Positions 1 to 64,000 of a stretch of DNA of 64,000 nt are shown piece by piece (within the stretch, counting starts at the first letter, position 1; every line of letters starts with the position of its first letter). Below the pieces are notes generated by a model. It searched no databases. It was not told the origin of the DNA and saw only the letters and a list, made by a program, of their open reading frames with translations. The translations under genes were made by a program, and so were the position numbers. This DNA is from Chitinophaga pinensis (GTDB lineage Bacteria > Bacteroidota > Bacteroidia > NS11-12g > UBA955): NCBI GenBank assembly GCA_945890895.1, contig CAMDDG010000009.1, forward strand, positions 306-64,305, read 5' to 3'.

Positions 1-445
1 GTTGTGAAACGGATTCCAATTGTTTTCTGAGCGTTTCAAGGCGCAAACGTTCTTTTTCAGCCTGAGCAAGTGCGTCGTTTAACTGCAATTCCTTGTTTTG
101 AATGGCTTTGTTTTTCTCGTCAATTTCTTTGAATAAACGACGTTGTTTGTCGTTAATATCCTCACCTAAACTTTTGATGTAGTTTTTGTTTTCTTCGAGT
201 TCGTTGCCGCAGATTTGGATGCTGTCGCGCAATGCAGAAATTTTCAATCGCTGATTTTCAAGATTTACTTCGTGAAATTTGATTAACGTTATCAACGAAT
301 CTTTGGAATGTGTGCAGATGGTTTCGTTGGTTTCACAAACCACGCGGGTTGAATCTAATGTACCCTGCAACGCTTGATACTGCTTCTTGCTCACGCACGA
401 AAACAAAATAAACGAAACTACCGACAAATACCACAGTTTTCTCAT
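1..445 (-). CDS. lipoprotein with coiled-coil region, N-terminal part only (gene runs off the window start)
   Basis: Own minus-strand translation. ATG at 443-445 gives MRKLWYLSVVSFILFSCVSKKQYQ (lipobox-like LFSC), followed by a Q/E/K/L-rich heptad-like sequence that stays open to position 1. It is not in the ORF track because it is truncated. Confidence 0.55.
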   Translation of the reverse strand, partial: MRKLWYLSVVSFILFSCVSKKQYQALQGTLDSTRVVCETNETICTHSKDSLITLIKFHEVNLENQRLKISALRDSIQICGNELEENKNYIKSLGEDINDKQRRLFKEIDEKNKAIQNKELQLNDALAQAEKERLRLETLRKQLESVSQ

Positions 446-460
446 AGCTACGAAATTAAA

Positions 461-528
461 AACTAAACCCCGAACCGAAGTCCGGGGTTTTGCACATGTA
501 TTGTTGAATAGACAATGTTTACAAAGCA
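461..528. repeat. direct repeat copy 1 (orphan duplicate of the receptor gene 3' end plus its terminator hairpin)
   Basis: aactaaaccccgaaccgaagtccggggttttgcacatgtattgttgaatagacaatgtttacaaagca is near-identical to 1871-1936. It contains the stem aaaccccg/cggggttt. Confidence 0.9.
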
Positions 529-593
529 GGGATTTATTTTTTCAATTTGAAGTAATAATTTTTATCGAAATATGATTCCTAGGTTGATTCTCG

Positions 594-601
594 TATTTTT
601 G
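594..601 (+). promoter_or_regulatory. Bacteroidetes-type -7 promoter box (TAnnTTTG) for the XRE gene
   Basis: TATTTTTG lies 16 nt upstream of the ATG at 617. Confidence 0.4.
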
Positions 602-616
602 ATTTGATAAATTTTT

Positions 617-997
617 ATGGAAGATTATAAGGATTCAAATAAGGAGGTTCAAAAAGTACTTGAAAATATTAAAAAATTCAGAGAACTTAAAAATATTACA
701 CGAGAGCAAATTGCGGCTGATCTGGATATGAGCACATCTGGCTATTCAAAAATTGAAAGAGGGGAAAATGAATTAAGCTTAACTCGATTATATCAAATAG
801 CAACTGCATTAGATGTTAAAATTTCTCAAATTTTGAATTTTGATGTAAAATCAGTTTTTAATATTACTAGTAGTTATGATTTTGTTGGTAGTGGTACAAT
901 TAATCATTATGAGTCGGATGAATACAAGAAAAAGTACATAATCAAATTAGAAGAAGAAATAGTTCAATTAAAATCTGAATTATCAAGGAAAAAATGA
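617..997 (+). CDS. XRE-family helix-turn-helix transcriptional regulator
   Basis: The 126-aa ORF contains IKKFRELKNITREQIAADLDMSTSGYSKIERGENELSLTRLYQIATALDVKISQIL, a classic HTH_3/Cro-C1 fold signature. The C-terminus is a coiled coil. Confidence 0.85.
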   Translation: MEDYKDSNKEVQKVLENIKKFRELKNITREQIAADLDMSTSGYSKIERGENELSLTRLYQIATALDVKISQILNFDVKSVFNITSSYDFVGSGTINHYESDEYKKKYIIKLEEEIVQLKSELSRKK

Positions 998-1160
998 GGA
1001 TTTTTTTAGGTTACAGCAGAATAATACCAAAATTATTCATTGGGACATAAAATTAGTCCTAAAAAAGGATTAAATTGCCTAAATAAGGTAATAAAAACCT
1101 GAATTAGGATTGTTATTGGTATTCATATTTGTTTGTTTTGAATCACAAAACTATTCAAAA

Positions 1161-1814
1161 ATGAAAATCTCAAATTATCTTCTTCAAACCGCAGCGGTCG
1201 GTTTAATTTTAATTTCTTCATCTTGTGCAACTCGAACTCTAAAAGTTGCGCCAATGGGGCAACTTAATCAAGTATCTACTCGCAATATTGATGGTTCAAA
1301 AAAATACATTCCATTGATGACTTATGCTGGTGTGAGTAGTTCAGAAATTGAGAATGCCATTCAAAACTCGAAAAAAGGTAAAATTAAAAGGAAAAATCCC
1401 ATTTACAAGGAAATAACAAAATACAAAGGTAACACAATTAACGAAGCTGTAGATAACGTGGTTAAAACACAAGTTGGAGGCGAGTATTTAATGAATACCA
1501 GATTTTATATTGTTGAAGAAAAAGTAAAAGAAGGTAAATTAGTTACAGTAAAAAATTCTTTTGTCGCCACTGGAGATGTTTGGGGATTAAGGGATTCTAC
1601 TCAGAATATAAAAGGTTTTAAAGTAGGTGATAGGGTAGTATTTACATTTACAAAAGAGTTGAAGAAATCTCTAAAAAAGAATTTTTCAGGGGTAATAGGC
1701 AAACAGTATCAAGCTTTGATAGTAACCCTTATGGGTGCCGAGTGCACATTAAAGACTGATGACGATGTTTTAGTAGATATTCCATACTCAAATCTTCGTA
1801 AATTGGATTATTAA
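1161..1814 (+). CDS. lipoprotein of unknown function
   Basis: The ATG at 1161 gives MKISNYLLQTAAVGLILISSSCATR, a signal peptide with a lipobox Cys. The TTG at 1110 in the ORF track is probably an overextension. A strong terminator follows the gene. Confidence 0.7.
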   Translation: MKISNYLLQTAAVGLILISSSCATRTLKVAPMGQLNQVSTRNIDGSKKYIPLMTYAGVSSSEIENAIQNSKKGKIKRKNPIYKEITKYKGNTINEAVDNVVKTQVGGEYLMNTRFYIVEEKVKEGKLVTVKNSFVATGDVWGLRDSTQNIKGFKVGDRVVFTFTKELKKSLKKNFSGVIGKQYQALIVTLMGAECTLKTDDDVLVDIPYSNLRKLDY

Positions 1815-1840
1815 AATTTAATTGTCAATGGAATTAGTAA

Positions 1841-1870
1841 AAAATAAGGGCATCTAGCCCTTATTTTTTT
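1841..1870 (+). terminator. rho-independent terminator of the lipoprotein gene
   Basis: The hairpin aaaataagggc-atcta-gcccttatttt is followed by a T-run. Confidence 0.8.
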
Positions 1871-1936
1871 AACTAAACCCCGAACCGAACCAGGGTTTTG
1901 CACATGTATTGTTGAATAGACAATGTTTACAAAGCA
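1871..1936. repeat. direct repeat copy 2 (authentic 3' end and terminator of the TonB-dependent receptor gene)
   Basis: Same sequence as 461-528 except for 2-3 nt in the hairpin loop. It includes the stop codon and last codons (rc gctttgtaa) of the 1927-4452 gene. Confidence 0.9.
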
Positions 1937-4452
1937 AAATCCATTTTGTAATAAAACAACGGCAACAATCCCAACTGATACGAAACCCTGCGATACGGAG
2001 GTTCATTGATGTAGGTATAATTCAAAATGTTCTTGTTGTTGGTGATGTTGATGAAATCAAAAGCAATTTCGTGCGACACCTTTTTCGCATTGATTCGGTA
2101 ACTGATACGCAAATCAAAACGCATGTAGGGCTTGTCGAAACGTTGAGTATTCTTTTCTGCATCCAACTCCACATATTCTCTATTATTAACTGATGCCGCT
2201 GAATCTATGGGAGAGAATCTTCGCGCACCTGCAAATGTTGCTTTTCCCCCGATATTAATCAAGTGATTCTTTTTTATGGTAAATTCTTTAGCAATTAATG
2301 CGTTCATGGCATAGTCGGTATTGAAATCACTGTTTCTCCAGATGTTATCACTGCCTTTGTATTCAGCATCGAAAACACTTCCCGAAAACAAATAATAAAA
2401 CCCTTTTGAGAAGAATTTCTCGATTGTCAGTTCTAAACCGTAATTGTAACCAACTCCTTCATTGTATAAATCCCCCGGAAAGAAACGACTGAAACCCGAC
2501 CCAGTATTGGCCAAACTGAATGATGAACCGTTACCGGTAAGTGGGTTGTATTTTTCGATGGGTATATCCCACAGATTTTGATAGTAGGTTTCCAATTTTA
2601 TGCGACTGGCTTTACCCAATTGATGATCCCAACCTAAAATGTAATGAGCCGATTTGGTTAAACCCATATCCAAGTTGTGCGGTTGAATCAAGCCGGGACG
2701 ATTATAAAAATAGATGTAGGCCGATTGCGTTTGTGCATGAATTCCTGTTCCAAAATTGAATGAGTTGCGCTTATCCAATTGATATCGAGCCGAAAAACGA
2801 GGCAAAAACAAAGCCGATGACCAGTGCGATTCGGGAGTACCCCCGAAACTCGCATTCAACGGTTGGTAACCAATTCGGAACAATTGCGATTGAACGCCAA
2901 CCACGGTGGTTAAACTGCGCGACCAACGATTTTTCAACTGAACGTAAGGCAAAAACATATCACCGGTTCCATTGGCATTCCAACGCACTGACCATGTCCA
3001 ATAATTAGATAAAACAGGGTTTAAATTACGCGCTGAATCGAAAAAGGTGTACATGTAATGGGTGTACTGAATTCCGTATTTCAATGTTGCCTTTGGACTG
3101 ATAGCGTAATTTATAAATGCATGTGATCCAATGGATTGGGTTCTGAAAAGATAGTCCAAATTGGGCACAATGGAGTCGTTGCGGAAGCGATTGAAGGTTT
3201 CACCGTTTTCTTCGAATGTATCGGTAACAGTTCTGAAGACCAATTCATGGTTGGCGTTAACACTTTGATGGTTGTAACTGGCAACGATTTTGAAATAGGC
3301 TTTCGATGAAATGGGCTTTTGATATGCGGCTCCAACAATTCCCATTTTAGAACCGAAATATTGATCGCGGTCATTATCACCGTATAAATTTCGGGAAGAA
3401 ACAAGTTTATCTGAAATCAAAATGTCAATTTTAGAGATTCCTCCGATACCAAAGAAGGAAAGTTTGGCATTGTTCTTCAAGGGAAATTTAAAATGGAAGG
3501 AAGCGTCTTGGTAATTGGGTACTGCATCGGTTCCAATGGGAACTTTCAACGCACTCAACATGGAAAGGGTGGAGTAGCGGTAAGTAATTAGATAGGAAGC
3601 CCCCTTTTTATTCAGCGGACCTTCGAAAAGTCCATCCCATCCTAAAATACCAAACTGAGTGCTTACTTCATGGCGCTTGGTATTACCCGCTCTCAATTTT
3701 AGGTCGAAAGCACCGGAAATCCCGTTTCCATATTCAGCGGGAAACGCACCGGTAAAGAAGTCGGAATTCGCGAGTATTTTATTGTTGATGATGGAAACCG
3801 ATCCCCCGGTGGTTCCGGGAATAGCAAAGTGATTGGGGTTGGGGATGTCGATACCTTCGATTCTCCATAAAATTCCCGCAGGCGAGTTTCCGCGAACCAC
3901 AATATCATTTCTGGAATCATCTGCTCCTTGCACTCCAGCAAAATTGGATGCCATACGTGCTGGGTCGCCTCGACTGCCTGCAAAACGGTCGGTCTCTTCT
4001 ACGGTAAATAATCGCGCTGAGATGAGCGCAGCGTCGTTATTGGTTTCGTGGGATTTTTTAGCCGTAATATTAACTTCACTGATTTTATCTATTTCTTGAA
4101 CCAAATTAGCATCCAATTCTACGTTCAATACCAGCTGTTTACCCGAAGTTACAATGATGCCGCCGATGTTCTTCGAAGAGAAATTTTTTGCTGTGATGGT
4201 AATTTCATTTCGTCCCCACCAAATTTTATTTATAGTAAACTCACCTTTATAGTTAGTAAAGGTTTTTCGAGATGAGTCTCGGTTGGATTCCCAGATAATG
4301 TTAATTTGGGCGTTCTCTATGGGGATTTGAGTTTCTTTATCGATAACGGTTCCTGTAACGGTTTGATATTGTTGCTGTGCACTGACTTCAATGAAAAAAG
4401 AGCCAAGCATCAATATTAGACCCAAAGTTTTAGAAAGTACGATTCTATTCAT
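1927..4452 (-). CDS. TonB-dependent receptor-like outer-membrane protein with an N-terminal carboxypeptidase-regulatory-like domain
   Basis: 841 aa with a signal peptide. It has a CarbopepD_reg-like segment (TGTVIDKETQIPIENAQINI) and a plug-like segment (RFAGSRGDPARMASNFAGVQGADDSRNDIVVRGNSPAGILWRIEGIDIPNPNHF). The long beta-barrel region ends in an aromatic-rich C-terminus. Confidence 0.8.
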   Translation of the reverse strand: MNRIVLSKTLGLILMLGSFFIEVSAQQQYQTVTGTVIDKETQIPIENAQINIIWESNRDSSRKTFTNYKGEFTINKIWWGRNEITITAKNFSSKNIGGIIVTSGKQLVLNVELDANLVQEIDKISEVNITAKKSHETNNDAALISARLFTVEETDRFAGSRGDPARMASNFAGVQGADDSRNDIVVRGNSPAGILWRIEGIDIPNPNHFAIPGTTGGSVSIINNKILANSDFFTGAFPAEYGNGISGAFDLKLRAGNTKRHEVSTQFGILGWDGLFEGPLNKKGASYLITYRYSTLSMLSALKVPIGTDAVPNYQDASFHFKFPLKNNAKLSFFGIGGISKIDILISDKLVSSRNLYGDNDRDQYFGSKMGIVGAAYQKPISSKAYFKIVASYNHQSVNANHELVFRTVTDTFEENGETFNRFRNDSIVPNLDYLFRTQSIGSHAFINYAISPKATLKYGIQYTHYMYTFFDSARNLNPVLSNYWTWSVRWNANGTGDMFLPYVQLKNRWSRSLTTVVGVQSQLFRIGYQPLNASFGGTPESHWSSALFLPRFSARYQLDKRNSFNFGTGIHAQTQSAYIYFYNRPGLIQPHNLDMGLTKSAHYILGWDHQLGKASRIKLETYYQNLWDIPIEKYNPLTGNGSSFSLANTGSGFSRFFPGDLYNEGVGYNYGLELTIEKFFSKGFYYLFSGSVFDAEYKGSDNIWRNSDFNTDYAMNALIAKEFTIKKNHLINIGGKATFAGARRFSPIDSAASVNNREYVELDAEKNTQRFDKPYMRFDLRISYRINAKKVSHEIAFDFINITNNKNILNYTYINEPPYRRVSYQLGLLPLFYYKMDFAL

Positions 4453-4509
4453 ATGGAAAAGTTGGTTATTGGATTTTAAATTTAATGTTGATTACCTCAA
4501 TTTGTTTTG

Positions 4510-4545
4510 GGTTGAATTGCAACTTTGTAAAGTTGAAATTCAACC
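4510..4545. promoter_or_regulatory. extended perfect hairpin/palindrome in the receptor-rhodopsin divergent intergenic region
   Basis: ggttgaatt-g-caactt-tgta-aagttg-a-aattcaacc forms 9 + 6 bp of stem, 58-93 nt upstream of the receptor ATG. No gene ends here, so it is not an obvious terminator. Confidence 0.3.
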
Positions 4546-4949
4546 GGGTCAAAAGTAACTCAAAATCCTAGTAGGGGAAATGGGATTTTTATGAAAAAAT
4601 CGTAAAGTTAAACAATCGATTTACGGAAAAATGCAAATTTACTACGGGGTATATGAAAAGAAAATTTGGGATTTATTCAAAGTGTATTTCTTGGATATAT
4701 GATGGAGCCATAGTTCCAATTTTGGGAAAATGGGTCTATTTTAATGAATATTTTATATGCGGTTTTACATATTGCGTTTATAAATGTGTAAATGTTTAAT
4801 AATTATATAATTAAATATTATACAAAAATTTAAAACTATTATTAAATAAGTATGTTTGTTTGTTGTTGTATGAACAACAATATTATTTATGAATGTTCGT
4901 AAATACATATAAATCAAACATATAAAAATTGAAAAATATAAATAATGCA

Positions 4950-4957
4950 TATATTTG
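4950..4957 (+). promoter_or_regulatory. Bacteroidetes-type -7 promoter box for the rhodopsin gene
   Basis: TATATTTG lies 30 nt upstream of the ATG at 4987 and sits inside a very AT-rich 180-bp stretch. Confidence 0.45.
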
Positions 4958-4986
4958 TCGTTTTACAACAACCTAATTCAAACAAT

Positions 4987-5739
4987 ATGTTAAACTTACT
5001 TACTCAAACTACAGCTACGACAAACGATGCGTTGGCGTTGCTAACAGGCACGGGGTTAAATTCCTATGTTGCCTTCACTTTTTTTGTGGGAACTATGGCA
5101 ATGATGGCCGCTTCCGTTTTCTTTTTCTTTGAAATGCGCAACGTTGCAGAGCGCTGGCGCACTTCAATTTTGGTATCTGGTTTAATCACTTTTATCGCGG
5201 CGGTACACTATTACTACATGCGTGGTTTTTACATGGATTACCAATCATCTCCTACATTCTTCCGTTATGTGGATTGGTTATTAACCGTTCCATTGATGTG
5301 TGTAGAATTTTATTTAATTACCAAAAAGGCAGGTGCAAAAATCGGTTTGATGTGGAAATTAATCTTAGCTTCAGTAATCATGTTGGTTACTGGTTACTTT
5401 GGTGAGACAATCGATCGAGATCAATCAGTTTTATGGGGAGTAATATCCGGTCTAGCTTATTTCTACATCGTTTACCTAGTTTGGGCTGGTGAAGTAGCTA
5501 AATTGGCTGAGACAGCTGGTGAAAATGTGAAAGCAGCAGTACGTATCTTAGGATGGTTTGTACTTGTAGGATGGGCTATATATCCAGTGGGATACATAAT
5601 CGGAACTCCCGGTGGATTGTTCGGTTGGAATCCAGGTGTTGATCCTGCTTTCATGGATGTTGTTTATAACATAGGTGATGCGGTTAACAAAATCGGATTC
5701 GGTTTGGTTATTTATGCTTTAAGTCAAAAAGAGAAATAA
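4987..5739 (+). CDS. proteorhodopsin-type light-driven proton pump (DTE motif)
   Basis: It has seven hydrophobic helices. RYVDWLLTVPLMCVEFY gives the D-T-E residues at PR positions 97/101/108, with Met at the tuning position 105. YNIGDAVNKIGFG supplies the Schiff-base Lys and the preceding Asp. I prefer the start at 4987 (MLNLL) because the -7 box lies inside the longer 4945 ORF. Confidence 0.9.
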   Translation: MLNLLTQTTATTNDALALLTGTGLNSYVAFTFFVGTMAMMAASVFFFFEMRNVAERWRTSILVSGLITFIAAVHYYYMRGFYMDYQSSPTFFRYVDWLLTVPLMCVEFYLITKKAGAKIGLMWKLILASVIMLVTGYFGETIDRDQSVLWGVISGLAYFYIVYLVWAGEVAKLAETAGENVKAAVRILGWFVLVGWAIYPVGYIIGTPGGLFGWNPGVDPAFMDVVYNIGDAVNKIGFGLVIYALSQKEK

Positions 5740-5769
5740 TTGACCTAGTCAACTTCGTTCTGAATATGA

Positions 5770-5802
5770 AAGGGCTGCTCATTTTATGGGCAGCCCTTTT
5801 TG
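5770..5802 (+). terminator. rho-independent terminator of the rhodopsin gene
   Basis: The hairpin aagggctgc-tcattttatgg-gcagccctt is followed by tttt. Confidence 0.8.
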
Positions 5803-5937
5803 TTTGTTAAAGTGTCCCTTACCTAAATAATGTTCAACTTATGGGAGTTCGTTACAATGAATAAATTTTTAAATGAATTGCATTTATGTCACAAAAGCGA
5901 ACTGGCAATGAAATCTACTTATTAATGAGAAACCGGA

Positions 5938-7488
5938 TTAATGAGAAACCGGTTGCTTGTCGGAGTTGACAATCATATAACTTGTAAGCGGACTGTGCTT
6001 GTCGGCTTCTAGGTGCAACCATTTTTTGTATTTGATGTACCACTTCCAGCGGATGGACGGGAAACCAGACTTGAAGTACTGGATAACCAATGGATTGGCC
6101 TTGAGTGTAATGGTTTTTTGATTCAATTGCTCCCACAAATACAGAATTTCATTTTCAATTTTGTTGAGTAACTGAACGCTGCTATCCGCTCTGCCTGTAC
6201 CCATGCAACTGCTGCACAGTTCGGTGTTTGCAATTTCCAATGCTGGACGAACACGCTCACGGGTAATCTGAACCAACCCAAATTTACTCATAGGTAAAAT
6301 GGTATGTTTGGCACGATCTTTATTCATGGCGTCGCGAAGTAGCTGGTGCAAAGCCGCTTTTTTCTTGGGATCTTTCATGTCAATGAAATCAATGACAATG
6401 ATACCACCCATGTCGCGTAAACGGACTTGTCGAGAAATCTCTGCTACCGCCTCTGAATTTATTTTGAAAACGTTTTCTTCTCTATTTTGGGGATCGAAAC
6501 TGGTGTTACCAGAGTTCACATCAATAACATGTAAGGCTTCAGTGTGTTCAATAACCAAGTATGCACCTCCGCTGAACGGAACATTCTTGCCGAATGAGTT
6601 CTTAATTTGTTTATTGATACCGTATTGATCGAAAATAGGAACTTTGCCTTGATACAATTTCAGGATTTTTTGAGAATCCAATTTGTAACGATCTACAGTG
6701 GTTTTGAGGGATGCAAATACTTCGGGATCATCGGTGGAAATTTGGGAGAACGAATCGTTGAGAATATCTCTCAATAAACCATCCAAACGATTGTCATTAT
6801 CGGTGATGCGTTCACCGACTTTAGCGTTTCTTAAACCAATGACTAAATCATCCCATTTTTTAAGAAGGTCGCGTAAATCGCGATCTAATTCTTCTAAGGC
6901 TACGCCTTCAGAAACCGTACGAATAATGACACCGAAATTCCTCGGTTTGATGCTAGAGGCAATGTCTTTTAAACGCGATTTTTCTTTGGCATTTCCAATT
7001 TTACGTGAAACGGAAATGGACTTAGAAAAGGGAACCAGAATAAAGTACCTACCTGGAATGGAAATATCGCAGGTAATTTTTGGTCCTTTGTTTGCAATGG
7101 GTTCCTTGATAACCTGAACGAGCAATAGTTCACCAGATCGCACCGTTTGGCCGATTTTTCCAGTTTTTACCGTTTGCTCCTCGAATGTAAAGTCATCTAA
7201 ATCGGAGGGAAGTTTATGATTTTCCCTCACCAATTTAGTGAATTTTTGAACAGATTTGATGTTAGGACCGAGGTCGAAATAGGTTAAGAACCCATCTTTT
7301 TCGGCTTTTAAATCCACAAAGGCCGCATTCAATGAGGGAGAGATCTTTCGAACTTTACCCAAATAGAAATCACCCACCTGAAAAGGTGCATCGAATTGTT
7401 CTCTGTGGAATTCTGTTAAGGATTTATCAGAAAGCAGAGCAATTTCTAAACCAGACGAATTTTTTTGTATTACTAATTCGTTAGACAA
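5938..7488 (-). CDS. rng: ribonuclease G / RNase E-G family endoribonuclease
   Basis: 516 aa with an N-terminal S1 domain (GDFYLGKVRKISPSLNAAFVDL). It also has the RNase E/G catalytic core (HVIDVNSG, GGIIVIDFIDM) and a Zn-link-like CSSCMGTG. The start appears to be TTG. Confidence 0.9.
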   Translation of the reverse strand: MSNELVIQKNSSGLEIALLSDKSLTEFHREQFDAPFQVGDFYLGKVRKISPSLNAAFVDLKAEKDGFLTYFDLGPNIKSVQKFTKLVRENHKLPSDLDDFTFEEQTVKTGKIGQTVRSGELLLVQVIKEPIANKGPKITCDISIPGRYFILVPFSKSISVSRKIGNAKEKSRLKDIASSIKPRNFGVIIRTVSEGVALEELDRDLRDLLKKWDDLVIGLRNAKVGERITDNDNRLDGLLRDILNDSFSQISTDDPEVFASLKTTVDRYKLDSQKILKLYQGKVPIFDQYGINKQIKNSFGKNVPFSGGAYLVIEHTEALHVIDVNSGNTSFDPQNREENVFKINSEAVAEISRQVRLRDMGGIIVIDFIDMKDPKKKAALHQLLRDAMNKDRAKHTILPMSKFGLVQITRERVRPALEIANTELCSSCMGTGRADSSVQLLNKIENEILYLWEQLNQKTITLKANPLVIQYFKSGFPSIRWKWYIKYKKWLHLEADKHSPLTSYMIVNSDKQPVSH

Positions 7489-7498
7489 TGGCTATTGC

Positions 7499-7588
7499 TT
7501 ATTTTTTCTTATGACGGTTTTTGCGCAAACGCTTTTTACGCTTGTGAGTCGCAATTTTATGTCTTTTTCTTTTCTTTCCGCTTGGCAT
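7499..7588 (-). CDS. 29-aa highly basic small protein (AURKAIP1/COX24-like, candidate ribosomal protein bS22)
   Basis: Own translation: MPSGKKRKRHKIATHKRKKRLRKNRHKKK*. It lies between the TPR gene and rng on the same strand and is below the ORF-track length cut-off. Confidence 0.7.
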   Translation of the reverse strand: MPSGKKRKRHKIATHKRKKRLRKNRHKKK

Positions 7589-7599
7589 AATTCTAAATA

Positions 7600-8424
7600 T
7601 TAATTTTGTTTACTGTTACGTTGCACTTTCACCGCTAAATCTAAGTAGACCTTCGCATTGGTGGAATCTCCCATCTGTCCAAATATGTCGCTTGCTTCAA
7701 ACAACCAATAAGGATTTTGGGGTTGCAAAGATACTAATTTTTCGCACTTTTTTATGGCTTTTTCCAACTGATTGGATTTTTTTAGCAAATTTAGATGAAT
7801 AAAGTTGAGTTCAACATCATTGCTATCAATGGAATACGATTCTTTTAAAGTGGCTAAGAACATCATGGGTTGATTAGCAAATTCGCTTTGATACACAATC
7901 AGCGCATTTCTTAAAGCCATGTTTTTGGGAGATTTCTTCAGGCCACTATCGATCCAACGCTTACCTTGTTGAAAAAGGAAGTTTCGAACGGTGTTATTTT
8001 CGGTGGTACCCGCAGCTAAGAAAATATAATCGCGGGCAACATCTTCGATTTTACCTTGTTGATGAAATTCAAATAAATCTGATTTAATCAACGATACCAG
8101 CGGAAATGTACTGGTTTCTTCGGCCCATTTTAAGGCGAATTTCAAACTATCGGAAGAGGTTTGTTTGGGATCGGATAAAATGATCCGTGCTACTGCAGCG
8201 GGTGGTTTTGTTTTATCGAAAACGGCTCCTAAGAATTCAACGCGGCTCACATCTGCAATGATTTCTGAGCCTGAGTTCATACCAGCCATTCCTGGCATGG
8301 TGGGCGTTTCTCCGGTGCCTAATGTTCCACTTGAGCTTTTGAACCGGTTGGCAAAAATCAGTACTGCCAATACAGCGGCAATTCCTAAAACAATGCGAAC
8401 CTGTTTGGCAGTACTGAAATTCAT
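7600..8424 (-). CDS. membrane-anchored TPR-like repeat protein
   Basis: 274 aa with an N-terminal hydrophobic anchor (VRIVLGIAAVLAVLIFA). The C-terminal half is helical-repeat/TPR-like. Confidence 0.6.
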   Translation of the reverse strand: MNFSTAKQVRIVLGIAAVLAVLIFANRFKSSSGTLGTGETPTMPGMAGMNSGSEIIADVSRVEFLGAVFDKTKPPAAVARIILSDPKQTSSDSLKFALKWAEETSTFPLVSLIKSDLFEFHQQGKIEDVARDYIFLAAGTTENNTVRNFLFQQGKRWIDSGLKKSPKNMALRNALIVYQSEFANQPMMFLATLKESYSIDSNDVELNFIHLNLLKKSNQLEKAIKKCEKLVSLQPQNPYWLFEASDIFGQMGDSTNAKVYLDLAVKVQRNSKQN

Positions 8425-8436
8425 GAAAAGAAGTTA

Positions 8437-8736
8437 TTAAAGACGCTCGTTAAGAGTTTTGCTGTCTTTAACCTGTTGAGCGAACTCTTTAGCAGGTTTA
8501 AAACGAGCAACATAATGGGCTGGAACAACCAATGAAGTATTACGCTTGATATTACGCGCTACTTTGGTCTTTCTTTCTTTAAGTTCGAAAGTTCCGAAAC
8601 CTCTTAGATAGATGTTGTTTCCAGTTACCATGGAATTTTTTACAACAACAAAAAAGTTGTCGATAGTGTCCGCAATTGCAGCCTTCTCAAGACCTGTGCG
8701 CACAGCAATTTCGTTTACGATTTCTGACTTTGTCAT
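8437..8736 (-). CDS. hup: HU-family DNA-binding protein
   Basis: 99 aa. MTKSEIVNEIAVRTGLEKAAIADTIDNFFVVVKNSM..LRGFGTFELKERKTKVARNIKRNTSLVVPAHYVARFKPAKEF is a typical HU/IHF signature. Confidence 0.9.
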   Translation of the reverse strand: MTKSEIVNEIAVRTGLEKAAIADTIDNFFVVVKNSMVTGNNIYLRGFGTFELKERKTKVARNIKRNTSLVVPAHYVARFKPAKEFAQQVKDSKTLNERL

Positions 8737-8785
8737 GATTCAAAGTGCAAAAAAAGTAAATAAAGCCGTTTTTTGCACTATTAAT

Positions 8786-9913
8786 ATGCAAAGAGTTATC
8801 CCAAAGTTATTGACGTGGTATGCAGAAAATTATAGAAAATTGCCTTGGCGTGAAACAAAAAATCCGTACTTTATATGGATTTCAGAGATTATTTTACAGC
8901 AAACTCGCGTGGATCAAGGGATGCAGTACTATTTTGACTTTATCGATAAGTACCCTAAAATTAACGACTTAGCTTCGGCTCCCGAAGATGATGTGTTGAA
9001 AACTTGGCAAGGTTTGGGCTATTATGCCCGGGCCAGAAACCTGCATAAAGCCGCAAAATGGGTCTGTGATGTCCACAACGGACAGTTTCCTACTGCGTTT
9101 GAATCGATATTGGAACTCCCTGGAGTGGGAGATTACACGGCTTCGGCCATCGCTTCATTCGCATTCAATTTACCCCATGCCGCAGTTGATGGGAATGTAA
9201 AGCGTGTGAGTTCTCGTTTTTGGGGGATGGAATTGCCCATCGATTCGAATGCCTTTTTAAAACAATCAAAAGCGCTGCTGTCCGAAGTCATTCCCACCGA
9301 TCAACCCGGAAATTTTAATCAAGCTATGATTGAACTTGGAGCAACAGTGTGTAAACCTACACAGCCGGATTGTGAAAATTGTCCGCTGCAATCCGAGTGT
9401 GCCGCGTTTCTTCAAAAGAAGACCCATTTACTGCCCATTTCAGCAACCAAAACGAAAGTGAAGAACCTGCGTTTGGATTATTTTTTCTTTGATAAGCAGG
9501 GAGATAGCTTATTGTATCAACGCCCAAGTCAAGGCATTTGGGGAGGTTTGTTCGAATTTCCTGTTTTACAAGGTTTAGATGGTCTTTCGTCTAATGATAA
9601 AGCAATGGTTTATTCAAAACTTGAACAATTATTTCGAGATCGTAATTATACTTGGACATGTCAAGAATTTGAGCATAAATTGAGTCATCGACTTATTTCT
9701 GCTGTGTTTTGGCATGTGAAATTGCCTGTATCTGATTCATTAAGTGTGTTAGAAAATTACCAAGATTTTTTTGAAGGCATTACGTTGATTTTGAATTTAC
9801 TGAATATTCATGAGGCAGGACTAACATCCCCCGAAAAATTAAAAATTACCAACATTCATGAAATAAATCAATTTCCATTGCATAAGTTATTGTTGAAATT
9901 CGTTAATTCGTAG
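8786..9913 (+). CDS. mutY: A/G-specific adenine DNA glycosylase
   Basis: LLTWYAENYRKLPWRETKNPYFIWISEIILQQTRV matches the HhH-GPD region. CKPTQPDCENCPLQSEC is the 4Fe-4S cluster loop, and the C-terminal domain is NUDIX-like. The start at ATG 8786 avoids overlap with the HU gene. Confidence 0.9.
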   Translation: MQRVIPKLLTWYAENYRKLPWRETKNPYFIWISEIILQQTRVDQGMQYYFDFIDKYPKINDLASAPEDDVLKTWQGLGYYARARNLHKAAKWVCDVHNGQFPTAFESILELPGVGDYTASAIASFAFNLPHAAVDGNVKRVSSRFWGMELPIDSNAFLKQSKALLSEVIPTDQPGNFNQAMIELGATVCKPTQPDCENCPLQSECAAFLQKKTHLLPISATKTKVKNLRLDYFFFDKQGDSLLYQRPSQGIWGGLFEFPVLQGLDGLSSNDKAMVYSKLEQLFRDRNYTWTCQEFEHKLSHRLISAVFWHVKLPVSDSLSVLENYQDFFEGITLILNLLNIHEAGLTSPEKLKITNIHEINQFPLHKLLLKFVNS

Positions 9914-9955
9914 TACGCTTGGTTTCACCCGAGCATTCCATCTTAATATTTTTAT

Positions 9956-10366
9956 ATGATCAACAAAGTAATTCTTTTGGGTCGTTTGGGGAAAGATCCC
10001 GTAATTCGGAAACTTGATAACGGTAGAATTGTGGCGAATGTGTCGCTTGCCACCAGCGAATCATACACCAAAGACGGGCAGCGAATGGAGAGTACGGAGT
10101 GGCACAATTTGGAAATGTGGGATCAACAAGCTTTGAATGCTGAAAAATATTTCAGAAAAGGCAATATTTTGTACGTGGAAGGTAAAATACGAACCGATAA
10201 ATACATGGATCCCGATGGACAAGAGCGGCAGTTGAGAAAGATTCGAGTAATCAGCTACCAAATGATGGATAGCTTTTTAACAGCTCGAAGTCACTCCGAT
10301 GACAAAATGGGTTCTCACGACCACCCCAGTCATTCGGGAGATATGCGTTCGGGGGACGAAGAATAA
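9956..10366 (+). CDS. ssb: single-stranded DNA-binding protein
   Basis: The OB fold is MINKVILLGRLGKDPVIRKL..TEWHNLEMW..ILYVEGKIRTDKY. The C-terminal tail ends in GDEE rather than the usual D-D-(I/L)-P-F tip. Confidence 0.85.
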   Translation: MINKVILLGRLGKDPVIRKLDNGRIVANVSLATSESYTKDGQRMESTEWHNLEMWDQQALNAEKYFRKGNILYVEGKIRTDKYMDPDGQERQLRKIRVISYQMMDSFLTARSHSDDKMGSHDHPSHSGDMRSGDEE

Positions 10367-10376
10367 GAATTGATTT

Positions 10377-11741
10377 ATGGATATATCTGAACTGAGTAGT
10401 TTTTCTACTTCTATACTGGGGATTTTTCTTCCCTTAGGTCCTCAAGAAGGATTACAAATTTTAATTATTGGATTAATTATGCTGTGCTGTTTGATTGTAT
10501 CAGCGTTATGTTCATCAGCGGAGAATGCATTTTTTTCGCATAAAGATTCGGATTTGGAAGAATTATCGGATTCGGGTGAACCGGTGCATAAAGCTATTTT
10601 AACCTTGTTAGCGAATCCAAAGAAGCTGTTGGCAACCATATTGTTGGTGAATTCGTTGGCAAATATTGCATTCGTAATCACTTCCTTGTTTTTTTACGAT
10701 TTGATCTTGAATAGCGCGGAGTATCCGGTGGTTAAGTTTTTGATAGATACCATTTTCGTTACTTTGATCATATTGATTTTTGGGGAAGTTGTACCCAAGG
10801 TCTATGCCACCCGCAATTACCGCCGCACAGCTGAGTTCTTGGTACACCCCATGCGATTCTTTGTGTGGTTGGTTGGTCCATTTGCTAATCTTTTAGAGAA
10901 ACTGGGTTATCTATTGGAGAAGAATGCCAAATCAACAGGCCCCACTATTACAACCGAAGAAATTTCGCAAGCCATTGATTTGACTACCGATGAAGACGAT
11001 GCGGCTCAAGAAAAAGAAATCTTAAAAGGGATTGTGAATATGGCTAATATTCAGGTAAAGCAGATTATGTGTTCGCGCTTGGATATGTCGGCAATTTCTT
11101 CTGAGATGGATTTTCATGCGGTGTTGAAATTTGTGCGGGAAAATGGATATTCAAGAATGCCGGTGTACAAAGAGACACCCGATGAAATTTTGGGTATCCT
11201 CAATGTGAAATCACTGCTTCCTTTTTTGGATGAAGGTTCTGAATTCAATTGGCAATCATTGATTTATCCGCCGTATTACGTCCCCGAAAATAAACCCATC
11301 GATGATTTATTGAATGAGTTGCAACAAAAGCGACTTCACATGGTTATTGTGGTGGATGAATTTGGTGGAACTTCCGGATTGGTAACATTGGAGGATTTAC
11401 TTGAAGAAGTATTTGGCGAATTAAACGATGAGTTTGACGAAATTTCTCCAGAATATCAAAAATTTGGTGAAAATACCTATGTTTTTGATGGTAAAACGCT
11501 CGTTATTGACTTTTTGAGAGAGATGGATTTACCTGTAGATTATTTTACAGATAAAGATTACAGTGCAGATTCCTTGGCGGGATTGATTACCGAAGAAATT
11601 GGTCGCATCCCCAAAAGAGGTGAAAGTGCCGAAATCAACGGTTTGAAATTTCGGGTGGAAGCAGCCGATTTAAAAAAAGTAAAGAAAGTACGTGTGATTT
11701 TGCCTGAAAATAAGGATGAAATGACATCGGAAGAGAACTAA
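10377..11741 (+). CDS. gldE: gliding motility protein GldE (CNNM/DUF21 TM domain + CBS pair + CorC_HlyC)
   Basis: 454 aa with four N-terminal TM helices, a CBS pair region and a C-terminal CorC/HlyC domain. The ssb-gldE-gldD synteny is known from Flavobacterium johnsoniae. Confidence 0.8.
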   Translation: MDISELSSFSTSILGIFLPLGPQEGLQILIIGLIMLCCLIVSALCSSAENAFFSHKDSDLEELSDSGEPVHKAILTLLANPKKLLATILLVNSLANIAFVITSLFFYDLILNSAEYPVVKFLIDTIFVTLIILIFGEVVPKVYATRNYRRTAEFLVHPMRFFVWLVGPFANLLEKLGYLLEKNAKSTGPTITTEEISQAIDLTTDEDDAAQEKEILKGIVNMANIQVKQIMCSRLDMSAISSEMDFHAVLKFVRENGYSRMPVYKETPDEILGILNVKSLLPFLDEGSEFNWQSLIYPPYYVPENKPIDDLLNELQQKRLHMVIVVDEFGGTSGLVTLEDLLEEVFGELNDEFDEISPEYQKFGENTYVFDGKTLVIDFLREMDLPVDYFTDKDYSADSLAGLITEEIGRIPKRGESAEINGLKFRVEAADLKKVKKVRVILPENKDEMTSEEN

Positions 11742-11757
11742 TTATTGATAACCAACT

Positions 11758-12345
11758 ATGATGAATCGATTAAATAGGATATTGGGAATTTTCGTGTTGT
11801 GGGGGATGGTTTCTTGCGGTGGCGACGATAATTACGTTCCCAAACCGCATGCATTTCCGAAAATTGAATTGCCTTCAAAAGTGTATTCAACAGCGAAAAT
11901 TTCAGGTTCTCCATACGAATTTGAAATCCCCCAATACGCAAGGATTTCGGAGGATGCCAGGAACCGTGGAAAGCACTGGTACAACGTAGATTTTCCCCAA
12001 TTGAATGCAACGCTGCACATGACGTATTATCCGTTTTCCAATTGGGCGGATTATGATTCGATGGTGAATGATACCCGGTCTTTGGTGAATAAGCACTTGC
12101 AAAAAGCCGAAGATATCATCGAAGATCCGGTGGAAATGTACAATCCCCAATTGCACGGTGTGATATTTCACATTGAAGGAAATACAGCCAGCAACTTGAA
12201 TTTTTATGTAACAGATAGCGCTCGACATTTTTTGCGTGGTGCCTTGTATTTCAATGTTCAAACCGAGCCAGATTCAATAATGCCGGTGTTTAAATTTCTG
12301 GAAAAAGATGTTCAGCATGTGCTGAAAACCTTGAAATGGAAGTAA
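11758..12345 (+). CDS. gldD: gliding motility lipoprotein GldD
   Basis: 195 aa with lipoprotein signal ILGIFVLWGMVSCGG followed by YVPKPHAFPKIELP. It sits immediately downstream of gldE. Confidence 0.75.
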   Translation: MMNRLNRILGIFVLWGMVSCGGDDNYVPKPHAFPKIELPSKVYSTAKISGSPYEFEIPQYARISEDARNRGKHWYNVDFPQLNATLHMTYYPFSNWADYDSMVNDTRSLVNKHLQKAEDIIEDPVEMYNPQLHGVIFHIEGNTASNLNFYVTDSARHFLRGALYFNVQTEPDSIMPVFKFLEKDVQHVLKTLKWK

Positions 12346-12461
12346 AAGAATGTGGTGGTTGAGCAATATCGAATGGAATAAGTTTACGTTGATTTTAGGT
12401 GGGGTTAAAAGCAAATTGGTTGAATTGAACGAAGGTGTAATTAGGTGTAATTATAGTTTAG

Positions 12462-14621
12462 ATGATAACAAAAATGAGTAAGTGGATTTTAGTTTTAGTG
12501 GGTATGATCGGCGCGAATGGACTTTGGGCTCAATCCAAACCCAAGTGTATGAAGTTGCAAGAACAGGCTTATATGGAGTATGAGTCGGCTGAGTTTGATA
12601 AAAGTATTAAAACCATTGCAAAAGCCATTAAATGCGATCCTACTTATGCATCCAATTATGCGCTGCAAGCCAATTTGTATGAAACCACGGGCGATACTGC
12701 AGCGGCAATAAAAGCGCATAAAAATTGCTTGAAGTACGATTCGTTGTATCAAGCAAGTTACTATTATTATGCTGCGTATTTGTTTCGTTTGAAGCGATTT
12801 AATGAGGCGTTGGAGGTCATCAATGGATTTTATAACGTTCCCAAAATGGTGGGATACAAACCCAAACAAAATGGAGCCAGTGCGGCATTAAACGACAAAG
12901 TAGGAAGATTGAAAGCCAGTGTTGAAATGGCAGCCAAGGAAGTTTTGGATTTAGCCGTAATGAAAATACAAAACATGGGACCTTCCATCAACTCCAAGTA
13001 CAATGAATACTGGCCCGGAATGCCCATCAATGCCAATATGTTTGTGTTTACTCGATTGGTTGAAGGTGAAAACCGTGGAAGTATGCAGGAAGATTTTTTC
13101 ATGTCGGTAAAAGTTCCTGTAGCCGATTCAGGAGTGAAAGCTCAAAACGGTGCAAATTCAACAGTGAATCCCAATCAAACTTTACAAACACAAGTTAATG
13201 CAACGGAATCCCAAAAGGGATCATCTGGCCAAATGAATTCCGCTGAATCTAGAGCAGGAAGTACATCCTCCGAATCAGTTAAAACAACTGCAATACCGCG
13301 ATACACTTGGAGCAAAGCCAAAAGAGCCCCTGGAAAAATCAATACTTGGGAAAACGAAGGAACAACATCCGTGTATATGGGGCCTTCCTTGAACGAAGAA
13401 TTGTACTTCACCGTTTGTAATCAAGGTGGATTTGGTAGTTGCGATTTATTCGTTTCCAAAATTATCCAATCCGCGGCTACCGGTGCTGCATTGGAAATAC
13501 AGAATAATAACTTGAAATTGTGGGGACCGCGTTCCAACGTAGGAGAGGCAGTGAATTCAGCATCTTGGGATGCGCAGCCTTCGGTGAGTGGCGATGGTCA
13601 AATGTTGATTTTTGCCAGTTCTCGTCCCGGTGGATTCGGTGGGAAGGATTTATGGGTTTCTCGAAAAGTGAGAGGCCGGTGGACATCCCCAAAAAACCTA
13701 GGACCCAAAATTAATACATCTTCCGATGAGGAAGCTCCATTCATCCATTACGACGGAAGGACTTTGTATTTCTCCAGTAATGGGCACCCAGGATATGGTG
13801 GTCACGATTTGTTCATCACACGTTTGGATGATCAGGAACAATGGTCAAAACCTACCAATTTGGGTGTGGGTGTAAATACCGAATCCGACGATGTAGGTTT
13901 TTATGTGGATGCGTTGGCGGAGAAGGCCTATTTTGCGAGTGCTCGTCCCGGCGGATTTGGCGGTTTGGATATTTATGAAATGTATTTGCCCGAAAAGTTC
14001 AAGCCCGCTCCGGTTAGTTATCTTCGGGGGATGGTGTTGGATGCTGAAAATAAATCACCGTTGGTAGCGAGAGTTCGTTTGGTCGATTTAACTACGCAAA
14101 AAACCATTTTTGAGGACAGTATTCAGCAATTTTTGATACCGATTATACCGGGTAAAAACTATGCGCTGCATTCCAGTCGTTCGGGATATTTATTCGATTC
14201 GCGCAATTTTCAACCGACTCAAACGGAACTAAACAATCCATTTGAAGTAACTGCTTTATTGAGTCCTTTGAAAGTGGATCAGATTATAACACTGAACAAT
14301 ATTTTCTTTGACATCGACAAGTTTGATTTGAAGGTGGAGAGTGAAGTAGAGTTGAAAACCATGTTGTGGTTAATGAATTCAAATCCGAAGATGAAGTTAG
14401 AAATATCGGGTCATACAGATAACACGGGATCTGAGGTTCACAACAAGGAATTATCTCAAAATCGAGCATTGGCAGTTAAAAACTATTTGATCAATGCTGG
14501 GATTAAGTCGGATCGCATAGTTTCGAAGGGATACGGTTCCAGCAAACCGGCTGCGAGCAACGATTCGGAGGAAGGCCGGGCTAAAAACCGCCGCATCGAA
14601 GCGCGCATTTTAGAGAATTGA
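12462..14621 (+). CDS. OmpA-family protein with TPR, PD40 (TolB-like) repeats and a C-terminal OmpA peptidoglycan-binding domain
   Basis: It has three PD40-like repeats (FASSRPGGFGGKDLWVS, YFSSNGHPGYGGHDLFIT, YFASARPGGFGGLDIYEM). The OmpA_C signature is ISGHTDNTGSEVHNKELSQNRALAVKNYL..NRRIE. There is an S/Q/N-rich low-complexity linker. Confidence 0.85.
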   Translation: MITKMSKWILVLVGMIGANGLWAQSKPKCMKLQEQAYMEYESAEFDKSIKTIAKAIKCDPTYASNYALQANLYETTGDTAAAIKAHKNCLKYDSLYQASYYYYAAYLFRLKRFNEALEVINGFYNVPKMVGYKPKQNGASAALNDKVGRLKASVEMAAKEVLDLAVMKIQNMGPSINSKYNEYWPGMPINANMFVFTRLVEGENRGSMQEDFFMSVKVPVADSGVKAQNGANSTVNPNQTLQTQVNATESQKGSSGQMNSAESRAGSTSSESVKTTAIPRYTWSKAKRAPGKINTWENEGTTSVYMGPSLNEELYFTVCNQGGFGSCDLFVSKIIQSAATGAALEIQNNNLKLWGPRSNVGEAVNSASWDAQPSVSGDGQMLIFASSRPGGFGGKDLWVSRKVRGRWTSPKNLGPKINTSSDEEAPFIHYDGRTLYFSSNGHPGYGGHDLFITRLDDQEQWSKPTNLGVGVNTESDDVGFYVDALAEKAYFASARPGGFGGLDIYEMYLPEKFKPAPVSYLRGMVLDAENKSPLVARVRLVDLTTQKTIFEDSIQQFLIPIIPGKNYALHSSRSGYLFDSRNFQPTQTELNNPFEVTALLSPLKVDQIITLNNIFFDIDKFDLKVESEVELKTMLWLMNSNPKMKLEISGHTDNTGSEVHNKELSQNRALAVKNYLINAGIKSDRIVSKGYGSSKPAASNDSEEGRAKNRRIEARILEN

Positions 14622-14702
14622 TGGAGGCCAGAACTATCCATTGTAAAAAGCTTACATCAAAAAAAAATTAAAATTGTCGATTTAGATTTACGTCAAACCA
14701 GT

Positions 14703-15617
14703 TCACTCCGGCAATTTCGGCTCACCAGCAAGAATCCATGCGGTGTAAATGCAGTTAGCAACGGATTTGCTTGCCTGAATGTAACGGGTCTCTACAGCGC
14801 CTTGTTGGGTTGAGTGATATGTGGAAATGAACATGCTGCTATATTGCTGCTTCATTTGATTTTTATCTAGCTTTAACTCCAAAATTTGTGATTCAGGGAT
14901 TCGTTGTTTCGCTTCCTTTTCCCCGGATAAAACCAAAGGCAATAACTCATGGCTATCGTGAATCATGTTCCAAATAGAGGGCATGAGTGGGTTTAAAAAT
15001 TCCGGTGTATAATTCAAGACCAACAGGGTGTCCATGAACAGGGTGGGGGTCAATGTTTCCCATAAGCCATGTATGCCTTTTTGGTTCGTCAGTTGCCCAT
15101 CGTAATTTGAAGTTGTATGCAACGGCACGTGCGCGTCTGCTACATAATGTCCCAAGTCAGCACTGATCTTTAAAATGGCATTCACATCTCCTTTTATAAA
15201 TGCATTTTTCAATGCATGTATATTGAAAAATATATTCCAAGGTAAGTTTCCATAAGTGGTCAAGTGGGTTTTACCGTACTTTAAAACAGCGGAATCATAG
15301 GTCCAAGGAATCGTGTCGATGGGTAATGTAAACTCATAATAATCTTCCAAGTCAATGTAATGGCGCACCGCTTCGTTGGTGTCTGTGTATCTGCGTTTGT
15401 CGGGATCAACAGCGTGTTCTGTTATATACTCAATATGTTTTTTATAGAAACCAAACAGCGGTTTGGGCAATAACAAGCATGCTGTGCGATTGATGCGTTT
15501 ATGCGGCTCAAATCCCCAACTGTAGCCATATTCAGGTGTTAAGATGGTGAATACAAGTAAAATGCACACCATAAGGGGTGATTTCCTAAATAGGTATTGG
15601 GTCTTTGATTTTTTCAT
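14703..15617 (-). CDS. zinc-dependent phospholipase C / S1-P1 nuclease superfamily protein
   Basis: 304 aa with a signal peptide. Motifs are WGFEPHKRI, HAVDPDKRRY and HYVADAHVPLHTTSNYDG, which are His/Asp metal-ligand patterns of this fold. Confidence 0.55.
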   Translation of the reverse strand: MKKSKTQYLFRKSPLMVCILLVFTILTPEYGYSWGFEPHKRINRTACLLLPKPLFGFYKKHIEYITEHAVDPDKRRYTDTNEAVRHYIDLEDYYEFTLPIDTIPWTYDSAVLKYGKTHLTTYGNLPWNIFFNIHALKNAFIKGDVNAILKISADLGHYVADAHVPLHTTSNYDGQLTNQKGIHGLWETLTPTLFMDTLLVLNYTPEFLNPLMPSIWNMIHDSHELLPLVLSGEKEAKQRIPESQILELKLDKNQMKQQYSSMFISTYHSTQQGAVETRYIQASKSVANCIYTAWILAGEPKLPE

Positions 15618-15719
15618 TTCAATTTTAAAACAACCATGAAAAGAATGTGAAAATGGTGTTTCGGATTTTAGTTATAGGTTATAATTCGAATTCAACTTTC
15701 ATAGGCTCTGATTCAATAA

Positions 15720-16451
15720 TTACACATCCATCGATAACTTGGATAAATACATTTGAATGGTGTTTTGAAGTCCGTGATACAAGGCATCGCATACCAATGC
15801 ATGTCCAATTGATACTTCCAATAAATTAGGGAGCGATTCCGATAAAAAATGCAAATTATTCAAGTCTAAATCGTGGCCCGCATTCAATCCAATTTGATGC
15901 AATTCTGCTTCTAAAGCCGTTTCAATGAATGGTTTAATGGCCAAATCTCGGTTGGATGCATAACCCTGAGCGTAGGATTCTGTATAAAGTTCAATACGGT
16001 CTGCTCCCGCTTGTTTTGCAAATTTTACCAAACGTGGATCGGCTTCCAAAAATACACTAACCCGTTGCGCACTCTGCTTTAAATCCGCTATAATTTCTGT
16101 TAAAAAGCTCAAGTGCTTTTCGGTATCCCAACCAGCATTCGAAGTCAATACATTCGGAGGATCGGGAACTAATGTAACCTGTTCCGGTTTAATATCGTGT
16201 ATCATTTTAATGAAATCAGGCGATGGGTAACCTTCAATATTGAATTCAGTGGTAACTACCGATTTCAAATCGTAAACGTCTTGATATCGGATGTGACGTT
16301 CATCAGGACGTGGATGCACCGTGATTCCTTCAGCACCCCAGCGTTCACAATCTTTAGCTACTTGAATTAAATCGGGATTGTTGCCACCGCGAGCATTTCG
16401 AATGGTAGCAAATTTGTTTACATTAACGCTGAGTTTGGTATGTCTTTTCAT
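15720..16451 (-). CDS. pdxJ: pyridoxine 5'-phosphate synthase
   Basis: 243 aa. LSVNVNKFATIRNARGGNNPDLIQVA..GITVHPRPDERHI is the typical PdxJ N-terminus. Confidence 0.9.
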   Translation of the reverse strand: MKRHTKLSVNVNKFATIRNARGGNNPDLIQVAKDCERWGAEGITVHPRPDERHIRYQDVYDLKSVVTTEFNIEGYPSPDFIKMIHDIKPEQVTLVPDPPNVLTSNAGWDTEKHLSFLTEIIADLKQSAQRVSVFLEADPRLVKFAKQAGADRIELYTESYAQGYASNRDLAIKPFIETALEAELHQIGLNAGHDLDLNNLHFLSESLPNLLEVSIGHALVCDALYHGLQNTIQMYLSKLSMDV

Positions 16452-18454
16452 TGGATAATCAGTTGAACAAAAATACGGGGGAATTGTTGGCTATTCAGGG
16501 GTTCGACGATCTTTTTTTTCATCCAATCGTACTGTATCAAAACGTGGAAGTGTCGATCTAATTTTGCTTTTATACGAGCCGAAATGAATCGCCCCGATCC
16601 TGAAAACACCCGTGATGTCCAGTTTTGAGTAATGGATGGAATGCTGGCATAGTACAATTCATCCTGAGTCTGGAATTGCGAAAATTGCAGGAGAAAATCA
16701 GCCCATGGACTTTTGAATTTCCACACACACGAGCTGTAAAATCGGGGAGTTGATGAGAATGAGTCGCTGCATTGCAATTGGTAGCGAAATTCATGCCAGC
16801 GACTTAAAGCATGCGCCACTCCCCATTTAATTCGATGATTTTGAGGCTCCCAACGGATTTGAGTTGTGGATTTACGTTGGATTTTTCCGTCTAATGCCAT
16901 CCCCCAATACGAAGATTCTTGGGTAGTTTGACGGATTTTCAACAACCAAGTGGAATTCAATTTCCAATCCAATCCTGCGGTTAATATGGCCTTTCCACGG
17001 TTGTAATAGGTATACGGCGATAATTCTATGGAGTAAAAATTCTCCGGCAAATGCTCCCATTTCCAGCCCCACTGAATATCGGAATTCCACAAAAAATAGG
17101 CAGCCAAATATTTTGAAAAATAAGAACCATCCCAAGCCAATGAACCATTCCATTTTCCGCCTAGAAGTTGGGCCGTCGCAGCCCATTCAACGTTGATTTC
17201 GTGATTTTTAAGTTGATTTTGAACTTTTCGGGGGATGGAATGTCGGTACAAACCTATAGATACATTCGAGGAGAATCGTTTGGAGTTGAAACCCAAGCTT
17301 TGAAATGCAACGGATTGAAAAACGGCGTTTTGACGAGAAATTTCGGTAGCTGATACATGGATTCCTCCCCATTGTTGTCGTTCGAAATAGCTCATAGAAT
17401 CTCGAATAACCGCATCCAATTTTCGAAATCCAGCATGAGTAATGCCGTTCAATTGAAAGTGCTGAGTTCGAAAAATTTCGTATTGCATGGCCATCCCCCA
17501 AAACCCAACATCTTCATTGAATCCACCCACTCCTTGGATGCTCTGCAGAGAATATTGCCAACTTTCCATGGCGAACAATCTTCCCACTGGAAAAGGGGCT
17601 GTGCTCACATGTCCTTGGTTTTGCATCAAAACATATTTTCCCAAAATGAATGTTTTTAACGATTGATGGCTTCCGTTTTTTGCCTGATAGCGAAGGTATG
17701 AATTGAATAAATCGCCCCACTTCTCGTTCGGATCATTTTGAATGGCCAAACCCAAGGTGAGACGGGGATTTAAAGTAACTTTTAATTTCAAATACTGGGT
17801 TTGAGGAAGGGTATTTTGATTAATTGAATCTACCCCAAACCCAACAGTTGAATCAGAGGGATTAATTGAATTTCTAGATGGAGGAATCACGGTATTGGGG
17901 ATGAGGTACCTACCTTTATCCAAGGCGCTCCCTGCAATTAGTTGTATTTTAGTTGATGCAGATGGGTTGTTCTCTTTTAGAAACATTTCATGTATTTGTA
18001 CCTGTGATTCAAAATGAAAGTGTTTGGAAATCAACACTATTTTCGCATGAGGTATGCCACATTGCAATAATTCTACAGCAGATATAAAGTTGCCATATCG
18101 AGTTTTATGAGCGCGAATGGTATCGATTTGTTGAATGCTTAAATTCCCCAATCGCATGAGTTGGGCATTTGAACAATGATTAAAAGGAAGAAGTCGATTA
18201 AGAAATCGGCTTTCAATTTTTGAGGACTCCTCTGAATTGTTTATGCCCATCAAGTTTGAAGCAACAACCAAATTTTGTGATTCCAATTCCGACCAGAATT
18301 CCAGCTGCTCGGCAGAAGTATTTTCATTGAATATGACCGATTCGTCGATTTGCGCAAACAGAGTTGGGACAGATAAAAATGCGAGCATGATTGTCACTTG
18401 CAAAATTATTCTCCTATAAAGCCTACCCAACAAAAGCAAACACGGATATATCAT
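16448..18454 (-). CDS. outer-membrane/secreted protein with helix-hairpin-helix-like N-terminal motifs
   Basis: The ATG at 18454 gives MIYPCLLLLGRLYRRIILQVTIMLAFLSVPTLFAQ, a signal-like sequence. ATG 18388 is an alternative start. There are two HhH-like segments (AQLMRLGNLSIQQIDTIRAHKTRYGNF), and the rest is rich in aromatic beta-strand patterns. The 18595 start in the track overlaps the upstream gene. Confidence 0.55.
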   Translation of the reverse strand: MIYPCLLLLGRLYRRIILQVTIMLAFLSVPTLFAQIDESVIFNENTSAEQLEFWSELESQNLVVASNLMGINNSEESSKIESRFLNRLLPFNHCSNAQLMRLGNLSIQQIDTIRAHKTRYGNFISAVELLQCGIPHAKIVLISKHFHFESQVQIHEMFLKENNPSASTKIQLIAGSALDKGRYLIPNTVIPPSRNSINPSDSTVGFGVDSINQNTLPQTQYLKLKVTLNPRLTLGLAIQNDPNEKWGDLFNSYLRYQAKNGSHQSLKTFILGKYVLMQNQGHVSTAPFPVGRLFAMESWQYSLQSIQGVGGFNEDVGFWGMAMQYEIFRTQHFQLNGITHAGFRKLDAVIRDSMSYFERQQWGGIHVSATEISRQNAVFQSVAFQSLGFNSKRFSSNVSIGLYRHSIPRKVQNQLKNHEINVEWAATAQLLGGKWNGSLAWDGSYFSKYLAAYFLWNSDIQWGWKWEHLPENFYSIELSPYTYYNRGKAILTAGLDWKLNSTWLLKIRQTTQESSYWGMALDGKIQRKSTTQIRWEPQNHRIKWGVAHALSRWHEFRYQLQCSDSFSSTPRFYSSCVWKFKSPWADFLLQFSQFQTQDELYYASIPSITQNWTSRVFSGSGRFISARIKAKLDRHFHVLIQYDWMKKKIVEPLNSQQFPRIFVQLIIQ

Positions 18455-18569
18455 CCTACGGAAAAGAATCTCTCCAAAATGGCCCTTTTGAAACAATATT
18501 TTTCGAGAACAAATCCCCTGCGCCAGCATACCTCTAAGCAGCGTCACGCCCCAAGGCAACATACCATTA

Positions 18570-19523
18570 CTAAAAACTACCATGGATCCCAGCATTAAAA
18601 GTTTGTAATTCTCGATGGTATCTAATGGTTAGGCCCCAAATCGACTGATTTTGTAAACGACGATAAATCCCGAATCCCCAGCGATTGTAGTCATTGCGGA
18701 AACTAAAAGAACCCAGCCAAACCTCGTTAATGGGTAGGAAGCCTAAAATTTCGAAAAACTGGAAGTCCGAATGATTTTTCCAAAGCACTTGCATTGTAAC
18801 TCCAGAACTCCAATTTTTAGTAATAGAAATGGTTTGTCCTGGCAACCAAACGTTTCTCTTGCTGTTGGAATCGATTGAGTTTCCCCAAACAGACCCGCCA
18901 GATCCCGTGTTGCCCGAATTCCGACTGGAACCGGCACTCAATTTTGAATTTTCCAAAAAAATGCGATCAAATTCCAAAGAAACCGACAAATGCAATTGGG
19001 AATTCAGTTTGTAATCGCTGAAAATTTGCCCCTGAAATCCCCCGAAAAAGGGGAGGGAAACGTCCGGATTTTTGCCACTTTGAGTAGATGCTCCTTGTGA
19101 ATTTCCCCATTGGGAAAAACCACCCAAAGCAATAGCTAATTTCCATTGAGAATTAATTTGTAAACTCTGATCGGCTGAGAGCGAAACCGTTGCATAGTCA
19201 GTACTGCCGTTGAACTCAGTATGCAAGCGCGTGTATTTTCGGGGGATGTAGGAGAAGCTGGATTCAAACAAATCGGTGCCCGTAATTGGCGATGCTAAGT
19301 ACAATCGGAAGGGTGTAGATACAGTTCCTGGAGATTTGTACTGTGTTTGTTTGGCTGATTGGGGAATACCCGTAGCGTTGGATGGATAATTAGAATGATA
19401 CGAGTACGGGTTTATAGGAATATTAACCCGATGCAGCGACGTTTCTAAGCAGGTATTGATATTTGCGATTTGTGCAAAACAATTTTGACTTATCGCGAAT
19501 ATGAATACTGCTAAACGGGTCAT
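18570..19523 (-). CDS. secreted/outer-membrane beta-rich protein of unknown function
   Basis: 317 aa with signal peptide MTRLAVFIFAISQNCFAQ. Alternating aromatic/polar beta-barrel-like sequence ends in ...GIHGSF. It overlaps the merR-like stop by 4 nt. Confidence 0.55.
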   Translation of the reverse strand: MTRLAVFIFAISQNCFAQIANINTCLETSLHRVNIPINPYSYHSNYPSNATGIPQSAKQTQYKSPGTVSTPFRLYLASPITGTDLFESSFSYIPRKYTRLHTEFNGSTDYATVSLSADQSLQINSQWKLAIALGGFSQWGNSQGASTQSGKNPDVSLPFFGGFQGQIFSDYKLNSQLHLSVSLEFDRIFLENSKLSAGSSRNSGNTGSGGSVWGNSIDSNSKRNVWLPGQTISITKNWSSGVTMQVLWKNHSDFQFFEILGFLPINEVWLGSFSFRNDYNRWGFGIYRRLQNQSIWGLTIRYHRELQTFNAGIHGSF

Positions 19524-19882
19524 TCCAGTTGATCTTTAAGTTTTAAAAGTTTGTCTTTGAAGTTTCTGAGCTGTTCGATCAATTCGGTGCGAGCGTCCTG
19601 TTGAAGCGGGCTTCGGCCCACTTTTTTCGACACATGCGCCAATCTCACGCCCTTGTTATGAGAAAGATACTGAATTTCTTTTAGCATTTCAATATCCCTC
19701 AAGGAGTAGATACGATCCCCCTTTTTGTTTTTCATGGGTTTAATTTGTGGGAAGTTTTTCTCCCAAAAACGCAAGGTAGAAGCATTCACATTTAACATTT
19801 CTGAAACTTCACCAATTTTAAAGTACTTTTTGGTGGGTGTGGTGTTGTTGCTCGAAAGTTCCGTGTTTTCTGGATTGCTCAT
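19520..19882 (-). CDS. MerR-family transcriptional regulator
   Basis: YFKIGEVSEMLNVNASTLRFWEKNFPQIKPMKNKKGDRIYSLRDIEMLKEIQYL is the MerR HTH. The C-terminus is a coiled coil. Confidence 0.85.
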   Translation of the reverse strand: MSNPENTELSSNNTTPTKKYFKIGEVSEMLNVNASTLRFWEKNFPQIKPMKNKKGDRIYSLRDIEMLKEIQYLSHNKGVRLAHVSKKVGRSPLQQDARTELIEQLRNFKDKLLKLKDQLE

Positions 19883-20029
19883 GATGATGTTAATTTAGAA
19901 AGTTCCGTATTTTGGGTGGGATCAAATGGAAATGGATTTTAATTTTTCAGTATTGGAGTGTGATTTAAAACCCAAAAGTAGATTCATTGGATTTGAAATT
20001 CTCAAAAACTGAATTACAAAAATAATGAT

Positions 20030-20986
20030 TTAGTCAAATCGATTGGCTTCTCTTTGTGATAATTCAAGCATACGAGCATATTCCTCATCGCTTAGATCGT
20101 TTCGGTAGAAGAACGCCGGATTCAGCGGATTGTCGTTTTTACGAACTTCGTAATGCAAATGTGGCCCTGTGGAGCGACCTGTACTTCCTACATAACCAAT
20201 TAATTGACCGCGTTTTACTTTGGTGCCTGGTTTAACAGCAAAACGACTTAAATGGGCATACACGGTAGTGTATCCATAGCCGTGATTGATAATAATATGA
20301 TTTCCATAACTCCAGCGTTCGCTTAATACTTTTGATACAACTCCATCGCCGGTTGCATATACCTCGGTGCCCACTTCTGCGGTGAAATCCATTCCCCCGT
20401 GAAAAGAAAACGTGTGATAAAATGGATCCAACCGATATCCGAAACCACTCGCCATGCGCTTTAAATCTTTGTTGGCAACGGGCATAATTGCGGGAATGGA
20501 ATTCACCATTTGTTCGCGTTTGGTTATCAGTTTTTCTAACGTTGCATACGATTTATCTTGTTGCTCGCTGAGTAACTTGATTTCATCCAACTTTCTTCGC
20601 AGTAACACCAAGGCGCTGCCGTGGTTGAGTTTCATCAATTCGTGATAACTGTCTTCTTTTAGATTGATGGGTTTGGGCGGGGCTACACCGTAAATAGCTC
20701 GATAAATCTGAACATCTTTCTCTCTAAGATCTTCCATGATGGCGTTCAAGTCTTCAACTTCACGCTGCATTTGTCGGAGTTGGTTTTGCACTTTTTTCTG
20801 ATCATTTGCCAGCGCTTTTTCATACGGTTCTGTAAATAACTGACTAAAAATCAAAGACAATGTTATGACCGATACAATAATTAAAGAACTTAAACCAATT
20901 GTACGCCAAACCACATACCGCCTATTGTCTGAAACTTTCTCAAAGCTCAAACTCTTAGGATTGAAGAAGTACTTGGTTCTTGGCAT
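20030..20986 (-). CDS. M23-family metallopeptidase (EnvC/NlpD-like, membrane-anchored with coiled coil)
   Basis: Motifs are HGGMDFTAEVGTEVYATGDGVV and GSTGRSTGPHLHYEV. There is an N-terminal TM anchor and a coiled coil. Confidence 0.9.
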   Translation of the reverse strand: MPRTKYFFNPKSLSFEKVSDNRRYVVWRTIGLSSLIIVSVITLSLIFSQLFTEPYEKALANDQKKVQNQLRQMQREVEDLNAIMEDLREKDVQIYRAIYGVAPPKPINLKEDSYHELMKLNHGSALVLLRRKLDEIKLLSEQQDKSYATLEKLITKREQMVNSIPAIMPVANKDLKRMASGFGYRLDPFYHTFSFHGGMDFTAEVGTEVYATGDGVVSKVLSERWSYGNHIIINHGYGYTTVYAHLSRFAVKPGTKVKRGQLIGYVGSTGRSTGPHLHYEVRKNDNPLNPAFFYRNDLSDEEYARMLELSQREANRFD

Positions 20987-21142
20987 GGTGTATGGACTAA
21001 GTCTTTTGGAGGGATTCTACGAGAATTACAATTATACCAAATTAGGGTCAATTCGTCTTAATTTACCCGACAAAAAGGCGCTTTTTTAGTTGAAATATAA
21101 AATCATTCAACTGCTCAAAACGAAGAATCAGTAATGATTATT

Positions 21143-21694
21143 TTATTTTGAAAGTGCTTTTTTGAATACCTTGGATCGATTAACGTATTCATCGATGTTA
21201 TTTTGAATCATGGGTTCTACGTTTTCGGGCAGAAGTAATTTTACCACTTTTGCGGGAATTCCCATCACCAAAGAATAAGGAGGGATAATCATACCAGCGG
21301 GAACAAGCGCATTCGCACCAATGATGCTGAATTCTCCGATTTCTGCATTATTCAATACCGTAGAATTCATTCCAATTAATACGTGGTGCGACAGTTTGGC
21401 TCCATGAACTATAGCAGAATGTCCGATTACACAATCATTTCCAATTATACACGGATCGCCTGGATCGGCGTGCAACACGGCATTATCTTGAATGTTGGAG
21501 CGTTTACCAACCTTAATTTTATCGGTGTCTCCACGAAGTACTGCACCAAACCAGATGTTGCAATCATCGTTCAATTCGATATTGCCAATTACCGTTGCAT
21601 TGGGTGCCACAAATACGGATTCTGGAATACGCACCGGAGTTTGTATACGATTCAACAGTTGTTGAAAATCGGTTTCGCTGAAGGAATTACTCAT
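21143..21694 (-). CDS. gamma-carbonic-anhydrase-like hexapeptide-repeat protein (YrdA/PaaY family)
   Basis: Left-handed beta-helix repeats include NIWFGAVLRGDTDKIKVGKRSNIQDNAVLHAD..IGHSAIVHGAKL. The start is taken at MSNSF. Confidence 0.8.
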   Translation of the reverse strand: MSNSFSETDFQQLLNRIQTPVRIPESVFVAPNATVIGNIELNDDCNIWFGAVLRGDTDKIKVGKRSNIQDNAVLHADPGDPCIIGNDCVIGHSAIVHGAKLSHHVLIGMNSTVLNNAEIGEFSIIGANALVPAGMIIPPYSLVMGIPAKVVKLLLPENVEPMIQNNIDEYVNRSKVFKKALSK

Positions 21695-21762
21695 TGTTTT
21701 CAGATTTGTTGTGTGCAATCACACCACACGTCCCCCCAAAAATAACTAAATTCGCAATCAAT

Positions 21763-23157
21763 ATGATAAAGGCGTTTCACAACATTTCAGTTTTATACGG
21801 TACATCCACTAGGGGCACATATAAATCGGGTAAGGATATGATGCAAATTGACACAATGGAGAATGCGTATATGCTTGTTAAGGATGGTATAATCATAGAA
21901 ATCGGCACTGGAACACGCGCTCAACTGGAAAATCAATCGAATTGGCCAAATTTAACTGACAGTTTTGCAAATTATCATGGAATTTCCAATTCATTCGAGG
22001 ATAAAACATCCCCCGAAGGAACGTCTACAGAAAAAACATCCCCCGAAAAACGAAATTCTGAGAAATTTACACCCAACGATTCATCTTCAGAAATTGAATG
22101 GATTGACCTCAACGGGGCGGAAGTGATGCCGGGTTTGGTGGATTCACACACGCATATCGTGTTTGCGGCTCCTCGTCATGAGGAATTTGCATTGCGAATT
22201 CAAGGTGCTTCTTACGAAGAAATTGCTGCGGCAGGTGGTGGAATTTTGAATTCTGCTCAGAAACTTCGAGAAACTTCCGAAGATCAGTTGTTTGAAGATG
22301 CCTCCAAGCGCGTTCAATTGATGATGGAATGGGGCACTACGACTTTGGAAATTAAAAGCGGATACGGCCTTTCGGTTGAGTCAGAGTTGAAAATGCTTCG
22401 TGTTATCAAGCGACTAAAACAAACATTTCCGATTCGCATTCGGGCTACGTTTTTAGGGGCGCATGCTTTTCCCATTGAATTTAAACAACGTCGCGATGAC
22501 TATATAGATTTGATTCTTCGCGATATGCTTCCTGCGGTTGTTGCAGATGATTTAGCCGATCATATTGATGTTTTTTGCGATGAGGGATTTTTTACTCCAG
22601 AGCAAACGGAGAAAATCCTATTGAAGGCTCAGCAATACGGACTTCCTGCTAAAATCCATGGTAATGAATTGGGGTTAACTGGCGGTGTACAAGTAGGTGT
22701 GAAGTTGAATGCTTGGAGTGTGGATCATTTGGAACATTGTTCGGAAGTAGAGATGGAGCTTTTTAAACAATCCAACGGAAATACGATTCCTGTTGCGCTA
22801 CCGGGTACGTCTTACTTTTTGGGGATACCTTACGCACCCACTCGTAAAATGATAGATTACGGTTTGCCTGTGGCATTGGCCACTGATTTTAATCCTGGTT
22901 CCAGTCCTGTGGCTTCCCTGCAAACTGTTTGTGCCTTGGCCTGTACTCAAATGAAACTGATGCCTCAAGAGGTTTTCCATGCAGTAACATGCAACGCAGC
23001 AAGAGCATTGCGATTGGAGAATGAGGTAGGCTGTTTGGCGGTTGGAATGTCGGCAGATTTCTTAGTAATGAAAAGCAGAGATGCGGTAAAGACCATTCCC
23101 TACTACTTAGGACAAAATCAAGTTCAGCAAACTTTTTGCAGAGGTAACTTATTGTAA
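21763..23157 (+). CDS. hutI: imidazolonepropionase with an N-terminal low-complexity insertion of about 50 aa
   Basis: Amidohydrolase motifs are PGLVDSHTHIVFA, KIHGNELG and ATDFNPGS. The start is at ATG 21763 (MIKAFHNISVLYG). The insert is SNWPNL...DKTSPEGTSTEKTSPEKRNSEKFTPNDSSSE. Confidence 0.85.
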   Translation: MIKAFHNISVLYGTSTRGTYKSGKDMMQIDTMENAYMLVKDGIIIEIGTGTRAQLENQSNWPNLTDSFANYHGISNSFEDKTSPEGTSTEKTSPEKRNSEKFTPNDSSSEIEWIDLNGAEVMPGLVDSHTHIVFAAPRHEEFALRIQGASYEEIAAAGGGILNSAQKLRETSEDQLFEDASKRVQLMMEWGTTTLEIKSGYGLSVESELKMLRVIKRLKQTFPIRIRATFLGAHAFPIEFKQRRDDYIDLILRDMLPAVVADDLADHIDVFCDEGFFTPEQTEKILLKAQQYGLPAKIHGNELGLTGGVQVGVKLNAWSVDHLEHCSEVEMELFKQSNGNTIPVALPGTSYFLGIPYAPTRKMIDYGLPVALATDFNPGSSPVASLQTVCALACTQMKLMPQEVFHAVTCNAARALRLENEVGCLAVGMSADFLVMKSRDAVKTIPYYLGQNQVQQTFCRGNLL

Positions 23158-23348
23158 AGGTAACTGTATTTCGAAACTTAGTTGAAACCGATGGTTGTGA
23201 AGATTTTGTGCAATTATTGTGCGACAACCGGAATGCATTTAAGTATGACCTTGCTGCAACTTCTGCACCAAACTCTTAAATGATTCGATAAACGGAAGTG
23301 AGAATTCCTCAAACCGTTGTATTTTTGTAATAATAAATTTTTTTAATT

Positions 23349-23765
23349 ATGCCTTATCCCGAAATGATGGTGGCTCCAATGAGAGCTGAGTTGACAAATA
23401 ACGGTTTTACAGAGCTTAAAACAGCCGAAGAAGTAGAGAATGCCATGAATGGTAATAATGATACAACACTTTTAGTTGTAAATTCCGTTTGTGGTTGTGC
23501 AGCTGGTTCCGCTCGTCCTGGTGTATTGAAGAGTCTTGTTGGATCTAAGAAGCCAGCAAAATTATTGACGGTTTTTGCCGGACAAGACCTAGATGCAACT
23601 ACTAAAGCACGCGAATACATGATTCCATTTCCTCCTTCATCTCCAGCAGTTGCTTTATTGAAAAACGGTGAAGTGGTTCACATGGTTGAACGTCACATGA
23701 TTGAAGGTAGAACTGCTGATATGTTGGCAGACAACTTATTGGCGGCTTACGAAGAGCATTGCTAA
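23349..23765 (+). CDS. BrxA/BrxB-family bacilliredoxin (YphP/YqiW, DUF1094)
   Basis: 138 aa. MPYPEMMVAPMRAELT...LLVVNSVCGCAAGSARPG contains the CGC redox motif. A TATTTTTG box lies at 23320-23327. Confidence 0.8.
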   Translation: MPYPEMMVAPMRAELTNNGFTELKTAEEVENAMNGNNDTTLLVVNSVCGCAAGSARPGVLKSLVGSKKPAKLLTVFAGQDLDATTKAREYMIPFPPSSPAVALLKNGEVVHMVERHMIEGRTADMLADNLLAAYEEHC

Positions 23766-23802
23766 AATTAATGGCAACCGCTTGCAATTTCGTTAAGTCC
23801 CT

Positions 23803-24612
23803 ATGACAAATAAAAATTTCGATTGGGTTGATATAGCAACTAATGTAGAACGCATCTGCCGTGAGGTAGGTGCGTTTCAGTTAATACACTGGAATCAAGT
23901 AAAATCCAGTGATGTTGAAATAAAATCAGCCAACCAATTAGTAAGTTTTGTGGATCAACAATCCGAACAGAAACTTATAGAGGCATTTTTGCAACTTATT
24001 CCGGAATCAACAATAATCGGAGAGGAATCATCCCCCGAAAACAGGAAATTAGATGAACTTACTTGGGTTATCGATCCTCTTGACGGCACAACCAATTTTT
24101 TACATGGCTTGCCCGTTTTTAGCATTAGTGTAGCGCTTTTTTATCGGAATGAGCCTGTAGTTGCAGTAATACATTGTCCTGCCCTGAAAGAAACTTTCAG
24201 CGCAAGTGTTGGTGCCGGAGCAACCTTAAATGGAGAGAGAATCACTGTGGCACAGAACTCTCAATTGGCAGATACTTTGTTAGCCACTGGATTTCCTTAT
24301 TATAAATTCAATCAATTGAATGAGTATCTCGAATTGTTAAAGGAGTGCATGCAATCCACACGCGGACTTCGTAGAATGGGTTCTGCGGCCATTGATTTGG
24401 CCTATGTGGCTTGCGGAAGGTTTGATGCATTTTTTGAGATGAATTTGAGTCCGTGGGATGTTGCTGCGGGCATTTTACTCGTGCGCGAAGCAGGAGGGAA
24501 AGTAACCGATTTTCATGGCACTGACAATGTACTTTTTAACAATCAAATCTTAGCAAGTTCTGAAGTATTACACCGAGATTTTAGCGGTATGGTTTCAAAA
24601 TATTTGCACTAA
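23803..24612 (+). CDS. inositol monophosphatase family protein
   Basis: Motifs are WVIDPLDGTTNF and GSAAIDLAYVACGRFD. Confidence 0.85.
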   Translation: MTNKNFDWVDIATNVERICREVGAFQLIHWNQVKSSDVEIKSANQLVSFVDQQSEQKLIEAFLQLIPESTIIGEESSPENRKLDELTWVIDPLDGTTNFLHGLPVFSISVALFYRNEPVVAVIHCPALKETFSASVGAGATLNGERITVAQNSQLADTLLATGFPYYKFNQLNEYLELLKECMQSTRGLRRMGSAAIDLAYVACGRFDAFFEMNLSPWDVAAGILLVREAGGKVTDFHGTDNVLFNNQILASSEVLHRDFSGMVSKYLH

Positions 24613-24660
24613 TTCACGTGTTTTTTTGCCCATTTGAATTGTTGGGCTTAATTTGCAGAC

Positions 24661-25311
24661 ATGGTCTGGGCCCTAGCCATATTAAAAGGAATCGGATACG
24701 GTCTCATGTTGGGTCTGCTTAGCTTTGGTCCTGCTTTTTTTGCTCTAATTAAAGTCGGTATGCAAGGAGGTAAATCCGCTGGACTAAAAATGGCGCTGGG
24801 TATATTTTTCAGCGATTTGATGGTGGCGTTAGCTTGCTTTTTCGGGCTTTCGGATTTGTTTACAACAGAAGTTTTTCAATTAGGATTTTCAGCGTTTGCC
24901 GCTTTCGGAATCATGTTTATAGGAATCAAGGGTGTTGTAGTTAGATACAAACACTTTATTGAGAATATTCAAAAACCCATGGCTTCGAATACAAATATGA
25001 TTCGTGGATTTGTGTTCAATTTAATGAACCCATTTGTAATATTGTTGTGGGTGGGTATTTTAGCATCTATATCCGTTGGTCACAATATTAAATCCGACGA
25101 TAAATACACCATTTTAGTGCAAATGCTCTCTATTTTACTTACGGTTTTTAGTTTGGACTTAGGGAAGGTTTATTTAAGTGATTATATCGGTAAAAAACTA
25201 AATTACCGAATATATTATTTCTTCAATCGTTATGTGGGCTATGTCTTGATTTCAATTGGAGTGTATTACTTATACCATTTTATAAAACTGTTGATTCATT
25301 GGATTTTTTAG
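24661..25311 (+). CDS. LysE/RhtB-family amino-acid efflux protein
   Basis: 216 aa with about six TM helices and an N-terminal GxxxGxxxGPA-like motif typical of LysE translocators. Confidence 0.6.
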   Translation: MVWALAILKGIGYGLMLGLLSFGPAFFALIKVGMQGGKSAGLKMALGIFFSDLMVALACFFGLSDLFTTEVFQLGFSAFAAFGIMFIGIKGVVVRYKHFIENIQKPMASNTNMIRGFVFNLMNPFVILLWVGILASISVGHNIKSDDKYTILVQMLSILLTVFSLDLGKVYLSDYIGKKLNYRIYYFFNRYVGYVLISIGVYYLYHFIKLLIHWIF

Positions 25312-26207
25312 CACAAAATATAAATACACTGCTCAATATTGTTCTGGCTTTAATTATGTTGGGCTTGGGTATCGGCTTAAAAAAGCAGGATTTTCAACAC
25401 CTATTTGATCAACCTAAATCCTTGGCTATAGGATTGTTTGCTCAGATGGTTATCTTACCTCTGTTTGCTTTTATTTTGGTTTACGACGCTAATTTATCGC
25501 CTGAATTTAAAGTGGGTATAATGATTTTATCCATTTGTCCAGGAGGAGTAACATCGAATTTGGTCAGTTATTTTGTGAAAGGAAATGTGGCACTTTCTGT
25601 GTCGTTAACCGTTCTTAACGCACTTTTAACACTATTCACGATTCCTATTTTAGTTAATATTTTCTTGGGATATTTTTTCCAAGGGAGTCAACAATTTAAT
25701 GGGATTAAATTGCCGGTACTGGGTACCATGATCAGTATTTTTATGGTAACTGTACTTCCAGCGGCCATTGGAATGTTGTTACGAGTTCAATTGGGGCAAA
25801 AACGGGTGATTAAAATTCAGAAATACATCAATATTGTTTTACCTGTTTTACTGGTATTGGTTTTTGGATTTAAATTCTTAGGTAATACCGGTGAAAGCAA
25901 TGATTTTTCAACCGAAATAGGACTTTTAACGCCTATGGCTGTAGGATTAAATGTCGGATCTATGATTTTGGGCTTTCTTGCGGGTACTCCTTTTAAATTG
26001 TCGTTTAAGAATCGAATCACCATTGCGGTAGAAGTGGGATTACACAATACAGCCTTGGCTTTATTGGTAGCAGGTGAAAAATTGCGTTCGACAGAAATGG
26101 AAAAACCCGCATTGGTATATGCCATGTACTCATTTTTTGTTACGTACCTAATTAGTTATTTATTGGTACGAGGCAGATACCAATTTTTAAAGAATAAACG
26201 GAGGTAG
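25299..26207 (+). CDS. bile acid:sodium symporter (BASS) family transporter
   Basis: Polytopic membrane protein. CPGGVTSNLVSYFVKGNVALSVSLT matches the BASS signature. The start is uncertain (TTG 25299 or a downstream ATG). Confidence 0.75.
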   Translation: MDFLAQNINTLLNIVLALIMLGLGIGLKKQDFQHLFDQPKSLAIGLFAQMVILPLFAFILVYDANLSPEFKVGIMILSICPGGVTSNLVSYFVKGNVALSVSLTVLNALLTLFTIPILVNIFLGYFFQGSQQFNGIKLPVLGTMISIFMVTVLPAAIGMLLRVQLGQKRVIKIQKYINIVLPVLLVLVFGFKFLGNTGESNDFSTEIGLLTPMAVGLNVGSMILGFLAGTPFKLSFKNRITIAVEVGLHNTALALLVAGEKLRSTEMEKPALVYAMYSFFVTYLISYLLVRGRYQFLKNKRR

Positions 26208-26410
26208 CTTAATTCGCATTACTTGATTGAAAATAGTTACTTGGACAGGAATTAGATGGTTAAACAATCGGAGGTAGTATTATTTAGTAGCAATTGATTG
26301 GAAAAGAGTACTTTGGCTTGAATTAGATGGTTAAACAAACGGAGGTAGTACTAATTTAAGTTGTCCGATTGTGACTGAATTATTTGAATGTACTCGATTT
26401 GAACTAAAAG
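26199..26410. repeat. degenerate tandem repeat, about 3 copies of about 70-71 bp
   Basis: cggaggtag recurs at 26199, 26269 and 26340. Copies 2 and 3 are each preceded by gaattagatggttaaacaa. The first unit begins in the last codons of the BASS gene. Confidence 0.75.
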
Positions 26411-26488
26411 AGCTTCGTTTGAACCTGCAAAATTGCACCTGCTAAAAACAATTTAATTTTAGGGCATACTTGGAAAATCTACAACCTA

Positions 26489-27076
26489 TTAATTTTCGGT
26501 TGGCTCCAAAACATTAAAGAAATCCGAAAGCTCATCAACAATAACTTCGGGAACGAGATCGTAAATGGGTTCATTGCGTTCAAGCATATCTCGAATTTGA
26601 GTTGCGGATATATCAATCAATGGTGCATCATACCAAATAGCTCCAAAAGGCATAGGTTCACTGGGTTTGGTATATCGTGGGCGTGCATAAACATGCAATG
26701 GACACAATTGGGCTAATTTTTCTGCATTTTGCCATGTGTGAAACGATATTAAGTTATCTGCACCCATAATCAAATGGAACTGGTGTTCTGGGTAAATACG
26801 GTAAAAATGTTGAACGGATCGATAGGTAAAACTGGGTAGTCCCAATTGAAATTCTTCGTCGCTACATTGCATAAATGGCAGATTCTGAATAGCCATTTTA
26901 ACCCATTTAAGTCTTAATTCTGCAGGAATAAGTGTTTCTTCATTCTTGTGCGGATTGAGCGGTGATGGAACAAACCATACTTCGTCAAACTGCCCGTGTT
27001 CACGAATATATTCAGCAACTTGAATATGCCCCACATGTATGGGGTTAAATGAGCCGAAGTACAATCCAATTTTCAT
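26489..27076 (-). CDS. nadD: nicotinate-nucleotide adenylyltransferase
   Basis: MKIGLYFGSFNPIHVGHIQVAEYI contains the (H/T)xGH motif. The protein is 195 aa. Confidence 0.9.
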   Translation of the reverse strand: MKIGLYFGSFNPIHVGHIQVAEYIREHGQFDEVWFVPSPLNPHKNEETLIPAELRLKWVKMAIQNLPFMQCSDEEFQLGLPSFTYRSVQHFYRIYPEHQFHLIMGADNLISFHTWQNAEKLAQLCPLHVYARPRYTKPSEPMPFGAIWYDAPLIDISATQIRDMLERNEPIYDLVPEVIVDELSDFFNVLEPTEN

Positions 27077-27675
27077 TATTTATTATAAAAATCCAAGACC
27101 AACTTTTCACAAGTTTGAAGGGTATCCTCCAAAATATCGTTAACCACTACTACGTCGTATTGATTTTCAAAACTCAATTCGTAATTGGCTTTCGCAATTC
27201 GTTCTTTCAGTTGATGTTCCACTTCGGTGCTTCTTTTGGTTAATCGTTCCATTAATACTTCGACGCTTGGAGGTCGCAAGAATACGGCTAAGGCTTGTTC
27301 CGGGAATTTTCGTTTCAAATTTAATCCCCCCTTTACATCAACATCGAATACTACCATTTTGTTTTCAGCCCAAATACGATGTACTTCACTCCATAGCGTA
27401 CCGTATAGTATTCCAGCGTACACTTCTTCCGATTCTAAAAACTCGTTATTCTCAACTTTGGCACGAAAATCTGATTCAGTTAGGAAGTAGTATTCTCTAC
27501 CATGAACCTCGCCTGGACGAGGAGCGCGAGTGGTGGCACTCACGGAAAAACCCAATTTATCACCCAATGTTTCCATCAGATATTTAACCACTGTGGTTTT
27601 ACCGGATCCTGAAGGGGCAGAAAAAATCAGTAATTTGTTCAATTTTAGATAGTTTAATAAAAAGCAATTTTGCAA
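27076..27675 (-). CDS. gmk: guanylate kinase
   Basis: IFSAPSGSGKTTV is the P-loop, and SATTRAPRPGEVHGREYYF is also present. The true start is probably the internal TTG near 27642 (MNKLLIF). Confidence 0.9.
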   Translation of the reverse strand: MQNCFLLNYLKLNKLLIFSAPSGSGKTTVVKYLMETLGDKLGFSVSATTRAPRPGEVHGREYYFLTESDFRAKVENNEFLESEEVYAGILYGTLWSEVHRIWAENKMVVFDVDVKGGLNLKRKFPEQALAVFLRPPSVEVLMERLTKRSTEVEHQLKERIAKANYELSFENQYDVVVVNDILEDTLQTCEKLVLDFYNK

Positions 27676-27726
27676 TTCTTGATTACAGTTTCATTATCCT
27701 CACAAAGAGATAAAAGCCATAACCGT

Positions 27727-29712
27727 TTAATACAACACTACTTTCGTTGTGCAAAGTTCGTTGTTTTGTTTGAAATTAACGATATACACTCCCTTGGGCC
27801 AGTTTTCGGTTTGAATCCACTGAAATACGCTAAATCCACTATTAAGTGTTTGTTGGTGAATTAATTGACCCGTAGTACTTCGGATTTCTATCTGTCCATC
27901 TTTTGCAATTTTTGCAAATCTTTCTGGAATCTCTATAGCAAATCCTTCGGATGTAGGGTTGGGATATGCGTGTAACTTTCCTTCGCCCTGAGTAATTTCA
28001 TCGGAGTTTAAGTAGTATCCAACGGTAAAATCGAACCGCAATTCCGTCCCAAAATCAACGGGAAACGACTTGAAGAGCGTACCGGAATAACCATTTCTCA
28101 ATTGAATAGATCCAGTTCCATCCTGGGTATTGGCCCACCAACCCAAACCATCTTTATTAAGCGGATAACTAGATGGAGCAGCACCCGTATCGGATAAATG
28201 GAAGGTGTAACAACCTGTGGGAAGAGATACGGTATCTCTGTAAATGGTTTGAGCTTTGGTAAATCCATTTTTTTCATAAAACACTTTGCCTTCGGCATCT
28301 AAGAATCGATAACTATTCTCGGTAGGAGCATTATTGGTCTTAAATACTACAATGATTTTATCCGATCCTAAAGGCGTGCGGGCAGGCATTGTTACTTGCA
28401 TGCCATTGTTGGTTAAATCTTGGTCTATTTGCTTGTTTACCTTAGTTACAACCGCTTGAAATTTATTTGAAACCGGCGTCCAATCCATCCCCCAAGGCAA
28501 ACGAATTTCTTTGGTTTCGCCAAAAGGAATCACCCCGCTCCACGTGTGTTTGCTCTGTTTTCCTCCAACAATACCGTATTCGAATTCCAAATAGTTAATG
28601 GTTTTTGAACCGGTGTTTTTGACCCGGATTAACGGATCTCCACACGATGGATTTAAGCGTGCGTATTGGGGATGATTATTGGGTTTTAATATTTCTTCCA
28701 ATTGGGCATCCGTTTGATACGTGGGATCCGCTAATTCTAAAATGTAGGCGCCGATGACATAATTCGAGCTACCCCCAGTTCTCACATAAGAATCCATGTC
28801 TAAATCAAATTCATGCCATCCCGTGTCTAAATTTTGAATGTCAAAATTGTATTCTATAACGGATTGCCCTGGACACCAACCGGATCGGTCGTACAACCAA
28901 GTGCCATTTTGAGGATAAACCGGATTCAATCCACAATCATCGCGCCATACCCACGAAGTATCTACGACGGTTCCATCAATATTTAAGTATCTTTTACGGG
29001 GACAGAATTCCGCGCAATTATCGGGTTGGTCCATTCCGTGTCCCGTTTGTATAATTTTAATTCGGGTAGTTTTTGCTTTGGGATTGGATTTCCAACGAAA
29101 TTTAGGCACTCGAGCGTCGAATAAAGAATCATTACCATAAGGTGCAGAAACAAAGTACATTCTATTTAAATCGAGTACTTCTTGAATGGAGGGACCTTCA
29201 AATAGGGTAAAGTTTAACGTAATTAACCAACCTCTTCCGTTGCGCGCTTCATAACCAGAATGTTGGTACCAAATTTCAACGGAATCCCTCAATAATGATT
29301 GAAAATCAGTAATGTCAAATTTCCAAGTGTGTTTCCAAGACGAATTGAAGCCCAAGCCATATGGGGTAATTAATCTCATAATTTCCCAACCCAGGCTGTC
29401 ATTGAATTTGCCACGTCGTTTACCAATTCGAATATGATTATTGTAATCCCATTCGCCGCAAGTCATACCAGGAGGACATTGAAATGTTAATTCGGCAATG
29501 ACTTTTTGGTAATTTCCTGTGGATGGAAATTGTCCCCAGCCGTAATAATCGGTTACACCCCTTGAAGGATCTGTTTGAATCAGTACTTTATTATGTGTAG
29601 TAACTTGAACAGAATCGCTAAATTGGGCAAAGGTAAAAGTTTGAAAACTAAAGAAAAGTAGGAATAAAAATCCGGATATAACCGATTTTTTTGGGGAACC
29701 AGAACTTGACAT
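27727..29712 (-). CDS. T9SS-sorted secreted protein, peptide-N-glycosidase F-related (tentative)
   Basis: 661 aa with a signal peptide. TGHGMDQPDNCAEFCPRK is a PNGase-F-like segment. The C-terminal type-A sorting domain is LHAYPNPTSEGFAIEI...GVYIVNFKQNNELCTTKVVLY. Confidence 0.6.
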   Translation of the reverse strand: MSSSGSPKKSVISGFLFLLFFSFQTFTFAQFSDSVQVTTHNKVLIQTDPSRGVTDYYGWGQFPSTGNYQKVIAELTFQCPPGMTCGEWDYNNHIRIGKRRGKFNDSLGWEIMRLITPYGLGFNSSWKHTWKFDITDFQSLLRDSVEIWYQHSGYEARNGRGWLITLNFTLFEGPSIQEVLDLNRMYFVSAPYGNDSLFDARVPKFRWKSNPKAKTTRIKIIQTGHGMDQPDNCAEFCPRKRYLNIDGTVVDTSWVWRDDCGLNPVYPQNGTWLYDRSGWCPGQSVIEYNFDIQNLDTGWHEFDLDMDSYVRTGGSSNYVIGAYILELADPTYQTDAQLEEILKPNNHPQYARLNPSCGDPLIRVKNTGSKTINYLEFEYGIVGGKQSKHTWSGVIPFGETKEIRLPWGMDWTPVSNKFQAVVTKVNKQIDQDLTNNGMQVTMPARTPLGSDKIIVVFKTNNAPTENSYRFLDAEGKVFYEKNGFTKAQTIYRDTVSLPTGCYTFHLSDTGAAPSSYPLNKDGLGWWANTQDGTGSIQLRNGYSGTLFKSFPVDFGTELRFDFTVGYYLNSDEITQGEGKLHAYPNPTSEGFAIEIPERFAKIAKDGQIEIRSTTGQLIHQQTLNSGFSVFQWIQTENWPKGVYIVNFKQNNELCTTKVVLY

Positions 29713-29731
29713 TTTTCAAATATACACAAGT

Positions 29732-30364
29732 CTAAATTACCTCGAACATTTCGTCGGCGGTTTTTCGGACTTTTGGTGCAGATGCAAGTATATCAATGGC
29801 TGAATCCCGTTTACCAATGGCCAATACAACCGAAGATGTAAGTTTTTGGGCTGATAAATTGAGGTAATCATCCAATAGGTCGTGTTTGAATCCTTCCATA
29901 GGGGTGCTATCCACGCGCAACATGGCCGCTGATGACATGGCCATTCCCAGAGCGATATAGGTTTGTTTTTTTGCCCAATCGATAAATTCTGTTGCCGACA
30001 TGCTTTTGGTGAAATTATGGATATTTCTTTTGAAACCTTCCAGTTCCTGAATGGGCTTGTTTCGAGTTTGAGAAATACGGTTTATGTATTCGTCGATTTG
30101 TGAATCCGTTAATTCGGTGAAAGCAGCAAACACGAGGATGTGACTGGCTTCAACACTTTGGGGTTGATTGTTGAATATGGATTTGATTTCTTCTCTTTTT
30201 TCTGGGGATTCGATACGAATAACCTTAAACGGCTGTAATCCCAAAGAAGTGGGAGTTAAGCGTATGGTTTCCATGATTTGCTCCAACTCAACTTCGGGAA
30301 TGGATGTGATTTTGTATCGTTTTACGGCATAACGCCAGTTTAAAGCTTCTATTATGTTTTGCAT
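29732..30364 (-). CDS. NAD(P)H nitroreductase family protein
   Basis: ALNWRYAVKRYKITSIPEVELEQIMETIRLTPTSLGLQPFKVIRI is the nitroreductase fold signature. Confidence 0.8.
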   Translation of the reverse strand: MQNIIEALNWRYAVKRYKITSIPEVELEQIMETIRLTPTSLGLQPFKVIRIESPEKREEIKSIFNNQPQSVEASHILVFAAFTELTDSQIDEYINRISQTRNKPIQELEGFKRNIHNFTKSMSATEFIDWAKKQTYIALGMAMSSAAMLRVDSTPMEGFKHDLLDDYLNLSAQKLTSSVVLAIGKRDSAIDILASAPKVRKTADEMFEVI

Positions 30365-30666
30365 TCTAATCTGCAAAACAAATGATTAGTCAAGTTGTTT
30401 GCAAACGCACTTGTTTTTTTTGTGAATGAACGTTATAAATGGTAAACGTCAAATTTATAAAGTATACCTTTGTTATACTTTTTTAATTGATATTCACTGA
30501 GTTTATTAGGTTTTTAATGTATTGATAATTAGTTATTAAAACTGAATTATTAAGCGAAAAACCTCCCCAAAATTGATTCTATAAATCGGAATTGTAAAGC
30601 GGGTTTTGAAAATGCGTAATATTCAATTAGGAAAGCGTAAAAAACAAAATTTATACAGATCGAAAT

Positions 30667-31206
30667 ATGAAAAAAGTACTCATTGTAATTGGAGCAATCC
30701 TATTAATTTTTGTTGCAGTTTATGCATTTAACGGTGGATTTAGTAAAGCAGATGTTCGCATGCAACATCAAAATGAAATGTTAATTGTGGGCATCGACCA
30801 CAAAGGCGCGTATAAAAACATTGGCGGGGCATTTGATAAAATGACTAAAATCAAAGAAACTACTAAATTGGATTCAGCCATTTTCGTAGGCGTTTATTTC
30901 GATGACCCTAAAACTGTAGCCGAAGATTCATTAAAGAGTTTTGCGGGTTTTACAGTTCCCAACATGGAGACCGGTACTGCAATTTGTAAAAGTAATCCAG
31001 GCTGTTACATACTACCCATTGAAGAAGGTGAAGCGTATGTTTGCGACTTAAAAACATCAGGAACATTATCCATGATTATAGCGGCAATGAAGGCGTATCC
31101 AGCTTTAGGCGAAGCCGCTGAAGGATTATCATCGAGTAAAAAAGTGACCCATGTGTATGAAATGTACTTGGATGGCTTTACTCGTTTTGTGATGCAGTTT
31201 GAATAA
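30667..31206 (+). CDS. membrane-anchored GyrI-like small-molecule-binding domain protein
   Basis: It has an N-terminal TM helix followed by IVGIDHKGAYKNIGGAFDKM...VGVYFDDPKTVAEDSLKSFAGF, a pattern typical of GyrI-like/SOUL domains. Confidence 0.5.
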   Translation: MKKVLIVIGAILLIFVAVYAFNGGFSKADVRMQHQNEMLIVGIDHKGAYKNIGGAFDKMTKIKETTKLDSAIFVGVYFDDPKTVAEDSLKSFAGFTVPNMETGTAICKSNPGCYILPIEEGEAYVCDLKTSGTLSMIIAAMKAYPALGEAAEGLSSSKKVTHVYEMYLDGFTRFVMQFE

Positions 31207-31340
31207 TCTCTATTCAAGTTTTATTTAGCCCAAATGGCTAAATCTTGGTACTGCGCTGCTGCTCAATGTAATAAATCATTTTAATATTAGGATTTAATAA
31301 ATAAATAATTAATATTTGATATTAGTTAATTATTTATCCT

Positions 31341-33473
31341 ATGAAAAGAATTTTACCAATTTTAAGTTTCCTAATTGCTGGAATCCAAGGCTTTGCACAA
31401 AGTACGGCCTTACATTTAGATGGTGTTAATGATTTTGTAAGCATCTCAAATAAGAGTAGCTTAAATGGACCTTCAAAAATCACCATTGAATCGTGGGTAT
31501 ACGTAGATAACTTCAACAGTTCACCCTGCGGGGATTGTGCACCTGTGGTTTGGCAACAAGACAACGCATATCGTTTTGGAACAGGAAATGCTCAAGGAAT
31601 TCACTTTACATTAACCGGAAGTTCAGGTTCGCAATCTCTGAATATTTCAAGTGCACTAAAAGCAAATACTTGGCACCATATTGCTGGAACTTTCGACGGC
31701 AGTAAAATGAAAGTTTATGTAGATGGTGTAGTCAAAGATTCTACCACAACTTCGTTCTCTTCCATTAATTACAAATCAAGTAATACGGCGGTTTGGATCG
31801 GCGATCCTGTAACGGGTTATGGTGGAATTTTAGAAGAAACTCGAATTTGGGATTATGCCCGAAGTACTTCCCAAATTAACGATGGAATGTACCGTAAATA
31901 TCCAGATAGCGAAACGGGTTTAGTGCTGCAATTAAGCTATGAAGATGGAACACCCTATAAAAATAATTCAGCCGTTACGGGTGTAGTCGATCATTCATTA
32001 AATGCGAATGATGGGTTATTGAATAATTTTGCACTTAAGGACTCTGCTTCTAATTTTGTACTGGGTAGATCCTATTGCGACACAACAGTTTATGCTTCCA
32101 TGAAACTATGGGTATGCGATAAATATACGGCTCCATCGAAGAAATGGTCCACTACCGTTTCGGGGAAATTTAATGATACAATTATGTCGTATCGCGGCTG
32201 TGATTCAGTAATCACCATTGAAGTAAATATTAAGAAGTCAACGGGTTCTATTTTGTATTTTGCACAATGTGACTCGGTGAAATCTCCATCAAATCCGAAT
32301 ATGTATTACAAGAAAAGCGGTAAATTCATGGAGCGAATAAAAAATGCGGCAGGTTGTGATAGTGTAATAACAGTAAATGTATTGATCACCAAGCCATCTT
32401 ATACTGAGTATTCGTATTCCAATTGCTACAGTGTTGCTTTGAAAAACGGTAAAACAGTTACGAAATCAGGAACTTATATTGATTCTTTTGTGGGTTTCGG
32501 GGGATGTGATAGCGTAATAGTTCATAAAGTTAACGTGAAAGAACAAACCTATGCGAAGCAGAATTTAGGTATATGCCGTTTTGTGGTATGTCCCACAAAC
32601 AAAGACAAAGTATTTAAAAAGGAAGGAATCTACTACGATACAATTAAAAACCGTATAGGATGTGATTCGATTATTGAATATAACGTTAAATCGAGTTCCA
32701 CATCAGGTTCTGCCAAAATAGTAGCTTGTACTCAATATAAAAGCCCTTCAGGAAACTATACTTGGAAATCGTCTGGTACATACGGGGATACTTTAGTTGG
32801 AGGGAATAAAGCGGGATGTGATAGCTTTATTAGAATTGATTTAACCATTATTAAACCCGTAAATGAGAATTTAAATCCCATTGGTTGTGGAGTGTATGTT
32901 TCACCTTTAGGAAAGAAAATCTATACCTCTGGTACCTATAACGAAACATTAAAATCAAGTTTAGGTTGCGACAGTATAAAATATACCTTGAATGTAAGTA
33001 TTGTAAACGTAAATGTTCAAGTAACTCGAGATTGGAATACGCTAATCTCTTCGGCCACCGCTGCTTCGTATCGTTGGTTAGATTGTAAGAATTCACTTTC
33101 GTTTATAACGGGTGAAACAAATAAGGAATTTACGCCAACCGCTTCAGGACAATTTGCGGTGGAGGTTACTCAAAGTGGATGTATGGATACATCAACTTGT
33201 GTAACTTTTGCATGGACAGATGTTATTAAGCCTTTGAAGGCAAGCGTTAAATTGATGCCGAATCCCAATTCGGGTCGTTTTCAATTGGAATTAGATCAAC
33301 CAATAAGTGACGTTCATGCACAGATTTTCGATGTTAATGGGAAGTTGGTATGGGAAGAAAATTGGCAACAGTTATTGAAAAAGGAAATTTCAGTGGAGTT
33401 GGTTGCAGGATTTTATTTTATCCGTTTGGATTCTGATTCAGGTAGTTGGATAAGTAAGCTGAAAGTTGAGTAA
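31341..33473 (+). CDS. T9SS-sorted surface protein: LamG/concanavalin-like domain + six GCDS repeats + sorting domain
   Basis: The LamG-type segment is LHLDGVNDFVSISN...WHHIAGTFDGSKMKVYVDG. Six repeats of about 45-50 aa each contain (G)CDS(V/I/F)I. The C-terminus is LMPNPNSGRFQLELD...GFYFIRLDSDSGSWISKLKVE. Confidence 0.8.
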   Translation: MKRILPILSFLIAGIQGFAQSTALHLDGVNDFVSISNKSSLNGPSKITIESWVYVDNFNSSPCGDCAPVVWQQDNAYRFGTGNAQGIHFTLTGSSGSQSLNISSALKANTWHHIAGTFDGSKMKVYVDGVVKDSTTTSFSSINYKSSNTAVWIGDPVTGYGGILEETRIWDYARSTSQINDGMYRKYPDSETGLVLQLSYEDGTPYKNNSAVTGVVDHSLNANDGLLNNFALKDSASNFVLGRSYCDTTVYASMKLWVCDKYTAPSKKWSTTVSGKFNDTIMSYRGCDSVITIEVNIKKSTGSILYFAQCDSVKSPSNPNMYYKKSGKFMERIKNAAGCDSVITVNVLITKPSYTEYSYSNCYSVALKNGKTVTKSGTYIDSFVGFGGCDSVIVHKVNVKEQTYAKQNLGICRFVVCPTNKDKVFKKEGIYYDTIKNRIGCDSIIEYNVKSSSTSGSAKIVACTQYKSPSGNYTWKSSGTYGDTLVGGNKAGCDSFIRIDLTIIKPVNENLNPIGCGVYVSPLGKKIYTSGTYNETLKSSLGCDSIKYTLNVSIVNVNVQVTRDWNTLISSATAASYRWLDCKNSLSFITGETNKEFTPTASGQFAVEVTQSGCMDTSTCVTFAWTDVIKPLKASVKLMPNPNSGRFQLELDQPISDVHAQIFDVNGKLVWEENWQQLLKKEISVELVAGFYFIRLDSDSGSWISKLKVE

Positions 33474-33557
33474 GCATGAAAAATAGAGTAAACATGTAAA
33501 TTAGAGTAAGCATATAAAGTAGGATAAATATATAAAGTAGAATAAATACGCATAGGT
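33468..33557. repeat. degenerate 18-bp tandem array (about 5 units)
   Basis: The units are gagtaagcatgaaaaata / gagtaaacatgtaaatta / gagtaagcatataaagta / ggataaatatataaagta / gaataaatacgcataggt. The stop codon of the LamG gene lies in unit 1. Confidence 0.7.
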
Positions 33558-33679
33558 TAAATGTTAGGTTTATGACATAGAGTAAATCTAGGTTTTTATT
33601 TAAGAGTAAATGTAAGTTTATAATATGTATAGCGGTTCCGGAAATGGAGTCGCTTTTTTTTGAATGAAAATTCTATGAA

Positions 33680-33693
33680 TGGCACGGTATTTG
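33680..33693 (+). promoter_or_regulatory. conserved 14-mer TGGCACGGTATTTG (sigma-54-like -24/-12 element or shared operator), copy 1
   Basis: It is identical to 53505-53518 and lies 30 nt upstream of the ATG at 33723. The GG-N10-G spacing fits RpoN promoters, but the -12 dinucleotide is GT, not GC. Confidence 0.45.
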
Positions 33694-33722
33694 TTAACGG
33701 ATGGTTATCAGGTGCAAAAAGA

Positions 33723-34178
33723 ATGAAAAAAGCAATATGGGTAATGTTAATTACCATTGGATTTATAGGAAGTAGCAAGGGTCAAATGGCTATTTCAGGC
33801 GGAATATTCGCTGAAAATCCTACTCGATTTAATGGTAGAATGATTACAGTAAAAAATATTCGCTTGAATTTAAATTCGCATAATTCCGTTCCTGGCACAG
33901 TTCCTCCAGTAAATCCGCCAGGTGGAAATGCGAATAATACCCCGATAGGAGGAGTTGGTTCAAACATCCAGCGATGCAATCCACCAAGAGGTTTTAAAAT
34001 GTTGGATGTAGAATTTATTGAAAAACCCGAGTTTGAAAGTTGTTTTTTTATCGCGGAATCTATGTACAATCAACTTAAGAAAGAAACTCTTGGACAGGGT
34101 AAAGTAGATGTACAATTAACATTTAGAGGCGATAATCGAACTGGTTACAATGTTATGTCTTATCGTTTAGGTAGATAA
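33723..34178 (+). CDS. small secreted protein, unknown family (paralog of 53564-54031)
   Basis: MKKAIWVMLITIGFIGSSKGQ is the signal peptide. The conserved block RCNPPRGFKMLDVEFIEKPEFESCFFIAESMYNQLKKETLGQGKVDVQLTFRGDNRTGYNVMSYRLG is shared with the paralog. A P/G/N-rich linker is present. Confidence 0.8.
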   Translation: MKKAIWVMLITIGFIGSSKGQMAISGGIFAENPTRFNGRMITVKNIRLNLNSHNSVPGTVPPVNPPGGNANNTPIGGVGSNIQRCNPPRGFKMLDVEFIEKPEFESCFFIAESMYNQLKKETLGQGKVDVQLTFRGDNRTGYNVMSYRLGR

Positions 34179-34214
34179 ATGAGTTAAATTACAGATTTCG
34201 TATTCGATATGATA

Positions 34215-34244
34215 AAAGGGCCGTCAAGAATGACGGCCTTTTTA
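34215..34244 (+). terminator. rho-independent terminator after the small secreted protein gene
   Basis: The hairpin ggccgtca-agaa-tgacggcc is followed by ttttt. Confidence 0.8.
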
Positions 34245-34287
34245 ATTTTGTGTTGTAAATTGCCAACCTATTCAATAAACCATAATA

Positions 34288-36171
34288 ATGAATCCAAATA
34301 AAACGCTCCTAGGTTCTATATTGTGTCTTTTCGGAATCTTTCTTCTTCAATTCTATTCTTGTCAAAAAGCAAAAAATGTAGAGCCGGAATTTCGGGGCAT
34401 GGATACATTAATTCAGAAGATCGACGAGGCAAGAAAAGTGGATACATTGGGTTACAAGCAAATAATAAAGTTATATTGGAACGGTGTTAATAAATCAGAC
34501 AAAGAAGTAGAATGGTTTATTGCGCGATTGAATAATTCCAACATGGTTCAACATGATTCGGATTTTTTAGCTTCTTTCAACTTATTCAAAAGCTGGTATC
34601 ATTTTTCCCGAGGCAGAGATTCATTGGGTCTTAAATATTTGAATAAGATTCAAACTCAAAACTTGGAAATACAATTATCTAAAATACAGCAATTGGCACA
34701 ATACAATTATCAAATTGGACGATTGGATTCTGCGTTGCGATATTATGGTTTGGGTTATGGATTAGCACGTGAAGAAGACAATCGTCCGTGGATGCTTAAT
34801 TTCGCTAATAACTTAGGTACTGTTTATTTTGATTTGCGGAATTTTGAAATCGCTTCGAGTTATTTTAAAGAGGCGTTGAATATCATACAACAACGTAAAG
34901 CAAAAATTCCTCCCTTATTACTTAATAATATCATTACTTGTGCTTTGGTGGATAGTGATGGGAAAGAGGCTATGGAATTGTACGAAAAACACAGGAATGA
35001 TTTTGTGTCGCAAAATCCTTACGAACTTGCCATATTCCAAATTAATCGAGCCCATATTTTTTGGAAGAAAAATGAATTGGATTCATTTAAATATTACTTA
35101 GATCAAATAAAATTAGAAAAAGGATTGGTCTCAAGTATCGAATACATGAAAGACTTTCATTATTGTTTTTATTATGCGGCAACTGGAAACAGAGTTCAAT
35201 TTTTAAACTTATTTTTAAAACATAGGCCCAGTATTTTGGAGTATCCGGTTGGACATATTCCCCAATGGACCGAGTTGATTCTGTATGCGAAGTCTAAAGG
35301 AATTGAATCTATACGACTAAGCGAGGTGCGAGAAATGTACTCTAAGTTAAAGCCTAGCGATCCCATAACGTATAAAGCCTCTTTAGAGGAATTGTTAACC
35401 GTGTTTACTGTAGGAGATGAGTCAGCGCAATGGAAAATAAAATCGTTGACAACTGAACTTCAGTTGAAAAAGCAGTCGAGTTTAAGTTTCCAAAATGACC
35501 TGCGACAACAAATTCAGATACATACTTTAATTAGTGAAAACGAGCAGATCAATCTAAAATTGGATTTAAGGAATGCAGAGAATAATTATTATTTAGCGTT
35601 TTCTGTATTCGCTTGGATTGGCGTTATGTTAATTACTGTATTGTTTTTTATGGCGCAAAAGAATCGAAAAATTCAGTTTCAGAAATTGAATTTGGAGTTG
35701 GAGAATATTCGCACATTGAATCAAGGTAATTACAGCAAACAGCAAATAGCAGATCGTGTTTTGAGTGTGAATCGAGCTACGCATAAAAAGTTAAATTACT
35801 TAGCACAGAAATTGCGACAAACCAAGTTCGCAAAGGATCCAGAAATTATTGAAATTCGGAGTGAATTGAATTCAATTTCAGAATTGGAAACAGATATTTT
35901 TAATGAAATGAATCAAATTAAATCTTCCGATAATATTTTGTATTTGGCTGAAGATTTTAAATCCATTTTGAGTATGAATCAAACAGAATTGGCTGTTTTG
36001 GCATTCATCTTAGAAGGTCATAAGGTTAAAGAAATTGCCGTTTTGATGTCGGTATCTGAACAACATGTTCGAAATACCAAGTCAAAAGTATTCAAAATGC
36101 TCAGTGAAGACATAGGACACAGCATTACAGCTGAAGAATTGCTAAATTACAAGAATAAGAATTATATTTAA
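34288..36171 (+). CDS. membrane-spanning one-component regulator: lipoprotein-like signal + TPR-like sensor region + TM helix + C-terminal LuxR-type HTH
   Basis: 627 aa. The N-terminus is LCLFGIFLLQFYSC. The central part is TPR-like helical repeats, with a coiled coil and then the TM segment YYLAFSVFAWIGVMLITVLFFMA. The C-terminus LAVLAFILEGHKVKEIAVLMSVSEQHVRNTKSKVFKML is a GerE/LuxR HTH. Confidence 0.75.
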   Translation: MNPNKTLLGSILCLFGIFLLQFYSCQKAKNVEPEFRGMDTLIQKIDEARKVDTLGYKQIIKLYWNGVNKSDKEVEWFIARLNNSNMVQHDSDFLASFNLFKSWYHFSRGRDSLGLKYLNKIQTQNLEIQLSKIQQLAQYNYQIGRLDSALRYYGLGYGLAREEDNRPWMLNFANNLGTVYFDLRNFEIASSYFKEALNIIQQRKAKIPPLLLNNIITCALVDSDGKEAMELYEKHRNDFVSQNPYELAIFQINRAHIFWKKNELDSFKYYLDQIKLEKGLVSSIEYMKDFHYCFYYAATGNRVQFLNLFLKHRPSILEYPVGHIPQWTELILYAKSKGIESIRLSEVREMYSKLKPSDPITYKASLEELLTVFTVGDESAQWKIKSLTTELQLKKQSSLSFQNDLRQQIQIHTLISENEQINLKLDLRNAENNYYLAFSVFAWIGVMLITVLFFMAQKNRKIQFQKLNLELENIRTLNQGNYSKQQIADRVLSVNRATHKKLNYLAQKLRQTKFAKDPEIIEIRSELNSISELETDIFNEMNQIKSSDNILYLAEDFKSILSMNQTELAVLAFILEGHKVKEIAVLMSVSEQHVRNTKSKVFKMLSEDIGHSITAEELLNYKNKNYI

Positions 36172-36324
36172 TTGTAATTCAATGTTATGAATGTTTAAAT
36201 ATTACATAAAGTGTATTCAATTATTATATAAATAGTACATGCAATTAACTGTACTTTAATATAGTATATGGTGTAGTTGTGATGTTGCTCGCATAGATTT
36301 GCATCGTTCAATTCGAACATTACT

Positions 36325-37020
36325 ATGACAATCAGTTCACAAAAGCCAAACACTAAAACCGAGTTACTGAGTGAATATATTCGGGAAGATTTTATTGTTT
36401 TGCGAACTGAGGATTTTCTAACGGAAGAAGCGCGAAGCGAAGTGCAAAAAAACTATTCCAATTACGTCAAGCATGAGGGAATATCAAAGTGTCAAATTGG
36501 ATTGCCCTATTTGGTGTTGAACAAGCGCTTTGAAGCAGGCGAATGGCTTGGTTCATTTCTGAGTGGAATACCTTGCGAAACCCAGGTGTTTTACTATTTG
36601 GAATTAAGCAATTCGGTAAAACCGAGTAAATGGTTGCAACAATTTCCTGAGCTAATCGATTGTAAAGAAATTTACGTTCGGGGAAGCAAAAATGCGGATT
36701 GGAATGATTTCCTGAACTGTATTTGGGATTTTAATAAAAATAATACTCAAGTTTTCCTTTTAAATTCCAATTGTATTTTAGAGCACCCGAAGTCGCACAA
36801 GATTATACAATCCTTGGTATTTAGAGGAGTTACATTGGGCTTTCATGGTGATTTTCCGACAAGTTGGTGGCAATCCAAAAACCGATTTTTAAAGATGTTT
36901 GCTGAATGGGATGTTCTGGATTTTTGGCAAACCAAACATTTTAATTTGGATTCAAAAGAATTTGCGGAAGAGAAAGAATATAAGATAAAGTACTTCAAAA
37001 TCTCAAGAGTGCAGTCCTAA
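36325..37020 (+). CDS. hypothetical cytoplasmic protein
   Basis: 231-aa ORF with its own terminator. I recognise no motif in it. Confidence 0.55.
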   Translation: MTISSQKPNTKTELLSEYIREDFIVLRTEDFLTEEARSEVQKNYSNYVKHEGISKCQIGLPYLVLNKRFEAGEWLGSFLSGIPCETQVFYYLELSNSVKPSKWLQQFPELIDCKEIYVRGSKNADWNDFLNCIWDFNKNNTQVFLLNSNCILEHPKSHKIIQSLVFRGVTLGFHGDFPTSWWQSKNRFLKMFAEWDVLDFWQTKHFNLDSKEFAEEKEYKIKYFKISRVQS

Positions 37021-37063
37021 AATGCATTCTATATTTACTTTGTTATTTGGTTCATTGTATGCT

Positions 37064-37090
37064 AGAAAAGCCACTGAAAGTGGCTTTTCT
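37064..37090 (+). terminator. rho-independent terminator
   Basis: A perfect 12-bp stem, agaaaagccact-gaa-agtggcttttct. Confidence 0.7.
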
Positions 37091-37242
37091 GGTTATTTTG
37101 AGTCATCGGATTTAATTTAAAAACAAGTAAAAAAGTAGATTTTGTTATGTGAAACTTTTTAAGATTCAACACTTTTCATTTGTAAAAAGCAGTAATATTG
37201 CGATACTTTTTCGTAAGAGACTGCTTTTTAACTTAGAGTATT

Positions 37243-39105
37243 GTGAAATTTTTAGAAAGAATTACATCGCTGAAACCTTTATATCAGCGTGTTTTAGTGG
37301 CGCTTGGATTAATTTGGAAACACAGTAGGATTCGAGTAATTTCTTCCACTCTATACATTATTTTGGGTGGAGCATTGACGTTATTGTCAGCCTATTATTT
37401 TAGAAAAGCACTACTTTCACTTAATGAAATTTCTCAATTTAAAAATTTCTGGGAAAGTGGGTCATTCAAGTATCTAGCCATAGCCAGTGCCGTTACTTTA
37501 TTTTCTGGTGTTTGGAGGCTTGTTTATGAATATTTTTCAGAAATTCATGGCTTTGCGTTTTCTACATTTATACAAGACAGTATCAACGAGAAAGTAATTA
37601 AACTTAAGATGTCCTTTTTGGAAAGTCCAGGATATCATAATCTTTTGGAGAGAGCTAAATTTACGGGTTCTTCTAAAATTGATGGAATATTTTTCTCTTT
37701 GGTAACTTTGATTAATTCGTTAATTTCTATACTGATTTTTTCAACATTCATTTACATGATCAGTTGGCAAATTGTTCTATTGATTATTGTATTCAATATT
37801 CCATTAATACTTACCAATTCACATTTCACCAAGAAGATGTTTGAGCTGCGTAAGGAACAAACTCCAATTGAAAGAAAGGCCAATTATTTCGGTGGAATAA
37901 TTATGGATATTTCCATAGCAAAAGAAATAAAAACCTTTCATATTGGTCACTATTTTCTCGACCGATTCAAAGTACTTCGCGATCAGTTGTTTCGCCAAAG
38001 AATGAAACTCGTTGTACGTGAGAAAAGGATGCGGATTTTTACATTGTTAACCACTAATGTGGTTTGGTTTATTGCCGTAATTGTCATCTTTAGATTAATC
38101 AGTAAGGGACTCATTCCTTTGGTGGATTTAACCTTCATGATGACGATGATTCTACAACTAATACAAAAAGGGAAAGAATTGAGTGGATCGATTAATGGTT
38201 TGTACCATTGTTCTTTGGAAGTTGCGTATGTATTGGATTTTTTTGAATTAAAAGATGAAATTGAGAGTGATCATGATGAGGAATTTCCTGATTTATTTCC
38301 TGCAACTGTTGAGGATCAAAGTATCGATTCAGATATTTCAGCTAAAGAGATTTTGGTTAAAAACGTATCTTTTGCATACAGCAATTCAAATACAAATTTT
38401 TCCTTAAAAAATGTGAGTTTGGTTATTCCTAAGGGTAAGATCGTTGCTTTGGTGGGTTTAAACGGAACAGGAAAAACCACTTTAATAAAATTATTGGCTC
38501 GAATGTATGAACCCACTTCGGGTGAAATATTTATTGGAGCTACCCCCATCAAGAATATCCCCCGAAAAAAATATCATAAACATATTTCCTTCATCTTTCA
38601 AGACTATGCTAAATACCATTTAACCATAGAAGAAAATATAGCCATTGGTGATTTAGAAAAGTATAAAAACGATAAGAATATCCAAAGATATGCTCAACAA
38701 TCTGGAGCTCATGGATTTATCGAAAAGTTGCCAGATAACTACACAAGTTTGTTGGGTAGAATGTTCGATGAAGGGATTGATATCAGTATAGGACAATGGC
38801 AGAAAGTGGCTATTGCTCGTTCCTTGTATAAGGATACGTCTTTTATAGTAATGGATGAGCCTACAAGCGCCATGGATGCGGTTGCAGAGAAAACGTTCTT
38901 TCAAGAATTTAAGAGTGCTATCGGTGAGCGAGGTGCTTTATTGGTTAGCCATAGAATGTCTGCGGTGCAATATGCAGATTATATTTATGTTTTGAATGAA
39001 GGTGAGTTAGAAGAAGAAGGTACTCACAGCAGCTTATTGGAAAAACAAGGGCTTTATTATTGGATTTTCAAGAGTGGCGAGAAGTTAGGGAATTTGGATA
39101 GGTAA
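37243..39105 (+). CDS. ABC exporter, fused permease + ATPase (type I exporter fold)
   Basis: 620 aa with about six N-terminal TM helices. Walker A is GLNGTGKTT, the signature variant is ISIGQWQKVAIARSL and Walker B is FIVMDEPTSAMD. The start is GTG. There is no C39 peptidase domain. Confidence 0.85.
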   Translation: MKFLERITSLKPLYQRVLVALGLIWKHSRIRVISSTLYIILGGALTLLSAYYFRKALLSLNEISQFKNFWESGSFKYLAIASAVTLFSGVWRLVYEYFSEIHGFAFSTFIQDSINEKVIKLKMSFLESPGYHNLLERAKFTGSSKIDGIFFSLVTLINSLISILIFSTFIYMISWQIVLLIIVFNIPLILTNSHFTKKMFELRKEQTPIERKANYFGGIIMDISIAKEIKTFHIGHYFLDRFKVLRDQLFRQRMKLVVREKRMRIFTLLTTNVVWFIAVIVIFRLISKGLIPLVDLTFMMTMILQLIQKGKELSGSINGLYHCSLEVAYVLDFFELKDEIESDHDEEFPDLFPATVEDQSIDSDISAKEILVKNVSFAYSNSNTNFSLKNVSLVIPKGKIVALVGLNGTGKTTLIKLLARMYEPTSGEIFIGATPIKNIPRKKYHKHISFIFQDYAKYHLTIEENIAIGDLEKYKNDKNIQRYAQQSGAHGFIEKLPDNYTSLLGRMFDEGIDISIGQWQKVAIARSLYKDTSFIVMDEPTSAMDAVAEKTFFQEFKSAIGERGALLVSHRMSAVQYADYIYVLNEGELEEEGTHSSLLEKQGLYYWIFKSGEKLGNLDR

Positions 39106-39114
39106 TTGAATCAA

Positions 39115-40101
39115 ATGTCGAACAAAAATTATCCATTAGTTTCCGTAATCATTCCCACATTCAATAGAGGGTTTGTTGTTTTCAAAAGTATTGAGTCGGT
39201 ACTTAATCAAAGCTATAAAAACATTCAGTGTATTGTAGTTGATGATGGTTCGACCGATGATACTGTAATAAAAATTCAGCCCTATTTGGATCGAATTGAA
39301 TATTATTATCAACCCAATCAGGGACAAGGATCCGCCAGAAATTTAGGATTAAGCTATGCTAAGGGAGAGTTTATTGCTACATTGGATTCCGATGACGAAT
39401 GGTTTCCAGACTTTATTTCCAACCATTTAGAGCAGATGTTAAAGCATGATTTGACACTTACTTTTTCGAACTACGATGTGAATAATTCGGAGCACGGAAG
39501 GATGAGTCAAATACAAAGAATGAAGCCGTATTTGGATCCCAATAATATAAATCAATGGCATATCATTGAGGGTGGAGTTTTTCGCGATTTGATTTTGCCC
39601 GGTGTAATAATACCTTCTTCTGGTGTTTTAAAAAGACGTTCAGCCCTTGCCTATGGCTGGGACACACAAGTTAAAATAGCAGATGATTGGATGTTGCAGT
39701 TGGAAATAGCGATGATTCAACCCATTAAAGCTGGTTTCACATTTGAAAAGAACTGGAAAAAAGGTCATTTTGGGGATAATATTTCTTTGTCTGACTTATC
39801 AGAAAGTAAACGATTAGGGAAACATTTCAGAGATGTTTATTCTGATCTTTTGTATGTGATTAAAGTGTTTGGAGGACGGTTGAATGGTAGTGAAAAATCG
39901 CTATTGAAAAGGAAATTGGTCAACTTTAAATTGGAATGGTTGATATGGAGAATTAAAAAAAGAAAACCCCTATTATTTGGATTTCCCGAATTTTACTCAC
40001 AGCTTTCCGTAGCTGCAGTTTGTTACTTATTCTATGTTTTAATTCGTAGATTTTTTCAAATTATTTTAAAAAAGAGAATCAAATTAAAAGTTTCAAAATG
40101 A
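39115..40101 (+). CDS. family 2 glycosyltransferase (copy a)
   Basis: VSVIIPTFNRGFVVFKSIESVLNQSYKNIQCIVVDDGSTDDT and LDSDDEW are present. It is a close paralog of 43959-44960. Confidence 0.85.
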   Translation: MSNKNYPLVSVIIPTFNRGFVVFKSIESVLNQSYKNIQCIVVDDGSTDDTVIKIQPYLDRIEYYYQPNQGQGSARNLGLSYAKGEFIATLDSDDEWFPDFISNHLEQMLKHDLTLTFSNYDVNNSEHGRMSQIQRMKPYLDPNNINQWHIIEGGVFRDLILPGVIIPSSGVLKRRSALAYGWDTQVKIADDWMLQLEIAMIQPIKAGFTFEKNWKKGHFGDNISLSDLSESKRLGKHFRDVYSDLLYVIKVFGGRLNGSEKSLLKRKLVNFKLEWLIWRIKKRKPLLFGFPEFYSQLSVAAVCYLFYVLIRRFFQIILKKRIKLKVSK

Positions 40102-41333
40102 AAATTTGGCGGCTAATTATTTTGTGTTTTTTGTTTGTATCTAGTGGATCTTACTCACAGAGTTTTGTCTTTGGGGAAAAGAAGTACATTTCAAATCCCG
40201 GAATATCTATATTTCCGTATTTCCCGGATGGTCATATTTCGTATGGTAAATTGGATGAGAATCGTTTCTATAAAATATGGGCGGGATCAACTTCATACAT
40301 AACGGTTGGAAACTCCTATTTTAACCAAGATTCAATTTGGGGTCAAGGATTGAAAAGGGGGGATTCTGCCGATTTTGATAATGGTGGAGCTTGGTTGTAT
40401 TCCGTATTTATCTTGGATTCCAATTATTGGTTGGGTTTTTACCATGCAGAAGACCACTTATTTCCAGGATTTGCGAATCGTGAACAAATTGCCTGGAAAT
40501 CGATAGCGCAGTGCGTTAGTTTTGACCGGGGTCGAACATGGGAAAAGCGTGGCCAAATTATTACAACTGATCAAATTAAACCCAACAAACCTACTTGGGG
40601 TGGCCATGCCGATTTTACAGTAGTCAGAGACAGTCAGAATAAGCGTTGGATTGCATATTTTGTGGTTCCAGAAGGATTGGGTATGGCTATTTCGGAGGAT
40701 TCTTTTGCTCGAGCTGGGACATGGAAAAAACACTACAACGGATCGTTTACAGAACCGGGTATTGGAGGGATGGCAAGTGCTTTAAATTTTTCAAAGGATT
40801 TTAGAAGGGGAGGAAACCCCTCTATCATTTACTCAAAAAAGAGGAATAAATGGATTATGGTTTACCATGATTGGAATTTGCGGGGTATATATCTTACTAC
40901 ATCCATGGATTTAATGAATTGGGATTTTCCCATTTTATTGGTGGAGAACAATTCTTCAATAGGTAAAATTTGGTACCCCAATTTGGTTGGTGAAAACAGT
41001 GATATGCATTCGGATTCAATTTTATGGCTATCCTATGCGGAGTTTCCGAATAATGCAAAACCGGAAAGAAAGTACATTACTCGTAAGTTGATTTATGTTG
41101 ATGAAAATTCCAAAAATCAAGTATTTGTAAATCGAATGTTGCTTGTAGACTCATCTATAGTCACTATTAAAATTTACAGTTCTAACGGTCTTTTGACGGA
41201 AACTTGGTACGACAAAATTCACCTCGGTCCTGGTGAATATGATTTCCCTTGGAAGGAGTTTAAGAGAACGGGAGTTTTTATTTTAAGTACAGAGATTAAT
41301 CAAGAAAAGAAAACCTTTAAAGTAGTACGGTAA
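40098..41333 (+). CDS. secreted protein with a BNR/Asp-box, probably a beta-propeller, possibly T9SS-sorted
   Basis: The signal peptide is MKIWRLIILCFLFVSSGSYSQ and the Asp-box is SFDRGRTW. The C-terminal approximately 60 aa (VTIKIYSSNG...GVFILSTEINQEKKTFKVVR) resemble a T9SS sorting domain. Confidence 0.55.
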   Translation: MKIWRLIILCFLFVSSGSYSQSFVFGEKKYISNPGISIFPYFPDGHISYGKLDENRFYKIWAGSTSYITVGNSYFNQDSIWGQGLKRGDSADFDNGGAWLYSVFILDSNYWLGFYHAEDHLFPGFANREQIAWKSIAQCVSFDRGRTWEKRGQIITTDQIKPNKPTWGGHADFTVVRDSQNKRWIAYFVVPEGLGMAISEDSFARAGTWKKHYNGSFTEPGIGGMASALNFSKDFRRGGNPSIIYSKKRNKWIMVYHDWNLRGIYLTTSMDLMNWDFPILLVENNSSIGKIWYPNLVGENSDMHSDSILWLSYAEFPNNAKPERKYITRKLIYVDENSKNQVFVNRMLLVDSSIVTIKIYSSNGLLTETWYDKIHLGPGEYDFPWKEFKRTGVFILSTEINQEKKTFKVVR

Positions 41334-41410
41334 TTGATTAAAATGGACAACACACATAAACCCAGTTATAAAATTTACGTTCATAAGTTTCATCCGTTAA
41401 CAAATAGAGT

Positions 41411-42607
41411 ATGATTACGGATTTTCCCAATTTAGAATCAATTGAAAATCCACCTTCCAAAAAAAGGATTTTTATTGTCACTTCAATTTTTGAAGATTTT
41501 GGAGGCTCAGAAACGATTTGGTACGATTTAGTGAAACAGTTGTCACTTGAAAAATATCAATTATTTTTTTTAAAATCCAATATCAATCGAAGGCACTCAG
41601 TTTTCAAGGAACTCTCTAATCGGGGAGTACTATTAGTGGAATTAGAACCCAATTTAGGTTACAAGGATGGTCAAAAAATCAAGTCAAAACTCAACCATAA
41701 GGCAGCTAATTTTTGCATCCATATTGAAGTGTACAAACCGGATTTAGTAATTATCAACCAAGGAATTAACTTTGATGGTTTGGATGTTGCTCGTTTTTGT
41801 ATTGAACAGAATTTTAAATACATAACGATTTCAAACAAAGCAGTAAATTTCTTTTGGCCTTACCCCGAAAGTCGAAATGATTTCAAAGAGTATTTTATCA
41901 AATCTCAAGCTAATTATTTTGTTTCTAATCACAATTATCAACTAACGTGTGAGCAATTTGGAATGAAAATTCCCCATTTTCAAAGAGCTATCTATCCAGT
42001 ACAAAAACATAAGGAAATTAAACCCATGCCAACATTGAACAATGGGGTGAAATTTGCATTGGTGGGTCGATTGTTTTTAATGGACAAGGGTCATGATATG
42101 TTGTTTCGAATTTTGAATAAACCCGTTTGGAGAAATAGGAATTTCAAGGTATCCATCATTGGTGCTGGTTCCGATGAAGTAGCATTAAAAGAATTTGTTC
42201 GATATTTAGCCTTGGATTCCGTTGAGTTCTTGGGATATAAGAGTAATCAAACCCTTTGGGATGATTTTCATGGACTGCTTTTGCCCTCCAGAAGCGAGGG
42301 ATTTCCTTTGGTGGTGCAAGAGGCCATGGCGGCTGGACGTATTGTGGTTACCACGTATTCAGGTGGCAGTGATGAAATTATTATCGATGGTAAGAATGGA
42401 TTTATAAGTGAAATAGACCAAGACGAATTTGAATTTGCCATGGAACGTTGTTGGGCGGCGCAAAAAAACTGGATAGAAATTGCCCAAAATGCATACTCCT
42501 CAATAAATAATTTCTTACCAGATAATCCAACTGAAAACATCCTAACTCAAATTGAAGAACTCACTTTTGGATCTAAAAATATTCCAGAAAGCACACTATT
42601 GAAGTAA
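41411..42607 (+). CDS. GT4 (Glycos_transf_1) glycosyltransferase (copy a)
   Basis: LLLPSRSEGFPLVVQEAMAAGRIVVTTYSGGSDEIIIDGKNGFI is the EX7E region. It is a paralog of 42839-43969. Confidence 0.85.
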   Translation: MITDFPNLESIENPPSKKRIFIVTSIFEDFGGSETIWYDLVKQLSLEKYQLFFLKSNINRRHSVFKELSNRGVLLVELEPNLGYKDGQKIKSKLNHKAANFCIHIEVYKPDLVIINQGINFDGLDVARFCIEQNFKYITISNKAVNFFWPYPESRNDFKEYFIKSQANYFVSNHNYQLTCEQFGMKIPHFQRAIYPVQKHKEIKPMPTLNNGVKFALVGRLFLMDKGHDMLFRILNKPVWRNRNFKVSIIGAGSDEVALKEFVRYLALDSVEFLGYKSNQTLWDDFHGLLLPSRSEGFPLVVQEAMAAGRIVVTTYSGGSDEIIIDGKNGFISEIDQDEFEFAMERCWAAQKNWIEIAQNAYSSINNFLPDNPTENILTQIEELTFGSKNIPESTLLK

Positions 42608-42838
42608 TTAAATTTCGTACAATTTGAAATGCAAATAACGATGGTATTGATATGCAATTAAATTCTACGAGGATTAAATAATTGGCGTAGCCATTCAACT
42701 TTGGCGTCGCGATTAAATGAAATGTTACATTTTGTTATACATACAATAACCCAGAGAATCCTTTCTTTTGCATTACTCAAACAGGTGGAACATTAAGGCA
42801 TCCAATGAAATCAAATCAATCATCTAGTTAAAAGAACA

Positions 42839-43969
42839 GTGGTACAAGTGAAACGAAGAATTTTTATCTTTTCGAGTATTGAAGACGATTTTGGTGGATC
42901 CGAAATTTTGTGGTTTGATTTAGCCAAAAATTACTTGAGAAATCAGTATCAAGTATTTGTGTTGAAGCGGAAAGTGAATCGGTCTCATTCATTTATTCAA
43001 GAACTTCAAAAACTGGATATTCATATAATCGAATTGTCACCAGATTTGGGCAAAGATGAATTTGGTGATCGCATAATGAACGATCTAAATAGTGCTATTA
43101 AAAACTTTTGTATTCATTTGAGAGTGTATGATCCCGATTTGGTTATAGTTAACCAAGGGGTGAATTTCGATGGTTTGGAGTTTGCAAATAGTTGTAGAGA
43201 TCTGGATTATCCGTATTTCATAATTTCCCATAAAGCAATAGAAATTTTATGGCCTTATGAAGGAGATCGTGAAGTATATTCTAAAGTTTGGCAGAAATCT
43301 CGAGCTAATTTCTTTGTTTCTGATATCAATCATGAACATACCTCGGAACAATTTGGATTTACCATCCCACGCGCGCAACGCGCCTATAATCCCATAAAAA
43401 GATACAGCGAAATTCAACAATTGCCTGATTTCAGTGTTATTCGTTTTGCCTGTATCGGGCGGTTGTATCTGTTTGATAAAGGACAAGATATGTTGTTGAG
43501 AATTCTATCCAAATCCATTTGGCGCGAAAGAAATTTCAAAGTATTTATAGTTGGAACGGGTCCAGATGAAATAGCCCTTAAAGAGTTAGCGCAATATTAT
43601 GAACTTGAAAATGTAGAATTCTTAGGTCATTTGAATAACGAAACCATTTGGGATAATTTCCACGGATTGTTGCTGCCTTCGAGAAATGAAGGGTTTCCAT
43701 TGGTGGTGCAAGAAGCTATGGCGGCTTCTCGAATTGTGGTTGCAACCACAGCCGGTGGAAGTCAAGAAATCATCGAGGATGGTAAAAACGGATTCATCAG
43801 TAAGTGTTTTCAAAATGATTTTGAGTCAGCAATGGAACGGTGTTGGAAAAGTCAAAAGGATTGGCATCAAATTGCCCAAAATGCGTTTCAAACAATTGAC
43901 CATTATTTACCTTCTCAACCCAATTCCAATATTCTTGAATTAATCTCCCAGATCTTGAATGAAAAATAA
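42839..43969 (+). CDS. GT4 (Glycos_transf_1) glycosyltransferase (copy b)
   Basis: LLLPSRNEGFPLVVQEAMAASRIVVATTAGGSQEIIEDGKNGFI is present. It is collinear with copy a over the full length, with roughly half the residues identical by eye. The start is GTG. Confidence 0.85.
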   Translation: MVQVKRRIFIFSSIEDDFGGSEILWFDLAKNYLRNQYQVFVLKRKVNRSHSFIQELQKLDIHIIELSPDLGKDEFGDRIMNDLNSAIKNFCIHLRVYDPDLVIVNQGVNFDGLEFANSCRDLDYPYFIISHKAIEILWPYEGDREVYSKVWQKSRANFFVSDINHEHTSEQFGFTIPRAQRAYNPIKRYSEIQQLPDFSVIRFACIGRLYLFDKGQDMLLRILSKSIWRERNFKVFIVGTGPDEIALKELAQYYELENVEFLGHLNNETIWDNFHGLLLPSRNEGFPLVVQEAMAASRIVVATTAGGSQEIIEDGKNGFISKCFQNDFESAMERCWKSQKDWHQIAQNAFQTIDHYLPSQPNSNILELISQILNEK

Positions 43970-44960
43970 TCCTTTAATAACGGTAATCATCCCCACTTAC
44001 AACAGAGCTTATGTTTTGCCTATGGCAATCAATTCGGTGCTGGCTCAAGACTATGACAACGTGCAGTTGATTATTGCTGATGACGGTTCTAAAGACAATA
44101 CCCGTGAGATAGTTGAATCCTTTCATAATCCTAAAATTGAGTATTATTTTCAGGAAAATCAAGGGCAAGGAGCAGCAAGAAACTTGGGATTGCAGCACGC
44201 TCGAGGTGAATTCATTGCCACTTTAGATTCTGATGATTTATGGTATCCAACATTTTTGAGCGAGCAAATTAACGAGCTCATCGCTCATGATTTGGATTTC
44301 ACATTTGTAAATTATTGGCACGAACAAAAAGGATCTGATTTGATTTCTCAGCTTAATCATCATTCGGTTACCATGCACTATTTTGATGAGAATAATCCAC
44401 ACAAATGGATCCATTTAGACAATGTTGCTGCCCGTAAAATGTTCGTAACCGCTTGCGCATGTCCAAGCTCTGGTTTAGTAATTAGAAAGGAGTCAATGAA
44501 GGGGACCTGGAACAGCAAAATGAAAATTGCCGATGATTGGAATTTGCAGTTAGATATTTTATTAAACAAAGAATGTAAAGTAGCTTTCAATTTTAAGCAA
44601 CTTTGGTTTAAGCGAATCGACATGAATAATGTTTACGATTCGCGTCCTGCGGATCAAGTATTCTATTTGTTTGGTGTGTTGGATTATATTCATATCATTC
44701 GATTATATCGAGGAAAGTTGACCAAGAAGGAGAAGAATGTTCTCATTCATAGACATCTTAGATATTTGAATTCACTGTTATTTGTGCATCTTCAAAGGAG
44801 AAATCCGGTGGGTGTGACAAAGTTTGTTTGGATTGGGTTGAAGCATTGGCCACATAAATTCGTGCCCATGTTTACCCGTATGTTAGCATCATCCGGGAAG
44901 CGAATGGTTAAGCAGAGGTTAAATTCTAAAAAGCAGAAATCCCAATTATCTTTAAGTTAA
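43959..44960 (+). CDS. family 2 glycosyltransferase (copy b)
   Basis: ITVIIPTYNRAYVLPMAINSVLAQDYDNVQLIIADDGSKDNT and LDSDDLW are present. It overlaps the GT4b stop by 11 nt. Confidence 0.85.
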   Translation: MKNNPLITVIIPTYNRAYVLPMAINSVLAQDYDNVQLIIADDGSKDNTREIVESFHNPKIEYYFQENQGQGAARNLGLQHARGEFIATLDSDDLWYPTFLSEQINELIAHDLDFTFVNYWHEQKGSDLISQLNHHSVTMHYFDENNPHKWIHLDNVAARKMFVTACACPSSGLVIRKESMKGTWNSKMKIADDWNLQLDILLNKECKVAFNFKQLWFKRIDMNNVYDSRPADQVFYLFGVLDYIHIIRLYRGKLTKKEKNVLIHRHLRYLNSLLFVHLQRRNPVGVTKFVWIGLKHWPHKFVPMFTRMLASSGKRMVKQRLNSKKQKSQLSLS

Positions 44961-44965
44961 ACATA

Positions 44966-46009
44966 ATGAATGGATTGTTAAAAATTGCGCGATTTTCAAG
45001 TTGGTGGTATTATAAAATACCGCTTTTTGTTGTTGTGCTTTTTATAACGCACGTTGGTGAAGCCAAATTTTCAGATTTGAGTATAGGGTCTGTTTTTAAA
45101 GCGCTGTTTCTCATGGTAGTTGGTGCAACGTTTGTTTCCATTTTGAATGATTTTACCGACAGAGAAGTTGATTTAATGGCCAACAAGAACAATAATTTTA
45201 GTCGGTTCAGTTCAACTCAATCCGCCCTCATTATGGCCATTACTTTGGGTGTATGTGCCTTGATGCCATGGATACTTCGGTTAAATGTAAATGCCTTTTG
45301 GACGTATTTTTCGGCCATTACGTCGTATATTTTATATTCAGTGAAGCCCTTGAGATTTAAAGATCGAGGATTTTGGGGGATGGTTTTTGATTCGTTGGGT
45401 TCCGTTGTTTTTCCAATGGGGAGTTTCTTATTTACGTCCATTCCAAATTGGTCGGAAAGCATATCATTAGTTACTCAAATTATCCTGTTTTTATGGTTGT
45501 TTTTTTTGGCAATGCGTTCCATTTTGGTTCACCAAGTTGAAGATAAGTTGAACGACATGAATTCTGGTACGAATACGTTTGTAACTCGATTCTCCGAGAA
45601 AATGGTGAATCGTATTGGCCTTTTCATGTTCGTTTTTGAGATAGCCTCATTCTTAGGGTTGTGCTTCACATTGAAATTGTATGCTAGCCCGTGGTTTGTA
45701 TTTTTCTTTTTGTTCTATTTGGGGACACAATGGTTGTTTAAGCGAATTATTTGGATGAAATTTTCTCTTTTCGGTAAAATGAATGAAAGTTCCATAGTTT
45801 TCATGTATGATTATTACTATTCTTACTTGTTGATGGGCTTGATTTTTATGATGGGTATTCCCTTGATTTGGAAATTCGGGTTATTGGTTGCAATAGTTAT
45901 TCTGTTTCCCGTGTATTTCAAGCAGCAATTTAATTGTTTAAAAACATTGTTTTTGCGTTTAACAGTATACCGACATAAAGAACATATACCGCCTTCCGAA
46001 CCCGAATAA
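44966..46009 (+). CDS. UbiA-superfamily membrane prenyltransferase
   Basis: Polytopic 347-aa protein. The first Asp-rich motif is NDFTDREVD (NDxxDxxxD) and the second is DKLND (DxxxD). Confidence 0.75.
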   Translation: MNGLLKIARFSSWWYYKIPLFVVVLFITHVGEAKFSDLSIGSVFKALFLMVVGATFVSILNDFTDREVDLMANKNNNFSRFSSTQSALIMAITLGVCALMPWILRLNVNAFWTYFSAITSYILYSVKPLRFKDRGFWGMVFDSLGSVVFPMGSFLFTSIPNWSESISLVTQIILFLWLFFLAMRSILVHQVEDKLNDMNSGTNTFVTRFSEKMVNRIGLFMFVFEIASFLGLCFTLKLYASPWFVFFFLFYLGTQWLFKRIIWMKFSLFGKMNESSIVFMYDYYYSYLLMGLIFMMGIPLIWKFGLLVAIVILFPVYFKQQFNCLKTLFLRLTVYRHKEHIPPSEPE

Positions 46010-46040
46010 AAAAGTTAGAACGTTTCACTAGATATAGATA

Positions 46041-47129
46041 ATGGGTATAGATTTAGCTGTCAAAAAAGCACTCCAATTTATTAAATCTGAGCAACAGGAA
46101 TCCGGGATTTTTTTTTCCGTTGCTGGAGAGTCTTTGAATTGTACCAATGAACTTTTAGAGGATTTCAGTGATGGCGAATCGAAAGCTTGGACCTACTTGG
46201 ATCAATATTCTGTATTTCCAACCTTATTAATAGGAAATGCTTTAAAACATATAAAGTCGGGCAATGAGTCTGAAGTAGTGCTAAGTCGAATTGATGATTT
46301 TCTCCTGCGGGAGCGTCATAAGTTATTTTGGGTTTGGAATCATTTTGTTCCGAATCATCGATTGTATAAAATGAATCCCTATGACATCGATTCTACCGTG
46401 GTAGCTTTGGATTATTTACAGGATCGTGGGAAACTTCCCCCAAAATCTAAGCAAAGAGCCTTGAATTTACTAATGGATCAAATCAATGAACATGGATTGT
46501 TTTTTACGTTTTATACGTTCAGGGGAAGTCTGAATTGTTCATGTAGGAGTTGGATTTTGTTTTTGAGGGAATTGAGAGCGCCGTTATCTACAAGAGTTTT
46601 TTGGAAAATAGTGGAAGCGGATAGAAGGGATGTAGATGGTGTGGTGAATATCAATGTTCTCCACTATTTAGGGAGATTTGCGGGCAGCGACAAAGTGATT
46701 AAATATTTGCGACAGAAGTTGATGGAAGGAAACGAATTGCAATTTGACAAGTGGTATAAAACGACTTCAGTGGTTTACTATTTTGGTAGTCGTTTGAACC
46801 ATCAAAAATACGCAGAATTGGAAGTCGTGTTTTTACGCTGGAAAGAGGAGTTAATACGAATGGTTCGATCTCAAGAGTTGAGTCAATTGCACGATTTGGA
46901 TTTAGCGTTGATGGCAGTGTCCATGATTAATTTGGATTTGGATCAGAAGTATGTATCGCCATGCATAGAGCGATTGTTGGAAGTTCAACAGAGTACCGGA
47001 AACTGGAAAAAGAAGGCCTTCTATTTTGGAGGACCAAAAAAAATCATGGGGTGGGGTTCTGACGCCTTAACTACAGCAGTTTGTATTGAGGCATTAACTA
47101 AGTATGGAAATAAATTTGGAATAAATTAA
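46041..47129 (+). CDS. prenyltransferase/squalene-oxidase (QW) repeat protein, alpha/alpha-toroid fold
   Basis: 362 aa. QW-type motifs are EQQESGIF near the N-terminus and QQSTGNW near the C-terminus. Confidence 0.5.
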   Translation: MGIDLAVKKALQFIKSEQQESGIFFSVAGESLNCTNELLEDFSDGESKAWTYLDQYSVFPTLLIGNALKHIKSGNESEVVLSRIDDFLLRERHKLFWVWNHFVPNHRLYKMNPYDIDSTVVALDYLQDRGKLPPKSKQRALNLLMDQINEHGLFFTFYTFRGSLNCSCRSWILFLRELRAPLSTRVFWKIVEADRRDVDGVVNINVLHYLGRFAGSDKVIKYLRQKLMEGNELQFDKWYKTTSVVYYFGSRLNHQKYAELEVVFLRWKEELIRMVRSQELSQLHDLDLALMAVSMINLDLDQKYVSPCIERLLEVQQSTGNWKKKAFYFGGPKKIMGWGSDALTTAVCIEALTKYGNKFGIN

Positions 47130-47156
47130 CTATTCAAATACACAGATTCTGATAAT

Positions 47157-47492
47157 ATGTACAGCTACTTTATTAATTCTTACCTTGGTTTTATCGTTTA
47201 TTTTATCGTTCTCCCTTTATTATTAATTAAATGGTTTTCGTTTATAAGTTCCATAAAAACTGGACAAATTATCTGGTTTTTTCTAGGACTTTTATTTATC
47301 CTATTTCTAAATGATTATAAATTGGACTATGCTTATGCGTTTAAGCCAATCGCATTTATAATTGTTTGGAGGTTTATAAAGTCAAAGGGAAAATCAGAAA
47401 ATCCAACATCCATTTCCATAGCTAGCAATTTTTTTGGATTTGGACAATTGATTGGTTTAATTGCCGTTGTATTTCTACTGGCTTTTAACTGA
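47157..47492 (+). CDS. small integral membrane protein
   Basis: 111 aa with three hydrophobic helices. Its end overlaps the convergent 47485 gene by 8 nt. Confidence 0.5.
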   Translation: MYSYFINSYLGFIVYFIVLPLLLIKWFSFISSIKTGQIIWFFLGLLFILFLNDYKLDYAYAFKPIAFIIVWRFIKSKGKSENPTSISIASNFFGFGQLIGLIAVVFLLAFN

Positions 47493-47934
47493 TATTATTG
47501 TTTTTTAAATTCAATAAACTCGTTTTATCTGATCTAATATACGCATGATAAACATAGGCCATGATAAATCCTAATGGAGAAACGGTTGCCTTTAAAAAAG
47601 TGCGATAGATGGCCAATAACGTGGGGGAATCCAATACGGTAAAACGAATCAATCCAGAGATAAATACGGTAGATTCAAAAAAGAAATACAATTGAGTTAA
47701 ATATTTTTTTAACTGATGTTGTTCGGTTAATATACAATAGGTATAGGCTAAAAAATAGTAAAGTAATCCAAAAATAAACCGAAACGTAAATTTTAATATT
47801 GGATGAGAGAAAAAGTCACTATTGATTAGGATATAGGCCCTATACCAAAGAAAACCTAAGCATAAAGAGGCAATTACATAACCGATGAAATAAAGACTAT
47901 GATCGGAGATTTGTTTGTTCAGAAGTGTTTTCAT
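47485..47934 (-). CDS. exosortase F system-associated membrane protein (candidate)
   Basis: 150 aa from MKTLLNKQISDHSLYFIGYVIASLCLGF, with about four TM helices. It lies immediately after, and overlaps by 38 nt, the XrtF-like gene. This is the arrangement described for XrtF. Confidence 0.6.
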   Translation of the reverse strand: MKTLLNKQISDHSLYFIGYVIASLCLGFLWYRAYILINSDFFSHPILKFTFRFIFGLLYYFLAYTYCILTEQHQLKKYLTQLYFFFESTVFISGLIRFTVLDSPTLLAIYRTFLKATVSPLGFIMAYVYHAYIRSDKTSLLNLKNNNIS

Positions 47935-48478
47935 GTGTTTTAATAAATTTTCTAATAAGTAAAAATATAAGTACGTATATGATGGTTTGGAAAAAGTAAA
48001 TATGCAAAAAATTGTACCAATCTGGATTGAATTTAAGCACATAACTGAGTGCAACAATTCTTAACACATTGTATTCATGCAGAATCAATAAGCCAATCAA
48101 TAAGAATAAAAACTTCCTTTTTAAATTCTTATTGGGAAAAATGAAAATGAAGGAAGCGTATAAAAAGAGAAGGGATTTACCTGCACACCCTTCCGCAACT
48201 TTCACTAATGTTCCTTTGCAAACCAAAAAAAATCGAGCGTCAATTTCTGTTTTATATATTTTGGTTGCAACAAAGTCGGCATTCCCAAAGATATCCATTA
48301 GGAATAGGGTTTGACTCCTAATGGATAACATAATGAGTTCATCTATCTTGGGAAAATAATTTAAAATTAACCACAGTATCAATGCAATAAACGCTTTCAA
48401 CATGAACCAAAGTTCTTGTTGAGAGAATTTGAAATTTTTTAGAGATTGAAAGAAATTAAGATTCAAGTTGACCTTCAT
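47897..48478 (-). CDS. xrtF: exosortase family protein, XrtF-like
   Basis: 193-aa polytopic protein. The exosortase catalytic pattern is present: Cys in VAEGCAGKSLL, Arg in NVLRIVAL, and a downstream His in FLHIYFFQ. Its small size and Bacteroidota host fit XrtF. Confidence 0.75.
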   Translation of the reverse strand: MKVNLNLNFFQSLKNFKFSQQELWFMLKAFIALILWLILNYFPKIDELIMLSIRSQTLFLMDIFGNADFVATKIYKTEIDARFFLVCKGTLVKVAEGCAGKSLLFLYASFIFIFPNKNLKRKFLFLLIGLLILHEYNVLRIVALSYVLKFNPDWYNFLHIYFFQTIIYVLIFLLIRKFIKTHENTSEQTNLRS

Positions 48479-48812
48479 GCTTCTTGGATTTACGCACTTT
48501 GCTTATTCCATAGCCTAACAGTCCACCTGCAACCCAAATTAATCCTCCATCAATAGGAACCGAACCATTGCCACCGAATTCATTCGTATCAAATGTTTCA
48601 TCGTTTTCTCTATCTTCTATACCATCTTCAAAAAAACCATAATTTTCAAAAACGGGATCGTTATTAAAAATAGCTTCATCGTGATCATCGTAATCCGATT
48701 CTTCATTATATACTCCGTCAGACTCAAATGTTCCTTGAGCTTTCAATGGATTGATATAGATTGTTGAGATAAGTAAGCCTAAAGCAGTTACTACTAAATG
48801 TGATTTTTTCAT
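48456..48812 (-). CDS. small acidic secreted protein with a PEP-CTERM-like C-terminal sorting signal (VPIDGG + TM + KVRKSKK)
   Basis: 118 aa with signal peptide MKKSHLVVTALGLLISTIYINPLKAQ. About 65 residues are rich in D/E/N/F. The tail is NGSVPIDGGLIWVAGGLLGYGISKVRKSKKHEGQLES. Its stop overlaps the xrtF start by 23 nt, and its start overlaps the upstream stop by 4 nt. Confidence 0.7.
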   Translation of the reverse strand: MKKSHLVVTALGLLISTIYINPLKAQGTFESDGVYNEESDYDDHDEAIFNNDPVFENYGFFEDGIEDRENDETFDTNEFGGNGSVPIDGGLIWVAGGLLGYGISKVRKSKKHEGQLES

Positions 48813-50680
48813 GGATTTACAATTATTTTTTGAGAATGGATATTGGAGAAAGTATGAATATTTAAAATGTATATACCTGAATTTAAACTAGGTATTTGAA
48901 TGCTATTTGAATTCTGTGATTTGAATAAATTGGAAGTATGGAACAATTCAGAACCATTCAAATCCGTAATTGAAACATAATCAATCGGTTCTTTTTTGAA
49001 CGATTCTATGTGTAAAATCCCATTCTTATTGATTGGATTTGGATAAACTGATAAGCCTTCGCTTGCAGTTAATGATTTGTTGCTCAGTACAGTTGAATTA
49101 TTTTTGAAATAAATTTCAAAACGATTATCGTTCTTCAGTTGAGAAGCTTGATCTATGCTAAACGTATAAGAGTTAATATCAATACGAGTTTCAGATTTTA
49201 GTTTCTTGTCTTTTAACCAAACTTCAGTGCCTTGCTCAAGAGAAGCGATTGCATCGTATCGAAACGTAAACGAACCTGTGTTCTTCGCAAAAAACGACAA
49301 TGGGAATGTTTTAGTTAGATACTGACTGATAGAATCTGGATAGCTGGATACGGCAAGTTTGTAATTGTCTTTGCTGAATATCGCTAAGTTTACTACTTCT
49401 GAAGTTAAATCTTTTGAATCAAAATCAATATCGTAGTAATCGGTAGACTTTTTATCGTTTCCGAATAAGAAAACTACTTGATCTTCTTCTTTATCATTAG
49501 AACTATTGTTGATTAAAGTTACACCAAATCGGTTAGTGAAGGTGTCAACAGTGAAAAAATGGGGATTAGATGTTTGTGAGGAGGGTAAATCATCTACTTT
49601 AATACCTTCATTGAATTCAATTGAGGCATTGGTGTCAATTGCTTGCGCCAAAAAAGCACCGCCCATGGGTATAACATCGGTCATTTTACCTGTTGTTGCT
49701 CCGTTGTTTCGGTTGTATGAAATGTATGATTTATTTTTCTTGTCATACATGTAAATTGAACCACGAGTATTTTTCCACTTTTGGCTAGAAATACTACTAG
49801 CAGAAAGTTTAATATGGCTTGGATAAGGATTGGCAATCAAATTCCATCCCTCATTCGTGTTCTTAAGTTCGGTTATAATGGTTCCAAAACCAATTTTACC
49901 GCCTATTGAAATACGAGCTGCTTCTGGTAGAACGGCGCCCAAATCCAACAAGGGTTGACCTTTTCTGTTCTGTACATAAAACGCCGCTCCATAACCTATT
50001 TTAATTGAGTCAGAAGCATTGGTGTATCCTGTCCATTTGTTTGTAGCTTCATTATACCAAAAAGCGGATGGATTGTTGGTTATGGTATTCACAGAAAAAC
50101 CATTCGCCGTACCACCATTTCCAGTTACATCGAATTCCAATGTATCGTTGCAGAACTGCTTTAAGGTAAGTGTTGATCTGAATGGATTTCCAAAATAACG
50201 GAATGCATTATATCCTCTGGTTGTATAGAAAATAATTGAATCAGAGTTTGAAACAATTGGAGTAGAAGCAGAAGAAGTGATTTCATCAATTCTACCTGCA
50301 TATCCAACGGAGTCAGATTCGAGTTTTAAATTGTTGCTGGTAATTAATGCACCAGTTCCAGTTATTTTAATCGTACCGAAATCTGTACCGCCCTTTATGG
50401 TTAATTTGTCGGTTAAAGTAGTGCTTCCCCCATTGAATTCAATAATCCCTTTTAGTGATTGCCCATTGGCATCAAAGTTCTTTGCTGAAGATCCACCAAA
50501 ACGGATGGTTCCGTTGTTTTCGATGCCACCGTTGGGTATTTCTAAATTGTTTTCGGTGGTTAATATTCCTCCTGTTTCAATAAGAATTGTAGCACCGTTG
50601 TGGAATGTAAGCGTTTGAGCTTTTATACAGTAACTGCTAAAAGCAGTTACTGCAATAAGTAATAAATTCTTGTTTTTCAT
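48809..50680 (-). CDS. T9SS-sorted secreted protein of unknown function
   Basis: 623 aa with signal peptide MKNKNLLLIAVTAFSSYCIKAQ. The N-terminus is a G/T/N-rich beta-helix-like region. The C-terminal sorting domain is LSVYPNPINKNGILHIESF...GIYILNIHTFSNIHSQKIIVNP. Confidence 0.75.
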   Translation of the reverse strand: MKNKNLLLIAVTAFSSYCIKAQTLTFHNGATILIETGGILTTENNLEIPNGGIENNGTIRFGGSSAKNFDANGQSLKGIIEFNGGSTTLTDKLTIKGGTDFGTIKITGTGALITSNNLKLESDSVGYAGRIDEITSSASTPIVSNSDSIIFYTTRGYNAFRYFGNPFRSTLTLKQFCNDTLEFDVTGNGGTANGFSVNTITNNPSAFWYNEATNKWTGYTNASDSIKIGYGAAFYVQNRKGQPLLDLGAVLPEAARISIGGKIGFGTIITELKNTNEGWNLIANPYPSHIKLSASSISSQKWKNTRGSIYMYDKKNKSYISYNRNNGATTGKMTDVIPMGGAFLAQAIDTNASIEFNEGIKVDDLPSSQTSNPHFFTVDTFTNRFGVTLINNSSNDKEEDQVVFLFGNDKKSTDYYDIDFDSKDLTSEVVNLAIFSKDNYKLAVSSYPDSISQYLTKTFPLSFFAKNTGSFTFRYDAIASLEQGTEVWLKDKKLKSETRIDINSYTFSIDQASQLKNDNRFEIYFKNNSTVLSNKSLTASEGLSVYPNPINKNGILHIESFKKEPIDYVSITDLNGSELFHTSNLFKSQNSNSIQIPSLNSGIYILNIHTFSNIHSQKIIVNP

Positions 50681-50704
50681 AGATTAAATTCAGCGCTTAT
50701 TGAA

Positions 50705-51703
50705 TTATAATCCAAATGCAGTCATGGTTGCACTATAAACAGTAACGGTAGCCGCTTGTGATCCACTTCCGTCTCGTCCGATTACTCGTAAATCAATCCA
50801 ATCACCTGTACTCATCGATGTAATAGCGTTAACAGTAACTACTCGTTCTTCTGACGTGTTATTAAAGGAAATAGAAACGCTTGAGGGAATTAATACATTA
50901 TTTTTAAATAGCCCGAAAACAAACTCATCCATTCTGTTTCCATCTCTATTTACTCCTTTATAACTTATTGAATAAGAAATATTGAACATTTTTGTACTGC
51001 TCCCTTTGTAAGCAATGACACCTTCTCCGCTTCCTGAATTGTTATGATTAACCCTTGCTCCTAAAGTAGAAATAGAGTCAATTAAAGTATTGGTGCCAAA
51101 TGTTGCGCCTCTCGCAGGAAAATTTATAGAAACCCAATTTGTAGAGGATGTTGTTGAATTCCAATCGGTTGCGCTTGTGTTAGTAGTGACACCCGAATTG
51201 TTGTAGAAGCTTAATTGTGCCATAGGTACTACCAAACGACTATTCATAGTTACATCACCGTTCATGGTTGTAGCACCATTGAAAGTGGAGTTACCCGCCA
51301 TCGTAAGGTTGCCACTTAAAGTGGTGTTGCCAGAAACGGACAAGTTACCGCTGTATGAATTGGTACCTGAAAATGTATTATTTCCTGTGAAAGTGTTAAT
51401 ACCAGAAACTGTTTGGTTACGATTGTTGGTTCCTAATTCAGACCAACTGCCGTTTTCACGGATATTTAATTTTCCAGTTGTGGAATTGTAAATAATTAAA
51501 CCATTCTCGGGTGATGTAATAGCATCACGTTGACTGGTTGTCATTCTTGGAGGTAAAAATCCTTTGGTGCTGGAGTTTACTTCGAGAGCTGCTGAAGAAT
51601 TTACTGAACCTGAAACGCCAATTCCAATTTGACCATTCACTGTTCCGCCTAATAAACTAACAAATGCTACCGCAATTTGTATTTTAATGTTTTTGAATTT
51701 CAT
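50705..51703 (-). CDS. secreted tail-fibre-like protein: conserved N-terminal head, G/N/T/S repeat stalk, C-terminal C1q/TNF-like jelly-roll (tentative)
   Basis: The start is at MKFKNIKIQIAVAFVSLLGGTVNGQ. Then comes GFLPPRMTTSQRDAITSPENGLIIYNSTTGKLNIRENGSWSELG, followed by repeats FTGNNTFSGTNSYSGNLSVSGNTTLSGNLTMAGNSTFNGATTMNGDVTMN. The C-terminus is ...STGDWIDLRV...VTVYSATMTAFGL. Confidence 0.6.
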   Translation of the reverse strand: MKFKNIKIQIAVAFVSLLGGTVNGQIGIGVSGSVNSSAALEVNSSTKGFLPPRMTTSQRDAITSPENGLIIYNSTTGKLNIRENGSWSELGTNNRNQTVSGINTFTGNNTFSGTNSYSGNLSVSGNTTLSGNLTMAGNSTFNGATTMNGDVTMNSRLVVPMAQLSFYNNSGVTTNTSATDWNSTTSSTNWVSINFPARGATFGTNTLIDSISTLGARVNHNNSGSGEGVIAYKGSSTKMFNISYSISYKGVNRDGNRMDEFVFGLFKNNVLIPSSVSISFNNTSEERVVTVNAITSMSTGDWIDLRVIGRDGSGSQAATVTVYSATMTAFGL

Positions 51704-52442
51704 ATATCTAAAAAGAAAAAATGTTTTTACTTTAGTAATTTCATTTTTACTTTTGGATACAATGAACAAGGAAAAGTAAATAATAAAGGGGCTTAAGTTG
51801 AGCAATAGTTGAAAGACAAAAAAAGTTAAAAAGATTAAGCAACATTAAGAAAATTCAAGTGTTCAAATTTTTTCGTATGACCAATTTTTAAAGGCAAACG
51901 AAATTCCAAAAGTTTAAAAAATAAATAATTTCGGAACTAGAATTTCAACAAAGAGCTAAAGTGAATTGGGTAAAAAAGGATTCTAGCATTCCTAGATTTT
52001 GATAATGAACTGTTTGGAAACCAATTATTTAATGAAGTGCAAAATCAATGTTGATTCATTCTCAAAATCGTAATGCAAATTTAACGCCGAGTAGACGTGG
52101 GATGGTTACTGAGGAACCTACTATTGAATGAATGGGCAATTTGTTTGAACGAATATATCAAAAAACCAAATGAATGGACGATTCATTTAGTGAATGAATA
52201 TAATTTGCCTAAAATCTGGATTTCGCAATCTACTGAAATTTCGATGAAATTACAAAATATGACAACAAAAAATTTGCAAAATTTCCAAATTCGACGTTCT
52301 TAGTGCAAAAGTGAATTTTGAATGATTGAATGGATTTTTCACTTTAAAATAGTAATGTGAGAAATTGTTGGGTAAATAATTATTGCTCGAATCGATGTAA
52401 TAAATCGAAAAATTCTAATTAAAAGATATTTCCAAGTAAAAA

Positions 52443-52477
52443 ATATAAAAAAAATCCTCCCGTAAAGAGAGGATTTT
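52443..52477 (-). terminator. terminator hairpin downstream of the tRNA
   Basis: The hairpin aaaatcctc-ccgtaaaga-gaggatttt is followed by a T-run on the minus strand. Confidence 0.6.
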
Positions 52478-52481
52478 TTAG

Positions 52482-52555
52482 TGGGCCCACCTGGGCTCGA
52501 ACCAGGGACCACCTGATTATGAGTCAGGTGCTCTAACCGAATGAGCTATAGGCCC
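52482..52555 (-). tRNA. tRNA with CAT anticodon (elongator Met or lysidine-modified Ile2); CCA not encoded
   Basis: The reverse complement is GGGCCTATAGCTCATTCGGTTAGAGCACCTGACTCATAATCAGGTGGTCCCTGGTTCGAGCCCAGGTGGGCCCA. It has a 7-bp acceptor stem, a GTTCGAG T-loop and anticodon loop CT-CAT-AA. It lacks the three G-C pairs of initiator anticodon stems. Confidence 0.9.
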
Positions 52556-52692
52556 GAATTAGAACTGCAAATATAGTTGAATTATTTTTCTCTTTCAAAT
52601 TGATTTGTTTTAAAAATATCCGATTTTTGAAAGCATGATCTTAAATGATCATACATAATACATTGTAATACTTTGCTATAAGCCCTGCCAAA

Positions 52693-53397
52693 ATGCTGTT
52701 TCCGCGTATTTCTAGATTTTCAATTTGTGCAATCTTTTTGATGGGATTGGTTTATTCAACAACTTCATTGCTTGGAAAACCGCACGTAAATCCCCCGAAG
52801 AAAAAAAGAAACTGGGAACGCATCGTTTCTTCGAACGGAATTGAAGTTTTTACGCGCGACCAATTGGAATCGCCGTATAAAGAAATCAAAGCTACCTTAG
52901 AATTGGATTGCAACTTGAATACATTCATTGGAGTAATTACCGACTATCCCAACTACAAAAGCTGGATATATGCTACGGGGGCTTCCGATTTGTTGGAGAA
53001 AGTATCGGATTTGGAATATACCATGTATCAATTGATTAAAACTCCATGGCCCACCGATGATCGCGATGTGTGTATGCGCGTGAAAATCAGTCAGGATGAG
53101 GCAACGGGAAAAGTAACCATCATCAATAAATCCGAACCGAAATTAAAACCCGAAACCAAGGGAGTAGTTCGTGTAAAACGCAGTGAGATTAAGTGGGAAA
53201 TTTTGCCGATTGGCAAGAATAAACTGAAGTGCAATTACTTCTTGAATACCGAACCCGGTGGAAATGTACCTGCTTGGTTGATTAATTTGTTCATCGCCGA
53301 AGGTCCGTATCAATCATTGTACAATTTGAAATTCGCTCAAATCAAAAAATCCAAGTATTTGAATTACTCAAATCCTCAGATAATTGAAAAATTTTAG
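52693..53397 (+). CDS. START/SRPBCC lipid-binding domain protein with signal peptide
   Basis: 234 aa. The pattern W..V...NGIEVFTR...YKEIKA...PWPTDDRDV...V..K.SEIKWEI.P is typical of START domains. Confidence 0.7.
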   Translation: MLFPRISRFSICAIFLMGLVYSTTSLLGKPHVNPPKKKRNWERIVSSNGIEVFTRDQLESPYKEIKATLELDCNLNTFIGVITDYPNYKSWIYATGASDLLEKVSDLEYTMYQLIKTPWPTDDRDVCMRVKISQDEATGKVTIINKSEPKLKPETKGVVRVKRSEIKWEILPIGKNKLKCNYFLNTEPGGNVPAWLINLFIAEGPYQSLYNLKFAQIKKSKYLNYSNPQIIEKF

Positions 53398-53504
53398 TTC
53401 GCCTTTTATTAGTTGTAAAATACACGATTATTCAATTTTTTTGCTTTTGCAAAAAGGCAGACTCAAATAATATGATACCGATAATATAAAACAAATTTGT
53501 ATTT

Positions 53505-53518
53505 TGGCACGGTATTTG
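53505..53518 (+). promoter_or_regulatory. conserved 14-mer TGGCACGGTATTTG, copy 2
   Basis: It is identical to 33680-33693 and lies 46 nt upstream of the ATG at 53564. Confidence 0.45.
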
Positions 53519-53563
53519 AAAACAGAATGCCAAACGCAACAATAAACTTTAAAAACTTATAAC

Positions 53564-54031
53564 ATGAAAAAAATTACAACATTCTTCGCTATGGCTGCAA
53601 TGATGGTAGGTGCAGCTTACAGTCAAGTTACAATCCGTGGAATTGATTTCGCTAACAATCCTGCGAAATGGAACGGTAAGCCGGTAACAGTTAAAGGCAT
53701 TCAATTGAATATGTCGAATCATCAGGCAGTGGCTTCAGGTGCGGTTGCGCCAGCGGTAGTTGCTGCACCAGGTGGTGCGTTGAATGCAGCTCCCGGCGCG
53801 AATGGTCAAGGAACTGCGGTAGTTCGTTGCAATCCTCCAAGAGGCTTCAAGCAAATCGATGTTGATTTTATCGAAAAGCCAGATTATGAAGGATGTTTCT
53901 TTATTTCGGAAGCTATGTACAACGAATTGAAGAAGCAAACTGCAGGTCAAAACAAGATAGATGTACAATTGACATTCCGCGGTGATAGTAAAATGGGATA
54001 CCAAGTTACTTTCTACCGTTTAGGTAAATAA
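53564..54031 (+). CDS. small secreted protein, unknown family (paralog of 33723-34178)
   Basis: The signal peptide is MKKITTFFAMAAMMVGAAYSQ. The conserved block is RCNPPRGFKQIDVDFIEKPDYEGCFFISEAMYNELKKQTAGQNKIDVQLTFRGDSKMGYQVTFYRLG. The linker is A/P/G-rich. Confidence 0.8.
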   Translation: MKKITTFFAMAAMMVGAAYSQVTIRGIDFANNPAKWNGKPVTVKGIQLNMSNHQAVASGAVAPAVVAAPGGALNAAPGANGQGTAVVRCNPPRGFKQIDVDFIEKPDYEGCFFISEAMYNELKKQTAGQNKIDVQLTFRGDSKMGYQVTFYRLGK

Positions 54032-54061
54032 TAAAATCATTTTACACATTATTTCTGAAAG

Positions 54062-54089
54062 AAGGTCACCGTTAGGTGGCCTTTTTTTT
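54062..54089. terminator. bidirectional terminator between convergent genes
   Basis: The hairpin aaggtcacc-gtta-ggtggcctt (one G-T pair) is followed by a T-run. Confidence 0.7.

Positions 54090-64000: not shown

What the first reader, a model, noticed from the sequence alone, without database searches (positions are those of the whole stretch)
47485..48812. XrtF-type exosortase with its partner protein and a translationally coupled candidate substrate carrying a VPIDGG-TM-KVRKSKK tail
The gene at 47897-48478 has the exosortase catalytic pattern: Cys in VAEGCAG, Arg in NVLRI, and a downstream His. It is followed, with a 38-nt overlap, by a 150-aa four-TM protein. This is the pairing described for the Bacteroidota-specific XrtF and its obligate partner. 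To my knowledge, the original exosortase/archaeosortase survey listed XrtF without a recognised cognate sorting signal. I cannot check whether newer family models have since defined one.

The ORF directly upstream (48456-48812) overlaps the xrtF start by 23 nt. It encodes the following:
- a signal peptide;
- an approximately 65-residue, extremely acidic D/E/N/F-rich region;
- the tail ...NGSVPIDGG-LIWVAGGLLGYGI-SKVRKSKK...

The tail is a short Pro-containing motif, a Gly-rich TM helix and a basic cluster. That is the architecture of PEP-CTERM signals, with VPEP replaced by VPID. This would be a dedicated substrate encoded in cis.
Basis: partly seen in the sequence, partly recalled or inferred. 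Interest (0 to 1): 0.8.

Follow-up and report, generated by a model that had tools for sequence, protein, structure and literature searches.

The report
Divergent XrtX-like exosortase with PID-CTERM cargo
This is a real, conserved operon for a membrane protein-sorting enzyme (an exosortase) and its own small acidic substrate. The enzyme is not XrtF, and the "new" VPIDGG sorting tail is a divergent form of the PID-CTERM/XrtX system already catalogued in NCBIfam and Pfam, so it is a new branch of a known kind rather than a new signal.

Summary
All three ORFs exist as described. The exosortase has the Cys/Arg/His triad, which is invariant in every relative aligned. The small ORF is under strong purifying selection (dN/dS 0.03-0.19). 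It sits directly upstream of the exosortase in every relative that has upstream DNA.

The interpretation needs correcting in three ways:
- **Not XrtF.** The enzyme fails the XrtF model (63.7 bits, cutoff 90). Its best specific hit is XrtX (78.5 bits, cutoff 170). It branches outside XrtX+XrtF.
- **The tail is not new.** It is a sub-threshold match, in register, to NCBIfam NF046080 PID_CTERM (13.4 bits, cutoff 26). That signal is also in Pfam as PF28310.
- **The layout is the known XrtX layout.** Canonical XrtX loci show the same order: often a T9SS-tailed protein, then a small PID-CTERM protein, then XrtX, then a small membrane partner.

What is new:
- This is a rare, deep-branching clade: two clusters among 1.84 billion representatives, and none found in GTDB species genomes.
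- All three components fall below the curated cutoffs.
- The cargo is a ~59-residue, highly acidic domain, not the usual ~20-residue Pro-rich CWPPPC peptide.

Processing itself is inferred, not shown.

The parts
47897..48478 (-). Exosortase-family transpeptidase (193 aa). XrtX-like, but below both the XrtX and XrtF cutoffs. Catalytic residues are C98, R140 (with N137) and H159.
   Evidence: Model scores are TIGR04178 48/23 (pass), NF046081 XrtX 78.5/170 (fail) and TIGR04128 XrtF 63.7/90 (fail). The triad is invariant in 143-150 relatives. dN/dS is 0.08-0.10.
48456..48812 (-). Small secreted acidic protein (118 aa). It has a signal-peptide-like N-terminus, a 59-aa D/E/N/F-rich region with the conserved block AIFNNDPVFENYGFFED, and a PID-CTERM-like tail, VPIDGG-TM-KVRKSKK (residues 85-111). 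It is the candidate dedicated substrate.
   Evidence: NF046080 PID_CTERM scores 13.4 bits (cutoff 26), with residues 85-108 matching model positions 1-24/25. PIDGG and GGxxGYG are invariant. dN/dS is 0.03-0.19. It lies upstream of the exosortase in all relatives.
47485..47934 (-). Clade-specific four-helix membrane protein (149 aa). It occupies the position of the XrtX-associated membrane protein. Conserved motifs are RFIFGLxYYxLAY and TVSPL.
   Evidence: It has no NCBIfam or Pfam hit, even at E 10. It is conserved in all clade members. hhalign against canonical XrtX partners is inconclusive (probability 6.9%, E 0.005, SPL aligned with SPL). The AlphaFold model has pLDDT 74.6 and four long helices.
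48809..50680 (-). 623-aa secreted protein with a T9SS type A C-terminal sorting domain. Its stop overlaps the small ORF start (ATGA). It is a conserved first or second gene of the cassette.
   Evidence: TIGR04183 scores 44.9/23 and PF18962 scores 39.3/27. The same gene lies upstream in L004, L006, L009, L092-L096. It is homologous beyond the CTD to the T9SS proteins that precede the PID-CTERM gene in canonical XrtX loci (blastp, L024 E 6e-13 over residues 2-621).
50705..51703 (-). 332-aa PTL_trimer-like protein, 24 nt upstream of the T9SS gene. It is probably the first gene of the operon.
   Evidence: The precomputed Pfam hit is PF26696. The same neighbour is present in L092, L093, L094 and L096. 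A strong terminator at 52449-52479 follows tRNA-Met and lies upstream of this gene. No terminator-like site separates the cassette genes; the only other minus-strand match (50744-50756, 5 pairs) lies inside the end of the PTL_trimer-like gene.
37243..47492 (+). Convergent glycan biosynthesis/export cluster: an MsbA/PglK-like ABC transporter, two GT2, two GT4, a 411-aa unknown, a UbiA prenyltransferase, a 362-aa unknown and a 111-aa TM protein. It is adjacent to the cassette but is not an obligate part of it.
   Evidence: Searches give the annotations. The cluster is present next to the cassette in the window and in L003, but absent in L006 and L010, where the flanking genes are otherwise syntenic.

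Best explanation
The locus is a dedicated, single-substrate exosortase system of the XrtX/PID-CTERM type, carried by a rare, deep-branching lineage of an uncultured Bacteroidota bacterium.

**Gene order.** The operon reads: PTL_trimer-like protein, T9SS-tailed 623-aa protein, small acidic PID-tail protein, exosortase, four-helix membrane partner.

**Proposed mechanism (inferred by analogy with exosortase, archaeosortase and rhombosortase systems; not shown here).**
1. The 118-aa protein is exported by Sec and its signal peptide is removed.
2. It stays tethered in the inner membrane by the Gly-rich C-terminal helix. The KVRKSKK cluster lies in the cytoplasm and the VPIDGG motif lies at the periplasmic face.
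3. The exosortase Cys98, assisted by Arg140 and His159, attacks at the PIDGG motif and removes the helix and basic tail.
4. The ~60-residue, highly acidic product is released or transferred to an acceptor. That acceptor could be a lipid, or a glycan made by the neighbouring GT/ABC cluster.
5. The downstream four-helix protein acts as an obligate accessory subunit, as the XrtX- and XrtF-associated proteins are thought to.
6. The co-transcribed T9SS cargo protein probably acts together with the processed peptide at the cell surface.
For: **Enzyme family and catalytic residues**
- It passes the exosortase/archaeosortase signature, and the triad is invariant.
- The nearest named family is XrtX. 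Of the 150 best relatives, 127 hit XrtX at about 87 bits or more and 35 are XrtF.

**Tail**
- It aligns in register with NF046080 PID_CTERM in the window and in all homologues, at 13-23 bits.
- It is the top-ranked tail among 763 ORFs against a canonical-tail HMM.

**Canonical XrtX loci show the same layout**
- In Pontibacter harenae, the scores are PID_CTERM 46.3/26, then XrtX 203/170, then assoc_w_XrtX 135/75.
- L019 has a T9SS-CTD protein, then PID_CTERM, then XrtX.
- 39 of 80 XrtX loci have the small PID protein directly upstream.
- 13 of those 39 have a large same-strand upstream protein with a T9SS-like C-terminal end. Seven of these were scanned against Pfam: 6 match the CTD model (4 above its cutoff) and 1 (L016) has no hit.
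- Several of these upstream proteins are homologous to the window's 623-aa protein.

**Conservation within the clade**
- The cassette is conserved in about 10 distinct lineages.
- The small ORF is under purifying selection.
- There is only one PID-like tail per locus.
Against: - All three specific models fail their curated cutoffs: XrtX 78.5/170, PID_CTERM 13.4/26, and assoc_w_XrtX with no hit.
- The enzyme clade falls outside XrtX+XrtF. In the NJ tree, XrtX+XrtF has 79% bootstrap support excluding the window clade. hhalign scores are 142 against XrtX and 137.5 against XrtF, while XrtX against XrtF scores 215.
- The cargo domain is unlike canonical cargo: acidic, 59 aa and without Cys, against Pro-rich, about 20 aa and carrying CWPPPC.
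- No cleavage, attachment or expression data exist for this system. I found no paper on XrtX or PID-CTERM in the searchable library.
- Genome-wide substrate counts could not be made.
Confidence: 0.8

Rival explanations
1. It is a true XrtF system, and the upstream ORF is the long-sought XrtF substrate.
For: XrtF is Bacteroidota-specific, is paired with a small membrane partner, and has no known target (PMC12188702, PMC10936215). Profile-profile similarity to XrtF (137.5) is nearly as high as to XrtX (142).
Against: TIGR04128 scores 63.7 bits against a cutoff of 90, while true XrtF representatives score 140-182. The partner has no hit to any NCBIfam model, including the XrtF-associated one. XrtF forms a 100%-bootstrap clade that excludes the window clade. 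The tail and gene order match the XrtX system.
Confidence: 0.04
2. It is a separate, third exosortase subfamily (neither XrtX nor XrtF) that recognises a PID-type signal. It would deserve its own family model, with an acidic cargo class and its own partner family.
For: All three curated XrtX-system cutoffs fail. Only 2 clusters reach E<=1e-30 among 1.84 billion representatives, then scores drop to 92 bits. The clade has 92% bootstrap support and sits outside XrtX+XrtF. XrtX and XrtF are closer to each other than either is to this clade. The partner family is clade-specific, and the cargo is different.
Against: This differs from the best explanation mainly in naming. Gene order, tail register and the homologous T9SS neighbour all point to common descent with the XrtX cassette. 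The NJ tree is rooted on XrtM-like sequences, and its deep nodes are weakly supported (18-59%).
Confidence: 0.45
3. The small protein is only a C-tail-anchored periplasmic protein or an accessory factor of the T9SS cargo. It is not cleaved by the exosortase, whose real substrates lie elsewhere in the genome.
For: No processing data exist. The PID_CTERM match is sub-threshold. 41 of 80 canonical XrtX loci lack an adjacent PID gene, so XrtX substrates can be encoded elsewhere.
Against: The PIDGG motif is invariant, while the linker just before it varies. The small ORF is strictly adjacent to the exosortase in every clade member. The same arrangement is seen with above-threshold PID_CTERM proteins next to XrtX.
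Confidence: 0.1

Closest known systems
XrtX / PID-CTERM / XrtX-associated membrane protein system (NCBIfam NF046081, NF046080, NF046082; Pfam PF28310)
   Same: - The gene order matches: small signal-peptide protein with a [VI]P[IVL]DGG-TM-basic tail, then a ~175-190 aa exosortase, then a ~145-175 aa multi-helix membrane protein.
- The tail aligns in register with the PID_CTERM model.
- XrtX is the best-scoring specific exosortase model.
- A homologous T9SS-CTD protein often lies just upstream.
- The phylum is Bacteroidota.
- There is one PID tail per locus.
   Different: - All three curated cutoffs fail: 78.5/170, 13.4/26 and no hit.
- The enzyme clade branches outside XrtX+XrtF.
- The cargo is a 59-aa acidic, Cys-free domain with a conserved NDPxFENYGFFED block, not a ~20-aa Pro-rich peptide with CWPPPC.
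- The TM helix is W-V-x-G-G-L-x-G-Y-G rather than L-L-I-A-A-G-A-x-Y-G.
- The partner is not detectably homologous.
XrtF and exosortase F system-associated protein (TIGR04128/TIGR04127; F. johnsoniae Fjoh_1448/1449)
   Same: Both are small Bacteroidota exosortases with a downstream small membrane partner. Profile-profile similarity is clear (hhalign E 4.6e-22). XrtF mutants share phenotypes with T9SS mutants (PMC10936215), and this cassette contains a T9SS cargo gene.
   Different: The window protein fails the XrtF cutoff (63.7/90), and the partner does not hit the XrtF-associated model. XrtF has no known sorting signal or cis-encoded substrate (PMC12188702), whereas this system has one.
PEP-CTERM / XrtA (EpsH) exosortase systems
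   Same: Both have a tripartite signal (short Pro-containing motif, TM helix, basic cluster) and the Cys/Arg/His catalytic pattern. Both are associated with polysaccharide loci (own knowledge: Haft et al. 2006, 2012).
   Different: The motif is PIDGG, not PEP. The enzyme is much shorter (193 aa, and only a weak PF09721 hit at 22.8/25.7). There is a single cis-encoded substrate rather than dozens of PEP-CTERM proteins.

Membership tests
Exosortase/archaeosortase superfamily (TIGR04178 signature) | Signature HMM above its cutoff (23 bits) | tested here: met
   48 bits.
Exosortase/archaeosortase superfamily (TIGR04178 signature) | Conserved catalytic Cys, Arg and His in transmembrane context | tested here: met
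   C98, R140 and H159 (plus N137) are invariant in 143/143 and 150/150 aligned relatives.
XrtF (TIGR04128) | HMM score of at least 90 bits | tested here: not met
   63.7 bits. True XrtF representatives score 140-182 bits.
XrtF (TIGR04128) | Adjacent exosortase F system-associated membrane protein (TIGR04127) | tested here: not met
   The downstream 149-aa protein has no NCBIfam hit at E<=10.
XrtX (NF046081) | HMM score of at least 170 bits | tested here: not met
   78.5 bits. This is the best specific model but is far below the cutoff. Canonical loci score 172-203 bits.
XrtX (NF046081) | Cognate PID-CTERM substrate (NF046080, at least 26 bits), typically encoded directly upstream | tested here: inconclusive
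   The upstream ORF matches model positions 1-24/25 in register, but at 13.4 bits (E 0.054). Homologues score 13-23 bits. The PIDGG motif is invariant.
XrtX (NF046081) | Downstream XrtX-associated membrane protein (NF046082, at least 75 bits) | tested here: not met
   There is no HMM hit. hhalign against 16 canonical partners gives probability 6.9% and E 0.005. The protein has the same position and similar size, and the AlphaFold model shows four long helices.
XrtX (NF046081) | Phylogenetic placement within the XrtX clade | tested here: not met
   In the NJ tree with 100 bootstraps, XrtX has 89% support and XrtX+XrtF has 79% support excluding the window clade. hhalign scores are 142 against XrtX and 137.5 against XrtF, with XrtX-XrtF at 215.
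PEP-CTERM/XrtA | PEP motif in the substrate tail and an EpsH-type exosortase above the Pfam gathering score | tested here: not met
   The tail motif is PIDGG. PF09721 scores 22.8 against 25.7.
Any exosortase system | Exosortase-dependent cleavage of the C-terminal signal | not testable with these tools
   This needs proteomics or genetics.

The most novel reading that the evidence does not exclude
The clade is a third, early-branching lineage of small Bacteroidota exosortases, lying outside XrtX+XrtF, that already uses a PID-type signal and a cis-encoded cargo. PID-type recognition, and perhaps coupling to a T9SS-secreted partner protein, would then predate the XrtX/XrtF split. That would give a concrete search image for the still-unknown XrtF substrates. 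It would also suggest that these sortase-processed peptides work together with T9SS cargo at the cell surface.
Probability: 0.25. Interest if true: 0.65.

Novelty: new variant of a known kind. Interest (0 to 1): 0.4.

Why it matters
Exosortase biology in Bacteroidota is almost untouched experimentally. XrtF matters for biofilm formation and surface colonisation, but its targets are unknown. XrtX/PID-CTERM exists only as database models; I found no paper on it in the searchable library.

This locus shows three things:
- The PID-type signal extends to a divergent enzyme lineage that current curated models miss.
- The cargo can be a folded-size acidic domain rather than a ~20-residue Pro-rich peptide.
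- A homologous T9SS-secreted protein recurs in the same operon in both divergent and canonical systems.

That gives a compact five-gene cassette in which one enzyme, one substrate and one motif could be tested directly. It also argues for widening the NCBIfam and Pfam models. It does not solve the XrtF substrate problem.

Tried and rejected
- **GTDB scan for the window clade.** A scan of species genomes with the window-clade exosortase alignment found no relatives. The organism could therefore not be named beyond Bacteroidota, an assignment that rests on the T9SS domains and on the neighbours of its relatives.
- **Accession look-up.** Paper searches for the contig and sample accessions found nothing.
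- **Literature.** A search for PID-CTERM found nothing, and the XrtX hits listed were unrelated text.
- **First XrtX alignment.** The 32-sequence alignment A4 was too diverse for locus scanning and was replaced by A5.
- **Partner homology.**
  - A profile search with the partner found only clade-specific, unnamed proteins.
  - hhalign against canonical XrtX partners was inconclusive.
  - The AlphaFold model of the partner gave no PDB fold match (E >= 1.9).
- **Exosortase structure.** The AlphaFold model had pLDDT 45 and was discarded. No solved exosortase structure was found by sequence.
- **Promoter scan.** The sigma-70 scan was uninformative: 20 sites against 25.5 expected, and Bacteroidota promoters are not covered.
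- **Readings considered and rejected.**
  - An XrtF assignment fails on the HMM cutoffs and the tree.
  - A PEP-CTERM assignment fails on the motif.
  - A spurious-ORF reading fails on dN/dS and synteny.
  - The glycan cluster as an obligate part fails because it is absent in L006 and L010.
Full report
**1. The observation**

- 48456-48812 (118 aa);
- 47897-48478 (193 aa);
- 47485-47934 (149 aa from the ATG).

The overlaps are 23 nt and 38 nt. Independent gene calls on identical metagenome contigs give the same genes.

A fourth gene belongs to the same block. It encodes a 623-aa protein with a T9SS type A C-terminal sorting domain (48809-50680; TIGR04183 44.9/23, PF18962 39.3/27). Its stop overlaps the small ORF's start in ATGA.

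A fifth gene, encoding a PTL_trimer-like protein (50705-51703), lies 24 nt further upstream. The nearest strong terminator is upstream of it, after tRNA-Met (52449-52479).

**2. The enzyme**

The 193-aa protein passes the exosortase/archaeosortase signature (48 bits, cutoff 23). Cys98 (VAEGCAG), Asn137/Arg140 (NVLRI) and His159 are invariant in 143/143 and 150/150 aligned relatives.

It is not XrtF. TIGR04128 gives 63.7 bits against a cutoff of 90. Its best specific model is XrtX (NF046081), at 78.5 bits against a cutoff of 170.

The clade is rare:
- An exhaustive profile search of 1.84 billion cluster representatives found only two clusters at E<=1e-30. Scores then drop to 92 bits.
- Of the best 150 hits, 127 match XrtX at about 87 bits or more and 35 are XrtF.

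The clade also sits apart from the named families:
- In an NJ tree with 100 bootstraps, XrtX has 89% support and XrtF has 100%.
- XrtX+XrtF has 79% support as a group that excludes the window clade. The window clade itself has 92% support.
- Profile-profile scores agree: window clade against XrtX 142, against XrtF 137.5, and XrtX against XrtF 215.

The enzyme therefore belongs to a separate, rare lineage roughly equidistant from XrtX and XrtF.

**3. The small ORF is a real gene and carries a PID-CTERM-like tail**

Homologues of 32-96% identity keep four features:
- the signal-peptide-like N-terminus;
- a conserved acidic block (AIFNNDPxFENYGFFED);
- an invariant P-I-D-G-G;
- an invariant G-G-x-x-G-Y-G followed by a basic cluster.

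dN/dS is 0.03-0.19, comparable with the exosortase at 0.08-0.10. The mature region is 59 aa, with 20 D/E and 1 K/R.

NCBIfam already holds a model for this kind of tail: NF046080 'PID-CTERM protein-sorting domain'.
- It matches residues 85-108 to model positions 1-24 of 25, but at only 13.4 bits (cutoff 26).
- Homologues score 13-23 bits.
- Pfam PF28310 PID_CTERM is recorded on one homologue.

The tail is the only one of its kind in the window. Against an HMM built from 39 canonical tails, the top 9 of 763 ORFs were all copies of this gene.

**4. Synteny within the clade**

Every relative with enough DNA has the same order: T9SS protein, small PID protein, exosortase, ~140-aa membrane protein. 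This holds for L003-L010.

It also holds for all 7 loci fetched from metagenomes through the exosortase alone, wherever upstream DNA exists.

The glycan cluster at 37243-47492 is adjacent in the window and in L003. It is missing in L006 and L010, whose flanks are otherwise syntenic. It is therefore an insertion and not an obligate part.

**5. Comparison with canonical XrtX**

A scan of GTDB species genomes with a canonical XrtX alignment found at least 551 relatives, and 80 loci were fetched.

In 39 of the 80, a small protein lies directly upstream of XrtX. This protein has:
- a median length of 74 aa;
- a signal peptide;
- a Pro-rich stretch;
- CWPPPC or a similar motif;
- a [VI]P[IVL]D[GN]G-TM-KK tail.

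A 156-176-aa membrane protein follows XrtX.

NCBIfam confirms the trio in Pontibacter harenae: PID_CTERM 46.3/26, XrtX 203/170 and assoc_w_XrtX 135/75. It also confirms a T9SS-CTD protein, then PID_CTERM, then XrtX in L019.

The upstream neighbours in the 39 loci fall into two main groups:
- 13 of 39 have a large same-strand upstream protein with a T9SS-like C-terminal end. Seven of these were scanned against Pfam: 6 match the CTD model (4 above its cutoff) and L016 has no hit. Several are homologous to the window's 623-aa protein well beyond the CTD (L024 E 6e-13 over residues 2-621).
- About 20 of 39 instead face a divergent ~790-aa protein with a Tyr/Gly-rich C-terminus. The two scanned carry Wzz, GNVR and AAA_31 domains, as in Wzc-like tyrosine kinases.

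The window's cassette is thus the XrtX architecture, with every component diverged.

**6. The partner**

The 149-aa protein is conserved in the clade. Its model shows four long helices, with pLDDT 74.6.

It hits no NCBIfam or Pfam model. It aligns only weakly with canonical XrtX partners: hhalign probability 6.9%, with the invariant SPL motif aligned to theirs. Homology is possible but unproven.

**7. Mechanism (inferred)**

This rests on analogy with exosortase, archaeosortase and rhombosortase systems, from my own knowledge of Haft et al. 2012 and later work on ArtA and rhombosortase.
1. Sec exports the small protein, and the signal peptide is removed.
2. The C-terminal helix anchors the protein in the inner membrane.
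3. Cys98 attacks at PIDGG and the TM-basic tail is removed.
4. The acidic ~60-aa product is released or transferred to an acceptor.

The partner and the T9SS protein are assigned accessory and co-functional roles from synteny only.

**8. Literature**

- No paper mentions PID-CTERM, and the listed hits for the string XrtX were unrelated text.
- XrtF targets are 'not yet known' (PMC12188702).
- xrtF and its partner are needed for biofilm formation and surface colonisation in F. johnsoniae, with phenotypes like those of T9SS mutants (PMC10936215).

**9. Verdict**

It is wrong on the family, which is not XrtF, and on the novelty of the signal, because PID-CTERM is already catalogued with XrtX.

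This is a new variant of a known kind. It is a rare, deep-branching XrtX-like lineage with a novel acidic cargo, and it is missed by current curated thresholds.

Noticed in passing
P0001 (metagenome homologue of window 47897-48478): A 94%-identical exosortase has Trp in place of the catalytic Cys (EGWAG). Another 94% copy (L091) keeps Cys. This is either a sequencing error or an inactivated allele.
   Followed up: partly
L009:1850-2394: The more distant cassette, whose small protein scores 22.9 bits on PID_CTERM, has an in-frame stop inside its exosortase gene (SSM*YQG). It may be a pseudogene or an assembly error.
   Followed up: no
window 50705-51703 (-); L006:4056-5970: A PTL_trimer-like (PF26696) gene precedes the T9SS gene in the window and in four relatives. 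L006 has three tandem paralogues on the other strand. Their function, and any link to the cassette, is unknown.
   Followed up: partly
window 37243-47492 (+): A glycan biosynthesis/export cluster (MsbA/PglK-like ABC transporter, GT2 x2, GT4 x2, UbiA prenyltransferase and three unknown proteins) is inserted here, next to the cassette, relative to the syntenic loci L006 and L010. Its last gene (111 aa) overlaps the partner gene's 3' end by 8 nt, in convergent orientation.
   Followed up: partly
L011-L090 (canonical XrtX loci): The canonical XrtX-adjacent cargo is tiny. After removal of the signal peptide and the PID-CTERM tail, only about 20 residues remain (Pro-rich, with a CWPPPC Cys pair). 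About half of these loci sit next to a divergent ~790-aa protein with a Tyr/Gly-rich C-terminus. The two I scanned look like Wzc-type tyrosine kinases. 41 of 80 XrtX loci, including the Balneolaceae and Vicingus loci, have no adjacent PID gene.
   Followed up: partly
L018:6538-12408 (-), L019:6929-12412 (-), L020:5319-10889 (-): Very large proteins (1827-1956 aa) downstream of canonical XrtX share the central domain (residues ~100-510) of the window's 623-aa T9SS protein. This suggests a surface-protein domain family that recurs around these sortase loci.
   Followed up: no
window 27727-37020: These genes are a 661-aa N-glycanase-like T9SS protein, a nitroreductase, a GyrI-like protein, a 710-aa LamG/T9SS protein, and 627-aa and 231-aa proteins without family hits here. 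Their counterparts in L006 and L010 include a TPR/HTH-like protein. There they lie directly next to the cassette, which shows conserved chromosomal synteny across the lineage.
   Followed up: no
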